From Nitrospirota bacterium (GTDB lineage Bacteria; Nitrospirota; Thermodesulfovibrionia; Thermodesulfovibrionales; JdFR-85): a stretch of DNA of 64,000 nt. A program made the translations under genes and the position numbers. This document shows, piece after piece, positions 1 through 64,000 of the stretch. The notes beneath the pieces are model-generated. The model was not told the DNA's origin, did no database searches, and was given only the letters and a program-made list of their open reading frames with translations. Every line of letters begins with the position of its first letter. Within the stretch, counting starts at the first letter, position 1. The DNA is taken from contig WFMM01000152.1 in the NCBI GenBank assembly GCA_015484595.1, forward strand, positions 3,842-67,841, given 5' to 3'.

Positions 1-1203
1 TCTGAGCCTTTCTGCAATCATGGCTGCATACTTGGAAGAGGTCTGTGGAAGAACTATAACGAACTCGTCACCTCCGTAACGGGCGACGATATCCACGGAG
101 CGTAATCTGCTAAGAAGAAGCTGGGCAATCTCTGTAAGGAGCTTGCTTCCCACCAGGTGTCCATGGGTGTCGTTTACATCCTTAAAGTGGTCAATGTCCA
201 TAAATATAAGAGACACATGGGTGTTGTAGCGGTTTGCCCTTTCAAGCTCAATGTCAAGTGTCCTGTTCAGGTAGCGAAGGTTAAACAGCTTTGTAAGGTC
301 ATCGGTAATTACAAGCTCCTCAAGCCTGAGCTGGAGCATCACCTTTTCCACAGCCACTGAGATGTGCCCAAGTATGTTGCCTAAAAGGAGTAGGTCGTCC
401 TTTGTAAAGTCTCCTTTTCTTTTGTTTATCAATTCAACGACAGCAACCACTGAGTTCCTTCCTTCAACAGGAAAAACCAGCATTGAGTTCGTCTTAAACA
501 CCCTGTGTATCTTCATCTCAGACCTTGCCCTTACATCTCCCACAAGGTCATCAATCACAAGGGGACGCTTCTTTATTGAAACCCAGCCAACCACACCATC
601 ACCAGGCTTTAGCCTCACATCCTTAAGCTCCTTTCTCTTTAAAGATGCACCTGTAAGGACAAATTCATCTGTCTCTATGTCTTTTATAAACACAGCCCAG
701 TTCTTTACATTAAACACTGTTTTTAGGCTCTTCATCATATCGTTAAACAGTGAGTCAAGGTCATCGTGTATCATCATCAGTTTGGTAAGTTCCCTCTGGA
801 TGTTTATCAGTCTGTTAAGCTCTCTGTTTTCCTCTTTAAGCCTGTTGTAATCATTAAGGACATTCCTCAGTAAAAGCACCCTTGAGACCACTGAACATAT
901 CTCTTCAGGAAATGAGATGTAGACAATCTCTACATTTTCACTTTCCTGAAGGTAGGCAGGAACCTTTTCTTTCTTCTCTGACAGTAAAACCAGAAGTGGA
1001 GGTTTTTTGAAGACCGATTGAATCTTTTTAAAAAGCCTTTTATTAAGGTCTTTTCTTTTAACTACGACCAGTGAAGGTGAGCGGTTGAAGGACTCTATTT
1101 CCAACTGGGTCAGGGCATTAACTCTGCCTGTCTTTAGGTTTGACAGGGCATCAAAAAGGGCATCGTCTTCTTTTTTCCCCGTTATATAAAGTATCTCAGG
1201 CAT
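1..1203 (-). CDS. GAF-GGDEF diguanylate cyclase with a degenerate receiver-like N-terminus; its C-terminal end runs off the left edge of the window
   Basis: The ORF track misses it because there is no stop codon inside the window. My minus-strand translation starts at the ATG at 1203-1201 ([14 protein letters not shown]...). Bases 1-200 read [60 protein letters not shown], which contains the GGDEF motif. The start overlaps the secA stop by 8 nt. Confidence 0.8.
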
Positions 1204-3889
1204 TCATTCCACAACACTTCTTATACTTTTTCCCGCTTCCGCAGGGACAGGGCTCATTTCTGCCTATCTTCCTGCCTTTTTTAACAGGTTTTTTCGGGCC
1301 CTCCTGACCATTTCCCCGGTTAAAAACCAGCTTCTGCTCCTGTTTTCTTGATATCCTTTCAGCCTCCTCTTCTGACTGAACCTGTATCCTGAACAGACGG
1401 GTCAGGACCTCCTCTTTGATTCTTTCGGACATCTCGGTAAACATCTCGAAGGCTTCTTTTTTGTATTCCACAAGGGGGTCTTTCTGCCCGTAACCCCTCA
1501 AACCAATTCCCTCTTTCAGATGGTCCATAGCAAGAAGGTGATCCTTCCACTGGTTATCCACTACCTGAAGCATCACTATCCTCTCAAGGTAACGCATCAG
1601 GTCCTGACCTATCTCTTTTTCCTTCTCATCGTAAAAGTGGTTAAGCCTTTTTATTATCTCTTCCTTAAGTGCCTCCTGCCCCTTAAACTCATCAAGACCC
1701 TCTATCTTCAGACCAAAGATACCGTAAATGTTCTTTGAGAGTTCCTCAATTTCCCACTCTTCAGGGTGTCTGTCTTCAGGACAGTAATCATACACAAGGG
1801 CATCGACCACATCCTCTACCATCTCTAAGAGCCTGTCTTTCAGAGACTCGGTGGAGAGTATCTCTTTTCTGAAACGGTATATCTCTGTCCTCTGTTTGTT
1901 CATTACATCATCGTACTCAAGGAGGTGTTTTCTTATTTCAAAGTTGTGAGCCTCAACCCTTTTCTGGGCGTTCTCTATGGCCTTTGTCACCATTCTGTTT
2001 TCTATCGGTACATCCTCATCCATTCCAAGCTTGCCCATAAGACCTGATATCCTGTCAGAGCCGAATATCCTCATAAGGTCATCCTCAAGGGAGAGGTAAA
2101 ACCTTGAAGAACCAGGGTCACCCTGACGGCCTGAACGGCCTCGGAGCTGGTTGTCGATTCGCCTTGCCTCGTGTCTTTCGGTGCCGATTATATGAAGACC
2201 ACCTGCGGCCACTACCTTTTCCCTGTCACGCTCACATATCTCCCTGGCCTTTCTAAGGGCCTCGGCCTTTTCCTCCTCGGTTGGATCGTCCTTGCCCTTT
2301 AGGAACTCCTTTGCAAGCCCTTCAGGGTTACCACCAAGCACGATGTCCGTTCCTCTTCCAGCCATGTTTGTGGCAATGGTTACAGCTCCTGGACGGCCTG
2401 CCTGTGCAATAATCTCTGCTTCCTTTTCGTGATACTTTGCATTAAGAACAGAGTGTTTTATGCCCTTTTTCTTGAGCATCCTGCTAAGAAGCTCGGACTT
2501 TTCTATGGATATGGTTCCAACCAGAACAGGCTGCCCTCTTTTATGACACTCCTCTATTTCCTTTATAACTGCCTTGAACTTTGCCCTTTCGGTCTTGAAA
2601 ATCATATCAGGATGGTCAACCCTGATCATTGGCTTGTTGGTGGGGATGACCACCACATCGAGGTTGTAAATCTTGGCAAACTCCTCAGCCTCAGTGTCAG
2701 CAGTACCGGTCATGCCTGCGAGCTTTTTGTACATCCTGAAGTAGTTCTGAAATGTGATGGTTGCGAGGGTCTGGTTTTCACTTTCAATCCTTACTCCCTC
2801 TTTTGCCTCGATAGCCTGATGGAGCCCGTCAGACCAGCGCCTTCCGGGCATCAGTCTGCCAGTGAATTCATCCACTATCACGATCTTTCCGTCCTTAACT
2901 ACATAGTCCACATCCCTTTTAAACAGATGGTGAGCCTTGAGCCCCTGTAGCACATGATGAACAAGGTCAATGTGGGCGGGATCAAAGAGGTTTTCCACGC
3001 CAAGGAGCTTTTCTGCCTTTATGGCTCCCTCTTCTGTCAGGATTACGGTCCTTGCCTTTTCATCAATAGTAAAGTCCACATCCTTTTGTAGCTTTGGGAT
3101 GATCTTGTCTATCTTGTAGTATTTTCCAACCGACTCCTCGGAAGGCCCGGAGATAATAAGCGGCGTTCGTGCCTCGTCTATCAGGATGCTGTCCACCTCG
3201 TCCACAATGGCATAATTTAGTTCACGCTGGCAGTAGTCGTTTATGTCGTACTTCATGTTGTCTCTCAGGTAATCAAAGCCAAACTCGTTGTTCGTTCCAT
3301 AGGTGATGTCAGCCTGGTATGCCTCTTTTCTGCTACAGGGTCTCAGATGATTGTAGCGCGGGTCGTCAGCCCTGTATTCAGGGTCAAAAAGAAAGGATTC
3401 TTCATGCTGAATCACTCCAACCGAAAGCCCGAGGTGATGATAAATAGGCCCCATCCACTGGGCATCCCTCTTTGCAAGGTAATCGTTGACGGTTACCACA
3501 TGAACACCCTTCCCCTCAAGGGCATTGAGATAGACAGGAAGGGTTGCAACAAGGGTCTTACCTTCACCTGTCTTCATCTCAGCTATCTTTCCCTCGTGAA
3601 GCACTATGCCACCGATGAGCTGAACATCAAAGTGCCTCATGCCAAGGACACGCCTTGATGTCTCTCTTACAACGGCAAAGGCCTCGACGAGGAGGTCGTC
3701 AAGGGTCTCGCCTTTTTCAAGCCGCTCTTTGAACTGCAAGGTCTTTTTAGAAAGCTCCTCGTCAGAAAGCCTTGATATCTCAGGCTCAAGCTCGTTTATC
3801 CTGTGCACTATTGGCCAGAGCCTTTTCAGTTCTCGCTCGTTCTTTGTGCCAAAAACCTTCTTTATAATGGAAATCATCTCTAAGTCCAC
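1196..3889 (-). CDS. secA: Preprotein translocase ATPase SecA
   Basis: 897 aa. It has the DEAD-like motor motifs ([28 protein letters not shown]) and the C-terminal zinc finger [14 protein letters not shown]. Confidence 0.97.
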
Positions 3890-4045
3890 TCTCCTTTAGT
3901 AATTTTTGTCTAAGATCTCCTCGGGTATGCCCCGATAATCCTAAGGGTTGAGCTGTTATTACCTGTCAGGTTTGTACAAGGTCACAATACACTCGCTCTC
4001 CATTTAATCATATATAAACAGAGAGGGTTAATGCAAGGATTGGGG

Positions 4046-5674
4046 TCACAAAATCGCCTGATATTGTTGCCAGAGATACTCCCTGTTTACGCCTGCATCT
4101 ATAAAATCCCAGGGCAGGGTCTCGTCCTTTTTTCTATCTCTGAAAAGGTAAAACTCCGGAGCAAGCCCCTGCTCTTTCATCACACTTTTCCATGAAGCTG
4201 CGTTTTTGCATACTGCAAGAAACTTAGAAAGCCTCCTGTCACCCCTTGCCAGTACTCCCTGAAGATAGGCATACTTTGGTACATCATGTAGCAGGGTTAC
4301 GCCATCCATCGTCTTTACACCGTCCTTGAGTAGTTTCAGTCTCTTTTTAACAGTTTCTTCCTCAGCCATCCTGATCCACTGAAAGGGGGTAAAGGGCTTT
4401 GGCACAAAGGTACTCACACTCAGGGTAATCCTTCCTTTCCTGGAGATTCTCCTTATCTTTTCTGTCAGTCTCAGGATGTCCATTACATCCTCATCGGTCT
4501 CAGTGGGAAGACCTATCATAAAGTAAAGTCTGAGGTTTTTGATATCCTCGGAAAATACCCTCTCTGCAACACCAAGAATGTCATCATCCTTTATTTTCTT
4601 GTTTATCAGGTCTCTTAACCTCTGGTTGCCTGTCTCCGGGGCAAGGGAGATACTCCTTTTCCCTTTAAAAAGGCATACAAGCTCTTCGGTATTCCTGTTA
4701 GCCCTGAGTGAGGTGATAGAGAAGTTTACGCCATCAATCGAAAGTGCCTCCTTTATGTGTTTATAATCCGAAAGAGAGGGCCCAATAAGCCCAACCCTTA
4801 CGCCTATTTTTTTTGCATACTCTATCTGTTTTTTTAAGTCATCCATGCCCCTGCTTCTTGGAGGATTGTATATGTGTCCTGCAAGACAGAACCTGCAACT
4901 GTGCACACAACCCCTCATGGCTTCAATTAGTAACATATCTGAAAACTCTGTCTCTGGGGTGAAGACGGTCTGTTTTACTGCCTGTTCAATAGATTTAAGG
5001 GTTACCTTCTTAATAACCAGGGGGGCATCGTTTAGTGGAATCCTCTCCTTTATGGTTCCGTCTTCTTTGTAAATAACACGGTATCTCGAAGGGACATAAA
5101 AACCCTCTACCTTTGATATCTCATCAAGAAAGTCCTCTCTGCTTTTTGCATTCTTAAAAACATCTACCATGGAAAGCAGTGCTGGCTCAGCCTCTCCAAT
5201 GTAATGGAGGTCAAATACATCTGCGAGAGGCTCGGGATTTGCCGTGGCACAGACACCTCCAAGCAGTAACAGAGGATACCTCTGGTCTCGCTCATTTGAA
5301 AAAAAGGGTATCCCTGAAAGCTCAAGGATTAAAGGGATGCTTAGATAGTCGTTTTCAAAGGAGACGGAAAAGGCAACTACATCAAACCGATTCAGTGGTC
5401 TCTTTGACTCTAAAGAAAAAAGGGGTGAGCCTGTTCTTTTGTGCTCCCTGAGTTCCTGAGCTTCAGGCAAAAAGGCCCTTTCACAGACCACATCGGCTCT
5501 CTGATTTAGAAGGCCATAAACTCCAAGAAAGCCAAGGTTGGACATTCCCACATGGTAGGTATTGGGGTAAACCAGACAGATACTAAGCCTTCCACCGGGG
5601 TCTTTATAAACTGTGCCTCTTTCTCTTTTCAGTAACTCCTCTGCCTTCTGTATAAGCCTCCTGCTTATCATCAC
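4046..5674 (-). CDS. Radical SAM protein, TIGR03960-like uncharacterised family
   Basis: The CX3CX2C motif is present (RGCVHSCRFCLAG). The N-terminus, ICLVYPNTYHVGMSNLGFLGVYGLLN...ERAF, is typical of this family. Confidence 0.75.
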   Translation of the reverse strand: MMISRRLIQKAEELLKRERGTVYKDPGGRLSICLVYPNTYHVGMSNLGFLGVYGLLNQRADVVCERAFLPEAQELREHKRTGSPLFSLESKRPLNRFDVVAFSVSFENDYLSIPLILELSGIPFFSNERDQRYPLLLLGGVCATANPEPLADVFDLHYIGEAEPALLSMVDVFKNAKSREDFLDEISKVEGFYVPSRYRVIYKEDGTIKERIPLNDAPLVIKKVTLKSIEQAVKQTVFTPETEFSDMLLIEAMRGCVHSCRFCLAGHIYNPPRSRGMDDLKKQIEYAKKIGVRVGLIGPSLSDYKHIKEALSIDGVNFSITSLRANRNTEELVCLFKGKRSISLAPETGNQRLRDLINKKIKDDDILGVAERVFSEDIKNLRLYFMIGLPTETDEDVMDILRLTEKIRRISRKGRITLSVSTFVPKPFTPFQWIRMAEEETVKKRLKLLKDGVKTMDGVTLLHDVPKYAYLQGVLARGDRRLSKFLAVCKNAASWKSVMKEQGLAPEFYLFRDRKKDETLPWDFIDAGVNREYLWQQYQAIL

Positions 5675-5736
5675 TTAGTTGACCTGACCGAAAACACTAC
5701 CGTATTTATAGGTCAGGTGTAGTGGCTCGTTAGAAA

Positions 5737-5913
5737 TTAATCTTTTAATTTTTTTAGGATGTGTTTTGCAAGATTTTCATTAATTTCTTTGTGTCTTGGA
5801 ACAGGCTGACAGACCTTGGTCCTTGGATTCTGGTACCAATCGTGTCTGCCTCCATGCCTTATAAATACACAACCCATCTCCTCGAGTTTCTTTATTAATT
5901 CCCTCCGCTTCAC
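5737..5913 (-). CDS. hicA: HicA-family mRNA interferase toxin (58 aa, GTG start)
   Basis: It is shorter than 60 aa and so is absent from the track. My translation reads V/MKRRELIKKLEEMGCVFIRHGGRHDWYQNPRTKVCQPVPRHKEINENLAKHILKKLKD. The GTG start overlaps the hicB TGA stop (GCGTGA). Confidence 0.8.
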   Translation of the reverse strand: MKRRELIKKLEEMGCVFIRHGGRHDWYQNPRTKVCQPVPRHKEINENLAKHILKKLKD

Positions 5914-6113
5914 GCAACCTCAAGCTCTGCTATCCTTCTTACTGATGGTATCTTACCACTGGAGAGGTCTTTATAAAGGTCTCTCAAATTTTCTTTCAGC
6001 TCTTCCAGGGACTCTCCCTGAGTCATATAATCAGGATATTCTTCTAAATAACCAAGCCACCACTTTCCATCTTGCCAATATACAAATCTAACTTTTTCCA
6101 TTACTATCTCCAA
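5910..6113 (-). CDS. hicB: HicB-like antitoxin (short UPF0150-type)
   Basis: 67 aa. The sequence VRFVYWQDGKWWLGYLEEYPDYMTQGESLEELKENL matches the HicB N-terminal fold pattern, and the gene is translationally coupled to hicA. Confidence 0.75.
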   Translation of the reverse strand: MEIVMEKVRFVYWQDGKWWLGYLEEYPDYMTQGESLEELKENLRDLYKDLSSGKIPSVRRIAELEVA

Positions 6114-6233
6114 GTATTGCTTTCTAACTTTGATTTTATTACAGGTATTAAAATAAATGCAACCGATTCACTACACCCCTGCTCCCTCTCTTTATTTTAA
6201 TTCCCCCCTTAAATTGTGATATAGTAAATAACT

Positions 6234-7193
6234 ATGAAGAAACCAGGACCTGTATCACTCAGGAAACTCAAGCGTTACAGCCTCAGGGAACGAACAAGCA
6301 AGGTAAGGGCTGAATGCCTTGGCAGACCTGTCCCGAAGGGGGCAACCCTTTCTGAGTTTGTCAACTCCCTGCCCGATGTGCTGGCGGCAAAGGATATTAA
6401 AGAGGTAGCCAGGGCAGTGGTTGATGCAAAACACAAAAGAAGACCTGTGGTGCTTGCAATGGGTGCACATCCGATAAAGGTGGGGCTTTCGCCTATCATA
6501 ATAGACCTTATGGAGCAGGGCTACATCACTGCAGTGGCAACCAATGGTGCAGCTATTGTTCATGACTTTGAGATTGCCTTTGCAGGGCATACATCAGAGG
6601 ATGTGGCCTCCAGTCTAACGGATGGCTCCTTTGGAATGGCAAAGGAGACAGGCTCAATGCTAAACAGGGCAATAAAGAAGGCATCCCGTGAAGGAAAGGG
6701 TATCGGCCTTGCTGTGGGTGAGTTGATAGAAAGGGGAAAAAACTTTCCCAATCGCCATCTAAGCCTCTTTGGAAATGCCTTCAGACTTGGAATACCTGCC
6801 ACCGTGCATGTTGCCATTGGCACAGACATTATCCACATGCATCCTGAGTGTGATGGCTCGGCAGTGGGAGATGCAAGCTACAGGGACTTCAGGATACTTA
6901 CATCGGTGGTGTCTGAACTTGAAGGCGGGGTCTTTATCAACCTCGGTTCAGCAGTATTAATCCCTGAGGTGTTCCTTAAGGCCCTGACCATTGCAAGGAA
7001 TCTTGGCCACAAGGTGCAGAGCTTTACTACGGTAACCATGGATTTTATGAAACACTACCGCTCAACGGTAAATGTGGTTCAGAGACCAACCATGACGGGT
7101 GGAAAGGGTTATTATCTGATAGGTCATCATGAGATTATGTTTCCACTGCTTGCTGCAATGGTTAAGATAGAAGACGGACACAGGGAGGTCTGA
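6234..7193 (+). CDS. Conserved hypothetical protein, deoxyhypusine-synthase-like (DHS-like NAD-binding fold) by pattern only
   Basis: 319 aa. The segment ITAVATNGAAIVHDFEIA...HVAIGTDIIHMHP resembles the DHS family core. Its stop overlaps the argD start (ATGA at 7193). Confidence 0.4.
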   Translation: MKKPGPVSLRKLKRYSLRERTSKVRAECLGRPVPKGATLSEFVNSLPDVLAAKDIKEVARAVVDAKHKRRPVVLAMGAHPIKVGLSPIIIDLMEQGYITAVATNGAAIVHDFEIAFAGHTSEDVASSLTDGSFGMAKETGSMLNRAIKKASREGKGIGLAVGELIERGKNFPNRHLSLFGNAFRLGIPATVHVAIGTDIIHMHPECDGSAVGDASYRDFRILTSVVSELEGGVFINLGSAVLIPEVFLKALTIARNLGHKVQSFTTVTMDFMKHYRSTVNVVQRPTMTGGKGYYLIGHHEIMFPLLAAMVKIEDGHREV

Positions 7194-8386
7194 TGAAACG
7201 GATACTTGAAGAGTCTGACAGACTCATAATGAACACCTACAACAGGTTCCCTGTGGTATTTGTAAAGGGCAGGGGAACCAGCCTTTATACAGATGACGGA
7301 AAGGAGTTTCTTGATTTTGTGGCTGGCATAGCAGTAAATGTCCTCGGTCACTGTCACCCAAGGGTGGTTGTTGCCATCCAGAAGCAGGCACAGCGTCTGA
7401 TTCACATATCGAACCTCTATCACATAGAGCCTCAGATAAAGCTTGCAAGGATGCTCGTTCAGCACTCCTTCGCTGACAGGGTCTTTTTCTGTAACTCCGG
7501 GGCAGAGGCAGTGGAGGCAGCCATTAAACTTGCAAGGAAGTACGCAAAGGAGCACTACGACGAAAACCGCTACGAGATAATCACTGCTCAGAACTCATTT
7601 CACGGCAGAACCTTCGGGGCAGTAACTGCCACAGGACAGGAGAGGTTTCACAGGGGTTTTGAGCCTCTGGTGCCTGGCTTTAGATATGTGCCCTTTGACG
7701 ACATATCTGCATTAAAAGAAGCAATAAACGAAAGGACCTGTGCCGTGCTTCTTGAGCCCATTCAGGGTGAAGGCGGTGTTAGGGTTCCATCGGAGGATTA
7801 TCTGAAAGAGGTACGGGAACTTTGTGACCACAACGGCATACTTCTGATACTTGATGAGGTACAGACAGGCATAGGAAGGACAGGTCGCCTCTTTGCATAC
7901 GAGCACTTTGGAATAAAGCCTGACATTATGACCCTTGCAAAGGCACTTGGTGGTGGCGTACCCATAGGTGCAATGCTTGCCACTGAAAGGGTTGCCAGGT
8001 CTTTCACACCTGGAAGTCACGCATCTACCTTCGGAGGAAACCCCCTTGCCACAAGGGCAGCACTTGCCACACTGGAGACAGTGCTTGAAGATGGAATACT
8101 GATAAAGGAATGCCAGAGGCTCGGTGCATACTTTATGGAGAGGCTCACAGAGTTAAAAAAACTGTACCCCGAACTGGTCGTTGACATAAGGGGTAAAGGG
8201 CTGATGATTGGCATGGAGCTTTCTGTGCCCTGTGCACAGGTCGTAAAGGAGTGTTTTGAGCAGGGCATACTCATAAACTGCACAGCCGAAAGGGTGCTCA
8301 GGTTTACACCACCCCTGATTGTAACAGAGGAAGAGATAGACAGGGTGGTAAAGACACTTGATGAAATCTTAGGGAGGCTATCATGA
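7193..8386 (+). CDS. argD: Acetylornithine aminotransferase (class III PLP aminotransferase)
   Basis: 397 aa. It shows the class III aminotransferase pattern (NSGAEAVEAAIKLARKY, LILDEVQTGIGRTG, TFGGNPLA) and overlaps argF by 4 nt. Confidence 0.9.
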   Translation: MKRILEESDRLIMNTYNRFPVVFVKGRGTSLYTDDGKEFLDFVAGIAVNVLGHCHPRVVVAIQKQAQRLIHISNLYHIEPQIKLARMLVQHSFADRVFFCNSGAEAVEAAIKLARKYAKEHYDENRYEIITAQNSFHGRTFGAVTATGQERFHRGFEPLVPGFRYVPFDDISALKEAINERTCAVLLEPIQGEGGVRVPSEDYLKEVRELCDHNGILLILDEVQTGIGRTGRLFAYEHFGIKPDIMTLAKALGGGVPIGAMLATERVARSFTPGSHASTFGGNPLATRAALATLETVLEDGILIKECQRLGAYFMERLTELKKLYPELVVDIRGKGLMIGMELSVPCAQVVKECFEQGILINCTAERVLRFTPPLIVTEEEIDRVVKTLDEILGRLS

Positions 8387-9285
8387 AAAGGGACTTTTTA
8401 AGACTTTGGGATCTGTCAGAGGAGGAGATACTGTCCCTTGTTAAAAGGGCTATTGAGCTTAAAGGGGGTGCAGATAAAGGTAAATGCCCGCTTATTGGCA
8501 AAAGCATAGGTCTTATATTTGAAAAACCATCCACTCGAACGAGGGTCTCCTTTGAGGTGGGAATCTACCAGTTAGGAGCCCAGAGCATCTACATGAGACC
8601 TGAGGAGATACAGCTTGGAAGAGGTGAAACCATAGAAGATACGGCAAGGGTTCTTTCAAGATACCTCGATGCGGTCATGATAAGGACCTCGGGGCACGAC
8701 AGGCTTGTCAGGTTTGCTGAAGCAGCCTCTATACCCGTGATTAACGGGCTTAGCGACCTGCACCATCCCTGTCAGGCACTGGCTGATGTAATGACCATCT
8801 TTGAGAAAAAGGGTGACCTTCAGGGCGTCAAGGTGGCCTACATCGGAGATGGAAACAATGTGGCAAACTCCCTTGTAGAGGCATCTGGAAGGCTCGGTTT
8901 TACCCTCACCATGGCAACACCCGAAGGATACGAGCCAGATGCCGAGGTGCTTGAAACAGCAAGAAGCGGCAAAGGTGACATTATCCTTCTTCGCAATCCC
9001 AAAGAGGCAGCAGGTATGGCAGATGTGATATACACGGATGTATGGGTCAGCATGGGTGAGGAGGCCCAGGCAGAGAAGAAGAAAAAACGGTTTGAGGGCT
9101 ATCAGATAAACTCCTCCTTGCTTTCCTGTGCAAAGCCTGATGTAGTGGTTATGCACTGTCTTCCTGCACACAGAGGACAGGAGATAACCGACGAGGTAAT
9201 GGACGGCCCAAACAGCGTGGTCTATGACCAGGCTGAGAATCGTCTCCATGCACAGAAGGCACTGCTTGAGATGCTGCTTGCCTGA
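8383..9285 (+). CDS. argF: Ornithine carbamoyltransferase
   Basis: The STRTR, HPCQ, DVWVSMG and HCLP motifs are all present. Confidence 0.92.
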   Translation: MKRDFLRLWDLSEEEILSLVKRAIELKGGADKGKCPLIGKSIGLIFEKPSTRTRVSFEVGIYQLGAQSIYMRPEEIQLGRGETIEDTARVLSRYLDAVMIRTSGHDRLVRFAEAASIPVINGLSDLHHPCQALADVMTIFEKKGDLQGVKVAYIGDGNNVANSLVEASGRLGFTLTMATPEGYEPDAEVLETARSGKGDIILLRNPKEAAGMADVIYTDVWVSMGEEAQAEKKKKRFEGYQINSSLLSCAKPDVVVMHCLPAHRGQEITDEVMDGPNSVVYDQAENRLHAQKALLEMLLA

Positions 9286-9304
9286 CAGCACACTGCATAC
9301 TTAA

Positions 9305-10954
9305 ATGAAACCACCGCTTAATATAATCCCCCTTGGTGGGGTTGAGGAGATAGGGCTTAACTGCACTGTATTTTACTGTGGCGACGACATACTGGTGGTT
9401 GACGCAGGGCTTATGTTTCCTGAAGACGACATGCCAGGGGTGGACATCGTGGTGCCTGACTTCAGTTACCTTATCGAAAACAAAGACCGCATCAGGGCAC
9501 TTATTCTCACCCACGGACACGAAGACCACACTGGGGCTGTGCCCTTTCTTTTAGAGGAGCTCCAGAGGGAGATTCCCATTTACGGAACCGCCCTTACGCT
9601 TGGGCTTTTAAGGGAGAAGCTCTCTGAGCATTCCCTGAAGGCAGAACTCATTACCGTTAGACCAAGAGACAGAGTAAGTATTGGTTGCTTTGAGGTTGAA
9701 TTCATCAGGGTAACCCACAGCATCGTGGATGGGGTGGGGCTTGCAATAGGCACTCCCCAGGGCTATGTAGTCCACACTGGGGATTTTAAGTTAGACCCCA
9801 CGCCTGTGGATGGTGAGTTACTTGACTTCAACAGGTTTTCACACTATGGAGACAGTGGCACCCTGCTTCTTCTTTCAGACAGCACAAATGCAGAAAAGGG
9901 AGGCTTTACCTATTCAGAAAAGGAGGTAAGAAGGGCACTGGAGGAGATATTTAGTCGTGCAGAGGGAAGGATAATCATTGCCACCTTTGCCTCAAACATC
10001 CACCGAATCCAGCAGATCGTGGATGTAAGCCTTCAGCACGGAAGAAAGATATCCCTCTGTGGTAAGAGCCTGGTCTCAAATGCAAAGATCGCCCTTGAAC
10101 TTGGCTATCTGAGGATGCCAGAGGGTACATGGCTAAGACTACAGGACATAATGTCCCTGCCTGACGAACAGGTCGTTCTTATTACCACAGGGAGCCAGGG
10201 AGAGCCCATGAGCGTGCTTTCAAGGATTGCAATGGATGAGCACAAGGAGATAAAGATAAAACCCAGTGACACGGTGGTGCTTTCCGCAAAGATGATACCA
10301 GGCAACGAAAGGGCGATTGGAAGGATTATAAATCACCTCTTCAAAAGGGGAGCCAGTGTGATATACGAGAAGGTCTCAGAGGTGCATGTATCAGGACATG
10401 CATCAAAGGAGGAGCTAAAGCTGATGATGAATCTCATCCGTCCGCGCTACTTCGTGCCTGTTCACGGTGAGTACAGGCATCTCAGTTACCATGCCATGCT
10501 TGCAAGGAAACAGGGCATTCCACAGGAAAACATCTTTATCCTTCAAAACGGCGATGTGCTTACCATTAACGAAGAGGGAGCATCTGTTACTGGTCAGGTT
10601 CATGCTGGCAGGGTGTTTATCGATGGAAAGGGTGGAATAGAGGACATGGTGCTTCGTGACAGACGCAGACTTGCACACGATGGAATAGTGCTTGTAATCA
10701 TGGGTATGGAGAAGCCAGGCAAGATAGCCATAGGGCCTGATGTAGTATCAAAGGGGTTTGTGCTTGAGGAAAGCTCGCCGGATGTTATCAACGAGATAAA
10801 AGGGGTAATACTTGAACAACTGAAGGCATTGGACAAAGAGGTTCTGGAAGACAGCACCCTCTTAAAGGCCCGCCTGAGAAATAACATAAAAAAATTCATC
10901 CAGAAACGCATGAACAGACGCCCCATGATTGTGCCGATTATATTTGAAATTTAA
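9305..10954 (+). CDS. rnj: Ribonuclease J
   Basis: 549 aa. It has the metallo-beta-lactamase HGHEDH motif plus the beta-CASP layout and a C-terminal domain. Confidence 0.92.
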   Translation: MKPPLNIIPLGGVEEIGLNCTVFYCGDDILVVDAGLMFPEDDMPGVDIVVPDFSYLIENKDRIRALILTHGHEDHTGAVPFLLEELQREIPIYGTALTLGLLREKLSEHSLKAELITVRPRDRVSIGCFEVEFIRVTHSIVDGVGLAIGTPQGYVVHTGDFKLDPTPVDGELLDFNRFSHYGDSGTLLLLSDSTNAEKGGFTYSEKEVRRALEEIFSRAEGRIIIATFASNIHRIQQIVDVSLQHGRKISLCGKSLVSNAKIALELGYLRMPEGTWLRLQDIMSLPDEQVVLITTGSQGEPMSVLSRIAMDEHKEIKIKPSDTVVLSAKMIPGNERAIGRIINHLFKRGASVIYEKVSEVHVSGHASKEELKLMMNLIRPRYFVPVHGEYRHLSYHAMLARKQGIPQENIFILQNGDVLTINEEGASVTGQVHAGRVFIDGKGGIEDMVLRDRRRLAHDGIVLVIMGMEKPGKIAIGPDVVSKGFVLEESSPDVINEIKGVILEQLKALDKEVLEDSTLLKARLRNNIKKFIQKRMNRRPMIVPIIFEI

Positions 10955-10985
10955 GGGCTGATATTTTAAAATTAATGAAACTTCT

Positions 10986-12008
10986 ATGAATGGAAAATCA
11001 AGAAAATACACCCTGCTCAGTCTTATATTACTCACAGCAGCACTGTCTTTAGTCTCATGCGTTGAGATAAAGAAGTCCCGGCCTATCTTAAAGATCAAGG
11101 AATACGAGCGTCTGATTGCAGGCAGGCTTGATGCCCAGTATGTTGGCACAAGGGCATGTCTTAGTGCCTGTCATGCCCACGACGACATAAAAAGGGCCTT
11201 TGACGCAAGCACCATGGGTGCACAGATGAAAGGGAACACTCAAATGCCGATGGTTGATTGTGAGTCCTGTCACGGCCCAGGCAGCCTTGCCATAAAGGGG
11301 ATTACAAAAGAGCTTGTTGAAGAAAACAAAAAAAGAGGAATTAAAACAACCTGTAATTACAAGACCCTGATAGACATTAAAAACCTCCCTGCCCCTGCAA
11401 AGAGCCTTATCTGTCTTAAGTGTCACACTGCAAATGCCACCTTTAACCTTCACGAATGGAACACGGGCATACACGCAATTAACGATGTCTCCTGTCCTGA
11501 TTGCCACAACATACACGGAGGGCCCGACCTTAAGGTAAAGCCCGTTGATACTGCAGAGATGTGTTTTAAGTGTCATCAGGACATCAAGGCTTACTACAAC
11601 ATGCCAAACCACCATCCCGTGCTTGAAAAAAAGGTCTTCTGTACAGACTGCCACAATCCTCACGGAACTACGACAGAGCATCTCCTTAAAAGAGAGACCG
11701 TCAGGCAGACCTGCACACAGTGTCATGGAGAAAAACAGGGCCCCTATCTTTACGAGCACGGTGACCTGACCGAGGAATGCACCACCTGTCATCTGCCGCA
11801 CGGCTCACCCAACAACAACCTTCTTAAGGTCAGAGAGCCCTTTCTCTGCCTTGAATGCCACGAGACCCATCCAGTAAATACCATCACAGGAGAGACCATC
11901 TCTGCTGAAACGAAACAGTACTTCTTTACCCGATGCACTGACTGCCATAGTGCAATTCACGGAACAGACACACCCTCCCCTTCAGGTAAAGGGAGGTTCA
12001 TACAGTGA
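10986..12008 (+). CDS. Decaheme c-type cytochrome lipoprotein, MtrA/DmsE/PioA-like
   Basis: The signal peptide carries the lipobox LVSC. There are nine CXXCH motifs plus one CX3CH (CLSACH). The paired-CXXCH pattern CH.PHG..N.LL....C..CH is present, as is the C-terminal CTDCHSAIHGTDTPSPSGK. Confidence 0.8.
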   Translation: MNGKSRKYTLLSLILLTAALSLVSCVEIKKSRPILKIKEYERLIAGRLDAQYVGTRACLSACHAHDDIKRAFDASTMGAQMKGNTQMPMVDCESCHGPGSLAIKGITKELVEENKKRGIKTTCNYKTLIDIKNLPAPAKSLICLKCHTANATFNLHEWNTGIHAINDVSCPDCHNIHGGPDLKVKPVDTAEMCFKCHQDIKAYYNMPNHHPVLEKKVFCTDCHNPHGTTTEHLLKRETVRQTCTQCHGEKQGPYLYEHGDLTEECTTCHLPHGSPNNNLLKVREPFLCLECHETHPVNTITGETISAETKQYFFTRCTDCHSAIHGTDTPSPSGKGRFIQ

Positions 12009-13942
12009 GGAAGGCCCTGAGGGTTATAAGCACACTTCTAATTTTCTTCTCCTTCGGATTTGTTGCAAGTGCAAAAGAACTGAAACTCCCCACTTACCCG
12101 CCAACATACAGGTTAAGCATCGGGACAAGTCTTAAACATCTTAGTGGAAACCCAAGGGTATCTGAGTACGAGGATATAAGCGACAACATCTACCTATTTA
12201 CAGACACGGCACTCTATCCACTGCCCCACAGGTTTCACCTCTTTGGACACTTCCTCGGTGAACGAGACTACTTTGTTGACACTGGTTATGCCTACAAAGA
12301 CATACTTCTTTCCCGGGTGGTTTCAGTGGGTTTTGTGCATCACACAGACCACTATCCGTATAACTTTAAAGCTCCTTCACCGGTGGAGCTTTATGAAGAC
12401 AGAAACATAGGGGAAGACTACATGCAGAAGGTGCGAAAGACCAGGATGAAGTTAAGGCTTAAATGGCCTGGCTACCCCTATCACCTGTTCCTTGGTTACC
12501 TCAATTACCACCAAACAGGCACTGAGCAGCAGAGGTTTCTTATAGGCTACTTTGGAGATATGAAAAAGGTATCCCAGACGAGGAAGATGACCAAGGATAC
12601 AAAAGAAGTGGTGATTGGGACCAACGGTAATCTTGGCCCGATTGAGATCGAATACAGCCACACAGAAAAGCGATTTGACTCATCAGGGGACACCATCCTC
12701 CGGGATAACTACCCTGAAATTAACATACCACCTATAATCTCAAGACCTGCCGACAACTTTCCACACAACATCTATCCTGACTTTAAAGGTCATGGAGATG
12801 CACTGAAGATACACACCTCATACACGGGCCAGATAGTGGCCTCCTATTCCTTGAAGGGAAATGTGATTAGAAACCTCTACAGTGGAGTTAAAAGAAAGAC
12901 CCTTCGTTCCTCTGCAACCTTTCAATACATGCCCTTTCACGCTTTTTCATTCTTTTTAAGGATGTATTATCTGGATTTGGAGGAATCAAACAGCGATTAC
13001 ACGGTGTTAAGGGGTTTTTCAAACCAGATAAGATACGATGTCAGAAAGTCCATAGATGTAAAGGAAAGAGGACTTCATCTGTCAGCACGCTTAAGGCCCC
13101 TGAAGGAGTTAACCCTGATTCCCTCTTACAGCATAAAGGTAAAGGACAGAACTGACACCGATGGATGGATTTTGGCTAACGGGAATACAACCTCCCAAAC
13201 CTATGAACTCAGGATGCTTTCATCACCTTTAAGAAGGCTTAAGATAAGAGCAGGCTACAGCCATATTCACACCCAGAATCCCCTTTATAACTTTGTACCA
13301 GAGGACAGAGACAGGTTAAAGCTCTATCTATCTTACCTGACCTCACCCCTTCTACAGCTTACACTTTCATATTCATTCACTCATGACAAAAGGGGCAACA
13401 CCAGCTATTATGACCACTTTTCTGAAACCTTCTACAATGGCAAAGACAGAAAGGGCACGCGCCACTTTGTTTTACTGAGTGCGTCATCATCCCCTATTTG
13501 TTCGCTAAACATTACGGCATCAGTGGGTTATTACCGATTAAAAGAGGTCTCAACCTTGACATTTAAACAGCTAAAGGGTGATGGCACTCCTGTATTCGTC
13601 TCTCCCTTTATGGAGCACTCTGTGCCTTATAAAGACAGGGCTATCACATACATGCTGGACATCTTTAGAAAGATTAACCAGAGGTGGGATGTCTCACTAT
13701 CTCTGTCAACCACACACTCAAAGGGATACTTCAGGACATCCACCCAGCCACTTTCGGGGCTTGGTGGGCTTTCAAAAATTGACAACCGTGACAGCTCTTT
13801 AAGGCTGAGCTCCAATTATAAGGTGTTAAAGGATACTTCCATAGGAGTTGAGTTGCTTTACGAATCTTACAAAGACAAAATCAACCCCGACCTTGACGGC
13901 AGGTTATACAGAGGGCTGATAAAGATAACAAAAAATCTTTAG
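12005..13942 (+). CDS. Predicted outer-membrane beta-barrel, MtrB/PioB-like partner of the decaheme
   Basis: 645 aa with the signal peptide ...FGFVASA/KE. It is rich in Tyr/Ser/Thr/Arg with alternating-hydrophobic strand patterns (SLSLSTTHSKGYF, IGVELLYESYKD). Its GTG start overlaps the cytochrome stop (GTGA). Confidence 0.6.
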   Translation: MRKALRVISTLLIFFSFGFVASAKELKLPTYPPTYRLSIGTSLKHLSGNPRVSEYEDISDNIYLFTDTALYPLPHRFHLFGHFLGERDYFVDTGYAYKDILLSRVVSVGFVHHTDHYPYNFKAPSPVELYEDRNIGEDYMQKVRKTRMKLRLKWPGYPYHLFLGYLNYHQTGTEQQRFLIGYFGDMKKVSQTRKMTKDTKEVVIGTNGNLGPIEIEYSHTEKRFDSSGDTILRDNYPEINIPPIISRPADNFPHNIYPDFKGHGDALKIHTSYTGQIVASYSLKGNVIRNLYSGVKRKTLRSSATFQYMPFHAFSFFLRMYYLDLEESNSDYTVLRGFSNQIRYDVRKSIDVKERGLHLSARLRPLKELTLIPSYSIKVKDRTDTDGWILANGNTTSQTYELRMLSSPLRRLKIRAGYSHIHTQNPLYNFVPEDRDRLKLYLSYLTSPLLQLTLSYSFTHDKRGNTSYYDHFSETFYNGKDRKGTRHFVLLSASSSPICSLNITASVGYYRLKEVSTLTFKQLKGDGTPVFVSPFMEHSVPYKDRAITYMLDIFRKINQRWDVSLSLSTTHSKGYFRTSTQPLSGLGGLSKIDNRDSSLRLSSNYKVLKDTSIGVELLYESYKDKINPDLDGRLYRGLIKITKNL

Positions 13943-13956
13943 GGGGCAGAAATTTT

Positions 13957-14895
13957 TTGCGAGTCCTGAAGACCACATTGATGCTGGTTGTTGTTTTTGG
14001 GTTTATTCTTTGCACACCTTTAAAGGATTATCCCAAGAGGGTTATCCGGGTGGGTGTGGTATTTTCCGCAGACATCCCCTACTACAGGGCACTTCACAGG
14101 AGATTTCTTAAGGTTATAAAGGAGAAACTTCCTGGAACAGAGATTGAGTTTTTAGTTCAGAAACCAAACCCCGACCCCCTGGCTTGGACTAATGCCGTAA
14201 GAAAGCTACTGGTTTACGACTCAGAGATAATAGTGGTTTACGGCTCTGGGGCCCTGAAGGCAGCACTTCAGGAGGTTTCCGATACGCCAGTGGTCTTTGC
14301 GGGTACCTTTAATACCAGTGAGCTAACCCAAAGGGGCAAAAGAAACCTTGGTGGCATCTTTTACAAAATAAACATCAACAGCATTATGAGGTATATGAAA
14401 AAGCTAAAAAAGCCAGGCCATGTTGACATACTCTTTTCAGAAATAGAGCCCTCTTCGCAGGAGGAGGCAAAAGCACTGATGAAACAGTGCATGGAGTTTA
14501 GATTTGACTGCTCCCTTCACGGGGTAAGTAACTATGACGAACTTACATACTATGCCGCAGGCGTTGATGCTGACTCGGTTTTCGTAGCTGAAAGTGGCCT
14601 GATCGCAAAGTACCTGTCTGAGTTTCACAAAGGATTTCTCAAAAAAAGGATTCCCCTTGTAACCACCATGCCTGGCCTTGAAGATATGTCTGTCTTTTCC
14701 CTTGAGCCTGACATAAAACACGAAGCCGATGGCCTTGCAGAGTTACTGGCAAAGACAGTTAAAAACAAAGGAAAAACAGGTGGTGTTATGACCATAAGAA
14801 AGACGAGACTCGTATTTAACATGGGCCTTGCAAAAAAATTACAGACAAACATACCCATTGAGCTTATATCCTATGCTGACGAGGTAATAAAATGA
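13957..14895 (+). CDS. Periplasmic ABC_sub_bind-like binding protein (TTG start)
   Basis: It has a signal peptide. The pattern RVGVVFSADIPYY...IIVVYGSGALKAA...TPVVFAG resembles the PF04392-type layout. Confidence 0.5.
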   Translation: MRVLKTTLMLVVVFGFILCTPLKDYPKRVIRVGVVFSADIPYYRALHRRFLKVIKEKLPGTEIEFLVQKPNPDPLAWTNAVRKLLVYDSEIIVVYGSGALKAALQEVSDTPVVFAGTFNTSELTQRGKRNLGGIFYKININSIMRYMKKLKKPGHVDILFSEIEPSSQEEAKALMKQCMEFRFDCSLHGVSNYDELTYYAAGVDADSVFVAESGLIAKYLSEFHKGFLKKRIPLVTTMPGLEDMSVFSLEPDIKHEADGLAELLAKTVKNKGKTGGVMTIRKTRLVFNMGLAKKLQTNIPIELISYADEVIK

Positions 14896-15785
14896 AGAGG
14901 TTTATATTGATAATAGTTTTATCATCAATGCTGATACAGAACGCCTATGCAGAAAAGGAACAGCCCCTTCTTATAGGGTTAATACCAGAGCAGAACATAT
15001 TTAAACAGTTTGAGCTTTACCTTCCCCTTGCGAGTTATCTCAGCAAAAAAACCGGCATAAAGGTAAAGTTTACCATCCTTAGCAGGTATGGAGACATAAT
15101 TGACAGATTCATACAGCGGGGGCTTGCAGGTGCTTTCTTTGGGGACCTGACAGGAGCGATAGCCATAAAAAAGTTATCAGTAGAGCCAGCCGTAACTCCT
15201 ATAACTATCTATGGCTCAAGCACATCCTATGGCTTTATAGTGGTTAGAAAGGACTCTGGTATAACCAAGGTCGAGGACATGCGAGGCAAGATTATGGCCT
15301 TCGTTGACAAGGCAAGTGTGGCAGGCTATCTATTTCCCATTGCCTATCTAAAACGGCATGGGGTCAATGATTACAAAAAATTCTTCAGCGAATATTACTT
15401 CACCGGTGGCTTTGATGCATCTCTTTATGATGTGGTGGACGGAAGAGCCGATATAGGTTGTGTTAAAAACACGGTATTAAATGAGATAATTCGCAAAGAG
15501 CCCTCTGTGATCAAAGAGATAAAGATAATCGCCCAATCCCCACCAATGCCGACAAATGTATTGTGTCTCAGCAAGTCTTTAGAGCCTGAAGTGAAGTCAA
15601 AGATCATAAATGTCTTGCTTGACATGGCAAACGACCCCTTTGGTAAGAACATCCTTAAAAACATGAAGTTCAAAAGGTTTATAAGGGCCTACGAGGATAA
15701 CTTTATGCCGGTCTATCGTTTGTTAGAGGGAATTAAGGAGACACCCGAAACATATAACTACAGGATAGATGATGAGTTAAAATGA
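14892..15785 (+). CDS. PhnD-like periplasmic substrate-binding protein
   Basis: It has a signal peptide (..NAYA/EK). The pattern LLIGLIPEQN...YGFIVVRKDSGI...ASVAGYLFP is the PhnD family layout. It overlaps the previous gene by 4 nt. Confidence 0.7.
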   Translation: MKRFILIIVLSSMLIQNAYAEKEQPLLIGLIPEQNIFKQFELYLPLASYLSKKTGIKVKFTILSRYGDIIDRFIQRGLAGAFFGDLTGAIAIKKLSVEPAVTPITIYGSSTSYGFIVVRKDSGITKVEDMRGKIMAFVDKASVAGYLFPIAYLKRHGVNDYKKFFSEYYFTGGFDASLYDVVDGRADIGCVKNTVLNEIIRKEPSVIKEIKIIAQSPPMPTNVLCLSKSLEPEVKSKIINVLLDMANDPFGKNILKNMKFKRFIRAYEDNFMPVYRLLEGIKETPETYNYRIDDELK

Positions 15786-15797
15786 GGTTTTAAGGGC

Positions 15798-17777
15798 ATG
15801 TTAAAGCGGATTGTGAAAAATCTTTTCGTACTATTTCTTCTGTTCAGTATCGGTGGAGGGGTTGCCATATACTCTCTTTCAAGGGTAACAAGAGAGTTAG
15901 AGACTCTTATAAAACTACACAGAGTGGAGATAATCAGACAAAACCTTATCATAAACCTCAAGACCGTCCAGAGCAATCTCTTTACCCTTGGCACCACCTT
16001 TGGTCCTGAACTGGATGTTATAGTAAAGAATGTTATATCCCTTAACGCTGCTATTAACAGATGCTCTGGGTGCCATCATTCTGAAGAGATTGCCTCGAAG
16101 CTGCGAAACCTGAAAAACCTCATAGAGGATTACAAAGGCGCAATCAGCGTCTTTATAACCACCACTGCAAACCCTCAAAGGGTTAGGCGATTGAAACAGG
16201 CAGCCGTTGATATTGGAGAAATCCTCCTTACAAAGGCACAGGAGATGACCTACATTGCCCATAAGAGACTGCAGCAACGGACTCAAAAGGCACTTAAGGA
16301 AGTGGGGATAATCCGTTACATCCTGTTTTTTAGCCTCCTTGGCACGATGATGATGGGATTTGTCGTTGCAAAAGGACTTACTACCGAGATAGTTACACCT
16401 CTGAAGAAGCTCTCTGAAGCAGCACGGAAACTAAAATCAGGCGTGCTCGGCTATACAGTAAAAATTCAAGATCATACAGAGCTTGGAGAGCTTGCCAATG
16501 CATTTAACGACATGAGTTTATCTATAAAGAAGGGACACGAACAAACACTCAGTTACATGCAGAAGCTAAAGGGACTCCACAACCTTGCCCTATCACTTCA
16601 CATGGTATCAAGGGAATCGGACATCTACAACGAGTTGATACAGGGGCTTTCCGAGATAATCGCTGCCAGAGAATATCTGCTTTACCTTAAGTCAGACAAT
16701 CAGTTTGAAGTGGTAGCATCTCTTGAAAACACTGACAATGTTATGAGATTTAAGGGCAGTTTCCCTGAGGAAACCATCAACAGACTCTTTGACGAAAGCG
16801 GAAAAAGGGCAGTTGTCTCTTACAGGGAAGACCACATATCCCATGCATTGCTGCCTGATGAGCTAAAAGGGTATGAAAGTCTCTGTATAATGTGGATTAC
16901 CGAAAGGAATAATCTACAGGGTTTTCTGCTCATAGCTGATGTTGAAAAAAGCGAGATTACTGAAGATGACATCAGACTTCTAAGCATAATCGTAAATAAC
17001 TTTTCAGTTGCCATGGAAAACATTCGTCTGTACAAAGACCTGATGGTGCAGATGCAGCGACTGAAAGAGGCTCAGGAACAGCTCGTTCAGGCAGCCAAGC
17101 TTGCAGCCATTGGAGAGCTTGCAGCAAATATAGCCCACGAAATAAACAATCCCCTTACCACGATACTTGGCTATACGGAGTTACTGAAGGAGGAGGAAGA
17201 CATCGAGGGAATAAAGAGGGACCTTGAAATAATTGAAAGTGAATCATTGAGGGCAAGAGAGATAGTGCAGCAGCTCCTTGAGTTTTCAAGGAAGCGTCCT
17301 CTTAAAATCGAACCTGTTAACATTGAGGCCCTCCTTGACGACATAAAAAAACTCGTTCTTCCCAAGATGAGAGAAAAACAGATAAAACTCATAGAGGAAA
17401 AATCCCACATACCTGTTATCGAGGGAGACAGGAATCAGCTAAAACAGGTATTTCTGAACCTTATTAACAATGCACTTCAGGCAATGCAAAACAAGGGCAC
17501 ACTGAAGATATCAACCGGTGAAAAGGATGGTTTCGTGTTTATAGAGATAACCGACAATGGCATAGGGATACCTGACGATGTCCTTCCAAGGATATTTGAG
17601 CCCTTCTTTACCACGAAGAAGGAACGGGGAACTGGCCTTGGTCTTCCCATAAGCTACAGGATCGTGGAAAACCACGGCGGAAGGATAGAGGTAAAAAGCA
17701 GGTTAAACATAGGAACAACCTTCAGGGTTTACCTGCCCACTGAGGTTCCAAGTGAGAAGAAGACCCTGAAGGTCTAA
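15798..17777 (+). CDS. Sensor histidine kinase (TM, periplasmic domain with CXXCH, TM, HAMP, GAF-like, HisKA, HATPase)
   Basis: The H-box is IAHEINNPLT, and the N/G boxes are NLINNALQAM and DNGIGIP...GTGLGL. The periplasmic loop contains NRCSGCHH (nt 16062-16076). Confidence 0.85.
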   Translation: MLKRIVKNLFVLFLLFSIGGGVAIYSLSRVTRELETLIKLHRVEIIRQNLIINLKTVQSNLFTLGTTFGPELDVIVKNVISLNAAINRCSGCHHSEEIASKLRNLKNLIEDYKGAISVFITTTANPQRVRRLKQAAVDIGEILLTKAQEMTYIAHKRLQQRTQKALKEVGIIRYILFFSLLGTMMMGFVVAKGLTTEIVTPLKKLSEAARKLKSGVLGYTVKIQDHTELGELANAFNDMSLSIKKGHEQTLSYMQKLKGLHNLALSLHMVSRESDIYNELIQGLSEIIAAREYLLYLKSDNQFEVVASLENTDNVMRFKGSFPEETINRLFDESGKRAVVSYREDHISHALLPDELKGYESLCIMWITERNNLQGFLLIADVEKSEITEDDIRLLSIIVNNFSVAMENIRLYKDLMVQMQRLKEAQEQLVQAAKLAAIGELAANIAHEINNPLTTILGYTELLKEEEDIEGIKRDLEIIESESLRAREIVQQLLEFSRKRPLKIEPVNIEALLDDIKKLVLPKMREKQIKLIEEKSHIPVIEGDRNQLKQVFLNLINNALQAMQNKGTLKISTGEKDGFVFIEITDNGIGIPDDVLPRIFEPFFTTKKERGTGLGLPISYRIVENHGGRIEVKSRLNIGTTFRVYLPTEVPSEKKTLKV

Positions 17778-18433
17778 ACCTTTTTAACGAATATCTCCTT
17801 TGCAATGTCAGGGTCAAGGGCTACGGTTGTTTCTTCTACCTGAACAACCACGGAAGGCCACTTCTGTAAAAGCTTTATCTTTGAGCCAGCATTTATTCCT
17901 ATTGAGTTTAGCCTGTTTAGCCTTGAAGAGTCTGAAGGCACTATGTAGACGATACGCCCTTCCTTTCCAACCTCAAAATCATTCAGTCTCATAACAAGTG
18001 GCCTTATATCAACGCTGTATCTCTTACAGCATTCCCCTCGTGGGATTGGTTTTCCGTGAGGACAGGTTGGGGGGTGACCCAGGAATGTGCAGACGCTGTC
18101 AGTTAACTCCTCACTGAGTATGTGCTCAAGCTTGCAGGCATCCTCGTGGATGAACTCCTCCTTCATATCAAACACATCTGCAAAGAGCCTCTCGGCAAGC
18201 CTGTGTCTCCTGACTATCCCCTTAGCAATCTCTCTGCCCTCAGGTGTGAGTTTTATACTGTCGCCTGAGACCTCTACAAAACCCCTCTTTTGTAATCTGC
18301 TAACTACCGCCTCTATCTCATCATCGTCAGAGTAGCCATAAAGACGCTGAAGCCCGCTTTTTCCCTCCTCCTCTAAAAGCCAGATAAGCTCCAGAGCCTC
18401 CTCTAACCTCTCTTCGTCAAAACTCTTGTGCAT
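17774..18433 (-). CDS. DtxR/MntR-family metal-dependent regulator with C-terminal FeoA (SH3-like) domain
   Basis: 219 aa. The segment RRHRLAERLF...CKLEH...CPHGKPIP matches DtxR metal-site residues, and the tail is FeoA-like (FEVGKEGRIVYI). Confidence 0.8.
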   Translation of the reverse strand: MHKSFDEERLEEALELIWLLEEEGKSGLQRLYGYSDDDEIEAVVSRLQKRGFVEVSGDSIKLTPEGREIAKGIVRRHRLAERLFADVFDMKEEFIHEDACKLEHILSEELTDSVCTFLGHPPTCPHGKPIPRGECCKRYSVDIRPLVMRLNDFEVGKEGRIVYIVPSDSSRLNRLNSIGINAGSKIKLLQKWPSVVVQVEETTVALDPDIAKEIFVKKV

Positions 18434-18471
18434 TTTATAGTTTAAAAATTCTCCACCGATGAAAGCAAATT

Positions 18472-18552
18472 GCGTTAATAGCGTTTATTGAGTTAAATGA
18501 GTTTGTTGGGGGTGGGTGTGTAGTTAGTGTTGAGTTTTGAGTGTTGAGTTAA
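18472..18552. repeat. Degenerate 9-bp tandem array (GCGTTWATN decaying to GAGTT units)
   Basis: The array reads gcgttaata|gcgtttatt|gagttaaat|gagtttgtt|gggggtggg|tgtgtagtt|agtgttgag|ttttgagtg|ttgagttaa. Confidence 0.7.
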
Positions 18553-18592
18553 GGTTTTTTACTAAGCACTAAAAACTATGCACTCAAAACTA

Positions 18593-18616
18593 ATAACTAC
18601 CCCCTACACCCTATCC
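18593..18616 (-). repeat. 7-bp TAGGGNN tandem array, read on the minus strand, flush with the recJ stop
   Basis: The minus strand reads TAA|GGA|TAGGGTG|TAGGGGG|TAGTTAT. Confidence 0.7.
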
Positions 18617-20302
18617 TTAACCAGCTGGTCTCAGGGTCTTCAGTTTTAGTTGAAGGAACCTTCCTCCTTCCCACTCATTCACCTGTGGACAGAACACGGC
18701 ATCCACCCTGCCACAATCTGCCACCTGCATAAATCTTTCAGCCATGTCAAACCCAATGGCGTCAAGCACCACATTCTGGTCTCTTAAAGACATCTTCAGG
18801 TGATTATTCCCCACAACCCTTGCGTTTAGAACCTCGAGACCCTTTGCACCAAACAGGGGGTCAGGATTTCCAGCACCAAAGGGCTCAAGCCTTTCGAGCT
18901 CACTTATCAGCTCAAAGCTTACATCCCTGAACCTTACCTGTGCATCTATGGTAAGGGTGGGCACGAGGTCGTCATCGGTTAGCATTGATGCCACTGTCTC
19001 ATTTATCCTTTCTTCAAACTCTGAAAGCCTCTGTGCCTTCAGTTTCAGCCCTGCGGCCTGCTTATGTCCACCAAAGGCATCAAGCAGGTCTGCACACCTG
19101 CTGATTGCATCGTAGAGGTCTAATGGCGGGATACTTCTTGCAGAGCCCTTTGCATGGCCGTCGGCTATGTTAAACACAAAGGCAGGTCTGTAAAACTGCT
19201 CGGCAAGCCTTGCTGCCACTATCCCCACCACTCCTTCGTGCCAGTCCTGCCTTGCACAGACAATGGCAAAATCGAATCCTCTGTGCTCCACATCCTCCCG
19301 TGCCTCGTTGAGCACCTCTTCCTCGATCTGCTGTCTTCTGAGATTAAGCTCATTGAGCCTTGATGCTATCTCAAGGGCCTCATCGTAATCAGTGGTGGTA
19401 AGCATCCTTATCACATCTCTTGCATGGTCAATCCTGCCAGAGGCATTTATCCTCGGGATAAGGGTAAAGCCAAGAAGCCCTGCGGTGATGCTTCCAGCCC
19501 TGAGCCCTGAGACCTCTGTAAGTGCACGAATACCAGGTCTTTCTGCAGAGTTTATAAGCCTCAGTCCCTCTTTAACCACAATCCTTGCCTCATCCACAAG
19601 GGGTATTATGTCTGCAACCGTGCCAAGCGTTACAAGGTCGAGCATGGGGATTAGCTTCTCTCTTCCGAGCAGTGCCTCGGCGAGTTTAAATGAAACCATC
19701 ACGCCTGACATGGCAGGCATGTCAGGCTGAAGCCTTGGATTAATCACCACATCTGCCTCTGGCAAAAGGGGTGCACCCTGCTCAGTGCGTTTTGGTTCGT
19801 GATGGTCGGTTACGATTACACCGATACCCTCAGCTCGGGCCTGCTTTATGGTATCAAAGGAGGTGATGCCACAGTCCACGGTGATTATTAGGGAGGCTGA
19901 AATCTCCTTTGCAAAGGAAAGTCCGCCCATGCCAAAGCCGTAGCCATCGGAGAACCTGTCAGGGATGTAGTAGTGCACATCTGCACCAAGCTCGCTGAGG
20001 GTGGTTAAGAGAACAGAAGTGGCAGTGGTGCCATCGGTGTCGTAATCACCATGAATAAGGATTCTCTTTCCACTGGATATGGCTGAAAAGATAATCTCCC
20101 TTGCCTCTTTAATGCCCTTTAGCCTGAAGGGGTCTGAAAGGCTGTCTATGTCAGGTGAGAGGAACAGCCTTACTGCCTCTGGGGTCTTGATACCACGGTT
20201 TATGAGTATCTGAGCCAGAGGGGTGGTTATCCCTGCAGCAGAAGAAAGATACCTTATGTACTCAGGGTTTGTCCTCTGAACAAACCATCTACGCTCTGGC
20301 AT
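18617..20302 (-). CDS. recJ: Single-stranded-DNA-specific exonuclease RecJ
   Basis: 561 aa with DHH-family motifs (HGDYDTDG, VTDHH, GGHKQAAG). Confidence 0.92.
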   Translation of the reverse strand: MPERRWFVQRTNPEYIRYLSSAAGITTPLAQILINRGIKTPEAVRLFLSPDIDSLSDPFRLKGIKEAREIIFSAISSGKRILIHGDYDTDGTTATSVLLTTLSELGADVHYYIPDRFSDGYGFGMGGLSFAKEISASLIITVDCGITSFDTIKQARAEGIGVIVTDHHEPKRTEQGAPLLPEADVVINPRLQPDMPAMSGVMVSFKLAEALLGREKLIPMLDLVTLGTVADIIPLVDEARIVVKEGLRLINSAERPGIRALTEVSGLRAGSITAGLLGFTLIPRINASGRIDHARDVIRMLTTTDYDEALEIASRLNELNLRRQQIEEEVLNEAREDVEHRGFDFAIVCARQDWHEGVVGIVAARLAEQFYRPAFVFNIADGHAKGSARSIPPLDLYDAISRCADLLDAFGGHKQAAGLKLKAQRLSEFEERINETVASMLTDDDLVPTLTIDAQVRFRDVSFELISELERLEPFGAGNPDPLFGAKGLEVLNARVVGNNHLKMSLRDQNVVLDAIGFDMAERFMQVADCGRVDAVFCPQVNEWEGGRFLQLKLKTLRPAG

Positions 20303-20309
20303 AAAGAGA

Positions 20310-21224
20310 CTACTTCTTTTTAATCAGCGGCCCCTTACCCTTCCACATCAGCACTATGGGGCTTGCCACAAATATGGATGAATAGGTTCCCACTGTAATA
20401 CCGAGTATCATGGCAAGGGCAAAATCGTGAATTACTGCCCCTCCAAAAAGGAACAATGCCAGGGCCGCAAGTAATGTGGTTATGGAGGTTATTAGGGTTC
20501 GTGAAAGCACCTCGTTGATGCTTCTGTTGAAGACCGCCTCAAGGGTTTCCTTTGAGATAAATCGGAGGTTTTCCCTGATTCGGTCAAAGACCACTACCGT
20601 ATCTGTTAGGGAATAACCAGCAATAGTTAATAGTGCACTTACGAGCACGAGGTTTATCTCTCTGCCCGTTATGTTGAAGATGCCAAGCACGGCAAGCACA
20701 TCGTGAAAGGTCGCAATGGTGGCTCCAACGCTGAAACGGAACTGAAACCGCCAGGCTATGTAAATCAGAATTCCGATAGTAGCAGCCACAATGGCCCACA
20801 TTGCATCTCTGCGGAGTTTTGAGCCCACCTTAGGTCCAATTTCCATCGTGGAATCTACGGTAATCTTATTGTCTTTAAATCCCTCTTTCAAAGAGCTGAT
20901 TATCCTGTCAGAGATAGCACCAAGCTTTTTTTCTTTTTTCTTTATCTTTACAAGCACCTTGTTCACGGTGGGAAAGTCCTGTAACTCAAAGTCTTTCACT
21001 CCTTTAGATTCAAGCACAGCCCTTACCTGCTGAAGGGTAACAGGCTTTTCGAACTTTAACATCACGGCAGTTCCACCGGCGAAGTCAATACCAAGATTTG
21101 CAGTACCGTTGGCAACCTGTATGATACCAATGATTCCCAGTGCCATCAGTATACCTGATATTAAAAAGGCAATCTTTCTAAACCCCATAAAGTCAATGTT
21201 TGTTTTCTTAACTATCTCAATCAT
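20310..21224 (-). CDS. secF: Protein translocase subunit SecF
   Basis: 304 aa with the typical SecF TM pattern. It overlaps the secD stop by 4 nt. Confidence 0.95.
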
Positions 21225-22840
21225 ATGCTCAGCTTCTTAACCTCCCTTCTTGAGTTGATGATGTCAAACACGGTCTTGGTACCCACCAGGGCGGTAAAAA
21301 GGTTTATGGCAACACCAAGGCTAAGTGTGACGGCAAACCCCTTTATGGGGCCTGTTCCAAACTGAAACAGAACTGCAGCAGTTATCAGCGTGGTGACATG
21401 AGAGTCAACGATGGTAATGAAGGCCTTGTCGTACCCTGAGTCAACTGCAGCCCTTGGTGTCTTTCCAGCCCTCAACTCCTCCCTCATCCTTTCAAACATG
21501 AGAACATTTGAGTCAACTGCCATACCAACGGCAAGCACAATACCTGCTATGCCTGGCATGGTGAGGGTTGCATTTAGAAATGCCATTGCTCCAAGCAGAA
21601 GTATAACATTAAGAAGCATTGCAAAGTCTGCTATAAGACCTGAAAGCTTATAGTAAAATGCCATGAACAGGGTAACAAGCAGTATTGCAATAATACCAGC
21701 CTTTTTACCAGCCTCTATGGAGTCCCTGCCAAGTGAGGGGCCCACCGTAATGTTTTGTAGGAGCTTCACAGGTGCTGGAAGTGCACCTGCCCTAAGGACA
21801 ATGGCAAGGTCTTTTGCCTCCTCCATGCTGAAAGAGCCGGTTATCTGTGCGCTACCACCAGCGATGCGTTCCCTTATAACCGGGGCTGAATATACATTGT
21901 TATCCAGTATTATTGCAAGCCTCTTCTGAACATATTTGCCCGTTACCTCTTCGAATATCTTTGCACCTGTTTTGTTAAAGGTAAGAGAGACATAGGGCTC
22001 ATTGAACCTCTGGTCAATGGCCACCCTTGCCTCAGAGAGAAGATCACCTGTAAGAAGCACCTCCTTTTTAAGCAAAAAGGGCTTCTTTTTAACCTCTCCT
22101 GTTTCTCTGTTTACAACCCTTTTAAAGAGGATAATGTCATCCTTCGGGATTTTGTCTTTAAATTTCTTGATAACATCCTGTTCTTCACCGGGCATCACAT
22201 AGGCAGGTAACTCAGCAGCCACGGGAGATTCGTCATCCACCAGCCTGAACTCAAGCTGTGCAGTTTTTCCAATAAGCTCTACCGCCCTTTTTGGGTCTTT
22301 GTACCCGGGAAGCTGAACCACTATCTCGTTTGTTCCCTGTCTGTGTATTACGGGCTCTGCCACACCAAACTGGTCAACCCTGTTTCGAATGGTCTCAAGG
22401 GCCTGCTCGGTGGCGTTGTCTTTTATCCGCCTTACCTCTTTGTCGTTAAGCTTAAACACAAGGGCTTTGTCAGAGGGAACCATGTCCAGAGTGGGATAGG
22501 CATCGAGTATTGCCTGCCTGACCTCAGGCTCTTTGCTGGTAACCACAATCCTTGAGTTTTCAACCTTTATATCAGCACGGAGTTTCCTTTTCTTAAGTAT
22601 CTCCTTCAGTCTGTCGGCTATTCTCTCAAGGGTAATCTCCACGGCCCTGTCACCTTCGACCTCAAACACCAGATGCACACCACCCTTCAGATCGAGACCA
22701 AGTGCTATGCCCCTGTTAGGCATGTTGTCCTTCCACCACTGTGGCATGTACTTAAATACGGGTGTGTTGGGAAGAAAAAATACAAAGGCAAGTAAAACTG
22801 TTCCGATTATAAGTGCTACCTTCCATTTTACTTTCTTCAT
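21221..22840 (-). CDS. secD: Protein translocase subunit SecD
   Basis: 539 aa with a large periplasmic domain followed by the C-terminal six-TM SecD core. Confidence 0.95.
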
Positions 22841-22848
22841 CCTACCTC

Positions 22849-23547
22849 CTACGCCATCCGTGTATTATTAATAAAAAGGTTAAACTCTGACTTCAGCACC
22901 TTTGCTGCCCTGCGGCAGGCCATCATTCTTGAAAGAAATATCTCAAAATACTCTATCACAGGTGACATCCTTGTATCTATAACCAGTGAAAGGATAATCT
23001 TTCTTGCCTCTGGCTCTACTATAAGTTCTGACTTTGTTGCAGCATAATTTACCCTGTCGTGTATGTCCTCAGAGACCATGGAGGGGTTTCTAACCCTGCT
23101 TCTGTGCACATCAGACTTGTCGGCTATCAATAGGGAAGCAGCTATCTCATCCGGAATTGCCCCCTCGCTTTCTTCGTGAACCACAATGGCTGTCATAATC
23201 CTCGTGATGTCTCTGAGTGAAAAACCCACCTCCTCCAGGACCTCCTTTGCAAGTAGGGCGCTCATCTTGTTATGCATGTTACGACCAAGCATATTTCCTA
23301 TATCGTGGAGAAACCCTGCTGCTGCAGCCAGACAGGCAATCCTCTCAGGATAACCTAATTTTTTTATAATCCTATAGGCTGTATTGGAGACAATCTTACA
23401 GTGTCTGAAGCCATGCTCTGTGTAGCCTATGGCCTCAAGATATCTGTCGGCTGCTTCTATGTATAGACGCGCCTTTTCGTTTCTGTACAACCCCTCTATA
23501 TCAGGAAGTGCATCAGTCTTCGTCTGCAGTAGATCTGAGTGTTGCAA
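22849..23547 (-). CDS. HD-domain phosphohydrolase
   Basis: HGFRHC...FLHDIGN provides the H...HD signature. Confidence 0.7.
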
Positions 23548-23854
23548 TGTAGGCCTTCCCCAGTTTTATCTTTGTGTTTTCTGCAATCTTTATGGTAACG
23601 GTCTTTTCTCCTACCGAATCAACCACCCCGTAAATTCCGCCTGAGGTGATCACCTTATCGCCTTTTTTGAGTGAGGCAAGCATCTCCCTGTGTTCCTTTG
23701 CCCTCTTCTGCTGTGGCCTGATCAGCAGAAAGTAGAATATGGCAAAGATGATTATCAGTGGCAGAAAGCTCATAAATACAGACTGCGGTCCACCTGCCTG
23801 CCCTGCCTGCTGTGATGGGGCCATTGCCCATGCAACTGAGTCAAATAACATCAT
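23513..23854 (-). CDS. yajC: Preprotein translocase subunit YajC
   Basis: It has a single TM followed by IRPQQKRAKEH...KKGDKVITSGGIYG. Confidence 0.9.
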   Translation of the reverse strand: MMLFDSVAWAMAPSQQAGQAGGPQSVFMSFLPLIIIFAIFYFLLIRPQQKRAKEHREMLASLKKGDKVITSGGIYGVVDSVGEKTVTIKIAENTKIKLGKAYIATLRSTADED

Positions 23855-23922
23855 TCACCTCCCGGTTTATGTGGAGCCCTCAAGGAGCTCTGACTTTTTG
23901 GCTTTTATTTATAAACTCAAGG

Positions 23923-23988
23923 AACTCAATCAACGCAACGAACGCAATAAACGCGATAAACGCAACAAACGCAATTAACGCAACCAAC
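23923..23988. repeat. 9-bp tandem array, AACGC orientation (about 6-7 units)
   Basis: The array reads aactcaat|caacgcaac|gaacgcaat|aaacgcgat|aaacgcaac|aaacgcaat|taacgcaac|caacc. Confidence 0.8.
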
Positions 23989-24157
23989 CGTCGTAAATTC
24001 GATGAAATTCAGTCTTATATACTACCTATTTCAACAGTTTTTATCAAGTGCTACTCGTTGAGTGTACTAAATGAACAATACCGTCTTTCTTTGACATAAC
24101 ACATATCATTATGTTAAAAAATAAAATTCCAGAAATCTCTTTCTCAAAGGTGCTAAG

Positions 24158-25417
24158 GTGCATTATTTTCGTTACAAAAACAATACACTTTATGCAGAGG
24201 AGGTCTCGGTTGCCTCACTTGCAAAGCAGTACGGCACACCCCTGTACATCTATAGTGCCAGGACTCTCCGTCGCCACATAAAGGCATACACCGATGCATT
24301 AAAAGGTCTCCCCCACATTGTCTGTTACGCAGTGAAGGCAAATTCCAGTGCAGCCATACTCAGGCTACTTGGCTCAATGGGGGCAGGAGCTGATGTGGTC
24401 TCAGGTGGTGAACTCTACAGGGCACTCAGGGCAGGCATACCTGCCCAAAAGGTGGTCTTTGCAGGAGTGGGAAAGACAGACGAAGAGATTGAATATGCCA
24501 TCAAAAAGGGGATCCTCATGTTTAACATAGAGTCCCTTGAGGAGATGGAAAATATAAATCGTATCGCCCAGAGGTTAGGCAAAAGGGCTTCTGTTGCACT
24601 GAGGATAAACCCTGACATCGACCCTGAGACCCATCCATACATATCAACAGGGCTTAAGAAGAACAAGTTTGGCCTCCCCATTGAGAGGGCACTTGAGTTT
24701 TACAGGGAGGCAAGCAGCATGAAGAACCTCAGAGTTGTTGGTATCCACAAACACATAGGCTCACAGATAACGAAGGTAACCCCCTTCGTTGATGCCCTTA
24801 AGAGGGTAATGGTGCTTTTTGACAATCTTAAACAGGAGGGTATTAACATAAAGTATCTGGACATTGGTGGAGGGCTTGGCATTCAGTACAACGACGAAAA
24901 CCCTCCACATCCAAAGGAGCTTGCAAAGAGGATAATACCTGTTATTAAGGGCAGAGACGTCACCCTGATAGTGGAGCCTGGCAGGTCGATTGTAGGAAAT
25001 GCAGGCATCTTTGTAACAAAGGTGTTATATACTAAAGAAGGCGTTGACCGCAGGTTCATAATCGTTGACGGTGGAATGAATGACCTTCTAAGGCCCTCAC
25101 TTTACAATGCCTATCACCACATCATCCCTGTTAAGAGAAGGAGGGTGAAAAAGGTATTTGCAGATGTGGTTGGTCCCATTTGCGAGTCAGGGGACTTCCT
25201 TGCAAAGGGAAGGGAGCTTCCCTCGGTTTCAAGGTCAGACCTCCTTGCAGTGCTAAGTGCCGGGGCCTATGGTTTCAGCATGAGCTCCAATTATAACAGC
25301 CGTCCAAGGCCTGCAGAGGTGCTGGTTGATGGAAACAAACACTACCTGATAAGGAAACGGGAAACCCTTAACGACCTTATCAGAGGAGAAAGGATACCCG
25401 AACACCTGAGGGGATAG
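24158..25417 (+). CDS. lysA: Diaminopimelate decarboxylase (GTG start)
   Basis: 419 aa with the typical LysA sequence (YAVKANS, GGGLGI, EPGRSIV, CESGD). Confidence 0.95.
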   Translation: MHYFRYKNNTLYAEEVSVASLAKQYGTPLYIYSARTLRRHIKAYTDALKGLPHIVCYAVKANSSAAILRLLGSMGAGADVVSGGELYRALRAGIPAQKVVFAGVGKTDEEIEYAIKKGILMFNIESLEEMENINRIAQRLGKRASVALRINPDIDPETHPYISTGLKKNKFGLPIERALEFYREASSMKNLRVVGIHKHIGSQITKVTPFVDALKRVMVLFDNLKQEGINIKYLDIGGGLGIQYNDENPPHPKELAKRIIPVIKGRDVTLIVEPGRSIVGNAGIFVTKVLYTKEGVDRRFIIVDGGMNDLLRPSLYNAYHHIIPVKRRRVKKVFADVVGPICESGDFLAKGRELPSVSRSDLLAVLSAGAYGFSMSSNYNSRPRPAEVLVDGNKHYLIRKRETLNDLIRGERIPEHLRG

Positions 25418-25419
25418 AT

Positions 25420-26307
25420 ATGACCATCAACTTCACCAAGATGCACGGACTTGGAAATGATTTTATCTTAATTGACTCTATAAGTCAGGAGGGGTTAAAC
25501 AATCTGAAGGATGACAGTCTCCGAAAAACCATTGTTTTCCTCTGTAACAGGCGTTTTGGTATAGGTGCTGATCAGCTGCTTATGCTTCTTCCTTCAAAAA
25601 TAGCCGACTTTCGTATGCGGATATTCAATGCCGATGGCTCTGAAGTGGAGATGTGTGGAAACGGGATAAGGTGTTTTGCAAAGTACATATGGGAGCGGGG
25701 AATATCCGAGAAGAACCCCCTTGAGGTTGAAACACTTGCAGGCATTATAAGACCCGAGAAAAAGGGAGAACTCGTGAGGGTTGACATGGGAGAGCCCGAA
25801 TTCAGGCCTGAAAGGATACCTGTGTATGCAGAATATCTCAACAGTGAAAAACTAAAGGAGCCTGACCGGATAATTGGCTATCCCCTTAAGATTGAGGGAA
25901 GGGAGTTTTTGCTTTCCTGTGTTTCAATGGGGAACCCACACTGTGTTATAGTGGTAAACGATACAAAGAGCTTTCCGGTAAGTTATTATGGCCCGTTAAT
26001 TGAAAACCACCAGCTCTTTCCAAATCGCACCAATGTTGAGTTCATAGAAATCATTAGCAGACAGGAGATAAACATGAGGGTCTGGGAGCGAGGTGCTGGT
26101 GAGACCATGGCCTGTGGGACAGGTGCCTCTGCATCAGCCGTGATATCTGCATTAAGGGGACTTACCGACAGAGAGGTGACCGTGCACCTGCTTGGTGGTG
26201 ACCTTCATATTGAATGGGCTCAGGACAATCATGTTTACATGACCGGCCCAGCCACAGCCGTCTTTGACGGAACAATCAATTTGCCCAAAGAGGTAGCAGA
26301 TGCCTGA
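25420..26307 (+). CDS. dapF: Diaminopimelate epimerase
   Basis: FTKMHGLGNDF is present, along with the two catalytic Cys contexts (MCGNG and ACGTG). Confidence 0.95.
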   Translation: MTINFTKMHGLGNDFILIDSISQEGLNNLKDDSLRKTIVFLCNRRFGIGADQLLMLLPSKIADFRMRIFNADGSEVEMCGNGIRCFAKYIWERGISEKNPLEVETLAGIIRPEKKGELVRVDMGEPEFRPERIPVYAEYLNSEKLKEPDRIIGYPLKIEGREFLLSCVSMGNPHCVIVVNDTKSFPVSYYGPLIENHQLFPNRTNVEFIEIISRQEINMRVWERGAGETMACGTGASASAVISALRGLTDREVTVHLLGGDLHIEWAQDNHVYMTGPATAVFDGTINLPKEVADA

Positions 26308-26578
26308 AAGGAGAAGGTTTACGAGGAAGCCTGTAAAAGTAGAGGTTAGATATACAGTTACAGACCTTCAGACCACCTATGCATCTGTGGTTGAGGCAAA
26401 GGGAATAATAGTGGATATTTCCTCAAAGGGCTTTGGCATTGTAACCAGTTATCCTCTTAAAAAGGGACATGTTATAACCATAAGAGAGGGTAAAAGGGAA
26501 GGTCTGCCTGATTACGGAATGGTCAGGTGGTCAGACAGCCATAACAACCTGATAAGGGCAGGATTGACCTTTAGTTGA
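26300..26578 (+). CDS. Single-domain PilZ protein (putative c-di-GMP receptor)
   Basis: 92 aa. RRRFTRKP supplies the RxxxR motif and DISSKG supplies the D/NxSxxG motif. The start overlaps the dapF stop by 8 nt. Confidence 0.7.
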   Translation: MPERRRFTRKPVKVEVRYTVTDLQTTYASVVEAKGIIVDISSKGFGIVTSYPLKKGHVITIREGKREGLPDYGMVRWSDSHNNLIRAGLTFS

Positions 26579-26784
26579 TTCTGATAGGGCGGTTTATCAT
26601 ATAAACATTGTCAGCAAGGAGATTTTAAAGCGAGGTTGTTTGAGGGGCTCTGCCCCTCAAACTCCCCAATATGGTTAAATTATTTATCCTTATTGGGGTT
26701 CCAAAGGGGCGTAGCCCTTTCGAGGCTTCCGCCCCTCAAAAAAAGCCTGTTGAACAGGCTCTAAAACCAAAGGGAGGTAGGACC

Positions 26785-27657
26785 ATGATTCAGGGTTCAA
26801 TAGTTGCAATAGTAACACCCTTTAAAGACGGAAAGGTGGACGAGAAGGCATTTTCTGACCTGATAGAGTGGCACATAGCAGAAGGCACCAATGCAATAGT
26901 ACCCTGTGGAACCACCGGTGAGTCAGCAACACTTGATTACGAGGAGCATTACAATGTAATAAAAATTGCAATAGAGGTGGTCAACAAGAGAGTTCCAGTT
27001 ATTGCTGGCACAGGTGCAAACTCAACAGAAGAGACCATAATGATGACAAAGAAGGCAGAGGAACTGGGAGCAGATGCGGCCTTGCTCGTTGCCCCTTACT
27101 ATAACAAGCCTACTCAGGAGGGCCTTTACAGACACTACAGGGCAGTGGCTGAAAGCGTTGACCTTCCTTTAGTACTATACAATGTCCCTGGAAGAACCGC
27201 AGTAAACATTACGCCCACAACGGTTGCAAGGCTTGCAGAGTTTGAAAACATCGTGGCAATAAAAGAAGCCTCGGCAAACATGCGTCAGGTAAGCGATATC
27301 ATAAGGCTCTGTGGTGACAGGATAACCGTGCTTTCCGGTGACGACTTTACCACATTTCCTTTGATAATGTTAGGTGGTAAAGGCGTCATCTCTGTTTCAG
27401 CCAACATAGTGCCAGCAAAGGTGGCACAGCTATGCCGTCTTGCCAATGAAGGAAAGGTTGAAGAGGCAAGGAAACTGCACTACGAACTCGAGCCCCTCAA
27501 TGCTGCAATGTTTCTTGAAACCAATCCCATTCCAGTAAAAACCGCTCTTTCACTGATGGGAAAGATTAGAGAAGAGTTCCGTCTGCCCCTCTGTGAGATG
27601 TCTGATGCAAACAGGGAAAAACTAAAAGAAGTGCTTAAGGGGTATGGATTGATATAG
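26785..27657 (+). CDS. dapA: 4-hydroxy-tetrahydrodipicolinate synthase
   Basis: I chose the start MIQGSIVAIVTPF because AAGGGAGG sits 7 nt upstream. The track start at 26671 reads through a hairpin-rich leader. The TTGE and YNVP motifs are present. Confidence 0.93.
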   Translation: MIQGSIVAIVTPFKDGKVDEKAFSDLIEWHIAEGTNAIVPCGTTGESATLDYEEHYNVIKIAIEVVNKRVPVIAGTGANSTEETIMMTKKAEELGADAALLVAPYYNKPTQEGLYRHYRAVAESVDLPLVLYNVPGRTAVNITPTTVARLAEFENIVAIKEASANMRQVSDIIRLCGDRITVLSGDDFTTFPLIMLGGKGVISVSANIVPAKVAQLCRLANEGKVEEARKLHYELEPLNAAMFLETNPIPVKTALSLMGKIREEFRLPLCEMSDANREKLKEVLKGYGLI

Positions 27658-27710
27658 CGTTTATCGCGTTAATTGCGTTTATTGCGTTGATAGCGTTAAT
27701 TGAGTTGTTA
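27657..27710. repeat. 9-bp tandem array, GCGTT orientation, starting inside the dapA stop codon
   Basis: The array reads gcgtttatc|gcgttaatt|gcgtttatt|gcgttgata|gcgttaatt|gagttgtta. Confidence 0.85.
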
Positions 27711-27781
27711 TTGAAAACATACTTTAGCTAAAGATAGTCAGGTATGTAGTTTGGAAATTAATATTTAGAGTTTCTTAACTT

Positions 27782-27799
27782 CTCTGTGTTCTCTGTGGT
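27782..27799. repeat. Solo copy of the CTCTGTG 9-bp repeat (two units)
   Basis: ctctgtgtt|ctctgtggt followed by ttt has the same terminus as the right end of the GxxExxY cassette. Confidence 0.6.
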
Positions 27800-27841
27800 T
27801 TTTATATTCTTTGAAATTTATTCATAGTTTCCAATCACGAG

Positions 27842-29638
27842 ATGTCTGTTTATAACGAAAGGCTGGCTGAGGAGGCCAGGAAGGCACCTGACTCGCCAGG
27901 GGTGTACATCTTCAAAGACAAAAGAGAGCGGGTCCTATACATCGGCAAGGCAAAGAATCTGCGTAACAGACTGAAAAGCTATTTCCAGCCCTCAGCAAAA
28001 CTTGATCCCCGACGGCAATCCATGATTAAAAAGGCAGAGAGCCTCTCCTTTATCGTTACTCACACAGAGCTTGAGGCCCTTGCACTTGAGGCAAACCTGA
28101 TAAAGCAAAACCGTCCCAGATACAACATCCTGCTTAGAGATGACAAGAACTACCCCTACCTCAGGCTTTCAAAAAAAGAGCCCTGGCCCACAGTGGAAGT
28201 GGTCAGAAGGATTAAAAAGGATGGTGCCCTGTACTTTGGCCCCTTTATACCAGGCTCTGCAGTCTGGGATACACTTGCCTTTATAAGGAGGCACTTTCAG
28301 ATAAGACCCTGCAGGTACAATCTTGAAAGGGTAAAACGCCCATGCGTTCAATACCAGATGAAGCGTTGCCCTGCTCCCTGTGCCGGAAAGATATCACGCA
28401 AGGAGTACATGGAGCATGTAAAGGAGGTTGAACGATTCTTAAAGGGTGAAAAGCAGGCACTTATAAGGTCCCTTGAAGAGAGGATGTACAGGTTGTCAGA
28501 AGAGTTGAGATTTGAAGAAGCTGCAAAGATAAGGGACCGACTCAATGCAATAAAAAGGGCCTTTGATTCACAGAAGGTGGTATCTCCTGAGCTTGGTAAC
28601 ACCGACATAATCGGACTTTATCAACATGGTAAGCACAGCATGATAAACATCCTAATTGTAAGAAAGGGCCTCATGATAGGAAAAAAGGACTTCTTTCTTA
28701 AAAACACCGGAGGACTCGACCCTTCGGAAATCCTTTCAGATGTGATTAAGTTTTATTACTCCAAGGAGATGGTTTATCCAGCAAAGATAATCCTGAGCAG
28801 TCCACCTGAAGACAAAGAGATACTCCAGAACTGGATAAAGCAGAGGGCAGGGCATGCCGTTTGGATAAGGAAACCAAGAAGGGCCATTGAAAGACAACTC
28901 CTTGATATGGCTGAAGACAATGCCGCAGTGCAGATGAAGAACTACGCTGAGCCCTCTTACCAGGAGGCTTTGAAGGAACTTAAGGAGAGACTGTCCCTGA
29001 GCAGGGTTCCAGAATCCATAGGTGCCTTTGATGTTTCCACCACCTTTGGCACGCAATCAACAGGTGCCTTTGTCTGGTGGGAAGGTGGAGAGTTTGTTAA
29101 GTCACGATACAGGCATCTGAGAATAAAGAGCGTTGAAGGCATTGATGATTACTCAATGATGCAGGAGACCATAAAAAGGGTAACCGGAAGTCTTGATAAC
29201 CTGCCCGACCTCGTTGTAATCGATGGTGGCAGGGGACACCTTGAGGTTGCCCTCAGGGCCTTTGATGAAGTGCTTGACAAAGATACAGAAATTGATATAA
29301 TAGCAGTAGCAAAGGACCCTGACAGGGCTGTTCTTAAAAAGGGGGCTGAGGTGTTGCTTGATGACGGAGGGCATGCATCTTTACTGTTAATCAAGATCAG
29401 AGACGAAGTTCACAGGTTTGCCATATCCTTCCATCGGAAACTAAGGGACAGGGCATTCATGAAGTCTCCTTTGGAGGGGATAAAGGGGATTGGAAAGAAA
29501 AGAAGACTCAATCTGCTTAAGCACTTTGGCTCTGTTGAGGCAATAAGGAGGGCTTCTGTTGAAGAGATTGCATCCGTTAAGGGTATGAACAGAAAGGTTG
29601 CCGAACTCTTAAAGAGGCAATTAAACTCTGATGATTGA
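27842..29638 (+). CDS. uvrC: Excinuclease ABC subunit C
   Basis: 598 aa with an N-terminal GIY-YIG domain (GVYIFKD...LYIGKAKNLRNR), a UVR domain and a C-terminal HhH. Confidence 0.95.
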   Translation: MSVYNERLAEEARKAPDSPGVYIFKDKRERVLYIGKAKNLRNRLKSYFQPSAKLDPRRQSMIKKAESLSFIVTHTELEALALEANLIKQNRPRYNILLRDDKNYPYLRLSKKEPWPTVEVVRRIKKDGALYFGPFIPGSAVWDTLAFIRRHFQIRPCRYNLERVKRPCVQYQMKRCPAPCAGKISRKEYMEHVKEVERFLKGEKQALIRSLEERMYRLSEELRFEEAAKIRDRLNAIKRAFDSQKVVSPELGNTDIIGLYQHGKHSMINILIVRKGLMIGKKDFFLKNTGGLDPSEILSDVIKFYYSKEMVYPAKIILSSPPEDKEILQNWIKQRAGHAVWIRKPRRAIERQLLDMAEDNAAVQMKNYAEPSYQEALKELKERLSLSRVPESIGAFDVSTTFGTQSTGAFVWWEGGEFVKSRYRHLRIKSVEGIDDYSMMQETIKRVTGSLDNLPDLVVIDGGRGHLEVALRAFDEVLDKDTEIDIIAVAKDPDRAVLKKGAEVLLDDGGHASLLLIKIRDEVHRFAISFHRKLRDRAFMKSPLEGIKGIGKKRRLNLLKHFGSVEAIRRASVEEIASVKGMNRKVAELLKRQLNSDD

Positions 29639-29694
29639 TGATATGCCTCCAGATAATGAGACAGGAGTTATGAGAAGAATTTGCAACAACAACT

Positions 29695-32466
29695 TTATTG
29701 TTCTTTTAGATTTATTCCTGTTACGCAGGAACCAAACTTCTGTCTCAAGGCTTTCCCAGTATAGGACTCTTTGCAGTGTTCAAGTGCCTCAGGGGTGCCT
29801 TCAAATAAAATTCTACCACCATCAGGGCCGCCCTCTGGTCCAAGGTCAATAACCCAGTCTGTTGCTCTTATGAAATCAAGATTGTGTTCGATTACCACCA
29901 CTGTGTTACCTTCATCAACGAGCCTCTGTAAGACCCTGATGAGTGAAAGAATATCAAGGAAGTGAAGGCCCACTGTGGGTTCATCAAGTATGTAAAGATA
30001 GTTTTTCTTTTTCCCATTTGTAAATTCAGCACATATCTTAAGCCTCTGTGCCTCACCACCTGAAAGCGTGTTGGCAGGCTGACCAAGCCTCAGGTATCCA
30101 AGTCCCATGTCTTTTAGTATCCTTAGTCGTGAAAGGATCTTCTCCTCAGAAGCGAAAAACTCCATTGCCTCGTCTACGGTCATCTGTAAGACATCGTAGA
30201 TATTCCTGTCCTGATAGGTAACCTTAAGTGCCTCTTCGGAGTATCTCTTACCGTGGCAATGTTCACACCTTACATAAAGGTCTTCGAAGAAGTACATCTG
30301 TAATTTTTCATATCCCTCACCCGAGCAACGCTCGCACCTTCCACCTGGGACATTGAAGGAAAAGAACCCCGGGGTATATCCATGCGCCACTGCATAGGGC
30401 TGTTCAGAAAAGAGCTTTCTGATAAGGTCAAATATCTTAAGGTAGGTTGCAGGGTTTGAACGGGGCGACTTCCCGATAGGGCTCTGGTCAATAAGCCTGA
30501 CACCCCTTAACCGCTCAAGCCCGCTTAGTGAGTCAAAGGGTAGAGGTGTTTCAAAGGATAGCCTGAAGTGTCGTGCCACTGCCCTGTAAAGGGTCTCAAC
30601 AATTAATGAACTTTTCCCTGAACCAGAAACCCCTGTTACTGCCACGAGGCTTCCTGTGGGTATCTTCAGGTCAATGCCCTTTAAGTTATGCCCCCTTGCG
30701 CCTTTTAGCACAATAGGTGGGTTGTTTTTTACAGGTCTGTACCTTATTAGGGATTCCAGCCTGTACTGAAATTCGCCCTTTATGTACATTGCTGTCAAAC
30801 TGTCTTCCTTAAGGAACTGCTCGTAGGTGCCAGAGAAGACCACCTTGCCACCTTTGTGACCACTTCCAGGACCCATCTCAACCACCCACTGGGCACTCCT
30901 TATTACCCTGTCGTCATGCTCTACCACAAGCACGGTGTTTCCGTCAGAGACCATACCCTTAAGTATAGTGAGTATCCTTTCTGTATCCCTTGGATGAAGA
31001 CCAATGGTTGGCTCATCAAGCACATATAAAGTGCCCGTAAGTCGGGAAGCAATCTGATTGGCAAGGTTTACCCTCTGATACTCACCTCCAGAGAGGGTCT
31101 TCCCGAGCCTGCTAAGGGTCAGATAACCAAGCCCCACATCCTTGAGGAACTCAAGTTTCATCCTTATCTGCCTGAGTATATCTTCTGATATTGAGTATTC
31201 GTGAGCGCTGAGGGGAGGCTCTTTGAAAAACTCATAAAGCTCATCAACCGACCTGTCAGAGAGCTCCCCTATGTCAATGCCTCCAATCCTGTAGGAAAGG
31301 GGTTCCTTTCTCAGCCTTTTCCCCTTACATGCCGGACATAGAACTGCTGTCCTGTATCTGCTTAGGAAGACCCTTACATGAAGCTTGTACTTTTTCTGTT
31401 CAAGCTCCTCAAAGAAGTCATCTATCCCGTAAAAGTGCGAACAGCCCTTAAATACAAGCTCTCTTTCATGCCTGGTAAGTTCTGAATAGGGCTTTTCCAC
31501 ATCTATACCAGCCCTTGAAGCACCCTTAAGGAGTTGCTCCTTCCACCATGATGCAGCAGGCTTTTCCCACGGTGCTATTGCGCCCTGTTTTAATGAAAGC
31601 CCGGGGTCGGGGATGATCAGGGATTCGTCGTATCTCAGTATGTTGCCAAAACCATTACATTCAGGACAGGCACCCAGGGGATGATTAAATGAAAAAAGTA
31701 GTGGCGTTGGTTCTGGCAACTCAATGTTACACCTGTCGCATACCCTTCCGCTTCTGAACACAGTGGGTCTTATGTTGAGCTCATTACCCTTTTTACTGAA
31801 TATAAAGACCTTCATCGTCCCCTTACCCTCTCTGAAGGCAAGCTCAACGGAGTCAGAAAATCTCTGCTCAGCCCTTATCACAGTGCGGTCAACCACAATA
31901 TCGATAGGGCCTTCTTGCGGCTCTGCCTCGTCAAGCTCTCTTACCTCGTTTGATGAAAAGTATCTGTAAAAGCCTCTCTTTTTAAGTATTGATCGATCCT
32001 CGTCTGATGGGAAGGTAATAACGCAGCGGCCCTGATTAAACTCGGAAAGGAGATAGCTGATTATGGATGATGCACTCCAGAGCTTAATCTCCTCACCACA
32101 GGATGGGCAGAATGGGTGAGCAACCTTGGAGTAAAGAAGACGGAGCAGGTCATAAAGCTCCGTAAGGGTTCCAACAGTGGAGCGGGAGCCCTTTACGGGA
32201 TTTTTCTGTTCAAGTGCTATTGCAGGGCGGATGTTCTGGATGGTGTCCACATCAGGCCGGTCAAGTTTTTCAAGAAACAGTCTTGCATAGGATGAAAGGG
32301 ACTCAATGAAACGCCACTGTCCCTCGGCAAAGATGGTGTCAAAGGCAAGGGAAGATTTACCCGATCCTGAAAGACCGGTTATCACGATCAGGTTATTGTG
32401 AGGCAAAGTTAACGATATGTTCTTTAAGTTATTTTGCCTTGCACCTTTAATGATTAAAGAAGACAT
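29695..32466 (-). CDS. uvrA: Excinuclease ABC subunit A
   Basis: 923 aa with two ABC ATPase modules (GLSGSGKSS and GVSGSGKSS; LSGGE signatures) and zinc-finger Cys pairs. Confidence 0.95.
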   Translation of the reverse strand: MSSLIIKGARQNNLKNISLTLPHNNLIVITGLSGSGKSSLAFDTIFAEGQWRFIESLSSYARLFLEKLDRPDVDTIQNIRPAIALEQKNPVKGSRSTVGTLTELYDLLRLLYSKVAHPFCPSCGEEIKLWSASSIISYLLSEFNQGRCVITFPSDEDRSILKKRGFYRYFSSNEVRELDEAEPQEGPIDIVVDRTVIRAEQRFSDSVELAFREGKGTMKVFIFSKKGNELNIRPTVFRSGRVCDRCNIELPEPTPLLFSFNHPLGACPECNGFGNILRYDESLIIPDPGLSLKQGAIAPWEKPAASWWKEQLLKGASRAGIDVEKPYSELTRHERELVFKGCSHFYGIDDFFEELEQKKYKLHVRVFLSRYRTAVLCPACKGKRLRKEPLSYRIGGIDIGELSDRSVDELYEFFKEPPLSAHEYSISEDILRQIRMKLEFLKDVGLGYLTLSRLGKTLSGGEYQRVNLANQIASRLTGTLYVLDEPTIGLHPRDTERILTILKGMVSDGNTVLVVEHDDRVIRSAQWVVEMGPGSGHKGGKVVFSGTYEQFLKEDSLTAMYIKGEFQYRLESLIRYRPVKNNPPIVLKGARGHNLKGIDLKIPTGSLVAVTGVSGSGKSSLIVETLYRAVARHFRLSFETPLPFDSLSGLERLRGVRLIDQSPIGKSPRSNPATYLKIFDLIRKLFSEQPYAVAHGYTPGFFSFNVPGGRCERCSGEGYEKLQMYFFEDLYVRCEHCHGKRYSEEALKVTYQDRNIYDVLQMTVDEAMEFFASEEKILSRLRILKDMGLGYLRLGQPANTLSGGEAQRLKICAEFTNGKKKNYLYILDEPTVGLHFLDILSLIRVLQRLVDEGNTVVVIEHNLDFIRATDWVIDLGPEGGPDGGRILFEGTPEALEHCKESYTGKALRQKFGSCVTGINLKEQ

Positions 32467-32557
32467 CCTTATATTTTACCTTTATCAGTTCGATTATGTC
32501 CCTTTATTCCACCTCGTAGGTGGAATAAAAGGGTTGGGCTTTTATAAAATAAAAAGC

Positions 32558-33010
32558 ATGGCGATAAGAAGGATAATCGCTGTAATAGGTGGCCGCGATG
32601 CCACCAAGGAGCAGCTAAGGCTGGCTGAGGAGGTTGGACGTGAGATTGCCCTGTCAGGTTCAGTGCTTCTAACAGGTGGTCTTTCTGGCGTTATGGAGGC
32701 AGCATCAAAGGGCGCAAAGGAGGCAGGCGGCACTGTGGTGGGTGTCTTACCCCAGGATGAGAAAGGATGGGCAAATCCCTATGTTGATATACCAATAGCC
32801 ACTGGACTGGGAATCGGAAGAAATGTTATCATAGCACGCACTGCAGATGCATTGATCGCTGTAGGTGGAGGGTACGGAACCCTCTCAGAGATTGCCTTTG
32901 GATTGCAGCTGGGTAAGCCCGTTATAGGGCTTCAGAGCTGGGAGATAAAGGGAGTTATAAAGGCCAGAACACCCAAAGAGGCCGTATCTCTTTCAGTAAC
33001 TAAAAACTAA
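32558..33010 (+). CDS. TIGR00725/LOG-like Rossmann-fold protein
   Basis: The start is taken at MAIRRIIAVIGG. The GGGYGTLSE motif is present. The track's 47-aa upstream extension overlaps uvrA and a hairpin. Confidence 0.7.
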   Translation: MAIRRIIAVIGGRDATKEQLRLAEEVGREIALSGSVLLTGGLSGVMEAASKGAKEAGGTVVGVLPQDEKGWANPYVDIPIATGLGIGRNVIIARTADALIAVGGGYGTLSEIAFGLQLGKPVIGLQSWEIKGVIKARTPKEAVSLSVTKN

Positions 33011-33037
33011 TAATTATTAACTAACAACTCCATATCC

Positions 33038-33114
33038 GCCCCCTTAGCTCAGTAGGATAGAGCACAGGATTCCTAATCCTGGTGTCAGAGGTTCGAATCC
33101 TCTAGGGGGCACCA
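33038..33114 (+). tRNA. tRNA-Arg (anticodon CCT), CCA encoded
   Basis: I folded the cloverleaf by hand. The acceptor stem is GCCCCCT/AGGGGGC and the D stem is GCTC/GAGC. The anticodon stem is CAGGA/TCCTG with loop TTCCTAA. The T arm is AGAGG-TTCGAAT-CCTCT, and the 3' end is ACCA. Confidence 0.9.
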
Positions 33115-33123
33115 TATTTTATA

Positions 33124-33158
33124 TAGGGTGTAGGGATTAGGGTGTAGGGGGTAGTAAA
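33124..33158 (+). repeat. 7-bp TAGGGNN tandem array (five units); it contains a canonical G-quadruplex motif
   Basis: The array reads tagggtg|tagggat|tagggtg|taggggg|tagtaaa. Confidence 0.85.
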
Positions 33159-33239
33159 TTAATTAACCCAATTAACCAAACACACTTTTTTTCTTTAAAA
33201 TCACAGGGAAAGTTTATTGATAACCATTGACTATTGAAT

Positions 33240-33290
33240 AATAAGTTTTTTTTATTTGACCAAATAGGCAAGACTGTATTATGGTTTAAT
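33240..33290 (+). promoter_or_regulatory. Candidate dsrA promoter (A/T UP-like tract, TTGACC, TGTATTAT)
   Basis: The sequence is AATAAG-T8-A-TTTGACC-N15-TATTAT, about 60 nt upstream of the dsrA ATG. It is nearly identical in layout to 44228-44278, upstream of dsrC. Confidence 0.5.
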
Positions 33291-33351
33291 GCTTTTGTTT
33301 TTAAAAGACTGAAAAAGATTAAAATGAAAATCTTACAACGAGGAGGAGATT

Positions 33352-34551
33352 ATGCCACAGAAACATCCAACGCCACTAATTGACGAGCTGGAAAAGGGCG
33401 CTTTTCCAAGTTTCGTCAAAGAGATCAAGAGGGCAGCTGAAAGCAGCAATGTTCAGGACAACAACTACGCTCAGGACCTTCTTGGTCAGTTGGAACTCTC
33501 CTACAAGGAGAAAAAGACACACTGGAAACACGGTGGTATCGTAGGTGTCAGGGGTTACGGTTCTGGTGTTATCGGCAGATACTCTGATATTCCTGACCAG
33601 TTCCCTGGTGTTGCACACTTTCACACAATCAGGGTTAACCAGCCAGGTGGATTCTTCTACACAACCGAGGCGCTTCGCGAGATCTGTGACATCTGGGACA
33701 AGTACGGAAGTGGTCTTACAAACATGCACGGCTCCACAGGTGACATAATCCTTCTTGGCACCAAGACAGACAACCTGGAGCCTGTCTTTGCAGAGCTATC
33801 CTCAAGGGGCTGGGACCTCGGTGGTTCAGGTTCAGCAGTGAGGACCCCAAGCTGTTGTGTTGGCCCAGCAAGGTGTGAGTGGGCTTGCTATGATACCCTT
33901 GAGCTTACCTACCAGATAACGCAGAGGTTCCAGGATGAACTTCACAGGCCAATGTTTCCATACAAGTTTAAATTCAAGATGGCAGGATGTGCAGTGGACT
34001 GCATTGCATCCATTGCCCGTGCTGACATGTCAATAATCGGTACCTGGAAGGGTAACATCCAGATTGACCAGGACGAGGTCAGAAATTATGCCAAAAATGG
34101 CATGGACATACAGGCAGAGATCGTTGACATGTGTCCAACTGGCTGCATGAGCTGGGATGGAAATGAGCTTAAGATCAACGATGAAGACTGTAACAGGTGC
34201 ATGCACTGTATTGCCAAGATGACCAAGGCCCTCAGACAGGGTGAGGAAAAGGGTGCAACCATCCTGCTTGGTTCAAAGGCACCAATCGTTACAGGTGCAC
34301 TCATGTCATGGGTAATCGTTCCATTTATCAAGCTTGAGCCACCCTATGAGGAGCTCTTTGACCTGGTCGAGAGGATCTGGGAGTTCTGGGATGAGCATGG
34401 TAAGAACCGTGAAAGGGTCGGTGAGCTTATAGAGAGGATGGGCTTTCCTGTATTCCTGAAGGAGACCGGAATCGAGCCGCATCCTGCAATGGTGAAAGAG
34501 CCAAGGCGTGACCCATTCTTCTTCTGGTCAGAAGAGGATGTAGAGAAGTAA
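33352..34551 (+). CDS. dsrA: Dissimilatory sulfite reductase alpha subunit
   Basis: 399 aa with siroheme/FeS Cys clusters ([14 protein letters not shown]) and a ferredoxin insert (CPTGC...CNRCMHC). dsrB follows with strong RBSs. Confidence 0.95.
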
Positions 34552-34582
34552 AAAATCAATTTTATAATATAAGGAGGTTATT

Positions 34583-35656
34583 ATGTCAGAATTACCACAG
34601 AGACAAACAGACATTGGACCACCGCATTATAGTAAGTTTTTACCACCTGTTATAAAGGAAAACTATGGTAAGTGGAGATATCACGAGATCTTAAGCGCTG
34701 GTGTAATGGTCCATGTTGCAGAAAGTGGTGCAAAGGTATGGACTGTCAGGGTTGCTTCACCAAGGCTTGTTTCAACTGACTTTATCAGGGACATCTGTGA
34801 GATCGCTGACAAGTACTGCGATGGTCATCTCAGGTTCACCACAAGGCACAATGTGGAGTTTCTCGTCTCTGATGAGAGCAAGGTTGACCCACTGGTCAAC
34901 GAGCTCAAGGAAAAGGGTTACATGATTGGTGGTATCGGTGACAGGATAAGTAATGTCGTCCATACCCAGGGCTGGGTGCACTGTCATTCAGCAGCAACCG
35001 ATGCTTCAGGTCTTGTTAAGGTGATGATGGATGAGCTCCATGAGTACTTCACAGAAAAGGAGCTCCCAGCAAAGGTAAGGCTTGCAGTTGCCTGCTGCGT
35101 TAACATGTGTGGTGCAGTTCACTGCTCAGACATAGCCCTTGTGGGTGTTCACAAAACACCACCAAGAATCGAGCACGATAAGGTCAAGAACCTCTGCGAG
35201 ATTCCATCAACCGTTGCATCCTGTCCTACCAGTGCTATCAGTCCTGATCCAGCAAAGAAGAGCGTCAAGATAAAGATTGAAAAGTGCATGTACTGTGGTA
35301 ACTGCTACTCTGTCTGCCCTGCAATGCCGATTTCTGATCCCAAAAACGACGGTGTTGCAATAGTGGTAGGTGGTAAGGTCAGTAACCTCAGGTCAAATCC
35401 AAAGTTTTCAAAGCTTGCTGTGCCGTGGCTTCCAAACAATCCACCAAGATGGCCTGAGGTGGTTGAGAATGTAAAGAAGATCCTCAACGCCTACATAGAG
35501 GGTGCAAAGAAGCATGAAAGGCTTGGTGAGTGGGTAGAGAGGATCGGATGGGAGAAGTTCTTTAAGGTAACAGGTCTTCCATTCCAGCTCCAGCACATCG
35601 ATGACTTCACCTTTGCCCGTGAGACCTGGAGAATGGCAGCCACCTTTAAGTGGTAA
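34583..35656 (+). CDS. dsrB: Dissimilatory sulfite reductase beta subunit
   Basis: 357 aa containing HTQGWVHCHSAATD, ACCVNMCGAVHC and CMYCGNCYSVCP. Confidence 0.95.
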   Translation: MSELPQRQTDIGPPHYSKFLPPVIKENYGKWRYHEILSAGVMVHVAESGAKVWTVRVASPRLVSTDFIRDICEIADKYCDGHLRFTTRHNVEFLVSDESKVDPLVNELKEKGYMIGGIGDRISNVVHTQGWVHCHSAATDASGLVKVMMDELHEYFTEKELPAKVRLAVACCVNMCGAVHCSDIALVGVHKTPPRIEHDKVKNLCEIPSTVASCPTSAISPDPAKKSVKIKIEKCMYCGNCYSVCPAMPISDPKNDGVAIVVGGKVSNLRSNPKFSKLAVPWLPNNPPRWPEVVENVKKILNAYIEGAKKHERLGEWVERIGWEKFFKVTGLPFQLQHIDDFTFARETWRMAATFKW

Positions 35657-35665
35657 AATAAAACA

Positions 35666-35694
35666 CAGAGGGGCAGCGTTGCTCTGCCCCTCTG
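35666..35694 (+). other. GC-rich intercistronic stem-loop between dsrB and dsrD, with no U-tract
   Basis: CAGAGGGGCAG-cgttgct-CTGCCCCTCTG gives an 11-bp perfect stem. ATTAAC follows it. Confidence 0.6.
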
Positions 35695-35716
35695 ATTAAC
35701 AGAGAGGAGTGAGGAG

Positions 35717-35935
35717 ATGGATAGAGAGGAACTGAAAAAGATCATTTATGAGTTGGTTGAAAAGTCTATGGGAAAGAAGCTTTACAAGCCTGGTGATCTT
35801 TTTAAGAAGCTTGAAAAGGAACACGGTGTTTCAAAGGCAGAGGCAAAGGCTGCACTTCGTGAGCTCATGGACGCAGGCACACTTATTTATTCATACAAGG
35901 GTGGAAGCTATGTAGAGATTCCACCAAAGGAATAA
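35717..35935 (+). CDS. dsrD: DsrD (small winged-helix activator of DsrAB)
   Basis: 72 aa in the typical position after dsrB. The sequence KLYKPGDLFKK...AKAALRELMDAGTLIYSYKGGSYVEIP fits DsrD. Confidence 0.9.
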   Translation: MDREELKKIIYELVEKSMGKKLYKPGDLFKKLEKEHGVSKAEAKAALRELMDAGTLIYSYKGGSYVEIPPKE

Positions 35936-35954
35936 GATCTAAACAAAAAACTCG

Positions 35955-37355
35955 GTGACTTACAGAATACCAAGGGTGGTTATAGCAGGGCTTCGTGGAG
36001 GCTCTGGTAAAACCACCCTTTCTGTTTCTTTATGCAGGGCCTTTACGCAAAAGGGCAGGAAGGTTACTGCCTTTAAAAAGGGGCCTGACTACATTGATGC
36101 AGGCTGGCTTTCAAAGGCAACGGGGAGGGATTGCTACAATCTTGATACCTACCTCATCCCAGAGGAGACGGTCTTTAAATCATTCCTTTACCACAGCAAA
36201 AACTCAGAGCTTTCTATAATCGAGGGTAACAGGGGGCTCTTTGATGGCCTTGACGCAGGCGGCACATTTAGCACGGCAGAACTCTCAAAGCGTCTTAAAG
36301 CACCGGTGGTAATAGTTGTGGATTGCACAAAGGTTACGAGAACCATTGCTGCCTTGTTAAAGGGGGTAAGAGAGTTCGACCCAGAGCTGATGCTTGAAGG
36401 TGTTATCCTTAACAACATAGCAGGCAAAAGACACGAGATGGTCATCAGGGAGGCTATCAAGGAGTATACGGACCTTAAGGTGATTGGTGTGGTAAAGAGG
36501 CTTAAGGATGTAGACCTCATTGAAAGGCACATGGGATTGAAGCCATACCAGGAGCATGATGATGTGGAGGGTATTATCGAAGGTCTAACAGAGCAGATTA
36601 CGCCTTCCATAGACCTTGAGATGCTTTTTAAGATTGCACATAGTGCCCCTGAGCTTATCCCTGATGAAGAGATCTCGCCTTACAGGGAAGGAGCATGTGA
36701 GGAACATCAGAGGGTGAGGATAGGTGTAATAAGAGACAGGGCCTTTCAGTTTTACTATCCCGAAAACCTGGAGGCACTTAAAAAACTCGGAGCTGAACTG
36801 ATTGAGATTGATGCCACCAGGATGGAAAACCTCCCCGAGATAGATGCACTTTACATTGGTGGTGGCTTCCCCGAAACCAATGCGATAGAGCTTTCCAGGA
36901 ACCGTAGCTTTATGGAAAGCCTGAAAGACAGGGCAGACTCTGGTCTGCCAGTTTATGCCGAGTGTGGTGGTTTGATGTATCTTGGCAGGGAGATACAATA
37001 CCTGGGGAAAAGCTACCCTATGACCGGAGTTCTACCACTTTCCTTTGAGCTATTTCAGAGACCGGTTGCCCATGGTTACACCGTTGTTGAGGTCACAGAG
37101 GAAAACCCCTTTTATCCGGTTGGCACGGTGATAAGGGGACACGAATTTCACTATTCAGCAGTAAAAGGTTATAATCAAGGTATAGAGTTCAGTTTCAGGA
37201 TGCTAAGGGGTAAGGGTATCAGGGATGGTCTTGATGGGGTTGTTTACAGAAATGTGCTTGCCACCTATACCCATGTGCATGCCCTTGGCGTGCCCCAATG
37301 GGCAGAGGGGCTGATAAATGCAGCAAGGAAGTACAGAGATGAAAGGAGCAGTTAA
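35955..37355 (+). CDS. dsrN: Cobyrinic acid a,c-diamide synthase-like amidase (DsrN, siroheme amidation), GTG start
   Basis: 466 aa with a P-loop (GLRGGSGKTT) and a C-terminal glutaminase Cys (YAECGGLMYL). It sits after dsrD. Confidence 0.8.
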   Translation: MTYRIPRVVIAGLRGGSGKTTLSVSLCRAFTQKGRKVTAFKKGPDYIDAGWLSKATGRDCYNLDTYLIPEETVFKSFLYHSKNSELSIIEGNRGLFDGLDAGGTFSTAELSKRLKAPVVIVVDCTKVTRTIAALLKGVREFDPELMLEGVILNNIAGKRHEMVIREAIKEYTDLKVIGVVKRLKDVDLIERHMGLKPYQEHDDVEGIIEGLTEQITPSIDLEMLFKIAHSAPELIPDEEISPYREGACEEHQRVRIGVIRDRAFQFYYPENLEALKKLGAELIEIDATRMENLPEIDALYIGGGFPETNAIELSRNRSFMESLKDRADSGLPVYAECGGLMYLGREIQYLGKSYPMTGVLPLSFELFQRPVAHGYTVVEVTEENPFYPVGTVIRGHEFHYSAVKGYNQGIEFSFRMLRGKGIRDGLDGVVYRNVLATYTHVHALGVPQWAEGLINAARKYRDERSS

Positions 37356-38022
37356 AAACAGGTTTCAGCTTAAAAAGCTCATACAGGATGCCCTCAAACA
37401 GAGAGACCTGGACCGTGTTGCAGAGTACGCCCTTGAAAGCCCCCGTACCGTGGGCATTCTTTTTAATCTTAGCTATGACAAGGACTCCATAATTACCTGG
37501 CGTGCAGTGGAGGCAATGGGAGAGGTAGCAAGGGTGCTTACCTATAGGTCTAAAGAGGAGGGCAGGGAGCTAATGAAGAGGCTTCTGTGGTCAATAACAG
37601 AGGAGTCCGGTGGGCTTGGATGGTCTTCCATTGAGATGATGGCAGAGGTGGTGGTGAGGTCACCCGAGGTCTTCAGCGACATACCGCTTCTTCTTCCTGA
37701 GTACTACGATGAGCCTGTGTTCAGGGACTCGGTGCTTTATGCACTGTGGCGGATTGGCTCGACACACCCTGAGCTGCTTTCTCCTAAAGATGTAAAGGAG
37801 GTGGTGCTTCAGGCACTTAGGTCAGAAAGCCCCTATCAGAGGGCCCTTGCACTTATGATAATTGAGGCAACAAGAGAGACTATAGACTACAAAGACATTG
37901 AGATAGACAGAGAGGTCTTCAACGATGATACACCTGTGAGGATTTACATTGATGGTCAGTTCGTCACGAGGCCATTAAAAGAACTCGCAGGTGCCCTTGA
38001 ACTTCCTGTCAGGAAACAATGA
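37339..38022 (+). CDS. Hypothetical alpha-helical (HEAT-like) protein
   Basis: About 227 aa from MKGAVKNRF. The start overlaps the dsrN 3' end and the stop overlaps the kinase start (ATGA). I recognised no catalytic motif. Confidence 0.45.
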   Translation: MKGAVKNRFQLKKLIQDALKQRDLDRVAEYALESPRTVGILFNLSYDKDSIITWRAVEAMGEVARVLTYRSKEEGRELMKRLLWSITEESGGLGWSSIEMMAEVVVRSPEVFSDIPLLLPEYYDEPVFRDSVLYALWRIGSTHPELLSPKDVKEVVLQALRSESPYQRALALMIIEATRETIDYKDIEIDREVFNDDTPVRIYIDGQFVTRPLKELAGALELPVRKQ

Positions 38023-39461
38023 GACTTACCATATTCAGCCGTCTCAGTTTTGGCTACCTCGTCCTTTTCCTGTTCGTCTTTTCAATAGGTGCCTTTTCAA
38101 TCTACCAGATAGAAAGGGTTAAGCTTAAGACCGCAAGGGTCATTACCAGCGACAGTCAGCTTATAGAGATTAACAAAAAACTGATTGACACCATCCTGAG
38201 TGCTGAAAAAAACGAAGAGAAGTATTTACTCATCGGCGATGATGCCTTTCTGAGACAGTACAGAATGGATACAGAGGAGTTCGAAGACAATCTTCAAAGA
38301 ATAAATGCCCTCACTGAAAACAGGGAGGTAAAGGTAATCATCGATGAAATAAAGGCTGCCTTCAGGAAGTACAGGGAAGTCTTTGACGAGGAGTTAGGGC
38401 TTATAAAGAGCAGGCTAAAGTACAACAAAAACATATACAAGTCAATGAAGGAAGAGCAGATCTCTGCGGTTCTCAGGGGTATTAATCGGCTCAAGGCAGT
38501 AAGCCGTCAGCACATCATAAGGACCCTCAAGGCAATCGATAGAGATGAGGAGTCTGTGGAGAGGTTGATCCTCATTGTTACGGCGTGGTTCCTGATAATA
38601 GGTGTGGTGCTTGCTGGTGTGATTACCAGAGGCATAGTAAAACCCCTTTCCATGATAAAGAGAAAGACCAGGGAGATTGCAGAGGGAGACCTTGAGCCAA
38701 ACCTTTCACTTAATGGGCCACCTGAGATAACAGAGGTTGCCCAGTCTATAAACTCCATGTGCGAAAAACTAAAGGAGATTGATAGACTGAAGGCAGACTT
38801 CTTCTCCGTTATGTCCCATGAACTCAGGACCCCTCTTACGGCAATAAAGGAAGGGGTGAGTCTGCTTAAGGAGGGTATCTGTGGCCCAACGAATGAAAAA
38901 CAGCAAAAGATACTGAACATACTGTCTGATGAGAGCAAAAGACTGGTAACGCTGGTTGACAACCTGCTTGACCTGTCTAAGATGGAGGCAGGAATGTTAG
39001 AATATAACTTCGAGGAAGTAAACATCAGTACACTGGTTAATCAGGTTGTTAAAGAGCTGTCTCCAATTGCGGAGGGTAAAGGGGTAAGCATCAGTGTAAG
39101 GGGGGATGTGCCTTCAAAGGTAAGGGCTGACAGCGAAAGGCTCCTTCAGGTGCTCAGGAATCTTATTGGAAATGCCCTTAAGTTCAGTCCCGAGGGCTCT
39201 GAGGTGTTGGTAGGGATTGATGCTGAATCATCAGGTGTGATGGTTTCCGTATCTGACAGGGGCCCTGGAATCCCCGAGGAGTACAGAGAGAAGATATTTG
39301 ACAGGTTTCAGCAGGCAAGGCTTCCAAACTCAAGCCTTTACAAGGGAACGGGGCTGGGTCTTTCAATAGTTAAAAACATAATAAATGGACATGGAGGAAG
39401 GGTATGGGTGGAAAGCAACGAAGGTGGTGGAAGCACCTTCAGGTTCTGGTTGCCTCTTTAG
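38019..39461 (+). CDS. Sensor histidine kinase (two TM, helical periplasmic domain, HAMP, HisKA, HATPase)
   Basis: The H-box is SVMSHELRTPLTAI, the N-box is NLIGNALKF, and the G-boxes are DRGPGIP...GTGLGLSIV. Confidence 0.85.
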   Translation: MRLTIFSRLSFGYLVLFLFVFSIGAFSIYQIERVKLKTARVITSDSQLIEINKKLIDTILSAEKNEEKYLLIGDDAFLRQYRMDTEEFEDNLQRINALTENREVKVIIDEIKAAFRKYREVFDEELGLIKSRLKYNKNIYKSMKEEQISAVLRGINRLKAVSRQHIIRTLKAIDRDEESVERLILIVTAWFLIIGVVLAGVITRGIVKPLSMIKRKTREIAEGDLEPNLSLNGPPEITEVAQSINSMCEKLKEIDRLKADFFSVMSHELRTPLTAIKEGVSLLKEGICGPTNEKQQKILNILSDESKRLVTLVDNLLDLSKMEAGMLEYNFEEVNISTLVNQVVKELSPIAEGKGVSISVRGDVPSKVRADSERLLQVLRNLIGNALKFSPEGSEVLVGIDAESSGVMVSVSDRGPGIPEEYREKIFDRFQQARLPNSSLYKGTGLGLSIVKNIINGHGGRVWVESNEGGGSTFRFWLPL

Positions 39462-39877
39462 TGGCACTTGTGTTTATACAGGGCTGTCTTCCCACTGTGG
39501 AGGTAAAAAAAAGGGCTGGCATGATGGCAAAAGGGGAAGAAAAAAACAGTAAGCCGGTGCTTAAGTGGGAAGAAAGGATGAAAAGCGGAGAGTATGATGA
39601 GTTTATGAAAGAGGCACAGGGTGTATACCAGAGTGCAGAGGATCCTCAACTGAAACAGAAGGCCCTTTATTACATGGCGCTAACACAGATACACCCTGAG
39701 AATCCATCAAGGGACCTGAAAAGGGCTGAGGGCTATTTCAGAAAGCTTATAGTCCTGTATCCTGATGGCATTTATGCTCAGGAATCAAGGGTCTGGCTCG
39801 GGCTTATCTCTATTATTGAGAAATCCAAAAAGATAGACATTGAGATAGAAAAGAAAAAGCAGGAGTTTTCCAGATAA
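39404..39877 (+). CDS. Lipoprotein with TPR-like helical repeat
   Basis: The N-terminus MGGKQRRWWKHLQVLVASLVALVFIQGC has a basic n-region, a hydrophobic core and a lipobox. It overlaps the kinase 3' end by 58 nt. A GTG at 39461 is an alternative start. Confidence 0.5.
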   Translation: MGGKQRRWWKHLQVLVASLVALVFIQGCLPTVEVKKRAGMMAKGEEKNSKPVLKWEERMKSGEYDEFMKEAQGVYQSAEDPQLKQKALYYMALTQIHPENPSRDLKRAEGYFRKLIVLYPDGIYAQESRVWLGLISIIEKSKKIDIEIEKKKQEFSR

Positions 39878-39878
39878 C

Positions 39879-41234
39879 ATGGCCAGTGCTTCGGTTTTGA
39901 TAGTGGACGATGACCTTAATCTTCTTGAGATCATGAAGATGAGGCTTGAGGCCTCAGGGTTTGATGTCACCACTGCCCGTGATGAAAACGAGGCAAGGGC
40001 CTTTATTAAGGAGAAGGACTTTGACCTTGCAGTGGTTGACCTTCAGCTTGTGCAGACCGACGGTATTACCCTTATGAGAGAAATACACGAGATTTATCCA
40101 CTTATGCCCGTGATTATCCTTACTGCCCACGGAAGCATTGAGAGTGCAGTTGAGGCCATGCGCAGGGGTGCCTTTAACTACCTTACAAAGCCCTTTGATG
40201 CAAGGGAGTTGATCGTCCAGATTGAAAGGGCACTTCGTAGCAGTGAGCTTGAGAAAGAGGTTCAACGGCTAAGGGACTTTCTCAAAGAGGAGTATGACTT
40301 TAAAAATATTATAGCCAGAAGCTCAGCAATGAAGAAGGTGCTTGAGCAGGTTTCAAGGATTGCCCAGGTTGACTCATCAGTTTATATTCATGGTGAAAGT
40401 GGAACCGGAAAGGAGCTCATTGCAAGGGCCATTCATCTTGCAAGTCCAAGGAGGGAGAGACCCTTTGTGGCAATAAACTGTGCTGCCCTTCCTGAGGGTG
40501 TGCTTGAGAGTGAGCTGTTCGGTCACGAAAAGGGTGCCTTTACAGGGGCGGTAAGGACGCTGAAGGGGATATTTCAGCGAGCAGAGGGAGGCACCGTTTT
40601 TTTAGACGAGATAGCAGACATGCCCCTTTCAATACAGGGGAGGTTCCTCAGGGTGCTTCAGGAAAGGCAGTTCTATCCACTGGGAAGTGACAGACCCGTC
40701 AGAGTAGATGTAAGGGTCATCGTGGCAACCAACAAGGACCTTGCAGAGGAGGTGAGGGCTGGCAGGTTCAGAGAGGACCTCTTTTTCAGGATACATGTGA
40801 TTCCTCTGAAGCTGCCCCCTCTGAGGGAGAGAAAGGAGGATATCCCCCTTCTGGTAAACCACTTTATAAAGAAATTCAGTGAAAAGATGAAAAAGAATGT
40901 CAACGGCATCAGCTCACGGGCACTTAAGAAGCTTATGCTTTACGACTGGCCTGGAAATGTAAGAGAGCTTGAAAATACCATAGAGTACGCCGTGGCAATG
41001 GCAAGGTCACAGACCATAGAGGATGACCTCATAACCGTAACCCCTGCCTCCACGATAAGCTCCCTGAGACCCTTCGATGAGGCAAAGAGTGAGTTTGAAA
41101 GGGAATATCTTATTAACCTTCTCCGACACACAGGGGGCAATGTCTCAAGGGCAGCAGAGATAGCAGGACGCTACAGGGCTGACCTCTATAACCTCATGAA
41201 AAAACACGGTATAAACCCAAAGGACTATAAATAG
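39879..41234 (+). CDS. Sigma-54-dependent response regulator (REC, AAA+, HTH; NtrC family)
   Basis: The receiver Asp sits in the context DLAVVDLQL. The Walker A is GESGTGKE, the GAFTGA loop is present, and the C-terminus is a Fis-type HTH. Confidence 0.92.
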   Translation: MASASVLIVDDDLNLLEIMKMRLEASGFDVTTARDENEARAFIKEKDFDLAVVDLQLVQTDGITLMREIHEIYPLMPVIILTAHGSIESAVEAMRRGAFNYLTKPFDARELIVQIERALRSSELEKEVQRLRDFLKEEYDFKNIIARSSAMKKVLEQVSRIAQVDSSVYIHGESGTGKELIARAIHLASPRRERPFVAINCAALPEGVLESELFGHEKGAFTGAVRTLKGIFQRAEGGTVFLDEIADMPLSIQGRFLRVLQERQFYPLGSDRPVRVDVRVIVATNKDLAEEVRAGRFREDLFFRIHVIPLKLPPLRERKEDIPLLVNHFIKKFSEKMKKNVNGISSRALKKLMLYDWPGNVRELENTIEYAVAMARSQTIEDDLITVTPASTISSLRPFDEAKSEFEREYLINLLRHTGGNVSRAAEIAGRYRADLYNLMKKHGINPKDYK

Positions 41235-41238
41235 CTTT

Positions 41239-41256
41239 TGTATGGAAATTCATACA
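41239..41256. promoter_or_regulatory. Candidate activator-binding palindrome (UAS)
   Basis: TGTATG-N6-CATACA is followed by a half-site-like TATACA. It lies about 90-100 bp upstream of the -24 element. Confidence 0.35.
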
Positions 41257-41341
41257 GTTTATACACTTTTTTCACGCCATTTACACCCCTCAATTAATTA
41301 AAATTCTTTTAAAAACAATAACTTACCCATCCACCAAATTC

Positions 41342-41356
41342 TGGCATCATTATTGC
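41342..41356 (+). promoter_or_regulatory. Sigma-54 (-24/-12) promoter
   Basis: TGGCAT-cattA-TTGC has GG-N10-GC spacing that matches TGGCAC-N5-TTGC. It lies downstream of the sigma-54 activator gene and upstream of the multiheme cytochrome. Confidence 0.6.
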
Positions 41357-41433
41357 GTAATAAATATTCAGTGTATACAAGATGTAAAGATGGCAGATTT
41401 TTAAAGATATAGAGAATTTGCAATCTGAATAAC

Positions 41434-41485
41434 TGGATTTTGGACTTTGTTTAGGATTTAGGAATTAGAATTTAGAGTTTAATCT
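41434..41485. repeat. 7-bp tandem array (TTAGGAT family) in the cytochrome leader
   Basis: The array reads tggattt|tggactt|tgt + ttaggat|ttaggaa|ttagaat|ttagagt|ttaatct. Confidence 0.7.
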
Positions 41486-41528
41486 TAAAAAGCTGGAGGT
41501 GATAAGCAGACAAAAAGGGAGGAAAGAG

Positions 41529-41708
41529 ATGGAGATACTGAAGCTTATAACTGCACTCCTTCTGATTGCAGGGGTGCTTCAGGGTATATCCTATCTGACA
41601 TGGAGTATTAAAGAGCTGCATCGGGATAAATTAAAGAAGGAGGTTAAGGTTTATGAAAAAGGCTCGAATAATGCTTATAGTTGCGGTAATACTCATGATT
41701 GTTTTTAG
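41529..41708 (+). CDS. Possible small single-TM protein (about 59 aa)
   Basis: GGGAGG sits 6 nt upstream of the ATG. MEILKLITALLLIAGVLQGISYL is a TM helix. The 3' end overlaps the cytochrome start by 56 nt, so coding status is uncertain. Confidence 0.3.
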   Translation: MEILKLITALLLIAGVLQGISYLTWSIKELHRDKLKKEVKVYEKGSNNAYSCGNTHDCF

Positions 41709-43746
41709 CCTATCGCAGGCATGGGCAGACAGAGGTAAAGAAAAACATCAAAGGCACCACAATGACAGAGAGCTAAAGATTCAAAAGGCAAAGCACAAAA
41801 GACATAAGGAAAGCTTTGTTATTAAGGATACACAAGATGATGACCGTGATGGAGATGAGCCCCAGACTGGTGGTGGCATAAATCAGCCCATTACAGGCCC
41901 AGGGTTTCAGGTGCTTGCCTTTAACGACCTTGGAATGCACTGTTATGACAAAGACTATTCAGTCTTTTCCATCCTGCCCCCCTTTAATGTCATCCACGCA
42001 CAGGTGGTGAAAAAGGGTGCTGAGCCAGAGGTGCTTGACGACAGCCAGGTTGAGGTCTACTACTCAGCGGTGGAGGACACTAAGGGCTCAATCAACACAA
42101 CCAGTGCTGGAAAGACGAATTTCTGGGATTATGTATACGAGCTTTTTGGTGTTTCACCTTCACCTGACGAGGGCCTTACCGGAAACAGGATGCCTGGTGA
42201 CAGAAAGACCTGGAGGATTTTTGCCGAGTACAATCCTGACAAAAAGTGGTTTACTGCCTCGGGAATACCGATTACTGCAACAGATGACAGCGGGGCAAAG
42301 AACCACTACCCCATGATGAGGATAACCGCAGTTGATAAGTCCACAGGACAGGTGCTTGCCTACACTGACATAGTGCTACCTGTATCAGATGAGATGCACT
42401 GCAGTGACTGTCACTCAACAGGTTGTATGGCAGCAAACCAGAGCACTGCAAAAAGGTACTCAATAGGTGCATGGAGTGATGGAGGAGGTGACCCGGAGAT
42501 AGAGTACAGGGAAAACATCCTGATACTTCATGATGCAAAACACGGAACAAACCTGCTTGGTTCAACGCCTGTGCTCTGTGCATCCTGTCACTACTCTCCT
42601 GCCCTTGACCTTGCTGGTAAAGGACCACAGGGGCCGCAGGTGGGGCTTCCACTTCTTTCTGAGGCAATTCACGGAAGGCATGGAAGGACAATTAACGATG
42701 AGCTTCCGTCAAACCCTGAGGATGCAATTATCCCGGATACCGCTGGAACAGGTGCCTGCTACTACTGTCACCCTGGAAGTTCAACTAAGTGTCTAAGGGG
42801 TGTTATGGCAGAGGCTGGTCTTGATTGTCAGAACTGCCACGGTGGTATGTTACAGGTGGCTGGTGAGTTTTCACAGAGGATGCCCTGGGTTGATGAGCCA
42901 AAGTGTCAGTCCTGTCATACAGGGGATGCAGTAAAAAACAATGGTGTAATAAGGGAGACAGTGGCTTACGACAGCTCTGACCCTGCTGCCCTGCCACGAC
43001 AAAACCCATGGAGCAGGTTTGCTGAAAATAACGATACCCTTTACAGAGACAGCCTTGGTCATGGTGGGCTTGCCTGTGAGGCCTGTCACGGAAGCACTCA
43101 TGCCATATGGCCAAGCAGGGAGCCTAACGACAATGTTTCAGCCACTGAGATACAGGGACATCAGGGTGTGATTATAGAATGCAGTGCCTGTCACGGAAAT
43201 AACCTTGCACCTACAACCGATGGTCCCCACGGAATGCACAATGTCAATGACCCTGTGTGGAACAAGGAACACGGAGATTTTTATGAGCAAAATGCCAGAA
43301 CCTGTAAAAGTTGCCACGGCCAGAACCTCCAAGGCACCGAGCTTTCCGAGACCCATGACGACAGGGTGCTTTTTGACAAAAGGGGTAACAGGATAAAACT
43401 TTCAAAGGGAACACAGGTGAGTTGCTCAATCTGTCACGAAAACCCTGAAACCGGAACCATGAATGCACCACCAACAGTGCCTGTGCAATCTCCCACACAG
43501 CCATCACAACCCACACAGCCTTCTAATCCTTCACAGCCAATGCAGCCTACAACGCCCACACAGCCTGACGGTGTAGCCCTTTATACTCAGAACTGCTCAG
43601 GCTGTCACGGACCTCTTGCACGCTCGTCTAAACGAGGCGCCACTGCCTCACAGATACAGAATGCCATTAACAAAAACTTCGGTGGTATGGGCAGGTTTAA
43701 GAGCCTGACCACCGCTGAGATAAATGCCATAGCCTCCGTCCTATAA
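41653..43746 (+). CDS. Ten-heme c-type cytochrome: a nine-heme body, a P/T/Q linker, and a C-terminal class-I monoheme domain
   Basis: The RBS GGAGG precedes the signal peptide ..LSQAWA/D. The ten CXXCH motifs are CSDCH, CASCH, CYYCH, CQNCH, CQSCH, CEACH, CSACH, CKSCH, CSICH and CSGCH. Confidence 0.85.
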   Translation: MKKARIMLIVAVILMIVFSLSQAWADRGKEKHQRHHNDRELKIQKAKHKRHKESFVIKDTQDDDRDGDEPQTGGGINQPITGPGFQVLAFNDLGMHCYDKDYSVFSILPPFNVIHAQVVKKGAEPEVLDDSQVEVYYSAVEDTKGSINTTSAGKTNFWDYVYELFGVSPSPDEGLTGNRMPGDRKTWRIFAEYNPDKKWFTASGIPITATDDSGAKNHYPMMRITAVDKSTGQVLAYTDIVLPVSDEMHCSDCHSTGCMAANQSTAKRYSIGAWSDGGGDPEIEYRENILILHDAKHGTNLLGSTPVLCASCHYSPALDLAGKGPQGPQVGLPLLSEAIHGRHGRTINDELPSNPEDAIIPDTAGTGACYYCHPGSSTKCLRGVMAEAGLDCQNCHGGMLQVAGEFSQRMPWVDEPKCQSCHTGDAVKNNGVIRETVAYDSSDPAALPRQNPWSRFAENNDTLYRDSLGHGGLACEACHGSTHAIWPSREPNDNVSATEIQGHQGVIIECSACHGNNLAPTTDGPHGMHNVNDPVWNKEHGDFYEQNARTCKSCHGQNLQGTELSETHDDRVLFDKRGNRIKLSKGTQVSCSICHENPETGTMNAPPTVPVQSPTQPSQPTQPSNPSQPMQPTTPTQPDGVALYTQNCSGCHGPLARSSKRGATASQIQNAINKNFGGMGRFKSLTTAEINAIASVL

Positions 43747-43766
43747 ACCCCCAGCCCTCCTTCAAA

Positions 43767-43799
43767 GGGAGAGACTGTTGTCTCTCCCTCTCTTTTTTA
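43767..43799 (+). terminator. Rho-independent terminator after the cytochrome gene
   Basis: GGGAGAGAC-tgtt-GTCTCTCCC gives a 9-bp stem, followed by TCTCTTTTTTATTT. Confidence 0.7.
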
Positions 43800-43800
43800 T

Positions 43801-43830
43801 TTGACTTTATCGGTTATGTCTTATTATAAT
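43801..43830 (+). promoter_or_regulatory. Near-consensus sigma-70-type promoter
   Basis: The pattern is TTGACT-N18-TATAAT. The -10 element ends 14 nt before the ATG at 43845, and no SD lies in between. Confidence 0.5.
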
Positions 43831-43844
43831 TTTCTATTCATCAA

Positions 43845-44225
43845 ATGAAGTACAGAGAAGACAAGAGCACACTATATGAGCCACGGTGTCCCTTTTGCAG
43901 GGATTTTTTTTCAAGACCAGTAGATATAGATACCGATTTCGGGGCCTTTTCAGGAGGGGTCTGTAGCTGCGGCGCTGTGTATGCCTTTGACCCAACAGGT
44001 AGAAACCTGGGGGAGACCTTTATGGATGCCCTCTCATACGCCTGTGGTGGTGATTACGAAAAGGCGGTGAGTCTTGAGGCAGGAGTGGATTACGAAGAAT
44101 ACATATTACAGTACAATTACAGAACCCATAGCATCTCTCCAGGAAGGGCCTACAGTTTATTCGATAGAAGAGCAAGGGGAATGCTTTACTTTGTAAAATT
44201 AAAAAATATTAAGGCCACTGATTGA
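43845..44225 (+). CDS. Cys-rich hypothetical protein (putative zinc ribbon)
   Basis: 126 aa. CPFC-X24-CSC suggests four Cys ligands near the N-terminus. I recognised no family. The gene lies between the cytochrome terminator and the dsrC promoter. Confidence 0.5.
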   Translation: MKYREDKSTLYEPRCPFCRDFFSRPVDIDTDFGAFSGGVCSCGAVYAFDPTGRNLGETFMDALSYACGGDYEKAVSLEAGVDYEEYILQYNYRTHSISPGRAYSLFDRRARGMLYFVKLKNIKATD

Positions 44226-44227
44226 AA

Positions 44228-44278
44228 AATAAGTTTTTTTAATTTGACCCTAAAATAAAAACTGTATTATTGTTTATA
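44228..44278 (+). promoter_or_regulatory. Candidate dsrC promoter, paralogous in layout to the dsrA promoter
   Basis: The pattern is AATAAG-T7-AA-TTTGACC-N15-TATTAT-TGTTTA. It shares the outer blocks AATAAGTTTTTTT, ATTTGACC and ACTGTATTAT.GTTTA with 33240-33290. Confidence 0.5.
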
Positions 44279-44345
44279 GCCTGTTTAAAAGAGATATGTC
44301 AGTTAAGGGAGTTTTCCCATAAAAAACAAATCAAGGAGGTTTAAG

Positions 44346-44681
44346 ATGCCAACATTAGAATTCCAGGGCAAACAGATCGAGGTCGATGAGGAAGGTTATC
44401 TCCAGAACCTTGATGACTGGACTCCTGAGCTTGCTGCCTACATGGCTCAGCAGGATGGTCAGGAACTGACAGACGAGCACTGGGAGATCATCAACTTTCT
44501 GAGGGATTATTATCAGAAGTATCAGATTGCTCCAATGATCAAGATTCTGGTTAAGGAGATCAAAAAGACCATGGGACCTGATAAGGGTAACACCAAGTAT
44601 CTCTATCAGCTCTTTCCAGATGGTCCAGCAAAGCAGGCCTGTAGGTATGCAGGACTGCCAAAACCAACAGGTTGCGTATAA
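44346..44681 (+). CDS. dsrC: DsrC
   Basis: 111 aa. The C-terminal arm CRYAGLPKPTGCV carries the two conserved Cys residues, and the N-terminus has the TusE-like pattern. Confidence 0.95.
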   Translation: MPTLEFQGKQIEVDEEGYLQNLDDWTPELAAYMAQQDGQELTDEHWEIINFLRDYYQKYQIAPMIKILVKEIKKTMGPDKGNTKYLYQLFPDGPAKQACRYAGLPKPTGCV

Positions 44682-44695
44682 TCCTTTCTGATAAG

Positions 44696-44730
44696 GGCAC
44701 CCCGACTTTTAAGGGGTGCCTGATTTTTAT
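44696..44730 (+). terminator. Rho-independent terminator after dsrC
   Basis: GGCACCCC-gacttttaa-GGGGTGCC is followed by TGATTTTTAT. Confidence 0.7.
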
Positions 44731-44748
44731 CAGGACTAATTAAAAAAG

Positions 44749-45267
44749 ATGGGGATAAGGGAACAACTAAAAGAAAACAGGGAAAAGATACTGAGCAGAT
44801 GGTTTGAAAGTATTTTAAAGACCTATCCAGCAGAGACAGTCAGGTTTCTTAAAAAAACAAAAGACCAGTTTCACAATCCTGTAGGACAAACGATAAAAGA
44901 AGGTATAGAGGGTATATTATTTGAGCTAACCGGGGAAGGGGAGATAGAAAAGATAACCCCCTTTCTTGACAGAATTATCAGAATCAGGGCAATTCAGGAC
45001 TTCACTCCATCAGAAGCAGTTGCTTTCATCTTTCAGCTAAAGGGTATTATCAGAGAGGAAATTGATTTGGACAGAATCGGCTCTGAGGAGCTTCTGGGGC
45101 TGGATAAAAAAATAGACGAGCTGGCATTGAAGACCTTTGATATCTACATGGGATGTAGAGAAAAGCTCTATGAACTAAAGGCCACGGAGCTAAGGAACTG
45201 GACATACAAACTGCTTGAGAGGGCTAATCTTTTAAAAGAGTTTGAAGAGAATTTCAAATCAAAGTAG
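44749..45267 (+). CDS. RsbRD-N-terminal-like helical protein in the DsrT position, upstream of dsrMKJOP
   Basis: 172 aa. The N-terminus, ENREKILSRWFESILKTYPAETVRFLKKTKDQFHNPVG, looks like RsbRD_N. The DsrT assignment comes from position and from my recollection of the family, so it is tentative. Confidence 0.5.
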   Translation: MGIREQLKENREKILSRWFESILKTYPAETVRFLKKTKDQFHNPVGQTIKEGIEGILFELTGEGEIEKITPFLDRIIRIRAIQDFTPSEAVAFIFQLKGIIREEIDLDRIGSEELLGLDKKIDELALKTFDIYMGCREKLYELKATELRNWTYKLLERANLLKEFEENFKSK

Positions 45268-45290
45268 TGTTTCTTAAAAGGAGGTTATAA

Positions 45291-46334
45291 ATGGGAGCAT
45301 TGTTATCCTTTGGAGCTGTTGTGGTTCTTTTGCTTATCCCTGCCATCGGTGCTGGTGCCCTCAAACTCCACTCTCTGTTTGGTGTGGTAATTCCCTACCT
45401 GGCTGTTATAGTTTTTCTTGTAGGACTGATAAACAGGGTAATCGGCTGGGGAAAGGTGCCTGTGCCTTTCAAGATTCCGACCACCTGCGGACAGCAGAAA
45501 TCACTCCCCTGGATTAAGCACAGCAGGCTTGAATCTCCAGCAACCGGTGGTGAGGTGTTCTTGAGGATGGTTCTTGAGGTGTTGTTTTTCAGGTCACTGT
45601 TCAGGAATCTGAGAACCGAAAAGGCTCCTGGTGACCGCGTGGTTTACGGCTCTTCAAAGTGGTTGTGGGTAGCAGGGCTGGCCTTTCACTATTCCTTCCT
45701 TATTGTGTTTCTGAGGCATCTGAGGTTCTTTAAACAACCCACACCAAAGATAATAGGGATTATTGAAAGCTTTGATGGCTTTCTGCAGATAGGCTCACCA
45801 CACCTCTTAGTAACAGGGCTTGTGCTTTTTGGAGCGGTTTTTTATCTCTTTTTAAGAAGAATCTTTGTCCCCCAGGTTCGTTACATCTCGCTTCCTGCTG
45901 ACTATTTCCCGCTGTTTCTGATAATGGCAATAGCTGGCACAGGTATGTTGATGAGGTATTTTCTGAGGGTTGATATTATAAAGGTCAAAGAGCTTACCAT
46001 GGGGCTTGCCACCTTTCATCCAAAGGTGCCTGAAGGTATTAGTGTTATCTTTTACATACACCTCTTTCTTGTTTCAACCCTTTTTGCATATTTCCCCTTC
46101 AGCAAGATGGTTCACCTTGGGGGTGTTTTCCTGAGTCCAACGAGAAACTTAGCTAACAACACCCGCATGGTCCATCATCCAAACCCCTGGAATTATCCTG
46201 TGAAGGTTCATACCTATGAGGAGTACGAAGAGGAGTTCAGAGACAAGATGATAGCCGCGGGTATACCTGTTGAAAAACAGCCTGAACCAAGGGAAGAGGA
46301 ACAACCCACAGAAGAAAGCGAAGGAAAGGAGTGA
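45291..46334 (+). CDS. dsrM: DsrM (NarI-like membrane dihaem b subunit)
   Basis: 347 aa, multi-TM with conserved His in the helices. It is the first gene of the MKJOP order. Confidence 0.9.
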   Translation: MGALLSFGAVVVLLLIPAIGAGALKLHSLFGVVIPYLAVIVFLVGLINRVIGWGKVPVPFKIPTTCGQQKSLPWIKHSRLESPATGGEVFLRMVLEVLFFRSLFRNLRTEKAPGDRVVYGSSKWLWVAGLAFHYSFLIVFLRHLRFFKQPTPKIIGIIESFDGFLQIGSPHLLVTGLVLFGAVFYLFLRRIFVPQVRYISLPADYFPLFLIMAIAGTGMLMRYFLRVDIIKVKELTMGLATFHPKVPEGISVIFYIHLFLVSTLFAYFPFSKMVHLGGVFLSPTRNLANNTRMVHHPNPWNYPVKVHTYEEYEEEFRDKMIAAGIPVEKQPEPREEEQPTEESEGKE

Positions 46335-46338
46335 TACC

Positions 46339-47970
46339 ATGTCAAAACAGCCAAAGCCACCAAAGCCCGACGAATTAGCAAAGTCAATAGAATACAAAAC
46401 TCCTGAAACTCAATGGATGGAAACCCCTGTAAAGTTTAAACCTGGTATGTGGTGCTATGGCTCAAGGCCAAAGTACCTTGAAGAAGTGGGCATGCCTAAC
46501 CCAAGGGAGTGGTCACCCGCAGATGACGATTGGAAGCTACCTGAGAACTGGAAAGAAATCGTGCTCGACGGGATGAAAGACCGTCTTGGCAAGTACAGGA
46601 CCTTCAAGCTCTTTATGGACATATGCGTTCGTTGTGGGGCCTGTGCTGACAAGTGTCACTTTTACATAGGATCGGGTGACCCAAAGAACATGCCTGTATT
46701 AAGGGCAGAGCTAATGCGGTCTGTTTACAGAAAGTACTTCACCACTGGCGGAAAACTATTTGGAAAGACCGCAGGTGCCCGTGAGCTTACAGAGGATGTA
46801 ATAAAGGAATGGTGGTATTACTACTATCAGTGCACCGAGTGCCGTCGTTGTTCTGTTTTTTGTCCCTATGGTATTGACACGGCTGAGATAACAATAATGG
46901 GCAGGGAGCTTACCAATCTCCTGGGTCTTCAGACCGACTGGATAGGCGGTCCAGTGGCAAACTGCTATCACAAGGGTAACCACCTCGGGCTTGAGCCCCA
47001 CACGATACAGAGCAACATAGAGATGATGTGTGATGATATAGAGGAGATAACAGGTATAAGGATTGAACCAACTTTTAATCGTAAGGGAGCTGAGATACTC
47101 TTTGTAACACCCTCTGGTGACCTTTTTGGTCTTCCTGGAATTTATACCTGTATGGGATACCTGATGCTCTTTCACGAGCTTGGTCTTGATTACACATGGA
47201 GCACCTATGCCTCTGAGGGTGGTAACTTTGGCTTCTTTACATCAAACGAGATGGCCAAGAGGCTTCATTACAAGATATACGCAGAGGCAAAGCGTCTTGG
47301 CGTTAAGTGGATACTGGGTGGTGAGTGTGGTCACATGTGGAGGCTCGTTCATCAGTATCTGAACACCTGGTGGGGACCACCGGACTTTCTTGAGGTTCCA
47401 AAATCTCCAATAACTGGTACTGTCTTTGAAAATGCCAAAAGCACAAAGATGGTCCATGTTACCGAGTTTACGGCTGACCTCATCAAGCACGGCAAGATAA
47501 AACTTGACCCAAGTCGTAATGATCATCTGAAGATAACATTCCACGACTCCTGTAACACATCCAGAGGAATGGGTATCTTTGAAGAACCCCGTTACATCAT
47601 AAAGCATGTGGCAAGGCATTTTTACGAGATGCCTGAGAATACCATCAGGGAGAAGACCTTCTGCTGTGGAAGTGGTTCAGGATTGAATGCTGGTGAGAAC
47701 ATGGAGCTCAGGATGCGTGGTGGATTCCCGAGGGCCAACGCTGTCAGGTATGTCCACGAAAAATACGGCGTAAACATGCTTGCCAATATATGTGCAATTG
47801 ACAGGGCAGCACTTCCGACCCTGATGCAGTACTGGGTACCCGAGGTTGATGTCTGCGGTGTTCACGAACTGGTTGGTAATGCACTGGTGATGACCGGAGA
47901 GAAGAAGAGAACCATGGATCTCAGGTTAGAGCCGCTTCCTGGAATGGAAGATGAGGAAGAGGAGGAATAA
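46339..47970 (+). CDS. dsrK: DsrK (HdrD-like FeS/CCG-domain subunit)
   Basis: The start is taken at MSKQPKPP, with AAGGAAAGGAG upstream. It has the ferredoxin motifs CVRCGACADKC and CTECRRCSVFCP, and the CCG motif FCCGSGSG. Confidence 0.92.
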   Translation: MSKQPKPPKPDELAKSIEYKTPETQWMETPVKFKPGMWCYGSRPKYLEEVGMPNPREWSPADDDWKLPENWKEIVLDGMKDRLGKYRTFKLFMDICVRCGACADKCHFYIGSGDPKNMPVLRAELMRSVYRKYFTTGGKLFGKTAGARELTEDVIKEWWYYYYQCTECRRCSVFCPYGIDTAEITIMGRELTNLLGLQTDWIGGPVANCYHKGNHLGLEPHTIQSNIEMMCDDIEEITGIRIEPTFNRKGAEILFVTPSGDLFGLPGIYTCMGYLMLFHELGLDYTWSTYASEGGNFGFFTSNEMAKRLHYKIYAEAKRLGVKWILGGECGHMWRLVHQYLNTWWGPPDFLEVPKSPITGTVFENAKSTKMVHVTEFTADLIKHGKIKLDPSRNDHLKITFHDSCNTSRGMGIFEEPRYIIKHVARHFYEMPENTIREKTFCCGSGSGLNAGENMELRMRGGFPRANAVRYVHEKYGVNMLANICAIDRAALPTLMQYWVPEVDVCGVHELVGNALVMTGEKKRTMDLRLEPLPGMEDEEEEE

Positions 47971-47996
47971 TCTTATGAACAGGAAGGAGGTCAACC

Positions 47997-48404
47997 ATGT
48001 ATGACGGTGGAAAGATAATAGCAGGGATAATAATCTTCCTGGCCTTTGCCTTGTTCCCCTTTTATTCTAACATCGGCAAGGCCGATATAAAGCCTCCAAA
48101 GCCGAGCCTCGACACTCCTGTTATCAAGGCACTGAAGGTTAAGAAATGTGTTGAGCCAGAACAGTATATGAGGGAATCACACATGCAATTACTCATAAAA
48201 TGGAGAGATTCAGCTTTGAGGCATGCTAAGAGGGTATATGTAAATTCAAATGGTGAAGAGTATGTGATCAGCCTTCAGAAGACCTGTCTGAGGTGTCACT
48301 CAAACCGTTCGGAGTTCTGTGATAGGTGCCATAAGTATGCAGATGTTGACCCCTATTGCTGGGACTGTCACTTTTCCAAAGCCAAACAGGAGGAGCAGAG
48401 ATGA
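47997..48404 (+). CDS. dsrJ: DsrJ (membrane-anchored trihaem cytochrome c)
   Basis: 135 aa with an N-terminal TM and three CXXCH motifs (CLRCH, CDRCH, CWDCH). Confidence 0.9.
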   Translation: MYDGGKIIAGIIIFLAFALFPFYSNIGKADIKPPKPSLDTPVIKALKVKKCVEPEQYMRESHMQLLIKWRDSALRHAKRVYVNSNGEEYVISLQKTCLRCHSNRSEFCDRCHKYADVDPYCWDCHFSKAKQEEQR

Positions 48405-49198
48405 GCATAAACAGGAGAGAATTTTTAAAATACGCTGGTCTTACCTGTATAGGTGTTGGTGTGGGTGGTGCCCAGTTATTTGTAACGAGGGTAAAGCCAG
48501 CATTCTCTGATTTTAAACCTGCTGACTATGCCCTTAAGGCCAAACGCTGGGCAATAGTGATTGACCTCAGGAAGTTTAAGACTGAAGAGGACTACAAAAA
48601 GGTTATAGAGGCCTGTCACAGCATTCACAATGTTCCTGATTTTGGTGATGACAAGCAGCACGAGATAAAGTGGATATGGACAGAGGATTTTGAGCACTCC
48701 TTCCCTCACCAGCAAAACAAATTCATTCCAAAGACAGTTGAGGAAAAGCCAGTGCTTCTTCTCTGTAACCACTGCACCTATGCTCCATGCACAAGGGTCT
48801 GTCCAACAAAGGCGACCTTTAAGCGTCCTGATGGTATAACTGCACAGGATTATCATCGCTGCATTGGTTGCCGTTTCTGTATGGCAGCCTGTCCCTACGG
48901 TGCAAGGAGCTTTAACTGGCTTGATCCAAGACCTCACATAAGGCATGTAAACCCTGAGTTTCCTACCAGGACACCAGGTGTGGTGGAGAAGTGCAACTTC
49001 TGTGTTGAAAGGCTTGACCTTGGCAAAGGACCTGCCTGCGTTGAGGCATCAGAGGGTAAGATGATGTATGGTGACCTTGCAGATCCCAACTCTGAAATAA
49101 GACGCTACCTTGATGAGAATTTCAGTATCCGTCGTAAACCTGAGCTTGGAACACAACCAGCTGTGTTTTACATAATAGGAGGTGAAGAAGATGCTTGA
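48401..49198 (+). CDS. dsrO: DsrO (Tat-exported 4Fe-4S ferredoxin-like subunit)
   Basis: The start is at MSINRREFLKYAG, a twin-arginine signal, with AGGAGG upstream and an ATGA overlap with dsrJ. Multiple CxxCxxCxxxCP clusters are present. Confidence 0.9.
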   Translation: MSINRREFLKYAGLTCIGVGVGGAQLFVTRVKPAFSDFKPADYALKAKRWAIVIDLRKFKTEEDYKKVIEACHSIHNVPDFGDDKQHEIKWIWTEDFEHSFPHQQNKFIPKTVEEKPVLLLCNHCTYAPCTRVCPTKATFKRPDGITAQDYHRCIGCRFCMAACPYGARSFNWLDPRPHIRHVNPEFPTRTPGVVEKCNFCVERLDLGKGPACVEASEGKMMYGDLADPNSEIRRYLDENFSIRRKPELGTQPAVFYIIGGEEDA

Positions 49199-50369
49199 GA
49201 AGGCACTAAATGGTGGTAAGAGATACTGGACTCTGATTTTTATACTACTTGGTATATCGGCGGTAGGCTTTTTTACTTACCTGTATCAGTTAAAGACAGG
49301 ACTGGGTATTACAGGTATGAGCAGGGATGTTTCATGGGGATTTTATGTTGGCCAGTTTACCTTCCTTGTTGGTGTTGCTGCATCGGCAGTGATGCTGGTG
49401 ATACCCTATTATCTGCATAACTATAAAAAGTTCAGTAAGATCGTCATACTTGGAGAGTTTCTGGCTGTATCAGCGGTTACCATGTGTCTGCTCTTTATCT
49501 TCGTGGATATGGGCCAGCCCATGAGGATATTCAATGTTATAATCCATCCAACACCCCACTCCATACTTTTCTGGGATGCTATAGTTCTTAACGGTTATCT
49601 CTTTCTTAACATTGTGATTGGCTGGAATACGCTTCAGGCTGAGATAAAGGAGGTACCACCACCAAAGTGGGTAAAGGCACTTGTTTATGTGTCAGTTCCC
49701 TGGGCAGTTAGTATTCATACGGTAACGGCCTTTATTTATGCTGGTCTGCCTGGCAGGGAGTTCTGGCTTACTGCTATCATGGCAGCACGATTTCTTGCCT
49801 CTGCATTTGCAGCAGGCCCTGCATTGCTGATAATACTTGCCATGATAATAAGAAAGTACACCAAATTCGACCCAGGTTATGAGCCTATACAGTCTGTGGC
49901 TAAGATAGTTGCCTATGCCATGTGCGTAAACTTCTTCTTTATATTGCTTGAGCTCTTTACAGCTCTTTACAGTAACATTCCTGGTCATGTGCTTCCCTTT
50001 AAATATCTGTTTTTTGGTATCAATGGGCACATGAGGCTTGTTCCACTTATGTGGCTCAGTATATTCTTCTCTCTCTTTGCTATTTTCCTTCTGGTATGGC
50101 CACCTACAAGGCGCAATGAGACCACCATGCTTTTTGCCTGTATAATTGGTTTTATCTCCCTTTGGATAGACAAGGGTTTTGGGCTCGTTATTGGTGGTTT
50201 TATTCCTAACCCCTTTGAGAAGGTATTTGAATACTGGCCAACTTTTCCAGAGCTTGTTATTACCATTGGTGTTTATGCGGTCGGATTCTTAGTGTTAACC
50301 ATACTTTACAAGGTGGCAGTAAGTATCAGGGAGCAGCAGGCTGAGTCAGGAAGCGAGCCCGTGCACTAA
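49191..50369 (+). CDS. dsrP: DsrP (NrfD-like integral membrane subunit)
   Basis: About 392 aa with roughly 10 TM helices. ATG 49191 has GGAGG about 9 nt upstream. A GTG at 49182 is an alternative start. Confidence 0.9.
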   Translation: MLEKALNGGKRYWTLIFILLGISAVGFFTYLYQLKTGLGITGMSRDVSWGFYVGQFTFLVGVAASAVMLVIPYYLHNYKKFSKIVILGEFLAVSAVTMCLLFIFVDMGQPMRIFNVIIHPTPHSILFWDAIVLNGYLFLNIVIGWNTLQAEIKEVPPPKWVKALVYVSVPWAVSIHTVTAFIYAGLPGREFWLTAIMAARFLASAFAAGPALLIILAMIIRKYTKFDPGYEPIQSVAKIVAYAMCVNFFFILLELFTALYSNIPGHVLPFKYLFFGINGHMRLVPLMWLSIFFSLFAIFLLVWPPTRRNETTMLFACIIGFISLWIDKGFGLVIGGFIPNPFEKVFEYWPTFPELVITIGVYAVGFLVLTILYKVAVSIREQQAESGSEPVH

Positions 50370-50405
50370 AAAGTCATAGAAATAAACAACTTATTGTAGA
50401 GAATG

Positions 50406-50438
50406 GGAGGACACAAAGCTGTCCTCCTTTTTTTATTT
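50406..50438 (+). terminator. Rho-independent terminator after dsrP
   Basis: GGAGGACA-caaagc-TGTCCTCC is followed by TTTTTTTATTT. Confidence 0.7.
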
Positions 50439-50489
50439 GTCTTAAATTGCAAGATATAAGATTGCGAATAATAAATAATGGTGGGTTTA

Positions 50490-51077
50490 TCAGTAGTTCT
50501 TTTTAAGCTCCTTAAGTACCTGCTTTCCCACATCCTTGAGGGTTTCAAAGACACCCTTTCCCTCGGTAGCCACAGCCTCGTACCAGGGGACATTATCAGG
50601 GTTTAAAACCCTCTGCATCTCCTCAACCGGAACCACATTGGGCAGGTCTCTTTTGTTGTACTGTATGGTAAAGGGGAGTTTTTCAAGCTCAAAGCCATAC
50701 TCGGCAAGGTTTATCTTCAGGTCTTCAAGGCTTTCTATGTTTGCATCCATTCGCTCTATCTGTGAGTCAGCCACAAAGACCACTCCATCAACGCCTTTGA
50801 GGATTAATTTTCTGCTTGCTGCATAAAAGACCTGTCCAGGCACGGTGTAGAGGTGAAACCTTACCCTGAATCCCTTGATGTCACCAAGGGCGAGGGGAAG
50901 GAAGTCAAAAAACAGTGTTCGCTCAGTCTCTGTAGCAAGAGAGATGAGTTTTCCCTTCTGCTCAGGGGCGGTGCTACGGTAGATAAACTGCAGGTTCGTG
51001 GTCTTTCCACAAAGACCTGGCCCGTAGTAGACTATCTTACAGTTAATCTCCCTTGTTGAGTAATTTATAAAAGCCAT
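50490..51077 (-). CDS. mglA: Ras-like small GTPase MglA
   Basis: 195 aa. KIVYYGPGLCGKTTN is the P-loop, FLPLALG...HLYTVPGQ is present, and the length is the typical MglA length. Confidence 0.9.
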   Translation of the reverse strand: MAFINYSTREINCKIVYYGPGLCGKTTNLQFIYRSTAPEQKGKLISLATETERTLFFDFLPLALGDIKGFRVRFHLYTVPGQVFYAASRKLILKGVDGVVFVADSQIERMDANIESLEDLKINLAEYGFELEKLPFTIQYNKRDLPNVVPVEEMQRVLNPDNVPWYEAVATEGKGVFETLKDVGKQVLKELKKNY

Positions 51078-51087
51078 AACTTTTATA

Positions 51088-51115
51088 CAGGGTGCAGGGG
51101 GTAGGGTGTAGTAAA
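51088..51115 (+). repeat. 7-bp TAGGGNN-family array in the mglB-mglA spacer
   Basis: The array reads cagggtg|caggggg|tagggtg|tagtaaa. Confidence 0.75.
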
Positions 51116-51149
51116 AAAACTTCTAACCCCATCCCCAATAACCATTAAC

Positions 51150-51177
51150 TAATACACCAATACACCAATATACAATC
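51150..51177. repeat. 8-bp tandem array (CAATACAC)
   Basis: The array reads taatacac|caatacac|caatatac|aatc. Confidence 0.7.
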
Positions 51178-51179
51178 TT

Positions 51180-51665
51180 TTATCCAAACAATTTATCTAT
51201 ATCCTCATCTGTTATCTCAGCAAAGGGTGATGTGTCAGCTGCTGTCTTTTTTTCAGCCTGTGCCTTACGGTCAAGCTCAATAAATATCTTCTCCAGTGTC
51301 TGGGTAGATTTTTTTACCCTGAGTCGCACAAGACCAAGAGAGGTCCTCTGGTCAAAGACGACCACGAGTATTACCCGGTTTGCAATCAGTGATATGTGAA
51401 TGTTGTCCCGTTCCCCCTCGTGAAAGAGTATGGAAAACTCCTTCTGACCAAGAAGCTTTGCAATTCCGCCTGTGGCTGCAATGTTTCCCGCTGTAAGGGA
51501 TGCAAGGGCAGTTGTGTCAATGTCGTGTGTTTCTCCTGCTGAGGCTATGAGCTGTCCGTTTTTGTCCACCAGGAAAACAAGCTTTGCATTGGAGAGTTGA
51601 TGAAGCTTTTTAAGCTCCTCATCAATCCTCCGAAACTCCTCCTCGTACATTACGATCTCTGACAT
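51180..51665 (-). CDS. mglB: Roadblock/LC7-domain protein MglB (GAP of MglA)
   Basis: 161 aa. The LC7 pattern is present (KLVFLVDKNGQLIAS...ALASLTAGNIAATGGIAK), and the gene is upstream of mglA on the same strand. Confidence 0.8.
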   Translation of the reverse strand: MSEIVMYEEEFRRIDEELKKLHQLSNAKLVFLVDKNGQLIASAGETHDIDTTALASLTAGNIAATGGIAKLLGQKEFSILFHEGERDNIHISLIANRVILVVVFDQRTSLGLVRLRVKKSTQTLEKIFIELDRKAQAEKKTAADTSPFAEITDEDIDKLFG

Positions 51666-51713
51666 ATTCCCACCTGTAAAATATTAATTCCAAATACTAA
51701 AAAATCCAAGTAA

Positions 51714-51769
51714 AATTCTAAATCCTAAATTCTAATTTCTAAACAAATCACAAATATTAAATTCCAATT
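51714..51769. repeat. 7-bp tandem array (AAATTCT, the complement orientation of the TTAGGAT family)
   Basis: The array reads aaattct|aaatcct|aaattct|aatttct|aaacaaa|tcacaaa|tattaaa|ttccaat. Confidence 0.7.
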
Positions 51770-51819
51770 TTTCAAACAACATCATTTAAAATTGGTTACT
51801 AAATCATTAAGTCATTATC

Positions 51820-52773
51820 CTATTCCCCCTCCTCTGCCTTCCACATCCTTTCTTCCCTTAAAAGGTCTTCCCACTCTTTATCGACCAGTTCCTGTGCCTT
51901 CTTGAGTAGATGCTCGTTTTCTGGTGAAAAGAGGTGTTTAAACCTGCCCTGGGTTTTGAGAAACTCAACAACTGGTTTCTTTTCCTTTGGTTTCTGGTTT
52001 ATAGTAAGTTTACCATTTTCATACTCATAGAGGGGCCAGAAACAGGTCTCAACGGCAAGTTTACAGTCCTCTATTGCCCTGTCCGTTGGGGTTCTCCATC
52101 CACGGTTACAGGAGGAAAGCACATTAATAAAGGCAGGCCCGTCCACCTCAAGTGCCTTACGAACCTTTGTCATAAGGTCACGCCAGTGGGCAGGTGTTGT
52201 CTGTGCAACATAGGGGATACCGTGGGCTGCCATTATCTTTGTGAGGTTTTTCCTTGGCTGCAGTTTACCCGGGATTACCTTTCCTGCTGGGCTTGTGGTG
52301 GTGTTTGCACCAAGTGGAGTGGCACTTGAACGCTGTATGCCTGTGTTCATGTATGCACCATTGTCATAGCATATGTAAACTATGTCGTGGCCTCGCTCCA
52401 TGGCACCTGAGAGGCTCTGGAATCCGATGTCGTATGTTCCTCCATCACCACCAAAGGCGATAAACTTTATTCTCTCTTTGATCTTGCCCTTTTTCTTCAA
52501 TGCCCTGTACATGGCTTCAACCCCTGAGAGCGTGGCTGCTGCGTTTTCAAAGGCAGTGTGTATCCAGGGCACCTTCCATGCTGAATAGGGATATATGGTT
52601 GTTGATACCTCAAGACAACCAGTGGCATTTGCCACCACAACAGGCATCTCTGCAGCAAGCAGCACCTGCCTTATAGCAATTGGTGCACCACAGCCTGCAC
52701 ACATCCTGTGGCCACCTGTAAGAAGGTCTTCTTTCTTTGAAAGCTCCTTTAATCTTAATGGTGTTGTACTCAT
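51820..52773 (-). CDS. porB: 2-oxoacid (probably pyruvate):ferredoxin oxidoreductase beta subunit (TPP-binding)
   Basis: 317 aa containing GCG...CAGCG and the GDGG..DIG TPP motif. It is the last gene in the G-D-A-B order. Confidence 0.85.
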   Translation of the reverse strand: MSTTPLRLKELSKKEDLLTGGHRMCAGCGAPIAIRQVLLAAEMPVVVANATGCLEVSTTIYPYSAWKVPWIHTAFENAAATLSGVEAMYRALKKKGKIKERIKFIAFGGDGGTYDIGFQSLSGAMERGHDIVYICYDNGAYMNTGIQRSSATPLGANTTTSPAGKVIPGKLQPRKNLTKIMAAHGIPYVAQTTPAHWRDLMTKVRKALEVDGPAFINVLSSCNRGWRTPTDRAIEDCKLAVETCFWPLYEYENGKLTINQKPKEKKPVVEFLKTQGRFKHLFSPENEHLLKKAQELVDKEWEDLLREERMWKAEEGE

Positions 52774-52793
52774 AACCCAACTCCTTTCATAAA

Positions 52794-52837
52794 GCGTTTA
52801 TTGCTTAAATGCATTTATAGCGTTACTTGCGAATTAT
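52794..52837. repeat. 9-bp GCGTT-family array filling the porA-porB intercistronic gap
   Basis: The array reads gcgtttatt|gcttaaat|gcatttata|gcgttactt|gcgaattat and overlaps the porA stop. Confidence 0.7.
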
Positions 52838-54012
52838 TCCCTCACTCCTAAGTAGTCTTTATAAAGCTTTACCTTGCCTGTCTCTGCAATCTCTTTCAGT
52901 TCGTCAATAACCATGGCGGCATGCTCGGGCATGAAGTCTCTGCCACCAAGACCATAGATTTTATTTATCATTATTGGCTTTGAGCCATTGGTCATCATGG
53001 CTGAGGCAATCTCCATGTACATTGGGCCAAAGCCACCAAAGCTCTCTGCCCTGTCAAGCACACCAATAACCTTAACACCTGAAAGTGCCTCTGCAACCTC
53101 TTCGTAAGGGAATGGTCTGAAGAGCCTTGGCTTTAAAAGACCCACCTTTATGCCTCTGTCTCTGTACTCGTCTATCACATCCTTACAAGTTCCAGCAGCT
53201 GAGTTAAGGACCACTATGGCAAGCTCAGCATCATCAAGCCTGTAGGCCTCAAAAAGCCCGTAACTACGGCCTGAGACCTTTTCAAACTCCTTTGCAACCT
53301 CAAGCACCACATCCTTGACATGAAGCATTGCCTCATGCTGCTGACGCTTAAACTCCATGAAGTAATCTGGCAGAACCAGTGGCCCCATGGTTACGGGGTT
53401 TTCTATATCAAGTAATGGGTTTTTGGGTTTGTATTCACCAATAAAGTCTTTCACCACATCATCTGGTAAAAACTCCATGCTCTCTATTGAATGGCTGATA
53501 ATAAAACCATCCATGTTAACCATGGCTGGCAGTCTTACATCCTCGTGCTCGGCAATTCTTATTGCCTGAATCAGGTTGTCATAGGCCTCCTGGCCATTTT
53601 CAGACCAGAGCTGTACCCAGCCACAGTCCCTTGCACCCATACCGTCAGAGTGGTCGCCATGGATATTTATGGGAGCTGAAAGAGCCCTGTTCACAAGGGT
53701 CATAACTATAGGCATCCTCATTCCAGATGCAATATGAAGCATCTCCCACATAAGTGCAAGACCCTGCGAACTTGTAGCCGTCATTACACGGCCTCCTGCA
53801 GCAGAAGCACCAATACAGGCACTCATTGCACTGTGTTCACTCTCAACAGTGACAAGTTCTGTGTCAACCTTTCCGTCTGCCACAAAGGCAGCGAAACGCT
53901 GCATTACCTCGGTTGAGGGAGTAATAGGGTATGCAGCACAGACATCGGGGTTTATCTGTCTCATGGCCTCTGCAATGGCCTGATTACCTGTAACAGCAAG
54001 TACCTTTCCCAT
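52834..54012 (-). CDS. porA: 2-oxoacid:ferredoxin oxidoreductase alpha subunit
   Basis: 392 aa with the typical PorA N-terminus (GNQAIAEA...AAYPITPSTE). Confidence 0.85.
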   Translation of the reverse strand: MGKVLAVTGNQAIAEAMRQINPDVCAAYPITPSTEVMQRFAAFVADGKVDTELVTVESEHSAMSACIGASAAGGRVMTATSSQGLALMWEMLHIASGMRMPIVMTLVNRALSAPINIHGDHSDGMGARDCGWVQLWSENGQEAYDNLIQAIRIAEHEDVRLPAMVNMDGFIISHSIESMEFLPDDVVKDFIGEYKPKNPLLDIENPVTMGPLVLPDYFMEFKRQQHEAMLHVKDVVLEVAKEFEKVSGRSYGLFEAYRLDDAELAIVVLNSAAGTCKDVIDEYRDRGIKVGLLKPRLFRPFPYEEVAEALSGVKVIGVLDRAESFGGFGPMYMEIASAMMTNGSKPIMINKIYGLGGRDFMPEHAAMVIDELKEIAETGKVKLYKDYLGVRE

Positions 54013-54013
54013 C

Positions 54014-54298
54014 TTATTTGCCCTCCTCTTCCATTACTATTGCCTTTTTGCCCTTTTTCCCTGGACACTCCATAGCGCAGATACCGCAGCCTTTACAGTG
54101 CATGTAGTCAAACTCGCCACGCTTTCCGTCTTTAACAGTGATTGCAGAATCAGGGCAGTATATCCAGCAAAAAAGACACTGTATACAGTTTTCCTCAATC
54201 CATACAGGTCTGAAGGCACGCCAGGAACCTGTATTATACTCATCAGCACTTCCTGCCTTTGTTAAGGCACCTATTTCAAGTTCTTTCCAGCCTTTCAT
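54014..54298 (-). CDS. porD: 2-oxoacid:ferredoxin oxidoreductase delta subunit (2x[4Fe-4S] ferredoxin)
   Basis: 94 aa with the CIQCLFCWIYCP and CKGCGICAMECP clusters. Confidence 0.85.
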   Translation of the reverse strand: MKGWKELEIGALTKAGSADEYNTGSWRAFRPVWIEENCIQCLFCWIYCPDSAITVKDGKRGEFDYMHCKGCGICAMECPGKKGKKAIVMEEEGK

Positions 54299-54870
54299 CC
54301 TTCCTTTACCTCCTCATATCCTCTTCTTGTTGCCTCAAGGTTGGCGGTAATAATCTTTTCAGAAAACTTACTTCCAAAGCTACCCTTTACATCTTCCAGG
54401 AGAGTGTCAAGGTCTACCAGTCCTGATGCCTTTGCAAGGGCTCCAAGCATGCAGGAGTTAGGCAGAGGTCTGCCAATGGTCTCAAGGGCAATCTTTGTTG
54501 CATCCACTGTATAGACCTTCTGGGTGTCTTTAAGCTTCATCTTCTGTCTGATCTCAGAGGGCTCCTTCCCTGTGTTAACCACAAAAATGGCATCATCCGG
54601 TGCGCCCTCGGTTACATCGATGCTGTCAAGCAATGTGGCATCAACCACAGCAACGATGTTAGGCTTTGTAACAGGGCAGTGCATTCTGAGGGGTTTGGAA
54701 CTGATGCGGTTATAGGCCCTCAGAGGAGCTCCAGCCCTTTCAGGACCGTATTCTGGGAATGCCTGAACATGCCTTCCACCGCTTAAGCAGGCATCGGCAA
54801 GCACCTTTGCTGCAGTAACCGTGCCCTGCCCGCCACGGCCATGCCATCTTATCTCAACTGTTTCTGCCAT
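54295..54870 (-). CDS. porG: 2-oxoacid:ferredoxin oxidoreductase gamma subunit
   Basis: 191 aa with the EIRWHGRGGQG signature. Confidence 0.85.
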   Translation of the reverse strand: MAETVEIRWHGRGGQGTVTAAKVLADACLSGGRHVQAFPEYGPERAGAPLRAYNRISSKPLRMHCPVTKPNIVAVVDATLLDSIDVTEGAPDDAIFVVNTGKEPSEIRQKMKLKDTQKVYTVDATKIALETIGRPLPNSCMLGALAKASGLVDLDTLLEDVKGSFGSKFSEKIITANLEATRRGYEEVKEG

Positions 54871-55168
54871 AGAATGCCTCCTGATAAAAATTTCTTTTTA
54901 ATTCAGGCATTATTTTATTCTATTGTATGTCAATATTGCAAGAAAATTGGCTATTTATAAGAAAATGTTATACTTATAAGAGGCTGTTCAAGAAAACTGA
55001 GGATATACACTGGGGCTTCGCCCCCAGACCCCCCGAAAATAGTATATTTTTGGTGTTTAGATACTGGGGGTAAAAGATTTTTAGAATAAGGAAATTTTGA
55101 TTAAAAATCAGTAAGTTAGAGCCTGTTGAACAGGCTCCTTATAAATTATGAAGGTAAGATATCGTGCT

Positions 55169-56002
55169 CTAAACCTTTTCTACAACATCTCCCTTTTCAT
55201 TAAACCGACAGGCTCTGAGAAATGGGTCATGATAAAACAGGAACCATGCTCCCCTTTCAATCCCTGCCTTTTCGTATTTTTCCTTTAGTTCAATCACCTC
55301 AAGAGGGTAGTTGTCATAAGCCATCACCCAGAGAGGATTGAAGTGCACATGGGTTGGCAGAAGGTCACCAAGATGAATGGCAGTCTGGCCGTTGCTTTCT
55401 ATCCAGACTATCTGGTGTCCCCGGTTGTGCCCTCCGGTGAGCTGAAGCCTGATACCTGGTATAAGCTCGTGGTCGCCATCGATTAACATGAGGTTTCCAC
55501 TTTCTTCAATACCTTCAAAATTAATGCTCCAGAAACTGTGCACCGAGCGTTTATTGGGGTTTTTCACATCTTCCCATTCTCTTTTCTGGATAACATAACG
55601 GGCCTTTGGAAAGGTTGGCTTGAGGTTATTCTGAATTTTTGAGACCAGACCACCGGCATGGTCAAAATCACAGTGGGTAAGGACTACATAATCTATCTCT
55701 TCAGGGCTTATGCCAATCCGACTGAGGTCCTCAGGAAGGAGCCATTCTTCTTTCAGGTTGTATATCCTTTTCTGTTTGTCAGTAAGTTTATTGCCAAGGC
55801 CGGTCTCGATTATAAGCTTTGCCTGAGGTGTAATGAGGAGCATGGGATGGTTAAAAAGCAGGATGTTGTTATCCGTTGATGGTGGATACCTTTTTTCCCA
55901 GAGCACCTTAGGCACAGGGCCAAACATGGTGCCTCCGTCAAGCTCAAATACTCCACCTCTTAACCAGTGTATCTCAACCTCTCCTATCCTGAGAAGTGAC
56001 AT
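55169..56002 (-). CDS. MBL-fold metallo-hydrolase
   Basis: 277 aa. VVLTHCDFDHAGG is a variant of the HxHxDH motif, and downstream His and Asp ligands are present. Confidence 0.75.
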   Translation of the reverse strand: MSLLRIGEVEIHWLRGGVFELDGGTMFGPVPKVLWEKRYPPSTDNNILLFNHPMLLITPQAKLIIETGLGNKLTDKQKRIYNLKEEWLLPEDLSRIGISPEEIDYVVLTHCDFDHAGGLVSKIQNNLKPTFPKARYVIQKREWEDVKNPNKRSVHSFWSINFEGIEESGNLMLIDGDHELIPGIRLQLTGGHNRGHQIVWIESNGQTAIHLGDLLPTHVHFNPLWVMAYDNYPLEVIELKEKYEKAGIERGAWFLFYHDPFLRACRFNEKGDVVEKV

Positions 56003-56010
56003 CCTTAACC

Positions 56011-56235
56011 CTACCTTTTGGTTTTATGACACTTAAAACAGGCAAACTTTGGAGGGTGTTTTTTGCTTAAAGGGTTTTGAGCATCTTTTCCATGACATTC
56101 AAGACAGTCTTTCTCTAATAGGACCTGCCTGTGACTTTTGTCCTGAGGAATGGCAGGCACAGGCCTTCGGGGAAGAAGAAACAAAACCACTATTACTGCA
56201 AGCACAAACAGAACAAAAAGGGCAGTGTTTTTCAT
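56011..56235 (-). CDS. Small membrane-anchored dihaem c-type cytochrome
   Basis: 74 aa with an N-terminal TM (ALFVLFVLAVIVVLFLL) followed by CLECH and CFKCH. Confidence 0.6.
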   Translation of the reverse strand: MKNTALFVLFVLAVIVVLFLLPRRPVPAIPQDKSHRQVLLEKDCLECHGKDAQNPLSKKHPPKFACFKCHKTKR

Positions 56236-56256
56236 TTATATTAGTATAGCACAAAG

Positions 56257-57396
56257 CTAATCCTCAAAGGCATGGCACTTGTAGAGGTCCTTGCCCAAAG
56301 GGTCTCCAAGGAGTTCTGCCCTGAAGCGGCAGCCACCACGGCACTCGTCCAGGAAGGCACATCCCTGGCATTTAAGCCCCTCAAGCCGAACAGGTGGGAT
56401 TCTCTGCCAGCATGTCTTTAGCCCCTCAGATATGTGGCCCACCGGTCTTTCAGCATAGAAGGCACATTTTGCCACAGAGCCATCAGGAAGCACCGAGCAA
56501 AGGTGAAGCCCGCAACCATAACCCTCACCACCACCGTGAAAGCCACCTCCAAAACCATATCTAAGGTATCTGCCTGCTACCTCTGGTGGCAGATAAAGAG
56601 AATGGTTTTCCTTCATTCTACCCCAGGAGCAGGGCACATCAACGGTCCATTCCTTGATGCCGAGGTCTTTAAGAAGTTTCTCCATATCGTCGAACTCATC
56701 AAGGTTTCCAGGATGAACCATGGTTGACACAGACACCGTAAAGCCAGACTCCTTTGCCCTTTTAAGGGCTGCTACGGTGGGTTCAAAGGTGCCCTGTCCT
56801 CGAAGGCTTTCGTGGCCTTTTTTCATCCCATCAAGGCTTATCTGGATCTCCTCTACATTGAGGCTTTCAAGCCTCTTTGGCGTAAGCAAAAGGCCATTTG
56901 TAAGTAGAACCTTTCTTAAGGGATAGTGCTTAAGAAAATCGTTCATTCTGTCAAACTCCCGATGCATAAGTGGTTCACCACCTGAGATGAGCACCCTGAG
57001 CCCCTGCATCTCTTCAAACTCCTCAAGCACCTTAAGGATCTGCTCAAAAGAAAGCTCCATTGCCTCTGGCTCACCCACATAGCAGTGACGGCAGCGGAGG
57101 TTGCATCGGTCGGTTATCAGAAGTTCAAGGTATCTTAGAGAAGGCTCAGGGCTTGCCTTGATGTGATGCCTGAGGGTCCTTGCAGGTTCGGTAACCAGTA
57201 TTCCTTCTTCGAGACAGTATTCAAGGAAATCCCTTTCATCGGTGTAACAACCCTGGGATTCGTAGCAGTTTTTTAGAAACTCAAAGGCCCTCTCATCAAG
57301 TTCGTAGAGTTCATCGGTTTTTATATTGTAAACCGAGGGGTGTTCCAGAAGACGCAGGATTACATGGGGGCCAAAATAGTATCTCTCAGTCTGAAT
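56257..57396 (-). CDS. Radical SAM/SPASM enzyme with a PqqD/RRE-like N-terminal domain; start codon unresolved (ATT proposed)
   Basis: The track ORF (56257-57078) starts at a GTG immediately after the CX3CX2C motif. My upstream translation reads ...SLRYLELLITDRCNLRCRHCYVGEPE. The frame is open up to the TGA at 57426-57424. The SPASM motif CQGCAFLDECRGGC is present at the C-terminus. Confidence 0.7.
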   Translation of the reverse strand: MQTERYYFGPHVILRLLEHPSVYNIKTDELYELDERAFEFLKNCYESQGCYTDERDFLEYCLEEGILVTEPARTLRHHIKASPEPSLRYLELLITDRCNLRCRHCYVGEPEAMELSFEQILKVLEEFEEMQGLRVLISGGEPLMHREFDRMNDFLKHYPLRKVLLTNGLLLTPKRLESLNVEEIQISLDGMKKGHESLRGQGTFEPTVAALKRAKESGFTVSVSTMVHPGNLDEFDDMEKLLKDLGIKEWTVDVPCSWGRMKENHSLYLPPEVAGRYLRYGFGGGFHGGGEGYGCGLHLCSVLPDGSVAKCAFYAERPVGHISEGLKTCWQRIPPVRLEGLKCQGCAFLDECRGGCRFRAELLGDPLGKDLYKCHAFED

Positions 57397-58387
57397 AGTA
57401 AAACTCCTCCTTTGGTGTTCGGGTCATCAGTTCCCTGACAGCCTCTAAGGGGGCCTTACCGTGATGAAGCACCAGATAGACCTGCTCTACAATGGGCATC
57501 TCCACGGACATCTTTTTAGACAGTTCATAGGCAGAGACCGATGTCTCCACACCTTCAGCCACAGCGGTCATGCCAGAGAGAATCTCATCAAGGGTCATGC
57601 CTTTGCCGAGTTTTACCCCAACAGTGTAGTTTCTTGAGAGTGCACCTGTGCAGGTTAAAACCAGATCTCCTATACCGCTTAAGCCAGAGAAGGTCTTCTC
57701 CTCAGCCCCCATCTTTACACCAAGCCTTGTTATCTCGGCAAGCCCTCTTGTGATAAGGGCTGCCCTTGCATTAAGGCCAAGACCAAGGCCATCAGAGATA
57801 CCCGAGGCAATGGCTATTACATTCTTTAATGCACCACCAAGCTCAACACCAAGCACGTCATGATGAGTGTAAACCCGGAAGTAATCGGTATTGAAGATCT
57901 CCTGAAGCAGGAGTCCAAGAAAACGGTCCTTCACAGCAAGTGTCAAAGCGGTGGGGAGTTTCCTTATTACCTCTCTGGCAAAGCTTGGACCTGATAGCAC
58001 TGCCACAGGGTGATGGGTAATCTCTGAAAGCACTCCTGAGACAGTAAGCAGGGTCCCCTTTTCTATACCCTTTGAGGCACTTATAATTACGGCATCCTCT
58101 TCCAGGTATTTTGTTGCCTCTTTGAAAACAGAACGGACATACTGGGTGGGCACAACGCAGAGGACATATCGGGTTCTGTAAAGGGCCTCTTCAAAGCTAT
58201 AGGTGACCTTTATGTTATCAGGAAGTTCAACATCGGGAAGATAAACCCTGTTGAGGCGTGTCTGATGCATCTCTTCGGCAAGCTCTTTTTCATGAACCCA
58301 GAGGGAGACATCATAGCCCTTTTCAGCAAGCAGCACCGCAAGTGCCGTGCCCCAGCTTCCAGCACCTATGACAGCAATATAACTCAT
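57386..58387 (-). CDS. gpsA: NAD(P)H-dependent glycerol-3-phosphate dehydrogenase
   Basis: 333 aa with an N-terminal GAGSWGTALA motif and the typical GpsA core (GALKNVIAIA). Confidence 0.93.
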   Translation of the reverse strand: MSYIAVIGAGSWGTALAVLLAEKGYDVSLWVHEKELAEEMHQTRLNRVYLPDVELPDNIKVTYSFEEALYRTRYVLCVVPTQYVRSVFKEATKYLEEDAVIISASKGIEKGTLLTVSGVLSEITHHPVAVLSGPSFAREVIRKLPTALTLAVKDRFLGLLLQEIFNTDYFRVYTHHDVLGVELGGALKNVIAIASGISDGLGLGLNARAALITRGLAEITRLGVKMGAEEKTFSGLSGIGDLVLTCTGALSRNYTVGVKLGKGMTLDEILSGMTAVAEGVETSVSAYELSKKMSVEMPIVEQVYLVLHHGKAPLEAVRELMTRTPKEEFYYSD

Positions 58388-58388
58388 C

Positions 58389-58607
58389 TCATGCAGTTAT
58401 TTCTTTGAGTTCTACGGGGAGTTTTTCAATGATTAGTTTTTTCAAGGACAATTTCTTGCTTGCATTATCTATATCTATTCCAACAATATTACCATTTTCG
58501 TCGTAATCAATAACTATGCCTTCTGCAACATCTTCGCTGATCACACTGTTTTTTTCAGATAAATCAATATATAACGAATCAGTTTCAGGATAGTATTTCA
58601 GTCTCAT
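58389..58607 (-). CDS. DUF2283-domain protein
   Basis: 72 aa with the family pattern YYPETDSLYIDLSE...IVIDYDENGNIVGIDI. Confidence 0.7.
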   Translation of the reverse strand: MRLKYYPETDSLYIDLSEKNSVISEDVAEGIVIDYDENGNIVGIDIDNASKKLSLKKLIIEKLPVELKEITA

Positions 58608-58810
58608 TTTTTTCTTACTGCTTCTCCACCTCTGTTGAGTTTTAATAATTCTAAAGCACCACTCTTTTTAATTACAATGACCCTTGCCGAAAGCCCCGAC
58701 ACCTCTATCCCAAAAGTCGGGGATGAAGGCAAGAATAATAATAAAAAATTTTTCATTATCCTTGCATTGGAAGCCCCGACCTCTGGTCGGAGAGCTTCAC
58801 TTTAATAATA

Positions 58811-59134
58811 TCACACTGATGAGATTATTTTACCCTTATTTTTAATCTCCCAGACTAAAGGATCATTATCATTAAAATCTTCAGGTCTGAAAGGAACCGG
58901 TTCTATTCTTTTGTCAATCTTTGAGGCTATCTTCATCAGTCTGAGCCTTTCCTTGTATCTATTTTCAGTAAAGTCAGGAGAAACTACAGCAATGTCTATA
59001 TCACTAAATTCATCTGACTCTTTTGATGCATAAGAGCCATACAGGTAAACTTTATTTATTTTTATGCCTTCCTTCTTAAGATAATCTATAAACTTTTTAA
59101 TTACAATTATAGTTTTATCTTTCCTTTCAGCCAT
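58811..59134 (-). CDS. Minimal nucleotidyltransferase (MNT), HEPN/MNT module
   Basis: 107 aa with the pol-beta NTase motif YGSYASKESDEFSDIDIAV. Confidence 0.8.
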   Translation of the reverse strand: MAERKDKTIIVIKKFIDYLKKEGIKINKVYLYGSYASKESDEFSDIDIAVVSPDFTENRYKERLRLMKIASKIDKRIEPVPFRPEDFNDNDPLVWEIKNKGKIISSV

Positions 59135-59499
59135 TGGTATATCCTTTTTATATCATTTAGTTTTTCTTCAGTAAAATTTTTTGTGCAAATCTTTCTAAAA
59201 GTTCTTTTTAAATCTGGATATCTTGCTTCAATATTAAAGGATGTTATCTCTATCATTTTATCAGATAGTTCAGTTGAGAGTTCAATTTTTGCAAGTTCAG
59301 CAAGCCTTGTTAAGTTATGTATAGGTGGTGCATGTTTTTTGTTTTCTAACACATAAAGTGCCTTAAGGAGTTTTTCAATACACAGGTGTCCGAAAAATAA
59401 TGAATAAGAATAGTCACCTTTTTCATAAAGATGCTCGGCAACCTTGAGTGCATCTTCTGACTCATTTAACCAGTATTTAACAATTTCTTCTGTATTCAT
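59107..59499 (-). CDS. HEPN-domain protein (toxin partner of the MNT)
   Basis: 130 aa. It is a helical HEPN pattern ending ...FNIEARYPD and overlaps the MNT gene by 28 nt. Confidence 0.8.
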   Translation of the reverse strand: MNTEEIVKYWLNESEDALKVAEHLYEKGDYSYSLFFGHLCIEKLLKALYVLENKKHAPPIHNLTRLAELAKIELSTELSDKMIEITSFNIEARYPDLKRTFRKICTKNFTEEKLNDIKRIYQWLKGKIKL

Positions 59500-59501
59500 T
59501 A

Positions 59502-61178
59502 TTAAGAAATCTTAGATTTTATCTTCTTCCATGTATCCCTGAGGGTTACGGTGCGGTTGAAGACTAATTTTTCCTCCGAGGAGTCAAGGTCAACTGCGAA
59601 ATACCCAAGCCTTAAAAACTGAAACCTCTCACCAGGGCGGGCGTTTTTAAGGGATGGTTCAGCCTTACAGTTCGTAAGTATCTTAAGGGAATCGGGATTA
59701 AGACAGTCTATAAAATCAGGGCATTCCTTTTTGTCATCAGGGTTTGGCACCCTGAAAAGCCTGTCATAAAGCCTTACCTCTACATCCATGGCATGTCGGG
59801 CAGATACCCAGTGAAGGGTTGCCTTTACCTTTTTCTGCTGGTTTGAGCCACTTTTTGATTCAGGGTCATAAGTGCAGTAAAGAGTGGTAATACGGCCTGT
59901 CTCAGGGTCTTTTTCATAGTCTTCACACTTTATTATGTAGGCATGTTTTAGCCTTACCTCACGACCAGGTGCGAGTCGATAGAATTTTTTAGGCGGCTCT
60001 TCCATAAAGTCGTCTGCCTCGATATAAAGCTCTCTTGAAAAGGGCACCTCCCGTGTTCCTGCAGTCGGGTCTTCAGGATTGTTAATGGCCTCTACATACT
60101 CAACTCTGTCTTCTGGATAGTTGGTGATAATCACCCTTATTGGGTTCAGAACCACCATTACCCTTGGGCATCGTTTGTTAAGGTCATCTCTGAGGCAGTG
60201 TTCAAGGAGTTCAAAATCCACGATGCTGTTTGCCTTGGCCACACCTATGCGGTCACAGAAGTCCCTTATAGCCTCCGGTGTATAACCCCTTCTACGCATC
60301 CCTGCTATGGTTGGCATCCGGGGGTCATCCCAGCCAGAGACATGACCTTCTTCAACCAGACGGGTGAGTTTTCTCTTGCTAAGCACTGTATAGCTCAGGT
60401 TAAGTCTTGCAAACTCTATCTGCTGAGGATGATAAAGCTCAAGCTGGTCAAGAAACCAGTCGTAAAGAGGACGATGGTCCTCAAACTCAAGGGTGCATAG
60501 CGAGTGCGTAATTCCTTCAAAGGAATCTGAAAGGGGATGAGCAAAGTCATAGGTAGGGTATATGCACCATCGGTCACCAGTTCGATGGTGTGGTTTTTTG
60601 ATAATGCGATAAATTACAGGGTCGCGCATGTTTATATTGCCCGAGGCCATATCTATTTTTGCACGAAGAACCTTCTGCCCTTCATCAAACTCACCTTTAC
60701 GCATCCTTTCAAATAGATCCAGATTTTCCTCTACCGAACGGTTACGGTATGGGCTTTCCTTACCAGGTTCAGTAAGGGTGCCACGGTATTTGCGTATCTC
60801 TTCGGCAGAGAGGTCGTCCACATAGGCCTTTCCCTTTTTTATCAACTCCACAGCGCATTCGTACAGTCGTTCAAAGTAGTCAGAGGCATAGTAAAGGCGG
60901 TCTTCCCAATCAAAGCCAAGCCAGCGAACATCCTCTATTATGGCACGAACATATTCCTCTTCTTCCTTTTCAGGATTTGTATCATCAAATCTGAGATTGC
61001 ATAGTCCACCGTATTTCTCAGCAATACCAAAGTTCAGACAGATAGACTTGGCATGCCCGATGTGAAGATAGCCATTGGGTTCTGGAGGGAAACGGGTATG
61101 AACCCTGCCACCGTATTTGCCGGTTTCAAGGTCTTCTTCGATTATTTTTTCTATAAAGTTTTTTGTTTCCTTTTCCAT
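59502..61178 (-). CDS. glnS: Glutamine--tRNA ligase
   Basis: 558 aa containing [17 protein letters not shown] (the HIGH motif) and VLSKRK, with a GlnRS-type C-terminal anticodon-binding barrel. Confidence 0.95.
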
Positions 61179-61195
61179 AGTTTTTAATATTAAAC

Positions 61196-61222
61196 CACAG
61201 AGAGCACAGAGTTCACAGAGAG
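61196..61222. repeat. 9-bp CACAGAG tandem array (left arm)
   Basis: The array reads cacagagag|cacagagtt|cacagagag. Confidence 0.85.
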
Positions 61223-61310
61223 AAATTTTTATAGTTTACATTTTAGTTTTAAATTATTAATCTTTTAATTCCATCTTTAAGCATTTTTACATTGAAGTTT
61301 ATAATCAGTC

Positions 61311-61646
61311 CTATTTTTTATTCATTGCTTTTAAATATGTTATAAGTTGAGCTTCGTGTATCCTCTGTATTGATTCTATAGCCTTTAATTCTAATACTAC
61401 TTCATTTTCTACCAGAAAATCTATTCTATGATTGCCTATTTTTTTCCCTTTATAAAACAGGCTTATCTCTTTTTGTCTTTCAAAAATAATTCCTCTTATT
61501 GAAAATTCATGTGATAATGCATCTTCATAAACTTTTTCAAGTAAACCTGGGCCTAAAATAGCATGAACCTCAATTGCAGAAGAAATTATCTTATCGGTTA
61601 TTTCTTTTAAAGGATATTTGTCATTTCCTTTTAAATTAGACTCCAT
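61311..61646 (-). CDS. GxxExxY protein (PD-(D/E)XK nuclease-fold family)
   Basis: The start is taken at MESNLKG. GLLEKVY is the GxxExxY motif, and RIDFLV...VLELKA is the D...ExK motif. The track's 34-aa N-terminal extension reads through the repeat and into gltX. Confidence 0.8.
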   Translation of the reverse strand: MESNLKGNDKYPLKEITDKIISSAIEVHAILGPGLLEKVYEDALSHEFSIRGIIFERQKEISLFYKGKKIGNHRIDFLVENEVVLELKAIESIQRIHEAQLITYLKAMNKK

Positions 61647-61650
61647 AAAA

Positions 61651-61677
61651 CTCTGTGCTCTCTGTGTCCTCTGTGGT
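61651..61677. repeat. 9-bp CTCTGTG tandem array (right arm, inverted)
   Basis: The array reads ctctgtgct|ctctgtgtc|ctctgtggt and abuts the gltX stop codon. Confidence 0.85.
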
Positions 61678-63096
61678 TTAGTTGTTTTGTGCAATCTTAA
61701 TCGCCCTCTGAAGTCTTCTAAGGGTTTTATCTTTCCCAATGATCTCAATTACCTCAAAGATACCCGGGCTTGCGGTGCCGCCGGTTAAGGCTACACGCAC
61801 AGGCTGGGCAACATGGCGGAGTTTGGTCTGGTGTTTTTCAACAACATTCTTAAAGAGTTTCTCAAGGGCCTCTTCAGAAAACCCTTCCATATTTTCGATA
61901 CCCTCTTTGACCTCCTTCAGGTAGGGCAGGTACTTTTCCGTCAGAAACTTATTACTGGCCTTTTCATCAAACTCTACATCCTCGGTAAAATAGTAACGCA
62001 TGCTTCGGGCAAACTCCTGAAGGGTTTTGGCCCTCTGTTTGTAAGACTCCACTGCCTTAGTGAGCCAGGCTCTCTCAGGCATTTTCTCATCACTGATTAA
62101 TCCTTCTTTTTTCAGGAAAGGAATCACAAGGTCAACCAACTTTTCTGTTGGTGTCTGCATGATGTACTGGGAAGTAAGCCACAGAAGTTTTTCAGGGTTA
62201 AAAACTGCAGCTGTTTTAGCCACACCCTCAAGTGAGAACTTCTCTATCAGTTCTTCCTTTGAAAATATCTCCTGATCACCATAAGACCAGCCAAGTCTCA
62301 CAAGATAGTTAACCATTGCCTCGGGTAGATAGCCCATCTCCCTGTATGCCTGCACACTTGTGGCACCATGGCGCTTGCTTAAACGGGTCTTATCAGGGCC
62401 AAGGATCATGGGTATATGTGCGAATTTTGGTATTTGAAAGTCCAGTGCCCTGTATATCTGGATCTGCTTTGGTGTGTTGTTAAGGTGGTCGTCACCTCGT
62501 ATTACATGGGTAATACCCATCTCCACATCATCAACAACCACAACAAAATTGTAGGTTGGAGTGCCATCTGAACGCATTATGATAAGGTCATCAAGCTGGT
62601 CGTTTGGATAGGAGACATTTCCTTTTATAAGATCCTGAATAATTGTTACCCCTGCATCTGGCATCTTGAACCTTACAACAGGTTTTCTATCTGATGGTGG
62701 GTTTTTCAGATCAAGACAGCGACGGTCATATTTGATAATCCCCTTTCCTTCTTTCATTGCCTGCTGACGACGCTCTTCGAGTTCCTCTGGTGTGCAGTAG
62801 CAATAGTATGCCTTCCCTTCGTCAAGAAGCCTCTGCACATAACGCTGATATATCTCCATTCGGTCGGTCTGACGATAGGGGCCTTCATCCCAGTCGAGTC
62901 CAAGCCATTTCATTCCATCAATGATTGCCTCAATATACTCTTCTGTAGACCGGCTGCGGTCTGTGTCTTCTATTCGTAGAATGAATGTCCCTTTGTGCTT
63001 ACGGGCAAAGAGCCAGTTAAAAAGGGCTGTTCTTGCTCCTCCAATATGAAGATAACCTGTTGGGCTTGGTGCAAACCTTACTCTAATCTCAGACAC
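61678..63096 (-). CDS. gltX: Glutamate--tRNA ligase
   Basis: 472 aa containing [18 protein letters not shown] (HIGH-type) and the KLSKR motif. Confidence 0.95.
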
Positions 63097-63126
63097 TTTA
63101 TCAAACTCCTTTCCGTGCTATAGAAA

Positions 63127-63951
63127 TTATAGATATTCTTTCAGTTGGTTAAATCTATTAATTTTGTATGTGCCACTGCTATCAAAAGGAGATTGGTTAT
63201 AAATTCGTAATAGTTTTTTATTATTAGATATTTTAGATTTAAGCCTGCCACTGTTTTCAATTAATTTTAGTTCGCTAAATAAAAACCATTTTTTAAGCAA
63301 TCCAATATATTCCTTTGTTTCTCTTTTAGAAGTGTCATTTAAGAATTTATAGTTATTATAAAAATCAGGAGTAGCTATTGTGTTAATTATAGATAGGATG
63401 ATTTCCATTGTATTAGGATAGCCAGATAAAAAGTTCCATAACTCTGATGCCAAAAGAATCTCATCAGGGGCAAAATACTTCTCAATATTAATTATTGATT
63501 TCATAAAATTCTTTTTATTGTATCCAGTAGGAGTATCATTCGTTGGGTCAAAAGGAAATCCAAGATAGAAAAAGATATTTTTATCAGGATATTTGCATTT
63601 TAGAGCTGCTTTACCTTCAAGAATTTTGTGTTTTTCCCCCCTCATTTCTCCTGAGTTTGGTTTAACGGTTTTAAGCTCAATTGCAATTATTTTATCAGTT
63701 TCTTCGTAAAAAACATCTGCTGAAAAATCAATAGCATTTATAAATTCTCCTTTTGAACAATTAAAGATTTCATGGTTTTCTTTTTGGAGATTCGGTTTCC
63801 TTTTGCTATTACTTAAGTCTGTGACTATATTGTTAATATTTTCTTTTTGTTCTCTGGTAATTCGCAGATTCCCAAGTTTTTTTGATGTATATTCTCTCTT
63901 TTCGCCACCTGATAAAATATGTGAAATTTTTTCAAAAAAGGATTGTCCCAA
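63127..63951 (-). CDS. Putative PD-(D/E)XK restriction-endonuclease-like protein; the 5' end may lie beyond the window
   Basis: The segment AIDFSADVFYEETDKIIAIELKTVKPN gives a D-X16-E-L-K pattern. The gene is markedly AT-rich. The track start is a TTG without an SD, and the frame stays open to position 64000. Confidence 0.35.
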   Translation of the reverse strand: MGQSFFEKISHILSGGEKREYTSKKLGNLRITREQKENINNIVTDLSNSKRKPNLQKENHEIFNCSKGEFINAIDFSADVFYEETDKIIAIELKTVKPNSGEMRGEKHKILEGKAALKCKYPDKNIFFYLGFPFDPTNDTPTGYNKKNFMKSIINIEKYFAPDEILLASELWNFLSGYPNTMEIILSIINTIATPDFYNNYKFLNDTSKRETKEYIGLLKKWFLFSELKLIENSGRLKSKISNNKKLLRIYNQSPFDSSGTYKINRFNQLKEYL

Positions 63952-64000
63952 AGTAGTATTTAGTCCATGTAGCCAGCTGCTCAGACTAATAAAAAAAGGA

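Follow-up and report, generated by a model that had tools for sequence, protein, structure and literature searches.

Among the closest described counterparts of the kinase considered here are the c-heme sensors GSU0582, GSU0935, DcrA and Tll0287/DUF3365 (sCache_heme, PF11845), PAS/Cache proteins that, like it, carry a single extracytoplasmic CXXCH between two transmembrane helices, continue through HAMP to kinase, MCP or GGDEF-EAL outputs, and occur in anaerobic, cytochrome-rich hosts with proposed roles in redox or gas sensing (PMC8396549, PMC12889525). Kinases that depend on periplasmic binding proteins also have precedents (PMC5908839, PMC8050422). The locus described here lies in a 64,000-nucleotide stretch of DNA (the window) from a Nitrospirota bacterium that has dsrAB and is a sulfate or sulfite reducer. 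We hold with fair confidence that its kinase carries a new, helical c-heme sensor of redox state or gas, with further input from periplasmic binding proteins.

The kinase gene is preceded by four genes on the same, forward strand. The first encodes an MtrA/DmsE-family decaheme c-type cytochrome (10986..12008; TIGR03508 248.5 bits, cut-off 192.2; Paired_CXXCH_1 1.5e-30) with an LVSC lipobox-like signal and, by motif count, nine CXXCH plus one CLSACH. In the spacer between it and the gene for RNase J, a sigma-70-like TTGAAA-17-TAAAAT (10944..10972, forward strand) may mark the start of a five-gene operon; promoter matches in this region are no more frequent than in shuffled sequence, and it is the position alone that is suggestive. 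The cytochrome gene overlaps by 4 nt the gene for an MtrB/PioB-like outer-membrane beta-barrel (12005..13942; PF11854 29.3 bits, cut-off 23), which scores under the TIGR03509 cut-off and is similar to the GSU2204 family over its N-terminal 220 aa. Two periplasmic binding-protein genes follow: SBP1 (13957..14895), a divergent ABC_sub_bind (PF04392)-type protein with a TTG start and a hydrophobic N-terminal signal, and SBP2 (14892..15785), of the PhnD/PtxB/AioX family, with a Sec signal (…NAYA/EKE) and a match to Phosphonate-bd (PF12974, 2.2e-52). The two overlap by 4 nt (ATGA), and 12 nt separate SBP2 from the gene for the 659-aa sensor histidine kinase (15798..17777). A terminator-like hairpin, AGACC-CTGAA-GGTCT with a T-rich tail (17761..17785, forward strand), matches the consensus at the kinase stop codon; such matches are likewise no more frequent than in shuffles. 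Beyond it a convergent gene for a DtxR/MntR-type metalloregulator with a FeoA domain (17774..18433, reverse strand; PF02742 8e-30; PF04023 7e-15) overlaps the kinase gene by 4 nt at its 3' end, and recJ, secF and secD come next. The gene arrangement given in an earlier note on this DNA is thus borne out, from the identities and junctions of the two binding-protein genes to the lack of any permease, ABC ATPase or response regulator adjoining SBP1-SBP2-kinase. The only response regulator of the window (39879-41234) lies just 3' of a different kinase. The junctions of the five-gene unit are tight, and the unit is retained where flanking genes differ, for example in loci L002 and L010.

The kinase is organized as TM1, sensor domain, TM2, HAMP, GAF, HisKA and HATPase_c. 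The motif CSGCH (aa 89-93, nt 16062-16076; NRCSGCHH at nt 16056-16079) sits within a 145-residue loop between TM1 (about aa 5-28) and TM2 (about aa 170-194) as placed by hydropathy, and because three positive charges (K3, R4, K7) precede TM1, this loop is periplasmic, as had been claimed. A chance origin of the motif, which the earlier note had allowed for, is excluded, since the kinase has only three Cys in total, a CXXCH is expected by chance in such a loop at about 6e-5, and CxxCH is present in 154/154 retrieved family members (CxxCHH in 153/154). The sensor domain (aa 28-171, 15879..16310) is predicted to be an up-down four-helix bundle, with helices at aa 27-63, 70-90, 96-121 and 126-171. 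The c-heme attachment motif with its invariant second His, CSGCHH (C89, C92, H93, H94; 16062..16079), is placed in the predicted structure at the end of helix 2 nearest the membrane. Downstream are a HAMP domain (aa 197-244, 16386..16529; PF00672 4e-11), a weakly matching GAF-like domain (aa 275-408, 16620..17021; GAF_3 2.6e-4, under the gathering cut-off) and a kinase core (17112..17744) composed of HisKA (aa 439-500; PF00512 1.1e-17; H-box AHEINNPL) and HATPase_c (aa 543-649; PF02518 2.8e-29), which in NCBIfam is matched best by AtoS, ZraS and NtrB-like kinases. An identical kinase protein is encoded in the MAG GCA_027071435.1.

A profile search recovered a sensor-domain family of 274 clusters at 50% identity. 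The domain has no sequence match in Pfam, even at E<=10, NCBIfam or the PDB, and PF11845 does not match it. The kinase belongs to an unnamed family of extracytoplasmic sensors, absent from the libraries searched. C89, C92, H93 and H94 are invariant in alignments of 136 and 76 sequences, and family-wide conservation extends to His41 (95%), Met150 (81%), E44, R47, Q58, Y112, S117 and T121, although median identity to the window sequence is about 33%. HAMP follows the sensor domain in 75 of 76 members scanned, and the outputs among these 76 include kinase (53), receiver (22), GGDEF (11) and EAL (8) domains.

AF2 models of the sensor domain (pLDDT 78.4 and 84.1) and Foldseek both agree with the earlier guess of a four-helix bundle. 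The best Foldseek matches are 4k0d (Adeh_2942), PcaY, Vc1313 and LytSN, at TM 0.7-0.85, with Adeh_2942 at 0.78-0.82 and the SBP-binding LytSN up to 0.85. Fusions to bRIL also turn up as weak Foldseek matches. By helix-length arithmetic, His41 (helix 1; codon 15918..15920, forward strand) would be level with C89-H93 in the bundle, and the same arithmetic brings Met150 (helix 4; codon 16245..16247, forward strand) and His94 near the motif. His41 is a candidate distal heme ligand and Met150 an alternative one. One or both of His41 and Met150 are present in 135/136 members; their double loss was observed once against 1.3 expected, and so their complementarity is not above chance.

The binding proteins differ in how widely they accompany the sensor. 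SBP1 itself misses Pfam, but 13/14 of its orthologues match ABC_sub_bind (PF04392); it matches the TrpX model at 1e-6, and its orthologue profile matches PDB 6hni, 3lft and 3lkv at 1e-21 to 1e-23. It was found in 40/74 related loci and is confined to Thermodesulfovibrionales, and searching contigs with divergent sensor-family members gave no match. SBP2, whose PDB matches are PtxB (8e-22), ArrX (1e-16) and AioX (3e-15), is a conserved partner: its gene immediately precedes that of the sensor in 58/78 Nitrospirota loci and also adjoins it in L083, L085, L086, L087 and L088. The remaining 20/78 have no adjacent SBP2, and the binding protein is therefore not obligatory. Most SBP2 orthologues keep an oxyanion-type pocket; that of the window has lost two residues common among them (Thr/Ser144 to Ala, His174 to Phe), and may therefore bind something other than an oxyanion. 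Beside the sensor gene of relatives lie genes for a REC-GAF-HD-GYP protein and for regulators of the NtrC type.

The earlier note had tied this module to the upstream porin-cytochrome pair. The tie exists in 11/31 comparable loci, but it does not hold in general: the SBP2-sensor pair recurs without an MtrAB-like pair and with other outputs. Sensing therefore resides in an autonomous module, which is coupled to the MtrAB-like pair in a single lineage.

We propose that a Tar/NarX-like four-helix bundle acquired a single covalent c-type heme, with thioethers at Cys89 and Cys92 and His93 as the proximal ligand. The heme would lie where the short helices 2 and 3 come closest to the membrane, flanked by the long helices 1 and 4, which are predicted to run on into TM1 and TM2, and level with His41 and Met150; His41, Met150 or the invariant His94 may supply or exchange the sixth ligand. 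A change in redox state or ligation, triggered by the periplasmic electron pool or by binding of NO, CO or O2, would displace helix 4 together with TM2 and so act on autophosphorylation by way of HAMP and GAF. A second input may come from dedicated, transporter-less binding proteins, SBP2 in most loci examined and SBP1 as an addition in Thermodesulfovibrionales, which we infer to bind the bundle in the way that AioX binds AioS, TorT binds TorS and XylFII binds LytS. In the host and its near relatives, SBP1-SBP2-kinase form the 3' half of a compact five-gene unit opening with the MtrA-like decaheme and MtrB-like porin, and because the genes share this unit the physiological signal is probably tied to trans-outer-membrane electron transfer. 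The kinase probably signals to an unlinked response regulator of the NtrC or HD-GYP type.

Alternatively, as in cytochrome c' or the sCache_heme receptors, the heme may detect a gas (NO, CO or O2) and not report redox potential or the electron-transfer conduit, a possibility we regard as unlikely but worth entertaining. Among c-heme sensors with a comparable architecture, the only family characterized biochemically is one that binds NO (PMC12889525; 10.64898/2026.05.25.727664). Met150 is missing in 19% of members and His41 in 5%, so a five-coordinate or labile six-coordinate heme is plausible, and the c-di-GMP enzymes among the outputs are typical of NO signaling. However, His41, Met150 and His94 are each kept in 78/78 Nitrospirota loci, which favors a six-coordinate heme; most of the hosts are strict anaerobes, and the MtrAB-like linkage in the window's clade points to redox. 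Gas-sensor and redox readings are not mutually exclusive.

It is less probable still that Cys-x-x-Cys-His-His, together with His41 and Glu44, forms a periplasmic metal site or a thiol-disulfide switch. Either one, the metal site being of Cys2His2 type and holding Fe(II), Zn, Cu or Mn, would make the kinase a direct sensor of metal or oxidant, and would be in keeping with four or five conserved residues able to bind metal at the same height in the bundle, with the iron-related MtrAB-like pair upstream and with the DtxR/MntR-FeoA gene, which is convergent downstream of the sensor in 19/75 loci and in 18/40 of those containing SBP1. Yet the C-x-x-C-H spacing, exact in every member retrieved, is the signature of cytochrome c maturation. 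Such maturation systems recognize CXXCH and hemylate essentially any exported, unfolded copy. The host encodes multiheme cytochromes and must therefore have one, and in so cytochrome-rich an organism a periplasmic CXXCH would be hemylated. Furthermore, the conserved small residues of helix 4 (A136, G140, A154) and Arg47 would fit a porphyrin pocket.

Equally doubtful is the notion that the binding proteins are orphan transporter parts or porin-cytochrome accessory proteins whose adjacency is inherited gene order, as the loci that lack SBP2, the restriction of SBP1 to one order and the relatedness of all the Nitrospirota loci might suggest, because SBP2 orthologues that score very high against the SBP2 profile (375-421 bits full-length, 164 bits truncated) directly precede the sensor in divergent clusters whose flanks differ and whose sensor proteins include a hybrid kinase, one with GGDEF-EAL output and a kinase accompanied by an NtrC regulator, SBP2 stays beside the sensor where cytochrome and porin are missing, and permease and ATPase genes are absent from the 64-kb window and every locus examined.

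Our preferred reading of a heme-bearing helical sensor with binding-protein input can be set beside several known systems. The upstream DmsE/MtrA-family decaheme and MtrB/PioB-like barrel, with overlapping genes, resemble the MtrAB/PioAB/MtoAB conduits, but the pair has no MtrC-like outer cytochrome beside it and the barrel score is marginal; we found no description of a two-component sensor cotranscribed with MtrAB-type pairs. Cytochrome c' and cytochrome b562, the class II cytochromes, are four-helix bundles with one heme, and cytochrome c' uses CXXCH and binds gases. Its motif belongs to helix 4, close to the C-terminus, whereas that of the kinase is at the end of helix 2; class II cytochromes are soluble electron carriers and not membrane-anchored signaling domains, and no similarity in sequence to the sensor domain was found.

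The arsenic oxyanion systems AioX-AioS-AioR, ArxXSR and ArrXSR likewise have a PhnD-family binding-protein gene, homologous to SBP2 in the case of AioX and ArrX, immediately before the gene for a membrane kinase and with no genes for a transporter, and share with the window and its relatives an AtoS/ZraS-like kinase core and NtrC/AtoC-type regulators. In contrast, the AioS sensor is listed as sCache-like and has no heme (PMC8050422). In the window, His192 of the AioX pocket is replaced by Phe and the second Ser/Thr by Ala, no arsenic enzyme genes lie near the locus, and the locus has an extra second binding protein and no adjacent regulator.

Heme-free four-helix-bundle sensors (Adeh_2942/4k0d, Tar/Tsr, NarX, PcaY_PP, Vc1313, LytS-N) share the predicted fold, the size and the location between TM1 and TM2 with HAMP next, but they lack a cofactor, and what they bind is a small ligand, at the interface of the dimer, or a binding protein. 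Neither 4HB_MCP_1 nor CHASE3 of Pfam matches the sensor domain, and hhalign gave a negative result against the CHASE3 kinase that the window also encodes. Finally, the Geobacter-type c-heme proteins that the earlier note cited as a precedent have a PAS/Cache fold (PMC8396549, PMC12889525), so the sensor is not one of that family. Those sensors are alpha/beta, whereas the domain described here is predicted to be all-helical, with its motif at the end of helix 2, and its family combines a dedicated SBP partner with an absence of MCP outputs among the 76 members scanned. Since every c-heme sensor described so far has the PAS/Cache fold, a helical bundle of this kind would be new among them.

The sensor studied here is a 659-aa histidine kinase (15798-17777, +) whose gene follows two co-directional binding-protein genes, SBP1 (ABC_sub_bind type; 13957-14895, +; TTG start, 312 aa) and SBP2 (PhnD/PtxB/AioX type; 14892-15785, +; 297 aa). 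The two binding-protein genes share a 4-nt overlap, and a 12-nt gap separates SBP2 from the kinase gene. Hydropathy places two transmembrane helices at about aa 5-28 (TM1) and aa 170-194 (TM2), followed by a HAMP domain (from aa 197), a weak GAF match, HisKA and HATPase_c. HAMP domains are always cytoplasmic; because K3, R4 and K7 precede TM1 and the HAMP follows TM2, the loop of aa 28-171 is assigned to the periplasm. This loop contains CSGCH (aa 89-93, nt 16062-16076), which accounts for two of the three cysteines in the protein. The number of CXXCH motifs expected by chance in such a loop is about 6e-5, and a single CXXCH in a periplasmic domain between two transmembrane helices is a trait common to c-heme PAS and sCache_heme sensors. 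The class I histidine kinase core is complete (PF00512 at 1.1e-17, PF02518 at 2.8e-29), with the H, N, G1, F and G2 boxes reading AHEINNPL, NLINNALQAM, DNGIGI, FEPFFTTK and GTGLGL. The earlier note, written from the sequence alone, had the exact position of the motif right, as well as its periplasmic rather than cytoplasmic placement, the 4-nt and 12-nt junctions, and the lack of a permease, ABC ATPase or response regulator among the genes adjoining the kinase.

The motif is shared far beyond this protein. A first search returned six homologues at 35-55% identity, all six with CxxCHH, and a profile built on the periplasmic domain matched 274 of 1.84 billion representative proteins at E<=1e-3 (223 of these at E<=1e-10), almost always at residues ~26-171; the family comprises at least 274 clusters at 50% identity. 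A word-indexed protein search with the sensor alignment gave only 10 short proteins. Homologues lacking the motif, which the earlier note would have read as a sign of chance occurrence, did not appear: CxxCH is present in 154 of 154 retrieved members and CxxCHH in 153, at a median identity to the window sequence of ~33%. In alignments of 136 and 76 members, C89, C92, H93 and H94 are invariant, and H41, E44, R47, L50, Q58, Y112, S117, T121 and M150 are conserved at 80-96%. There was no signal of mutual substitution between His41 and Met150 (double losses, 1 seen and 1.3 expected). Judged by these alignments, the CxxCH motif defines a genuine family of sensor domains.

A HAMP domain follows the sensor domain in 75 of 76 members, leading to histidine kinase (53), receiver (22), GGDEF (11) and EAL (8) outputs with PAS/GAF linkers; no MCP output occurs in these 76. 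Such varied outputs behind one domain are the behaviour of a self-contained input domain. Every member found to date is from an uncultured anaerobe, either of the Nitrospirota or from a MAG labelled Desulfobacterota/Deltaproteobacteria, Zixibacteria or Verrucomicrobia. The NCBI names on homologous MAG proteins are Nitrospirae, Thermodesulfovibrionales, Zixibacteria, Deltaproteobacteria, Deferrisomatales and Verrucomicrobia, a breadth that rests on few MAG names, while the locus scan used a narrower alignment and a pattern biased to Nitrospirota. In the source databases, members are named only "HAMP domain-containing", "PAS domain S-box" or "hypothetical".

AlphaFold2 models built with 7 and 31 sequences agree on an up-down four-helix bundle (mean pLDDT 78.4 and 84.1), as the earlier note had proposed checking for aa 28-172, with predicted helices at aa 27-63, 70-90, 96-121 and 126-171, the first and fourth being long. 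Both models have the form of four-helix bundle extracytoplasmic sensors, in which ~140-150 aa lie between TM1 and TM2. The best structural matches in the PDB (Foldseek) are heme-free four-helix sensor domains: those of the kinase Adeh_2942 (4k0d; TM 0.78-0.82), PcaY_PP, Vc1313 (TM up to 0.85) and the LytS N-terminal domain complexed with the binding protein XylFII (5xsj; TM 0.72/0.85), with TM-scores of 0.78-0.85 for the sensor domain models against 4k0d, 8bsa/8bsb and 5xsj. The Adeh_2942 domain is itself a Tar-like bundle without a Pfam match or a cofactor (PMC3831638). Helix arithmetic on the predicted secondary structure would put the CXXCH at the membrane-proximal end of short helix 2, level with His41 and Glu44 of helix 1 and Met150 of helix 4. 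By the same reckoning, a second conserved cluster (Q58, D73, Y112, S117, T121, A124 and R128) would occupy the membrane-distal half.

Pfam scans of 76 members (E<=1e-3) and of five isolated sensor domains (E<=10) found no model covering the sensor domain; specifically, PF11845, PF12729 (4HB_MCP_1) and PF05227 (CHASE3) gave no match at these thresholds. A PDB sequence search with the sensor profile gave no meaningful match, and NCBIfam matches are confined to the kinase core. One homologue carries the JGI label "CHASE3 domain sensor protein", an identity we rejected as unsupported by Pfam or by an hhalign comparison of the family profile with the CHASE3 kinase of the window (probability 0.1%, a weak test since the target is a single sequence).

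In regard to the host, upstream of SBP1 lie argD, argF, RNase J, a decaheme cytochrome (10986-12008) and an MtrB/PioB-like barrel (12005-13942). The cytochrome belongs to the DmsE/MtrA family (TIGR03508, 248.5 bits against a cut-off of 192.2), so that, as in MtrAB/PioAB, a decaheme above its curated cut-off adjoins an MtrB/PioB barrel. The barrel scores 29.3 with PF11854 (cut-off 23) and only 18 with TIGR03509 (cut-off 240), and is therefore a distant MtrB member. The cytochrome has nine CXXCH motifs and one CX3CH (CLSACH, the first), and a lipobox-like LVSC at the end of its signal peptide suggests that the protein is anchored in the periplasm by a lipid. It also matches the GSU2203-family model (233 bits, cut-off 325), and the N-terminal ~220 aa of the barrel (12005-12700) match the NCBIfam GSU2204-family model at 1.5e-20, far below its cut-off; the pair may thus be related to the little-studied Geobacter GSU2203/GSU2204 pair, although GSU2204 has a CXXCH and the window barrel does not.

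The window also encodes dsrAB-like sulfite reductase subunits, DsrMKOP-like proteins and another ten-heme cytochrome. The dsr-type genes, at 33352-37355 and 45291-50369, are dsrA- and dsrB-like, a CobB/CobQ-like (DsrN-type) amidase, and DsrM-, DsrK-, DsrO- and DsrP-like. Between the dsrAB/dsrN-like and dsrMKOP-like genes is a second signalling unit (38019-43746), consisting of a CHASE3/4HB-HAMP histidine kinase (38019-39461), a 157-aa ORF, an NtrC-type sigma-54 response regulator (39879-41234) and a 697-aa cytochrome (41653-43746) with ten CXXCH and a C-terminal cbb3-type cytochrome c domain. Elsewhere, two short tandem arrays of 9-bp units at 23913-23988 (AACGCAACG-like) and 27653-27707 (GCGTTAATT-like), whose cores are reverse complements, flank lysA-dapF-dapA-like genes (24158-27657) and could serve as clustered binding sites for a regulator. 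The same kinase, residue for residue, is also encoded in MAG GCA_027071435.1, and Nitrospirota/Thermodesulfovibrio MAGs contain the closest loci. Together, the dsr genes, cytochromes and Nitrospirota relatives point to a cytochrome-rich sulfate- or sulfite-reducing Nitrospirota host. Cytochrome c maturation genes were not seen in the window; we take the two decaheme cytochromes encoded there as the mark of a host that matures c-type cytochromes, to whose periplasm the CXXCH is exported.

The analysis shows the periplasmic, invariant CxxCHH, the predicted four-helix bundle, the HAMP-coupled varied outputs and the genetic tie to a PhnD-like binding protein, and from these we propose a mechanism. 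The cytochrome c maturation system would attach heme at C89 and C92, with His93 as proximal ligand and a sixth ligand from His41, Met150 or His94, possibly that of the partner subunit. Reduction, oxidation or gas binding would then rearrange the lower bundle and displace helix 4 and TM2. A heme that senses gas rather than redox is a variant of this same model. Alternatively, the CxxCHH may be a Cys2His2 metal site or a thiol switch. This seems less likely, as the exact spacing of the motif is invariant and the heme-attachment machinery of a cytochrome-rich bacterium takes an exported CXXCH as its substrate. Returning to the heme model, SBP2, with or without SBP1, would dock on the bundle and add a chemical input, and in the window's lineage the signal may relate to the co-encoded outer-membrane electron conduit.

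The gene neighbourhood of relatives bears on these last steps. Among 80 genome loci, all from Nitrospirota and found with a DNA pattern biased to that phylum, an SBP2 orthologue lies directly upstream of the sensor gene in 58 of the 78 with enough upstream sequence, and an SBP1 orthologue is present in 40 of 74. The cytochrome and barrel occur in 11 of 57, a convergent DtxR-like gene downstream of the sensor in 19 of 75, and a response regulator directly downstream in 17 of 75. SBP2 orthologues (375-421 bits with the SBP2 profile) also stand, on contigs with more divergent family members, directly upstream of two hybrid kinases (L083 and L087/L088) and a GGDEF-EAL protein (L085). A truncated SBP2 gene (164 bits; L086) precedes a kinase with an NtrC regulator, and adjacent SBP2 is missing from one divergent contig (L084) and 20 Nitrospirota loci. 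From these frequencies and the divergent contigs, the conserved core is SBP2 plus the putative heme sensor, with SBP1 and the MtrAB-like pair as successive lineage-specific additions. Inherited synteny does not account for the persistence of SBP2 beside the sensor in divergent clusters whose outputs and flanks differ.

The earlier note had tied the sensor to the porin-cytochrome pair, and this tie is real in one subclade, where the cytochrome-barrel-SBP1-SBP2-kinase block remains intact despite rearranged flanks (L002, L010), but it extends to only 11 of the 31 loci that have SBP1 and 5 kb or more of upstream sequence. At one locus (L012, 6916-12383), a tandem duplication has placed a second PhnD-like gene and a second kinase of this type directly downstream of the five-gene block. 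On the 3' side of the window kinase is a convergent DtxR/MntR-type repressor with a FeoA/SH3 domain (17774-18433, -), which overlaps the kinase 3' end by 4 nt and is followed by recJ, secF and secD; its adjacency may reflect function (iron or manganese) or merely inherited gene order. Promoter and terminator scans of the region gave only background counts.

SBP2 is homologous to PtxB (8e-22), PhnD, ArrX (1e-16) and AioX (3e-15). The AioX pocket consists of Tyr88, Cys106, Tyr131, Ser161, Ser163, His192 and Asp210 (PMC5908839), and most SBP2 orthologues keep Tyr66, Thr142, Thr/Ser144, His174 and Asp187, the counterparts of the PhnD/AioX oxyanion pocket, with T-x-T/S and His retained in about 80%. 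The window SBP2 instead has Ser-Val-Ala at the S-x-S position (aa 142-144, nt 15315-15323) and Phe174 at the pocket His (nt 15411-15413). The Phe is shared with L003, L004 and L007, and Ala at the second Ser/Thr with L001 and L003, while L004 has Ser and L007 has Thr. Because the window and its closest relatives carry these residues, the sequences suggest that the ligand of SBP2 may have changed in this clade. SBP1 is a divergent ABC_sub_bind protein matching the solved relatives 6hni, 3lft and 3lkv, and the 64-kb window has no transporter genes for SBP1 or SBP2. In a clade without adjacent SBP2 (L052-L060), the sensor carries paired Q58E and Y112F in the membrane-distal half of the bundle, which could mark an SBP-docking or ligand site; as a single evolutionary event, we rejected the pair as evidence of where the SBP docks.

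The kinase core is AtoS/ZraS-like and relatives have regulators of the NtrC and HD-GYP types, so an unlinked regulator of one of these types is the likely partner. Where a regulator lies directly downstream of the sensor, it has the architecture REC-GAF-HD-GYP, and the genes after it encode a second kinase and an NtrC-type regulator. This arrangement belongs to a subfamily of ~490-aa kinases (L061-L082; e.g. L063, 9395-10900) and ties such sensors both to transcription and to the turnover of c-di-GMP. The window has a single response regulator, the NtrC-type protein of the second signalling unit; it sits just downstream of the CHASE3 kinase, so it could not be assigned as the partner.

It is possible, though on balance unlikely, that this is the first cofactor-bearing four-helix bundle extracytoplasmic sensor, with a c-heme motif acquired independently of Cache_heme, and that redox heme and binding proteins are two inputs governing use of the outer-membrane conduit. 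The heme would sit close to the membrane, with helices 1 and 4 on either side, and may take a ligand from the other subunit of the dimer, the invariant second His of CxxCHH. It would sense how reduced or oxidised the periplasmic electron pool is, in this organism through electron exchange with the MtrA-like decaheme encoded alongside. The PhnD-like protein, plus the ABC_sub_bind-like one in this order, would report dissolved substrate, and a sulfate-reducing Nitrospirota cell could thereby decide when to run its conduit.

Until now, heme-based sensors outside the cytoplasm have been linked to PAS/Cache folds, and a 2026 preprint presents Cache_heme as the case of a cytochrome motif co-opted into a periplasmic sensor. 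If the proposed heme attachment is right, a second, structurally unrelated scaffold with an invariant CxxCHH means that such co-option happened more than once, and offers a simple helical system for studying how redox or ligation change passes via TM2 and HAMP. The dedicated PhnD-like partner suggests that a single receptor integrates chemical and redox signals, and in Thermodesulfovibrionales the module is a first candidate regulator for the MtrAB-like conduits of sulfate-reducing Nitrospirota. The domain definition is also new, as current annotation labels these proteins only by their HAMP or PAS domains.

Two known types of system invite comparison. AioX, ArxX and ArrX sense ligands on behalf of kinases, independently of any transporter (PMC5908839, PMC8050422), and in AioXSR/ArxXSR, as in the window, a PhnD-family gene stands by a kinase gene without permease or ATPase; those clusters include the cognate regulator and have arsenic enzyme genes nearby, whereas the kinase studied here has no adjacent regulator and no arsenic enzyme genes nearby, its neighbours being the cytochrome, porin and DtxR-like genes. 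The c-heme sensor domains in the available literature (DcrA, GSU0303, GSU0582, GSU0935, Tll0287/sCache_heme and MsmS) are described only as PAS/Cache or GAF types (PMC8396549, PMC12889525), and the literature searched yielded no helical c-heme sensor, CXXCHH or four-helix bundle with CXXCH. We rejected DcrA as a helical precedent, since it is PAS-type according to the review literature (PMC8396549) and MCP output is absent from the 76 members scanned. The Geobacter-type precedent cited in the earlier note stands for the periplasmic CXXCH, but not for the fold, which is predicted to be a four-helix bundle rather than PAS and has no PF11845 match. The sCache_heme and GSU0582-type PAS sensors are built around a central antiparallel sheet and carry their CXXCH on a helical insertion, whereas both models of the sensor domain have four helices and no sheet; from alignment and model together, the sensor is a helical, putatively c-heme family of which we found no description, and is distinct from the Geobacter-type PAS heme sensors.

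Follow-up and report, generated by a model that had tools for sequence, protein, structure and literature searches.

What are the tandem 9-bp repeats that occupy part of the spacer between dapA and uvrC in this Nitrospirota genome, and is their sequence read by anything in the cell? The window, i.e., the whole 64,000-nucleotide stretch that we analyzed, comes from the MAG of a sulfite-reducing member of this phylum. Array 1 (positions 27657 to 27710, + strand) begins with the final base of the dapA stop codon, and 132 bp separate its end from uvrC. Five GCGTTNRTN units are followed by a terminal GAGTT unit, in the order GCGTTTATC GCGTTAATT GCGTTTATT GCGTTGATA GCGTTAATT GAGTTGTTA. Array 2 (23910 to 23981, − strand), in the divergent yajC/lysA spacer, is made up of six GCGTT units followed by two terminal GAGTT units (GCGTTAATT GCGTTTGTT GCGTTTATC GCGTTTATT GCGTTCGTT GCGTTGATT GAGTTCCTT GAGTTTATA), and its GAGTT end lies 56 bp from the yajC start. 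The two form an inverted pair that flanks lysA-dapF-pilZ-dapA. The initial annotation had described strictly phased arrays of five to nine units at four loci, which is accurate for these two. The third array, proposed to run from 18472 to 18552, keeps the 9-bp phase from 18472 to 18507 (+ strand), over two GCGTT and two GAGTT units; the rest, from 18508 to 18552, is a separate, G/T-rich array of the heptamer type. Array 3 is antisense to both of its neighbors, the genes for a DtxR-like regulator and recJ, and runs straight into a long hairpin element. The fourth (52794 to 52837, + strand; GCGTTTATT GCTTAAAT GCATTTATA GCGTTACTT GCGAATTAT) is a decayed relic with mutated cores and one 8-bp unit, so that its phase is not strict. 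A 2-oxoacid:ferredoxin oxidoreductase is encoded on either side, and the relic, antisense to the genes for its alpha and beta subunits, takes up the 60-bp spacer between them. All four loci are intergenic.

The arrays are neither chance products nor assembly artefacts. GCGTTN4GCGTT matched the window 10 times against an expectation of 0.02, a count that no shuffle reached, and chains of at least three phased GNGTT cores occurred 3 times versus 0.02 in shuffles, arguing against chance. TRF assigned a period of 9 to both main arrays (1 and 2). Although it also returned rows of period 18, the units do not alternate at position 9 (p = 0.72), and there is thus no 18-bp super-unit. Strict 9-bp phase was maintained across arrays of 6, 8, and 18 units. 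The ENA, Logan, and NCBI assemblies independently reproduced the arrays, which disposes of the artefact that the initial annotation had considered. The GCGTT pentamer is present 67 times in the window, including 15 occurrences within arrays; the 52 outside compare with 45.1 ± 6.8 expected. As it is not over-represented outside the arrays, we rejected a Chi-like recombination signal.

Nor is the family restricted to the window. We found the GCGTTNRTN unit in at least 75 degenerate, non-ORF arrays in 41 metagenome loci, plus several Nitrospirota MAGs, in agreement with the dispersed, minisatellite-like family first suspected. Among degenerate AT-rich arrays, 84 of 100 are located outside ORFs of 100 aa or more, while perfect or GC-rich look-alikes are mostly within ORFs. 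A scan of genome contigs with N4 spacers mostly returned unrelated high-GC coding repeats. Nearly all of the 92 matches in IMG/VR were perfect coding repeats, and with a single degenerate intergenic array among them a viral origin was rejected. Literature searches by keywords and literal unit strings found no description of GCGTTNRTN arrays. The metagenome arrays are interspersed with hairpin modules and with arrays of different short units, and other short-unit arrays (CACAGAGNN, TAGGGTG, TTTAGGA, TAACTAA) are also numerous in the spacers of the window. Relatives with 78 to 81% identical UvrC have a dapA-uvrC spacer of 62 bp devoid of any array, showing that the array is not gene-specific. 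The abundance of short-unit arrays and the array-free orthologous spacer are consistent with neutral simple-sequence DNA, in other words with functionless slippage products in spacers, whose unit would not be read. So is the fact that the arrays reach right to stop codons, as though they occupied free space.

The make-up of the units argues otherwise. In the 18-unit allele of array 1 in another strain (L335), which was found via a protein look-up rather than a pattern search, G1, G3, T4, T5, and T8 are each present in 18 of 18 units, and positions 2, 6, 7, and 9 together account for 30 deviations. Were these spread evenly over the nine positions, the chance of any five staying clean would be about 3e-9 by simple arithmetic. 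The consensus is better given as G-C-G-T-T-N-R-T-W, with the skeleton G.GTT..T. Part of the metagenome sample had been chosen by a pattern fixing positions 7 to 9 in three units; in bystander arrays outside that selection, T8 was found in 92%, A7 in 80%, and W9 in 93% of the units. T8 is also kept in arrays from Planctomycetia and Desulfobacterales (L073 and L097), whose units were read by eye. The split between skeleton and free positions is alike across lineages of 31 to 56% GC, and what varies at positions 2, 6, 7, and 9 is free drift around an invariant skeleton. Cytosine deamination was rejected as the source of core variants, because those at position 2 rank C>A>G>T, not C>T. The invariance of five positions out of nine argues that something reads the sequence; neutral decay should have struck all nine, in these lineages and in the other phyla alike.

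The arrays have a polarity. The initial annotation had deduced it from a boundary word, GCGTTNNTTGAGTT, which is indeed present at 27693 to 27706, 23923 to 23936, and 18481 to 18494. More generally, the 3′ ends of the arrays are enriched in GAGTT and GGGTT variants, with 31 of the 59 GAGTT units in the last quarter of their own array, and this clustering shows that the polarity is real. The end GCGTTTATTGAGTTTATC recurs in L083 and the end GCGTTGCTTGAGTTTATC in L021. Recurrence of a GAGTT 3′ end across genera would not be expected from independent slippage. Slippage also predicts runs of identical neighbors, yet pairs of identical units are no more frequent among adjacent units (9.26%) than among non-adjacent ones (9.22%). 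We consider neutral simple-sequence DNA an improbable explanation, even though the copy number differs between strains in the manner that it would predict, including one clean single-unit indel.

This variation was revealed by the comparison of array lengths between strains that had been proposed with the initial annotation, here with two or three assemblies. Array 1 has 6 units in the window and 18 in the L335 strain, with flanks that are 99.57% identical over 6.9 kb. Array 2 has 8 versus 9 units; the extra unit is accompanied by 2 SNPs inside the array, and the other 228 bp of the spacer are unchanged. Array 3 is identical in the sister assembly (L337), and the part of that assembly that spans array 4 (L340) differs from the window at 2/3056 positions, counted anywhere along the span. 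One Logan contig ends within array 1, at 27679, and another begins exactly at the indel site of array 2, at 23932. The copy number is hypervariable, and the arrays behave as a minisatellite.

The large allele differences are block replacements that involve many units together with adjoining modules. The alleles of array 1 have their first two units in common and then diverge jointly with the downstream cassette. In the window, the rest of this polymorphic mosaic spacer (27711 to 27819, + strand) comprises a small hairpin (about 27717 to 27747), a TTTGGAA/TTTAGAG heptamer remnant (27750 to 27773), and two TTCTCTGTG units (27780 to 27797); sister strains have a 353-bp cassette instead. Between L217 and L227, whose flanks are 98.7% identical, a 95-bp indel encompasses a module and five units, with one end inside the array. 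The joint divergence with the cassette, the position of this indel end, and the lack of excess identity between adjacent units favor recombination over slippage, and we infer that recombination is the main route of resizing.

The same data bear on the recombination scars and mobile-element ends that the initial annotation had contemplated. Insertion and excision of a cut-and-paste transposon with 9-bp target duplications, a common length that is found with IS1, IS10, and IS50, could add units singly, and the skeleton would then represent a target preference, which would explain position-specific conservation without a host function. However, each such event leaves identical neighbors, of which there is no excess; 8-bp units exist; the alleles differ by multi-unit blocks and adjacent modules; and no transposase or integrase was found among the 134 ORFs neighboring arrays. 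We therefore rejected such footprints, to which we give almost no credence. The GCGTT arrays themselves do not resemble MITE or IS ends, being direct repeats without a terminal inverted repeat or a nearby transposase. They do adjoin a MITE-like hairpin element and contain indel junctions.

We also considered that the arrays might be micro-ORFs encoding small hydrophobic repeat peptides of the (Ala/Glu/Gly)-(Phe/Leu)-(Ile/Val/Leu) type, for instance membrane peptides or type I toxins. Nine bp correspond to three codons, GNG-TTN-NTN in frame 1 never stops and always specifies hydrophobic residues, and array 2 is inside a 35-aa ORF with a TTG start (MVALIAFVAFIAFIAFVALIEFLEFINKSQKVRAP). This open frame is a consequence of the skeleton itself and hence no evidence for coding. 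The periodic spurious ORFs across arrays (NERNKRDKRNKRN and INATNAINAINATN) that had already been noticed do exist. The frame of array 1 has no start, as no ATG, GTG, or TTG follows the TAA at 27636 to 27638, and in relatives about 7% of the units are 8 bp long (GCGTTATA), a length that disrupts the frame and introduces TAG. G3 is invariant though it is a wobble position, and alleles differ threefold in length. With their intergenic location, the arrays thus do not qualify as coding tandem repeats, and the micro-ORF hypothesis, which we rejected, is extremely unlikely.

The arrays are accompanied by predicted secondary structures. The initial annotation had denied them hairpin potential, and their folding indeed does not exceed that of shuffles (z −0.27 and +0.77), but it had missed a predicted stem-loop within about 40 nt 3′ of each of the three clean arrays of the window, on the same strand. 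Directly after array 3 comes the long imperfect hairpin element (18501 to 18623, + strand), composed of G/T-rich heptamer-like units and their complement; the heptamer-type array mentioned above is its left arm. Sister strains (L001 and L335) have a second copy, 81% identical, on the downstream side of array 1. This element is a separate, MITE-like module. Its predicted RNA fold is far more stable on the GCGTT strand (−51.2 kcal/mol, z −6.25) than on the other (−32.8 kcal/mol, z −1.64), a G.U asymmetry. In low-GC relatives, the arrays alternate with a conserved 107-nt module of four hairpins, giving repeats of about 140 bp, and its stems show compensatory changes, e.g., CCTGC/GCAGG versus CCCGC/GCGGG. 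The window does not contain this module. Hairpins formed by an array and an inverted array are predicted at L124, L212, and L215.

The same-strand stem-loops and the predicted stability of the hairpin on the GCGTT strand hint at a possible single-strand or RNA-level role. The array would constitute the 5′ part, unstructured, rich in U, and poor in C, of a small RNA of its own or of a UTR module, with the adjacent hairpin or hairpins as the 3′ part, and the GCGUU units would dock an RNA-binding protein. The constant order of array and stem-loop on one strand, the four-hairpin module with its compensatory changes, and the observation that arrays sharing one spacer always have the same orientation all speak for such an element. 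However, the long hairpin of the window shows weak covariation, with 1 compensatory pair among 41 in a comparison of 3 sequences, and Rfam found only a tRNA-Arg in the window and nothing significant at E ≤ 1 in L146 and L335. Scans for sigma-70 promoters and intrinsic terminators detected promoter-like and terminator-like sites at chance level; they do not support separate transcription, and we rejected a promoter or terminator identity of the arrays themselves. The unit is not known to fit the sites of the repeat-binding RNA proteins with which it was compared, namely, TRAP, HutP, CsrA, the ARN motif of Hfq, and the YC dimers of Rho. Array 4 is antisense within an operon. Finally, the orientation of arrays is independent of the flanking genes, with 7 sense, 9 antisense, 7 divergent-spacer, and 4 convergent-spacer cases, which argues that they are not UTR modules. 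We regard an RNA-level element as possible but unlikely.

We favor, with a confidence that goes no further than an even balance, the reading that GCGTTNRTN arrays are hypervariable minisatellite modules, neither coding nor structured, within a modular intergenic repeat system, and that their unit is a reiterated recognition site. The system is best read as a property of this Nitrospirota lineage together with its relatives. A single 9-bp unit would represent one copy of a sequence-specific site. From the sequence, we infer that it is read by a protein, most likely on duplex DNA in a 9-bp register rather than on RNA. In such a register, successive sites would turn by about 51 degrees, and seven units would correspond to six helical turns. 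The protein-binding arrays evoked in the initial annotation would fit the position-specific invariance; alternatively, the skeleton could reflect a constraint of some propagation mechanism and not a host function. Arrays would be gained, lost, and resized mostly via recombination among dispersed arrays and adjoining modules, with occasional single-unit slippage, and could thereby provide portable homology by which intergenic cassettes are shuffled. They would not be operators dedicated to particular genes. The 134 neighboring ORFs are not enriched in DNA-binding or transposase families; ribbon-helix-helix (RHH) genes occur near some arrays, such as that of L181, but at 2 of 134 they are not enriched either.

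The RHH-type repeats may be the closest mechanistic parallel to a protein that coats DNA in a short register. RHH operators and centromeres (the omega heptads of pSM19035, parH of ParG, the metboxes of MetJ) are uninterrupted runs of 7- to 9-bp sub-sites in which a core is conserved and variation is accepted at other positions; a replicon has several such arrays, and their orientation is important. However, they overlap promoters of defined operons or are plasmid centromeres, and their cognate protein is known, whereas the arrays described here are chromosomal, hypervariable, and located in unrelated, non-orthologous spacers. Iterons of plasmids and phages are 17- to 22-bp repeats beside a rep gene or an origin; our arrays have a 9-bp unit without an 18-bp super-unit and housekeeping neighbors. 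CRISPR repeats are about 23 to 50 bp long and separated by unique spacers of similar length, and the contiguous, spacer-free units of the arrays exclude that class, as first noted.

The short tandemly repeated repetitive (STRR) sequences of heterocystous cyanobacteria are heptamer arrays. Like them, GCGTTNRTN arrays are intergenic tandem arrays of a short unit that occur at many loci, and one genome contains several unit families, often inverted so that hairpins form; TAGGGTG, TTTAGGA, and TAACTAA in the window are heptamers too. Unlike in the STRRs, the unit is 9 bp long, not a heptanucleotide, unrelated in sequence, and found in Nitrospirota, and it is degenerate at four defined positions round an invariant skeleton, with a defined GAGTT 3′ end. 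With bacterial VNTRs or minisatellites, the arrays share head-to-tail units of about 9 bp and copy numbers that differ between strains (6 versus 18 and 8 versus 9). Classical VNTRs are single loci of near-identical units that change by slippage, whereas members of this unit family are found at many loci and in many genomes, neighboring units are no more alike than others, and multi-unit blocks change with modules. The E. coli BIMEs/REP, the Neisseria NIMEs, and the Deinococcus SNRs similarly draw on a small library of modules, including hairpins, that are arranged differently per locus and strain, lie directly after stop codons, and break assemblies. Here, however, the module is a tandem 9-mer array and not a palindrome, no RAYT or transposase gene is nearby, and there is no sequence similarity.

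A bolder proposal, which we put forward tentatively and hold to be rather doubtful, is that the G.GTT..T. nonamer is the register in which an undescribed sequence-specific factor binds, and that arrays with a GAGTT end and usually a hairpin constitute a new class of chromosomal element in Thermodesulfovibrionia-like Nitrospirota, possibly also in Planctomycetia and Desulfobacterales. If so, candidate roles would include a nucleoprotein boundary or insulator and a dedicated recombination or cassette-exchange site; the arrays might also be made by an enzyme that appends units and randomizes positions 2, 6, 7, and 9 in doing so. The cyanobacterial STRRs and similar short-unit arrays between genes have been without a mechanism for decades. 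The GCGTTNRTN family offers a clean handle, with five invariant and four free positions, a polarity, threefold length alleles at 99.6% identical flanks, and many uncultured genomes, so that a hunt for the binding factor and a recombination assay can be designed directly. In practice, short-read assemblies of Nitrospirota MAGs are interrupted at these arrays, which also give rise to spurious ORFs, and annotators should therefore mask them.

Direct reading of the window resolved three clean GCGTT arrays and a decayed one. Array 1 (27657-27710, + strand) consists of the units GCGTTTATC GCGTTAATT GCGTTTATT GCGTTGATA GCGTTAATT GAGTTGTTA, array 2 (23910-23981, units as read on the - strand) of GCGTTAATT GCGTTTGTT GCGTTTATC GCGTTTATT GCGTTCGTT GCGTTGATT GAGTTCCTT GAGTTTATA, and array 3 (18472-18507, + strand) of GCGTTAATA GCGTTTATT GAGTTAAAT GAGTTTGTT. 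The initial annotation had extended array 3 to 18552 as one 9-bp array; the phase holds for four units, to 18507, beyond which the sequence switches to a G/T-rich heptamer-type array. Strict phase had also been claimed for array 4 (52794-52837), which turned out to be a decayed relic that includes a unit of 8 bp and cores with mutations. The boundary word common to the three clean arrays and the periodic spurious ORFs that they create are present as described. The 9-bp pattern greatly exceeds chance: the window has 10 matches to GCGTT-N4-GCGTT against 0.02 expected and 3 chains of at least three phased GNGTT cores versus 0.02 in shuffled sequences, and TRF called period 9 at arrays 1 and 2.

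All four arrays are intergenic. Array 1 overlaps the dapA stop codon by one base, the codon's last, and ends 132 bp upstream of uvrC, while array 2 lies within the divergent yajC/lysA spacer, the two enclosing the lysA-dapF-pilZ-dapA cluster as an inverted pair. Array 3 lies between the gene of a DtxR-like regulator and the 3' end of recJ, and array 4 occupies the 60-bp spacer that separates the genes for two subunits of a 2-oxoacid:ferredoxin oxidoreductase; each is antisense to both neighbors. Other spacers carry short-unit arrays of unrelated sequence (CACAGAGNN 9-mers and TAGGGTG, TTTAGGA and TAACTAA heptamers), and the GCGTT family is thus one member of a wider genome habit. The window belongs to a Nitrospirota genome; the named UvrC homologues are labeled Nitrospirae, Nitrospirota, Thermodesulfovibrionales or Dissulfurispira, and the two sulfite-reductase-family (NIR_SIR) genes of the window are taken to be a dsrAB-type pair.

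Comparison with sister strains showed that array lengths vary. The sister L335 (ENA scaffold REYS20-1) is 99.57% identical to window positions 20794-27709. In the yajC/lysA spacer it differs by one additional 9-bp unit and by two SNPs; array 2 contains all three, and the other 228 bp are identical. The indel site is also the exact start of a Logan contig from a different run, in which one of the two SNPs recurs. Array 1 has 6 units in the window versus 18 in L335, the two alleles sharing their first two units and diverging thereafter, and the 110 bp 3' of it are replaced in L335 by a 353-bp cassette in which a longer TTTAGRA heptamer array accompanies a copy of the hairpin element described below. 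Over 10,193 bp, a third assembly, L001, matches the window at 100.000% identity; it has the same alternative cassette as L335 and breaks there; the interior of array 1 is also the end point of one Logan contig. In relatives whose UvrC is 78-81% identical, the dapA-uvrC spacer measures 62 bp and lacks an array. The window arrays are therefore real, lineage-specific insertions that are quick to change, since independent assemblies cover them, their alleles differ and the relatives' spacer is array-free. An assembly artefact, a caveat of the initial annotation, does not account for them, as array 3 and its hairpin also have an exact match in L337 (GCA_027071435.1).

A scan of one genome per species for four GCGTT cores at 9-bp spacing returned mostly unrelated perfect high-GC repeats. 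True look-alikes were found in Nitrospirota MAGs (L006, and L057 and L083 from isolate L.E.N.5_1), in an unclassified bacterium (L021, directly 3' of a tRNA gene), in a Planctomycetia MAG (L073) and in a Desulfobacterales MAG (L097). A stricter pattern matched at least 120 loci in metagenomes. Among the matches listed, 84 of 100 degenerate AT-rich arrays fall outside ORFs of 100 aa or more, and the perfect or GC-rich arrays lie mostly within ORFs; the latter are ordinary coding repeats. The degenerate class comprises, among the same matches, 75 non-ORF arrays at 41 metagenome loci whose GC content is 31-56%; the arrays run to 23 units, the median being 6, and almost none come from viral contigs. 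Found in Nitrospirota MAGs and at these 41 loci among the matches listed, the family is not restricted to the window.

The unit consensus is G C G T T T A T W. In bystander arrays, which had escaped selection by the search pattern, T8 is present in 92% of units, A7 in 80%, W9 in 93% and T6 in 64%; when positions 1 and 2 were left free, G1 reached 95% and position 2 was C in 85%, A in 9%, G in 4% and T in 2.6%. The 18-unit allele of L335, reached through a protein look-up, has G1, G3, T4, T5 and T8 in 18 of 18 units, and its 30 deviations all fall at positions 2, 6, 7 and 9. By our own arithmetic, an even spread would leave some five positions clean with a chance of about 3e-9. All sampled lineages vary at these same positions; among low-GC relatives, some 7% of units measure 8 bp (GCGTTATA). 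Array polarity is real, because GAGTT and GGGTT variants are concentrated toward the 3' end (of 59 GAGTT units, 31 belong to the last quarter of an array) and the array end GCGTTTATTGAGTTTATC recurs in a distant MAG. Neighboring units are identical to each other no more often than distant ones (9.26% versus 9.22% of pairs), and the units show no alternation pointing to an 18-bp unit.

Coding sequence, CRISPR, iterons, known RNA, promoter or terminator, Chi-like signals, deamination decay and transposon footprints were all excluded by tests, and a minisatellite-like module remains. Neutral slippage does not explain a five-position skeleton fixed across lineages, units resembling independent draws around it and a defined 3' end; because of these same features, sequence-specific reading of the unit is the simplest common cause. 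A small protein would recognize duplex DNA, binding in the 9-bp register, a statement to which, taken whole, we give an even chance. Duplex DNA is favored because array orientation is independent of surrounding transcription (by spacer, 7 sense, 9 antisense, 7 divergent and 4 convergent to the flanking genes) and because the relic lies antisense inside an operon. Multiple arrays in one spacer always have a common orientation. The 134 neighboring ORFs include no transposase or integrase, the commonest being small 23S_rRNA_IVP genes and toxin-antitoxin genes.

An RNA-level role is less likely but would fit the order of array and then hairpin. Folding predicts a stem-loop on the same strand within about 40 nt 3' of each clean array; the arrays themselves have no structure in excess of shuffled sequences (z -0.27 and +0.77). 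After array 3, the predicted fold is a long imperfect hairpin element (18501-18623, ~120 nt) whose arms consist of G/T-rich heptamer-like units and their complement. G.U asymmetry between the strands also speaks for RNA, the fold reaching -51.2 kcal/mol (z -6.25) on the GCGTT (+) strand versus -32.8 (z -1.64) on the - strand. The element behaves as a mobile, MITE-like module, since a second copy, 80-81% identical, lies upstream of uvrC in the sister strains (L001 29-138, L335 7151-7260) and is absent there from the window. In low-GC relatives, arrays alternate with a conserved 107-nt module at a period of ~140 bp (L181 4690-5080, L146 4326-4590, L083, L201 and others). Its four GC-rich stem-loops are separated by UGGAAKU linkers, its copies show compensatory stem changes, and it has no match in Rfam; it may represent a structured RNA not described so far that carries multiple GGA motifs. 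The unit family can also form palindrome arms, as at three metagenome loci (L124, L212 and L215) an array and, immediately after it, the inverted copy of that array form hairpins with stems as long as ~60 bp; a 290-nt stretch of L124 folds at -107 kcal/mol.

We infer that array resizing proceeds mainly by recombination between dispersed arrays, because block replacements start inside arrays and identical neighbors are lacking. Slippage also occurs, as shown by the single one-unit indel. Two contigs with flanks 98.7% identical differ by a 95-bp indel, equal to one module plus five units, with its junction inside an array. The arrays are alike in kind to cyanobacterial STRRs, to VNTRs and to mosaic intergenic repeats; what appears to be new is the 9-bp skeleton, together with the polarity and the spread among Nitrospirota. 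The papers searched do not mention the unit strings, and keyword searches gave no description of the family. With a clean skeleton and strain polymorphism, the long-open question of array role becomes approachable by experiment, which is the main value of these observations.

Just upstream of lysA, a stretch (24090-24135; TTGACATAAC...TATGTTAAAAAATAAAAT) that is probably its promoter is conserved in the relatives with UvrC 78-81% identical (L002 ~6330-6375, L003 ~6510-6555); farther upstream, array 2 included, these two show no conservation. GC and AT skew track gene orientation closely in the window, with sign flips near 24 kb and 50 kb where gene direction changes, and coding strands are purine-rich, as in many thermophiles.

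Other repeats also mark the window. A small PD-(D/E)XK gene (Pfam PDDEXK_3, E 7e-34; 61311-61748, - strand) sits between 558-aa and 472-aa ORFs whose translations both resemble class I Glx-tRNA synthetases. Inverted CACAGAGNN 9-mer arrays bracket this gene (61191-61220 and 61651-61680; 87% complementary, 430 nt apart), and 61191-61680 has the look of an inserted cassette ending in repeat arrays; this 9-mer recurs at 27780-27797, adjoining array 1. The tRNA-Arg(CCT) gene (33038-33114; site 32997-33154) has TAACTAA heptamers upstream (32997-33029) and a TAGGGTG array downstream (33124-33154), whose four G-runs with 4-nt loops form a canonical G-quadruplex motif; CAGGGTG/TAGGGTG units make up a related array at ~51085-51110. 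TTTAGGA-type heptamer arrays at 41426-41481 and 51719-51774 form an inverted pair 10.2 kb apart (71% complementary, UAG every 7 nt), and a short remnant lies at 27750-27773, with a longer version in the L335 dapA-uvrC spacer allele. Finally, a 56-nt direct repeat of the form ATTGAAnAATAAGTTTTTTTnATTTGACC...ACTGTATTATnGTTTA (33233-33288 and 44221-44276, 82% identical) has one copy upstream of the dsrA-like gene at 33352, the first NIR_SIR gene, and the other upstream of an ORF of 111 aa at 44346, and may be a shared promoter or operator.

Follow-up and report, generated by a model that had tools for sequence, protein, structure and literature searches.

A candidate promoter–operator signature dedicated to dsrAB and dsrC in sampled Nitrospirota genomes

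The control of core respiratory genes in sulfate- and sulfite-reducing bacteria is poorly known outside Desulfovibrio, and even in that genus the predicted regulons did not include DsrAB (PMC545781). In a 64,000-nt stretch of DNA from an uncultured Nitrospirota bacterium (the window), the genes encoding DsrA, identified by its NIR_SIR domains, and DsrC (PF04358, E = 1.6e-47) are preceded by similar sequences, which raises the question of whether the two genes share a dedicated type of promoter and what its parts might be. Each gene appears to head an operon, and the gene order of the first operon is the same in three loci from relatives (L004, L005 and L007). The 72-aa DsrD-like winged-helix protein of this operon has a weak GntR-type match. 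A weak internal promoter-like site is present inside the second operon at 44655–44682. Identical DsrA sequences occur in groundwater metagenome assemblies, together with graded relatives from 95% identity downward.

The original prediction held that dsrA and dsrC share an upstream architecture, and both of the strings on which it was based are present, at 33240 and 44228. In a comparison of 160-nt upstream regions, 33233–33291 and 44221–44279 had 41/50 identical bases, and the runner-up among the 1,484 other upstream-region pairs in the window (1,485 pairs in all) had 31/50. Counted from AATAAG, the two sites are identical at 40 of 50 positions in an ungapped alignment; the likeness begins 7 nt earlier, at ATTGAA (33233/44221), and ends with GC (33291/44279). 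Exactly two copies of the 22-mer AATAAGTTTTTTTNATTTGACC are present in the window, where 0.00 would be expected from 100 shuffles, and no further copies of the block were found in the window. The spacing of the shared elements is equal at the two sites as claimed, but the intervals of 16 nt and 15 nt given for it are unclear: TTTGACC is separated from ACTGTATTAT by 11 nt at both sites, i.e. TTGACC-N15-TATTAT, and the end of TATTAT lies 69 nt (dsrA) and 75 nt (dsrC) from the ATG. GGAGG sites do stand ahead of both genes, at 33342 and 44335. Farther upstream, 126 nt from the dsrA site, is a tRNA-Arg(CCT) gene. A partial look-alike at 43793–43830, before a 126-aa ORF, has a terminator tail and, after it, ATTTGACT-N18-TATAAT; because the dyads described below are missing there, it was set aside as an ordinary promoter. 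The predicted features of both sites are collected in Table 1.

Table 1 Predicted promoter, operator and operon features at the dsrA and dsrC sites of the window.
Feature	Position	Strand	Remarks
Whole conserved dsrA promoter–operator block	33219..33292	+	−37 to +36 from first T of TTGAC (33256)
dsrA left dyad, ATAA-N7-CTAT	33220..33234	+	C replaces T at −25 (single mismatch); centre about −64 from predicted start
dsrA right dyad, ATAA-GTTTTTT-TTAT	33241..33255	+	Holds T-run 33246–33253; abuts −35; centre about −43
dsrA −35 hexamer, TTGACC	33256..33261	+	Also picked by consensus scan
dsrA TGTAT box (T-R-T-W-T, −17..−13)	33275..33279	+	Column conservation
dsrA −10 hexamer, TATGGT (TAnnnT), 18-nt spacer	33280..33285	+	Column conservation and independent consensus scan
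Predicted dsrA transcription start, G	33291	+	61-nt leader; SD GGAGG 33342–33346; ATG 33352
dsrA, dsrB, 72-aa DsrD-like protein, dsrN-like amidase, DVU0298-family protein	33352..38022	+	First promoter; inferred operon extent
Whole conserved dsrC promoter–operator block	44207..44280	+	−37 to +36 from first T of TTGAC (44244)
dsrC left dyad, ATTA-N7-TGAT	44208..44222	+	Inside 3′ end of 126-aa ORF
dsrC right dyad, ATAA-GTTTTTT-TAAT	44229..44243	+	T-run 44234–44240
dsrC −35 hexamer, TTGACC	44244..44249	+	Also picked by consensus scan
dsrC TGTAT box (44263–44267) and −10 hexamer TATTGT (44268–44273), 18-nt spacer	44263..44273	+	
Predicted dsrC transcription start, G	44279	+	67-nt leader; SD GGAGG 44335–44339; ATG 44346
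dsrC, RsbRD_N (DsrT-like) protein, dsrMKJOP	44346..50369	+	Second promoter; inferred operon extent

The same block was found upstream of dsrA in relatives, located by exact-protein look-up, with 95%, 90%, 88% and 78% DsrA identity, and the relative at 78%, which has a closed genome of 2.29 Mb, carries it before dsrC as well. Eighty metagenome loci were picked by DsrA similarity alone, of which 73 had enough upstream DNA. The strict core of the ~75-bp block (T-run plus ATTTGAC) precedes dsrA in 54 of these 73 loci, and near-variants with an interrupted T-run or TTGATT were found in another 13/73; the 6/73 loci without the block are all GC-rich. Within those loci, dsrC genes were found by protein similarity, and the block precedes 14 of 15, the sole dsrC without the core being a GC-rich outlier with 45% DsrC identity. 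Orthologous sites are kept down to about 54–60% DsrA identity.

To describe the block column by column, 71 distinct sites were anchored on TTGAC with its first T as position 0. Columns that had never been part of the selection are nearly or fully invariant both upstream (A−33 in 70/71 sites, A−23 in 70/71, T−22 in 68/71, A−15 in 71/71, T−14 in 70/71 and A−12 in 70/71) and downstream (T+19 in 69/71; T+21, T+24, A+25 and T+29 in 71/71 each), although the site sets include kindred sequences and these counts overstate the number of independent observations. More than 20 positions are invariant across Thermodesulfovibrio, Dissulfurispiraceae, Ca. Sulfobium and magnetotactic Nitrospirota. In a profile of 97 dsrA and 61 dsrC sites, conservation is confined to about −37..+36; nothing is conserved outside these limits, and thus the leaders are not. 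The original description of the leaders as similar holds for this genome, where they are predicted to be 61 and 67 nt long, but not across the lineage, where they are unconserved and unequal in length (median TTGAC-to-start-codon distances of 98 nt for dsrA and 140 nt for dsrC).

The downstream half of the block has the features of a core promoter. The naming of TTGACC as the −35 element is supported: it matches TTGACA at 5/6 bases at 33256 and 44244, a consensus scan concurs, and TTGAC stands before dsrA in 54/73 of the loci picked by protein similarity alone. TTGAC itself is unscorable in site sets that were selected on it; in the core-selected sets, 50/71 sites have C and 20/71 have G as the last base of the hexamer. 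Eighteen nucleotides after TTGACN lies TAnnnT, whose T−12, A−11 and T−7 are each present in 71/71 sites, and the independent consensus scan chose the same hexamers with the same 18-nt spacer at both window sites. The −10 hexamer is preceded by a T-R-T-W-T box (T+19 in 69/71, R+20 in 70/71 and T+21 in 71/71 sites). Column +35, 6 nt downstream of the −10 hexamer, holds a purine in 65/71 sites, and from this conserved purine transcription is predicted to start at G33291 and G44279. Among 611 non-dsr upstream regions of Nitrospirota, the 18-nt spacer gave 24 TTGACN-TAnnnT matches (27 times the coding background) and the 17-nt spacer gave 13 (16 times the coding background), while the 15-nt spacer gave 2 matches and no enrichment. 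Judged by its conserved columns, each of the two sites is a normal σA (sigma-70-type) core promoter for this lineage.

This assignment displaces the −10 element originally proposed. In that reading, the promoters were TTGACC-N15-TATTAT with an extended −10 and a spacer too short for plain sigma-70, which would call for an alternative sigma factor or an obligatory factor compensating for the short spacer. TATTAT does match TATAAT at 5/6 bases at both window sites, with TG just upstream. However, its last base (TATTAT occupying +21..+26) is unconserved, being A29/C13/G13/T16 over 71 sites, or 0.09 bits, and relatives have TATTAA, TATTAG, TATTAC or TTTTAA at this position, against an invariant TAnnnT at 18 nt. 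Nor is there an extended −10, since no TG occurs at −15/−14 in either frame and both window sites read TA there; column −14 is A in 48/71 and T in 23/71 sites and never G, and in the TATTAT frame the TG adjoins the hexamer directly with no spacer base. The argument for an alternative sigma factor or a compensating factor drawn from the short spacer falls because TAnnnT at 18 nt is the −10 element: 18 nt is the commonest spacer of the lineage, and 15 nt is not enriched. As no sigma-54 or other alternative consensus fits either, we consider the TATTAT reading very unlikely.

Upstream of the −35 element, the block can be described as two in-register 15-bp dyads with the consensus ATNA-N7-TNAT, at −36..−22 and −15..−1. 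The direct-repeat score is 10.3 at an offset of 21, compared with 3.8 and 4.1 at offsets of 20 and 22, and columns 1–5 and 12–15 agree between the two copies, including a matching A:G split at dyad position 5 (86:59 and 86:54). Whether dsrA and dsrC sites are combined or taken separately, the best dyad centre is at −18.5; it scores 11.3, with a runner-up of 8.4 in AT-rich DNA that itself gives pseudo-symmetry. The left dyad, whose columns (−36..−33 and −25..−22) are conserved and were never part of the selection, is perfect in 95/157 sites and has at most one mismatch in 137/157. The right dyad overlaps columns fixed by the selection patterns; its ATWA nevertheless occurs in 70–71 of 71 sites in a set that was not selected for ATWA. 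The T-run forms the central N7 of this promoter-proximal dyad. The AATAAG plus T-run that had been called UP-like is better described as the right-hand copy of two tandem dyads, and because it is one of two such dyads a factor-dependent reading stays likely, though on other grounds than those first given for it. Relative to the predicted starts, the dyads are centred at about −64 and −43, positions that rest on those predictions and may be in error by 1–2 bp. The stop codon TGA (44223–44225) of the 126-aa ORF sits between the two dyads of dsrC.

Folding of the dyad region was no better than that of shuffled sequences (z = −0.3 and −0.7, within a range of −0.3 to −0.8 over the regions folded), and the dyads showed no pairwise covariation beyond that expected from column frequencies. 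A protein-binding site would be expected to show just this combination of no hairpin potential and no excess covariation, and a protein other than RNA polymerase may bind the dyads. A position weight matrix of −38..−4 found no separate operator copies over about 1.6 Mb of Nitrospirota loci; beyond the sites themselves it scored best on their opposite strands, and this brought the dyad symmetry to light.

The block also appears to be specific to the two genes. A scan of a genome collection with the invariant columns gave at least 129 matches in at least 120 stretches, its pattern being derived from dsr sites and blind to diverged regulon members and operator-only sites. Among the matches listed, 50 lie before dsrA and 49 before dsrC. 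Another group of about 5, truncated at contig ends or untyped, shares the upstream block of the dsr type, whereas about 25 come from unrelated phyla (Clostridia, Streptococcus, Bacteroidota, CPR and others). The matches in unrelated phyla have neither T-run nor dyads and resemble ordinary TTGACA-17/18-TATAAT promoters or chance occurrences. The carriers among the matches listed are Thermodesulfovibrio, Thermodesulfovibrionales/-ia, Dissulfurispiraceae, Ca. Sulfobium, Ca. Magnetominusculus and ‘Nitrospirae bacterium’. No dsr-type site was found before any gene besides dsrA and dsrC among the matches listed. The expectation that a pattern search would also recover sat, aprBA and qmo was not borne out, with none of these among the about 104 dsr-type matches listed. 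No sat was detected by ATP sulfurylase signature peptides in the Nitrospirota loci analysed, and these loci contain no sat, apr or qmo promoters. Thirty-two other promoter candidates of the lineage also have TTGAC-17/18-TAnnnT; none of them has the dyads or the TRTWT box, and they likewise show neither the T-run nor the A-TT that stands ahead of TTGAC. The idea of a dedicated promoter type common to dsrA and dsrC is thereby upheld, being conserved in relatives and confined to these genes among the matches listed. We conclude that the block is probably a promoter–operator signature found throughout the lineage and, in the sampled genomes, reserved for dsrAB and dsrC. Its confinement to these two genes in the genome sample, and its near constancy across sulfite-reducing Nitrospirota, suggest that one putative factor controls both operons.

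Sites for dsrA and dsrC resemble each other slightly more within a genome than between genomes. In the 18 genomes with both sites, they agreed at 27.6 of 62 variable columns within a genome and at 24.3 across genomes (permutation p about 5e-5). The excess comes from the upstream block (p about 4e-4) and from the start region (p about 0.008); no same-genome signal is present in the spacer (p = 0.14), which serves as a composition control. The covariation is modest, and base composition could account for part of it. At 51/75 identical positions, the window pair ranks high among pairs from one genome, which span 39–54/75.

Such likeness could in principle reflect a recent duplication, gene conversion or a dispersed repeat and carry no meaning for regulation, and the T-run could be a terminator tail or the dyads a hairpin. 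The window pair is near the top of the within-genome range, and the slight same-genome excess could include some conversion. Against a recent origin, however, orthologous sites are kept to about 54–60% DsrA identity and sites of the same gene are alike across genomes, and there are two copies per genome, always at the same two genes, in the window and among the matches listed. Against a terminator, no stem precedes either T-run and no GC-rich hairpin of an intrinsic terminator was found at either, while the folding scores and the lack of excess pairwise covariation argue against a hairpin. An Rfam search returned the tRNA alone, with no RNA family at the sites, and no structure was found in the leaders. 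We regard this whole group of explanations as highly improbable.

A more serious alternative is that the upstream block is an UP-element-like or curved A/T platform reaching to about −73, contacted by the alpha subunit with no dedicated regulator, so that the two promoters would be constitutive and strong. The block does lie in −40 to −73 with conserved positions that are A/T-only, a T7–8 tract is directly upstream of the −35 element, and the −10 hexamer is weak in its central bases, as is typical of promoters leaning on upstream contacts. DsrAB and DsrC should rank with the most abundant proteins, and no regulator gene is linked to the sites in the window or among the recurrent neighbours. 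Yet degenerate recognition by the alpha-CTD is unlikely to give isolated bases that are 97–100% invariant in dyads 21 bp apart. The A/T-rich −40..−60 region with its T7–8 tract matches the E. coli UP consensus NNAAAWWTWTTTTNNNAAANNN at best at 11/14 positions and about 4 bp out of register. Moreover, none of the about 104 listed dsr-type matches is before rRNA, ribosomal-protein or other genes, and the 32 other promoter candidates, few of them known to be strong, lack the block. The alternative is weakened by the dyad arrangement of the invariant bases, the incomplete and out-of-register UP match and the confinement to two operons, and we hold it to be possible, though on the doubtful side.

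The reading that we prefer, and for which we see about as much to be said as against, is a σA promoter joined to a two-dyad operator for a putative multimeric regulator that would couple dsrAB and dsrC. RNA polymerase of the σA type would use TTGACC, the 18-bp spacer, the T-R-T-W-T box and TAnnnT, and would start about 6 nt downstream. The operator, whose two tandem dyads adjoin the −35 element directly on its upstream side, would place the regulator on both dyads and on one face of the helix, 21 bp being two helical turns, and a LysR-type tetramer would be the best geometric fit. From there the regulator may contact RNA polymerase at −35, so that the dsrAB(D...) and dsrC(-dsrT-dsrMKJOP) operons would be switched together. 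Going further, we tentatively propose a two-operon dsrAB/dsrC regulon in sulfite-reducing Nitrospirota with one putative multimeric regulator, possibly of the LysR type, on the tandem boxes, a proposal that may well need revision. The families that recur near dsr genes in 171 loci are DsrB/D/N/T/C/M/K/O, the DVU0298-family protein, a Cys-rich p126 and housekeeping genes; no LysR-type (HTH_1/LysR_substrate) or other plausible regulator was found among these families or among the window ORFs scanned. A histidine kinase and sigma-54 response-regulator pair encoded in the window was rejected as the regulator, being a species-specific insertion that would act at sigma-54 promoters.

No earlier description of the motif was found in a full-text literature search. 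If the proposed regulon is correct, the block would give Nitrospirota a first defined point at which dissimilatory sulfite reduction is controlled by transcription, with a cis-code kept nearly unchanged while DsrA diverged to about 55–60% identity. Conservation this deep is unusual for a promoter. The block would be a precise cis-element, common to the lineage, that ties DsrAB, the enzyme, to DsrC, its co-substrate protein. The motif stands out for the depth of its conservation, its strict two-operon specificity among the matches listed and its immediate testability: it offers defined bases for mutation and a 75-bp bait for the factor, and the two-operon regulon is directly testable in cultured Thermodesulfovibrio. 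It could also flag dsr loci in metagenome bins of Nitrospirota as expressed and bona fide. The promoter geometry for the phylum is corrected to an 18-nt spacer with TAnnnT.

Several known systems resemble parts of this arrangement. In Desulfovibrio, operators of HcpR (CRP/FNR-type) and Rex lie upstream of sat and apsAB, and DsrAB is explicitly outside the HcpR regulon (PMC545781). That system likewise has a comparative-genomics signature tying sulfate-respiration operons into a regulon, but it concerns another phylum, other target genes and another motif. The consensus sequences of Rex, CRP/HcpR, HcpR-2, FNR, Fur 7-1-7 and sigma-54 all fit the dsr sites poorly, and the operators TTGTGA-N6-TCACAA, TTGTGAA-N4-TTCACAA and ATTTGACC-NN-GGTCAAAT have 4–7 mismatches there. 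The sole coincidence with these palindromes is that the half-site ATTTGACC is the −35 element, and the columns for the second half-site are unconserved. Feedback by Dsr proteins themselves offers another parallel: DsrC of Allochromatium vinosum was proposed as a binder of the dsr promoter (Grimm et al. 2010, as cited in PMC8794893), and a DsrD-like winged-helix protein of 72 aa is encoded in the first operon. DsrD has long been suspected of regulating dsr genes; that of A. fulgidus, however, bound dsrAB-promoter and control DNA alike, i.e. non-specifically, and is an allosteric activator of DsrAB (PMC8794893).

Promoters with an rrnB P1-type UP element and Bacillus σA promoters share with the dsr sites a near-consensus −35 element, an adjoining A/T tract and a T-R-T 2–4 bases before the −10 hexamer; the dsr promoters, too, are likely very strong and serve abundant proteins. 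Bacillus σA promoters reportedly have a ‘−16 region’ TRTG together with phased upstream A/T tracts. The dsr sites differ in having no G at −14, so that they contain neither TGn nor TRTG, in that their conserved bases are grouped into discrete dyads reaching −72, and in that their architecture belongs to two operons among the matches listed and not to strong promoters generally.

The closest geometric parallel is with promoters controlled by LysR-type regulators (LTTRs), for which OxyR sites, with ATAG-N7-CTAT twice, are an example. The LTTR layout comprises a T-N11-A dyad near −65 and a second site at −35, with 50–60 bp covered (PMC8407307). Unlike many LTTR targets, the dsr genes have no LTTR gene divergent from or near them in the window or among the recurrent neighbours, and the dsr half-sites are pure A/T; T-N11-A is moreover a very permissive motif, too permissive to establish membership of the dsr block. 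Even so, the dsr dyad ATNA-N7-TNAT contains T-N11-A, the left dyad is centred about −64 from the predicted start, the second dyad abuts the −35 element on the same helical face at an offset of 21 bp, and together the dyads span about 36–40 bp on one helical face. The resemblance to LysR-type promoters may thus be taken as a lead, rather than as membership, in the search for the putative regulator.

Several features lie around the dsrA site, the promoter-operator block ahead of dsrA, and around its look-alike ahead of dsrC. The FNR-like near-palindrome TTGATAACCATTGA overlaps the left of the two tandem 15-bp dyads at the dsrA site; the dsrC site lacks it. A tRNA-Arg(CCT) gene lies immediately upstream of the dsrA promoter, and also upstream of dsrA in the related Nitrospirota loci L004 and L005. 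One clade of relatives (L014, L015, L071, L086, L117, L144 and L202) carries, on the strand opposite to the dsrA block and a short way upstream of it, a second conserved promoter-like sequence of the form TTGAC-TTGACCC...N18...TAAAAT/TACAAT, which is followed after ~40 nt by an ORF in divergent orientation. Downstream of the blocks, the predicted dsrA and dsrC leaders are alike in their first ~15 nt (TGTTTTTAAAAGA, 33295–33307, and TGTTTAAAAGA, 44281–44292), a likeness that is confined to this genome and is not conserved in relatives.

Features surrounding the dsrA and dsrC sites (window positions)
Feature	Position	Strand	Remarks
DtxR-type iron-dependent repressor	17774–18433	(-)	with FeoA domain
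tRNA-Arg(CCT) gene	33038–33114		
FNR-like near-palindrome	33217–33230		2/10 mismatches
DVU0298-family protein	37318–38022		NCBIfam NF045662, E = 8e-41; after dsrN
5.7-kb block	38019–43789		between dsrN/DVU0298 and p126/dsrC
Terminator	43766–43789		within 5.7-kb block
p126	43845–44225		126 aa, Cys-rich, CPFC...CSCG

The proposed dsrC operator overlaps the end of a coding sequence. The gene for p126, a protein with no match in Pfam or NCBIfam whose homologues adjoin dsrC in 39 loci, overlaps the left dyad with its 3′ end, and its stop codon (44223–44225) is positioned between the left and right dyads. In the window, p126 has a predicted promoter of its own, TTGACT-18-TATAAT (43801–43830).

The DVU0298-family protein, which has a weak HEAT-repeat signal, recurs in 34 related loci. 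In L004 and L007 (95% and 78% DsrA identity, respectively), its gene is followed directly by a 126/128-aa ORF without the 5.7-kb block; compared with these relatives, the block is confined to this species. Besides the terminator, the block comprises a 157-aa ORF and genes for a CHASE3/HAMP histidine kinase, a sigma-54-dependent response regulator and a 697-aa multihaem cytochrome c.

A scan of the larger ORFs of the window (~47, leaving aside a few that are short or overlap others) found no DNA-binding regulators other than the sigma-54 response regulator and the DtxR-type repressor. The operators of the DtxR family differ from the dsr dyads (ATNA-N7-TNAT).
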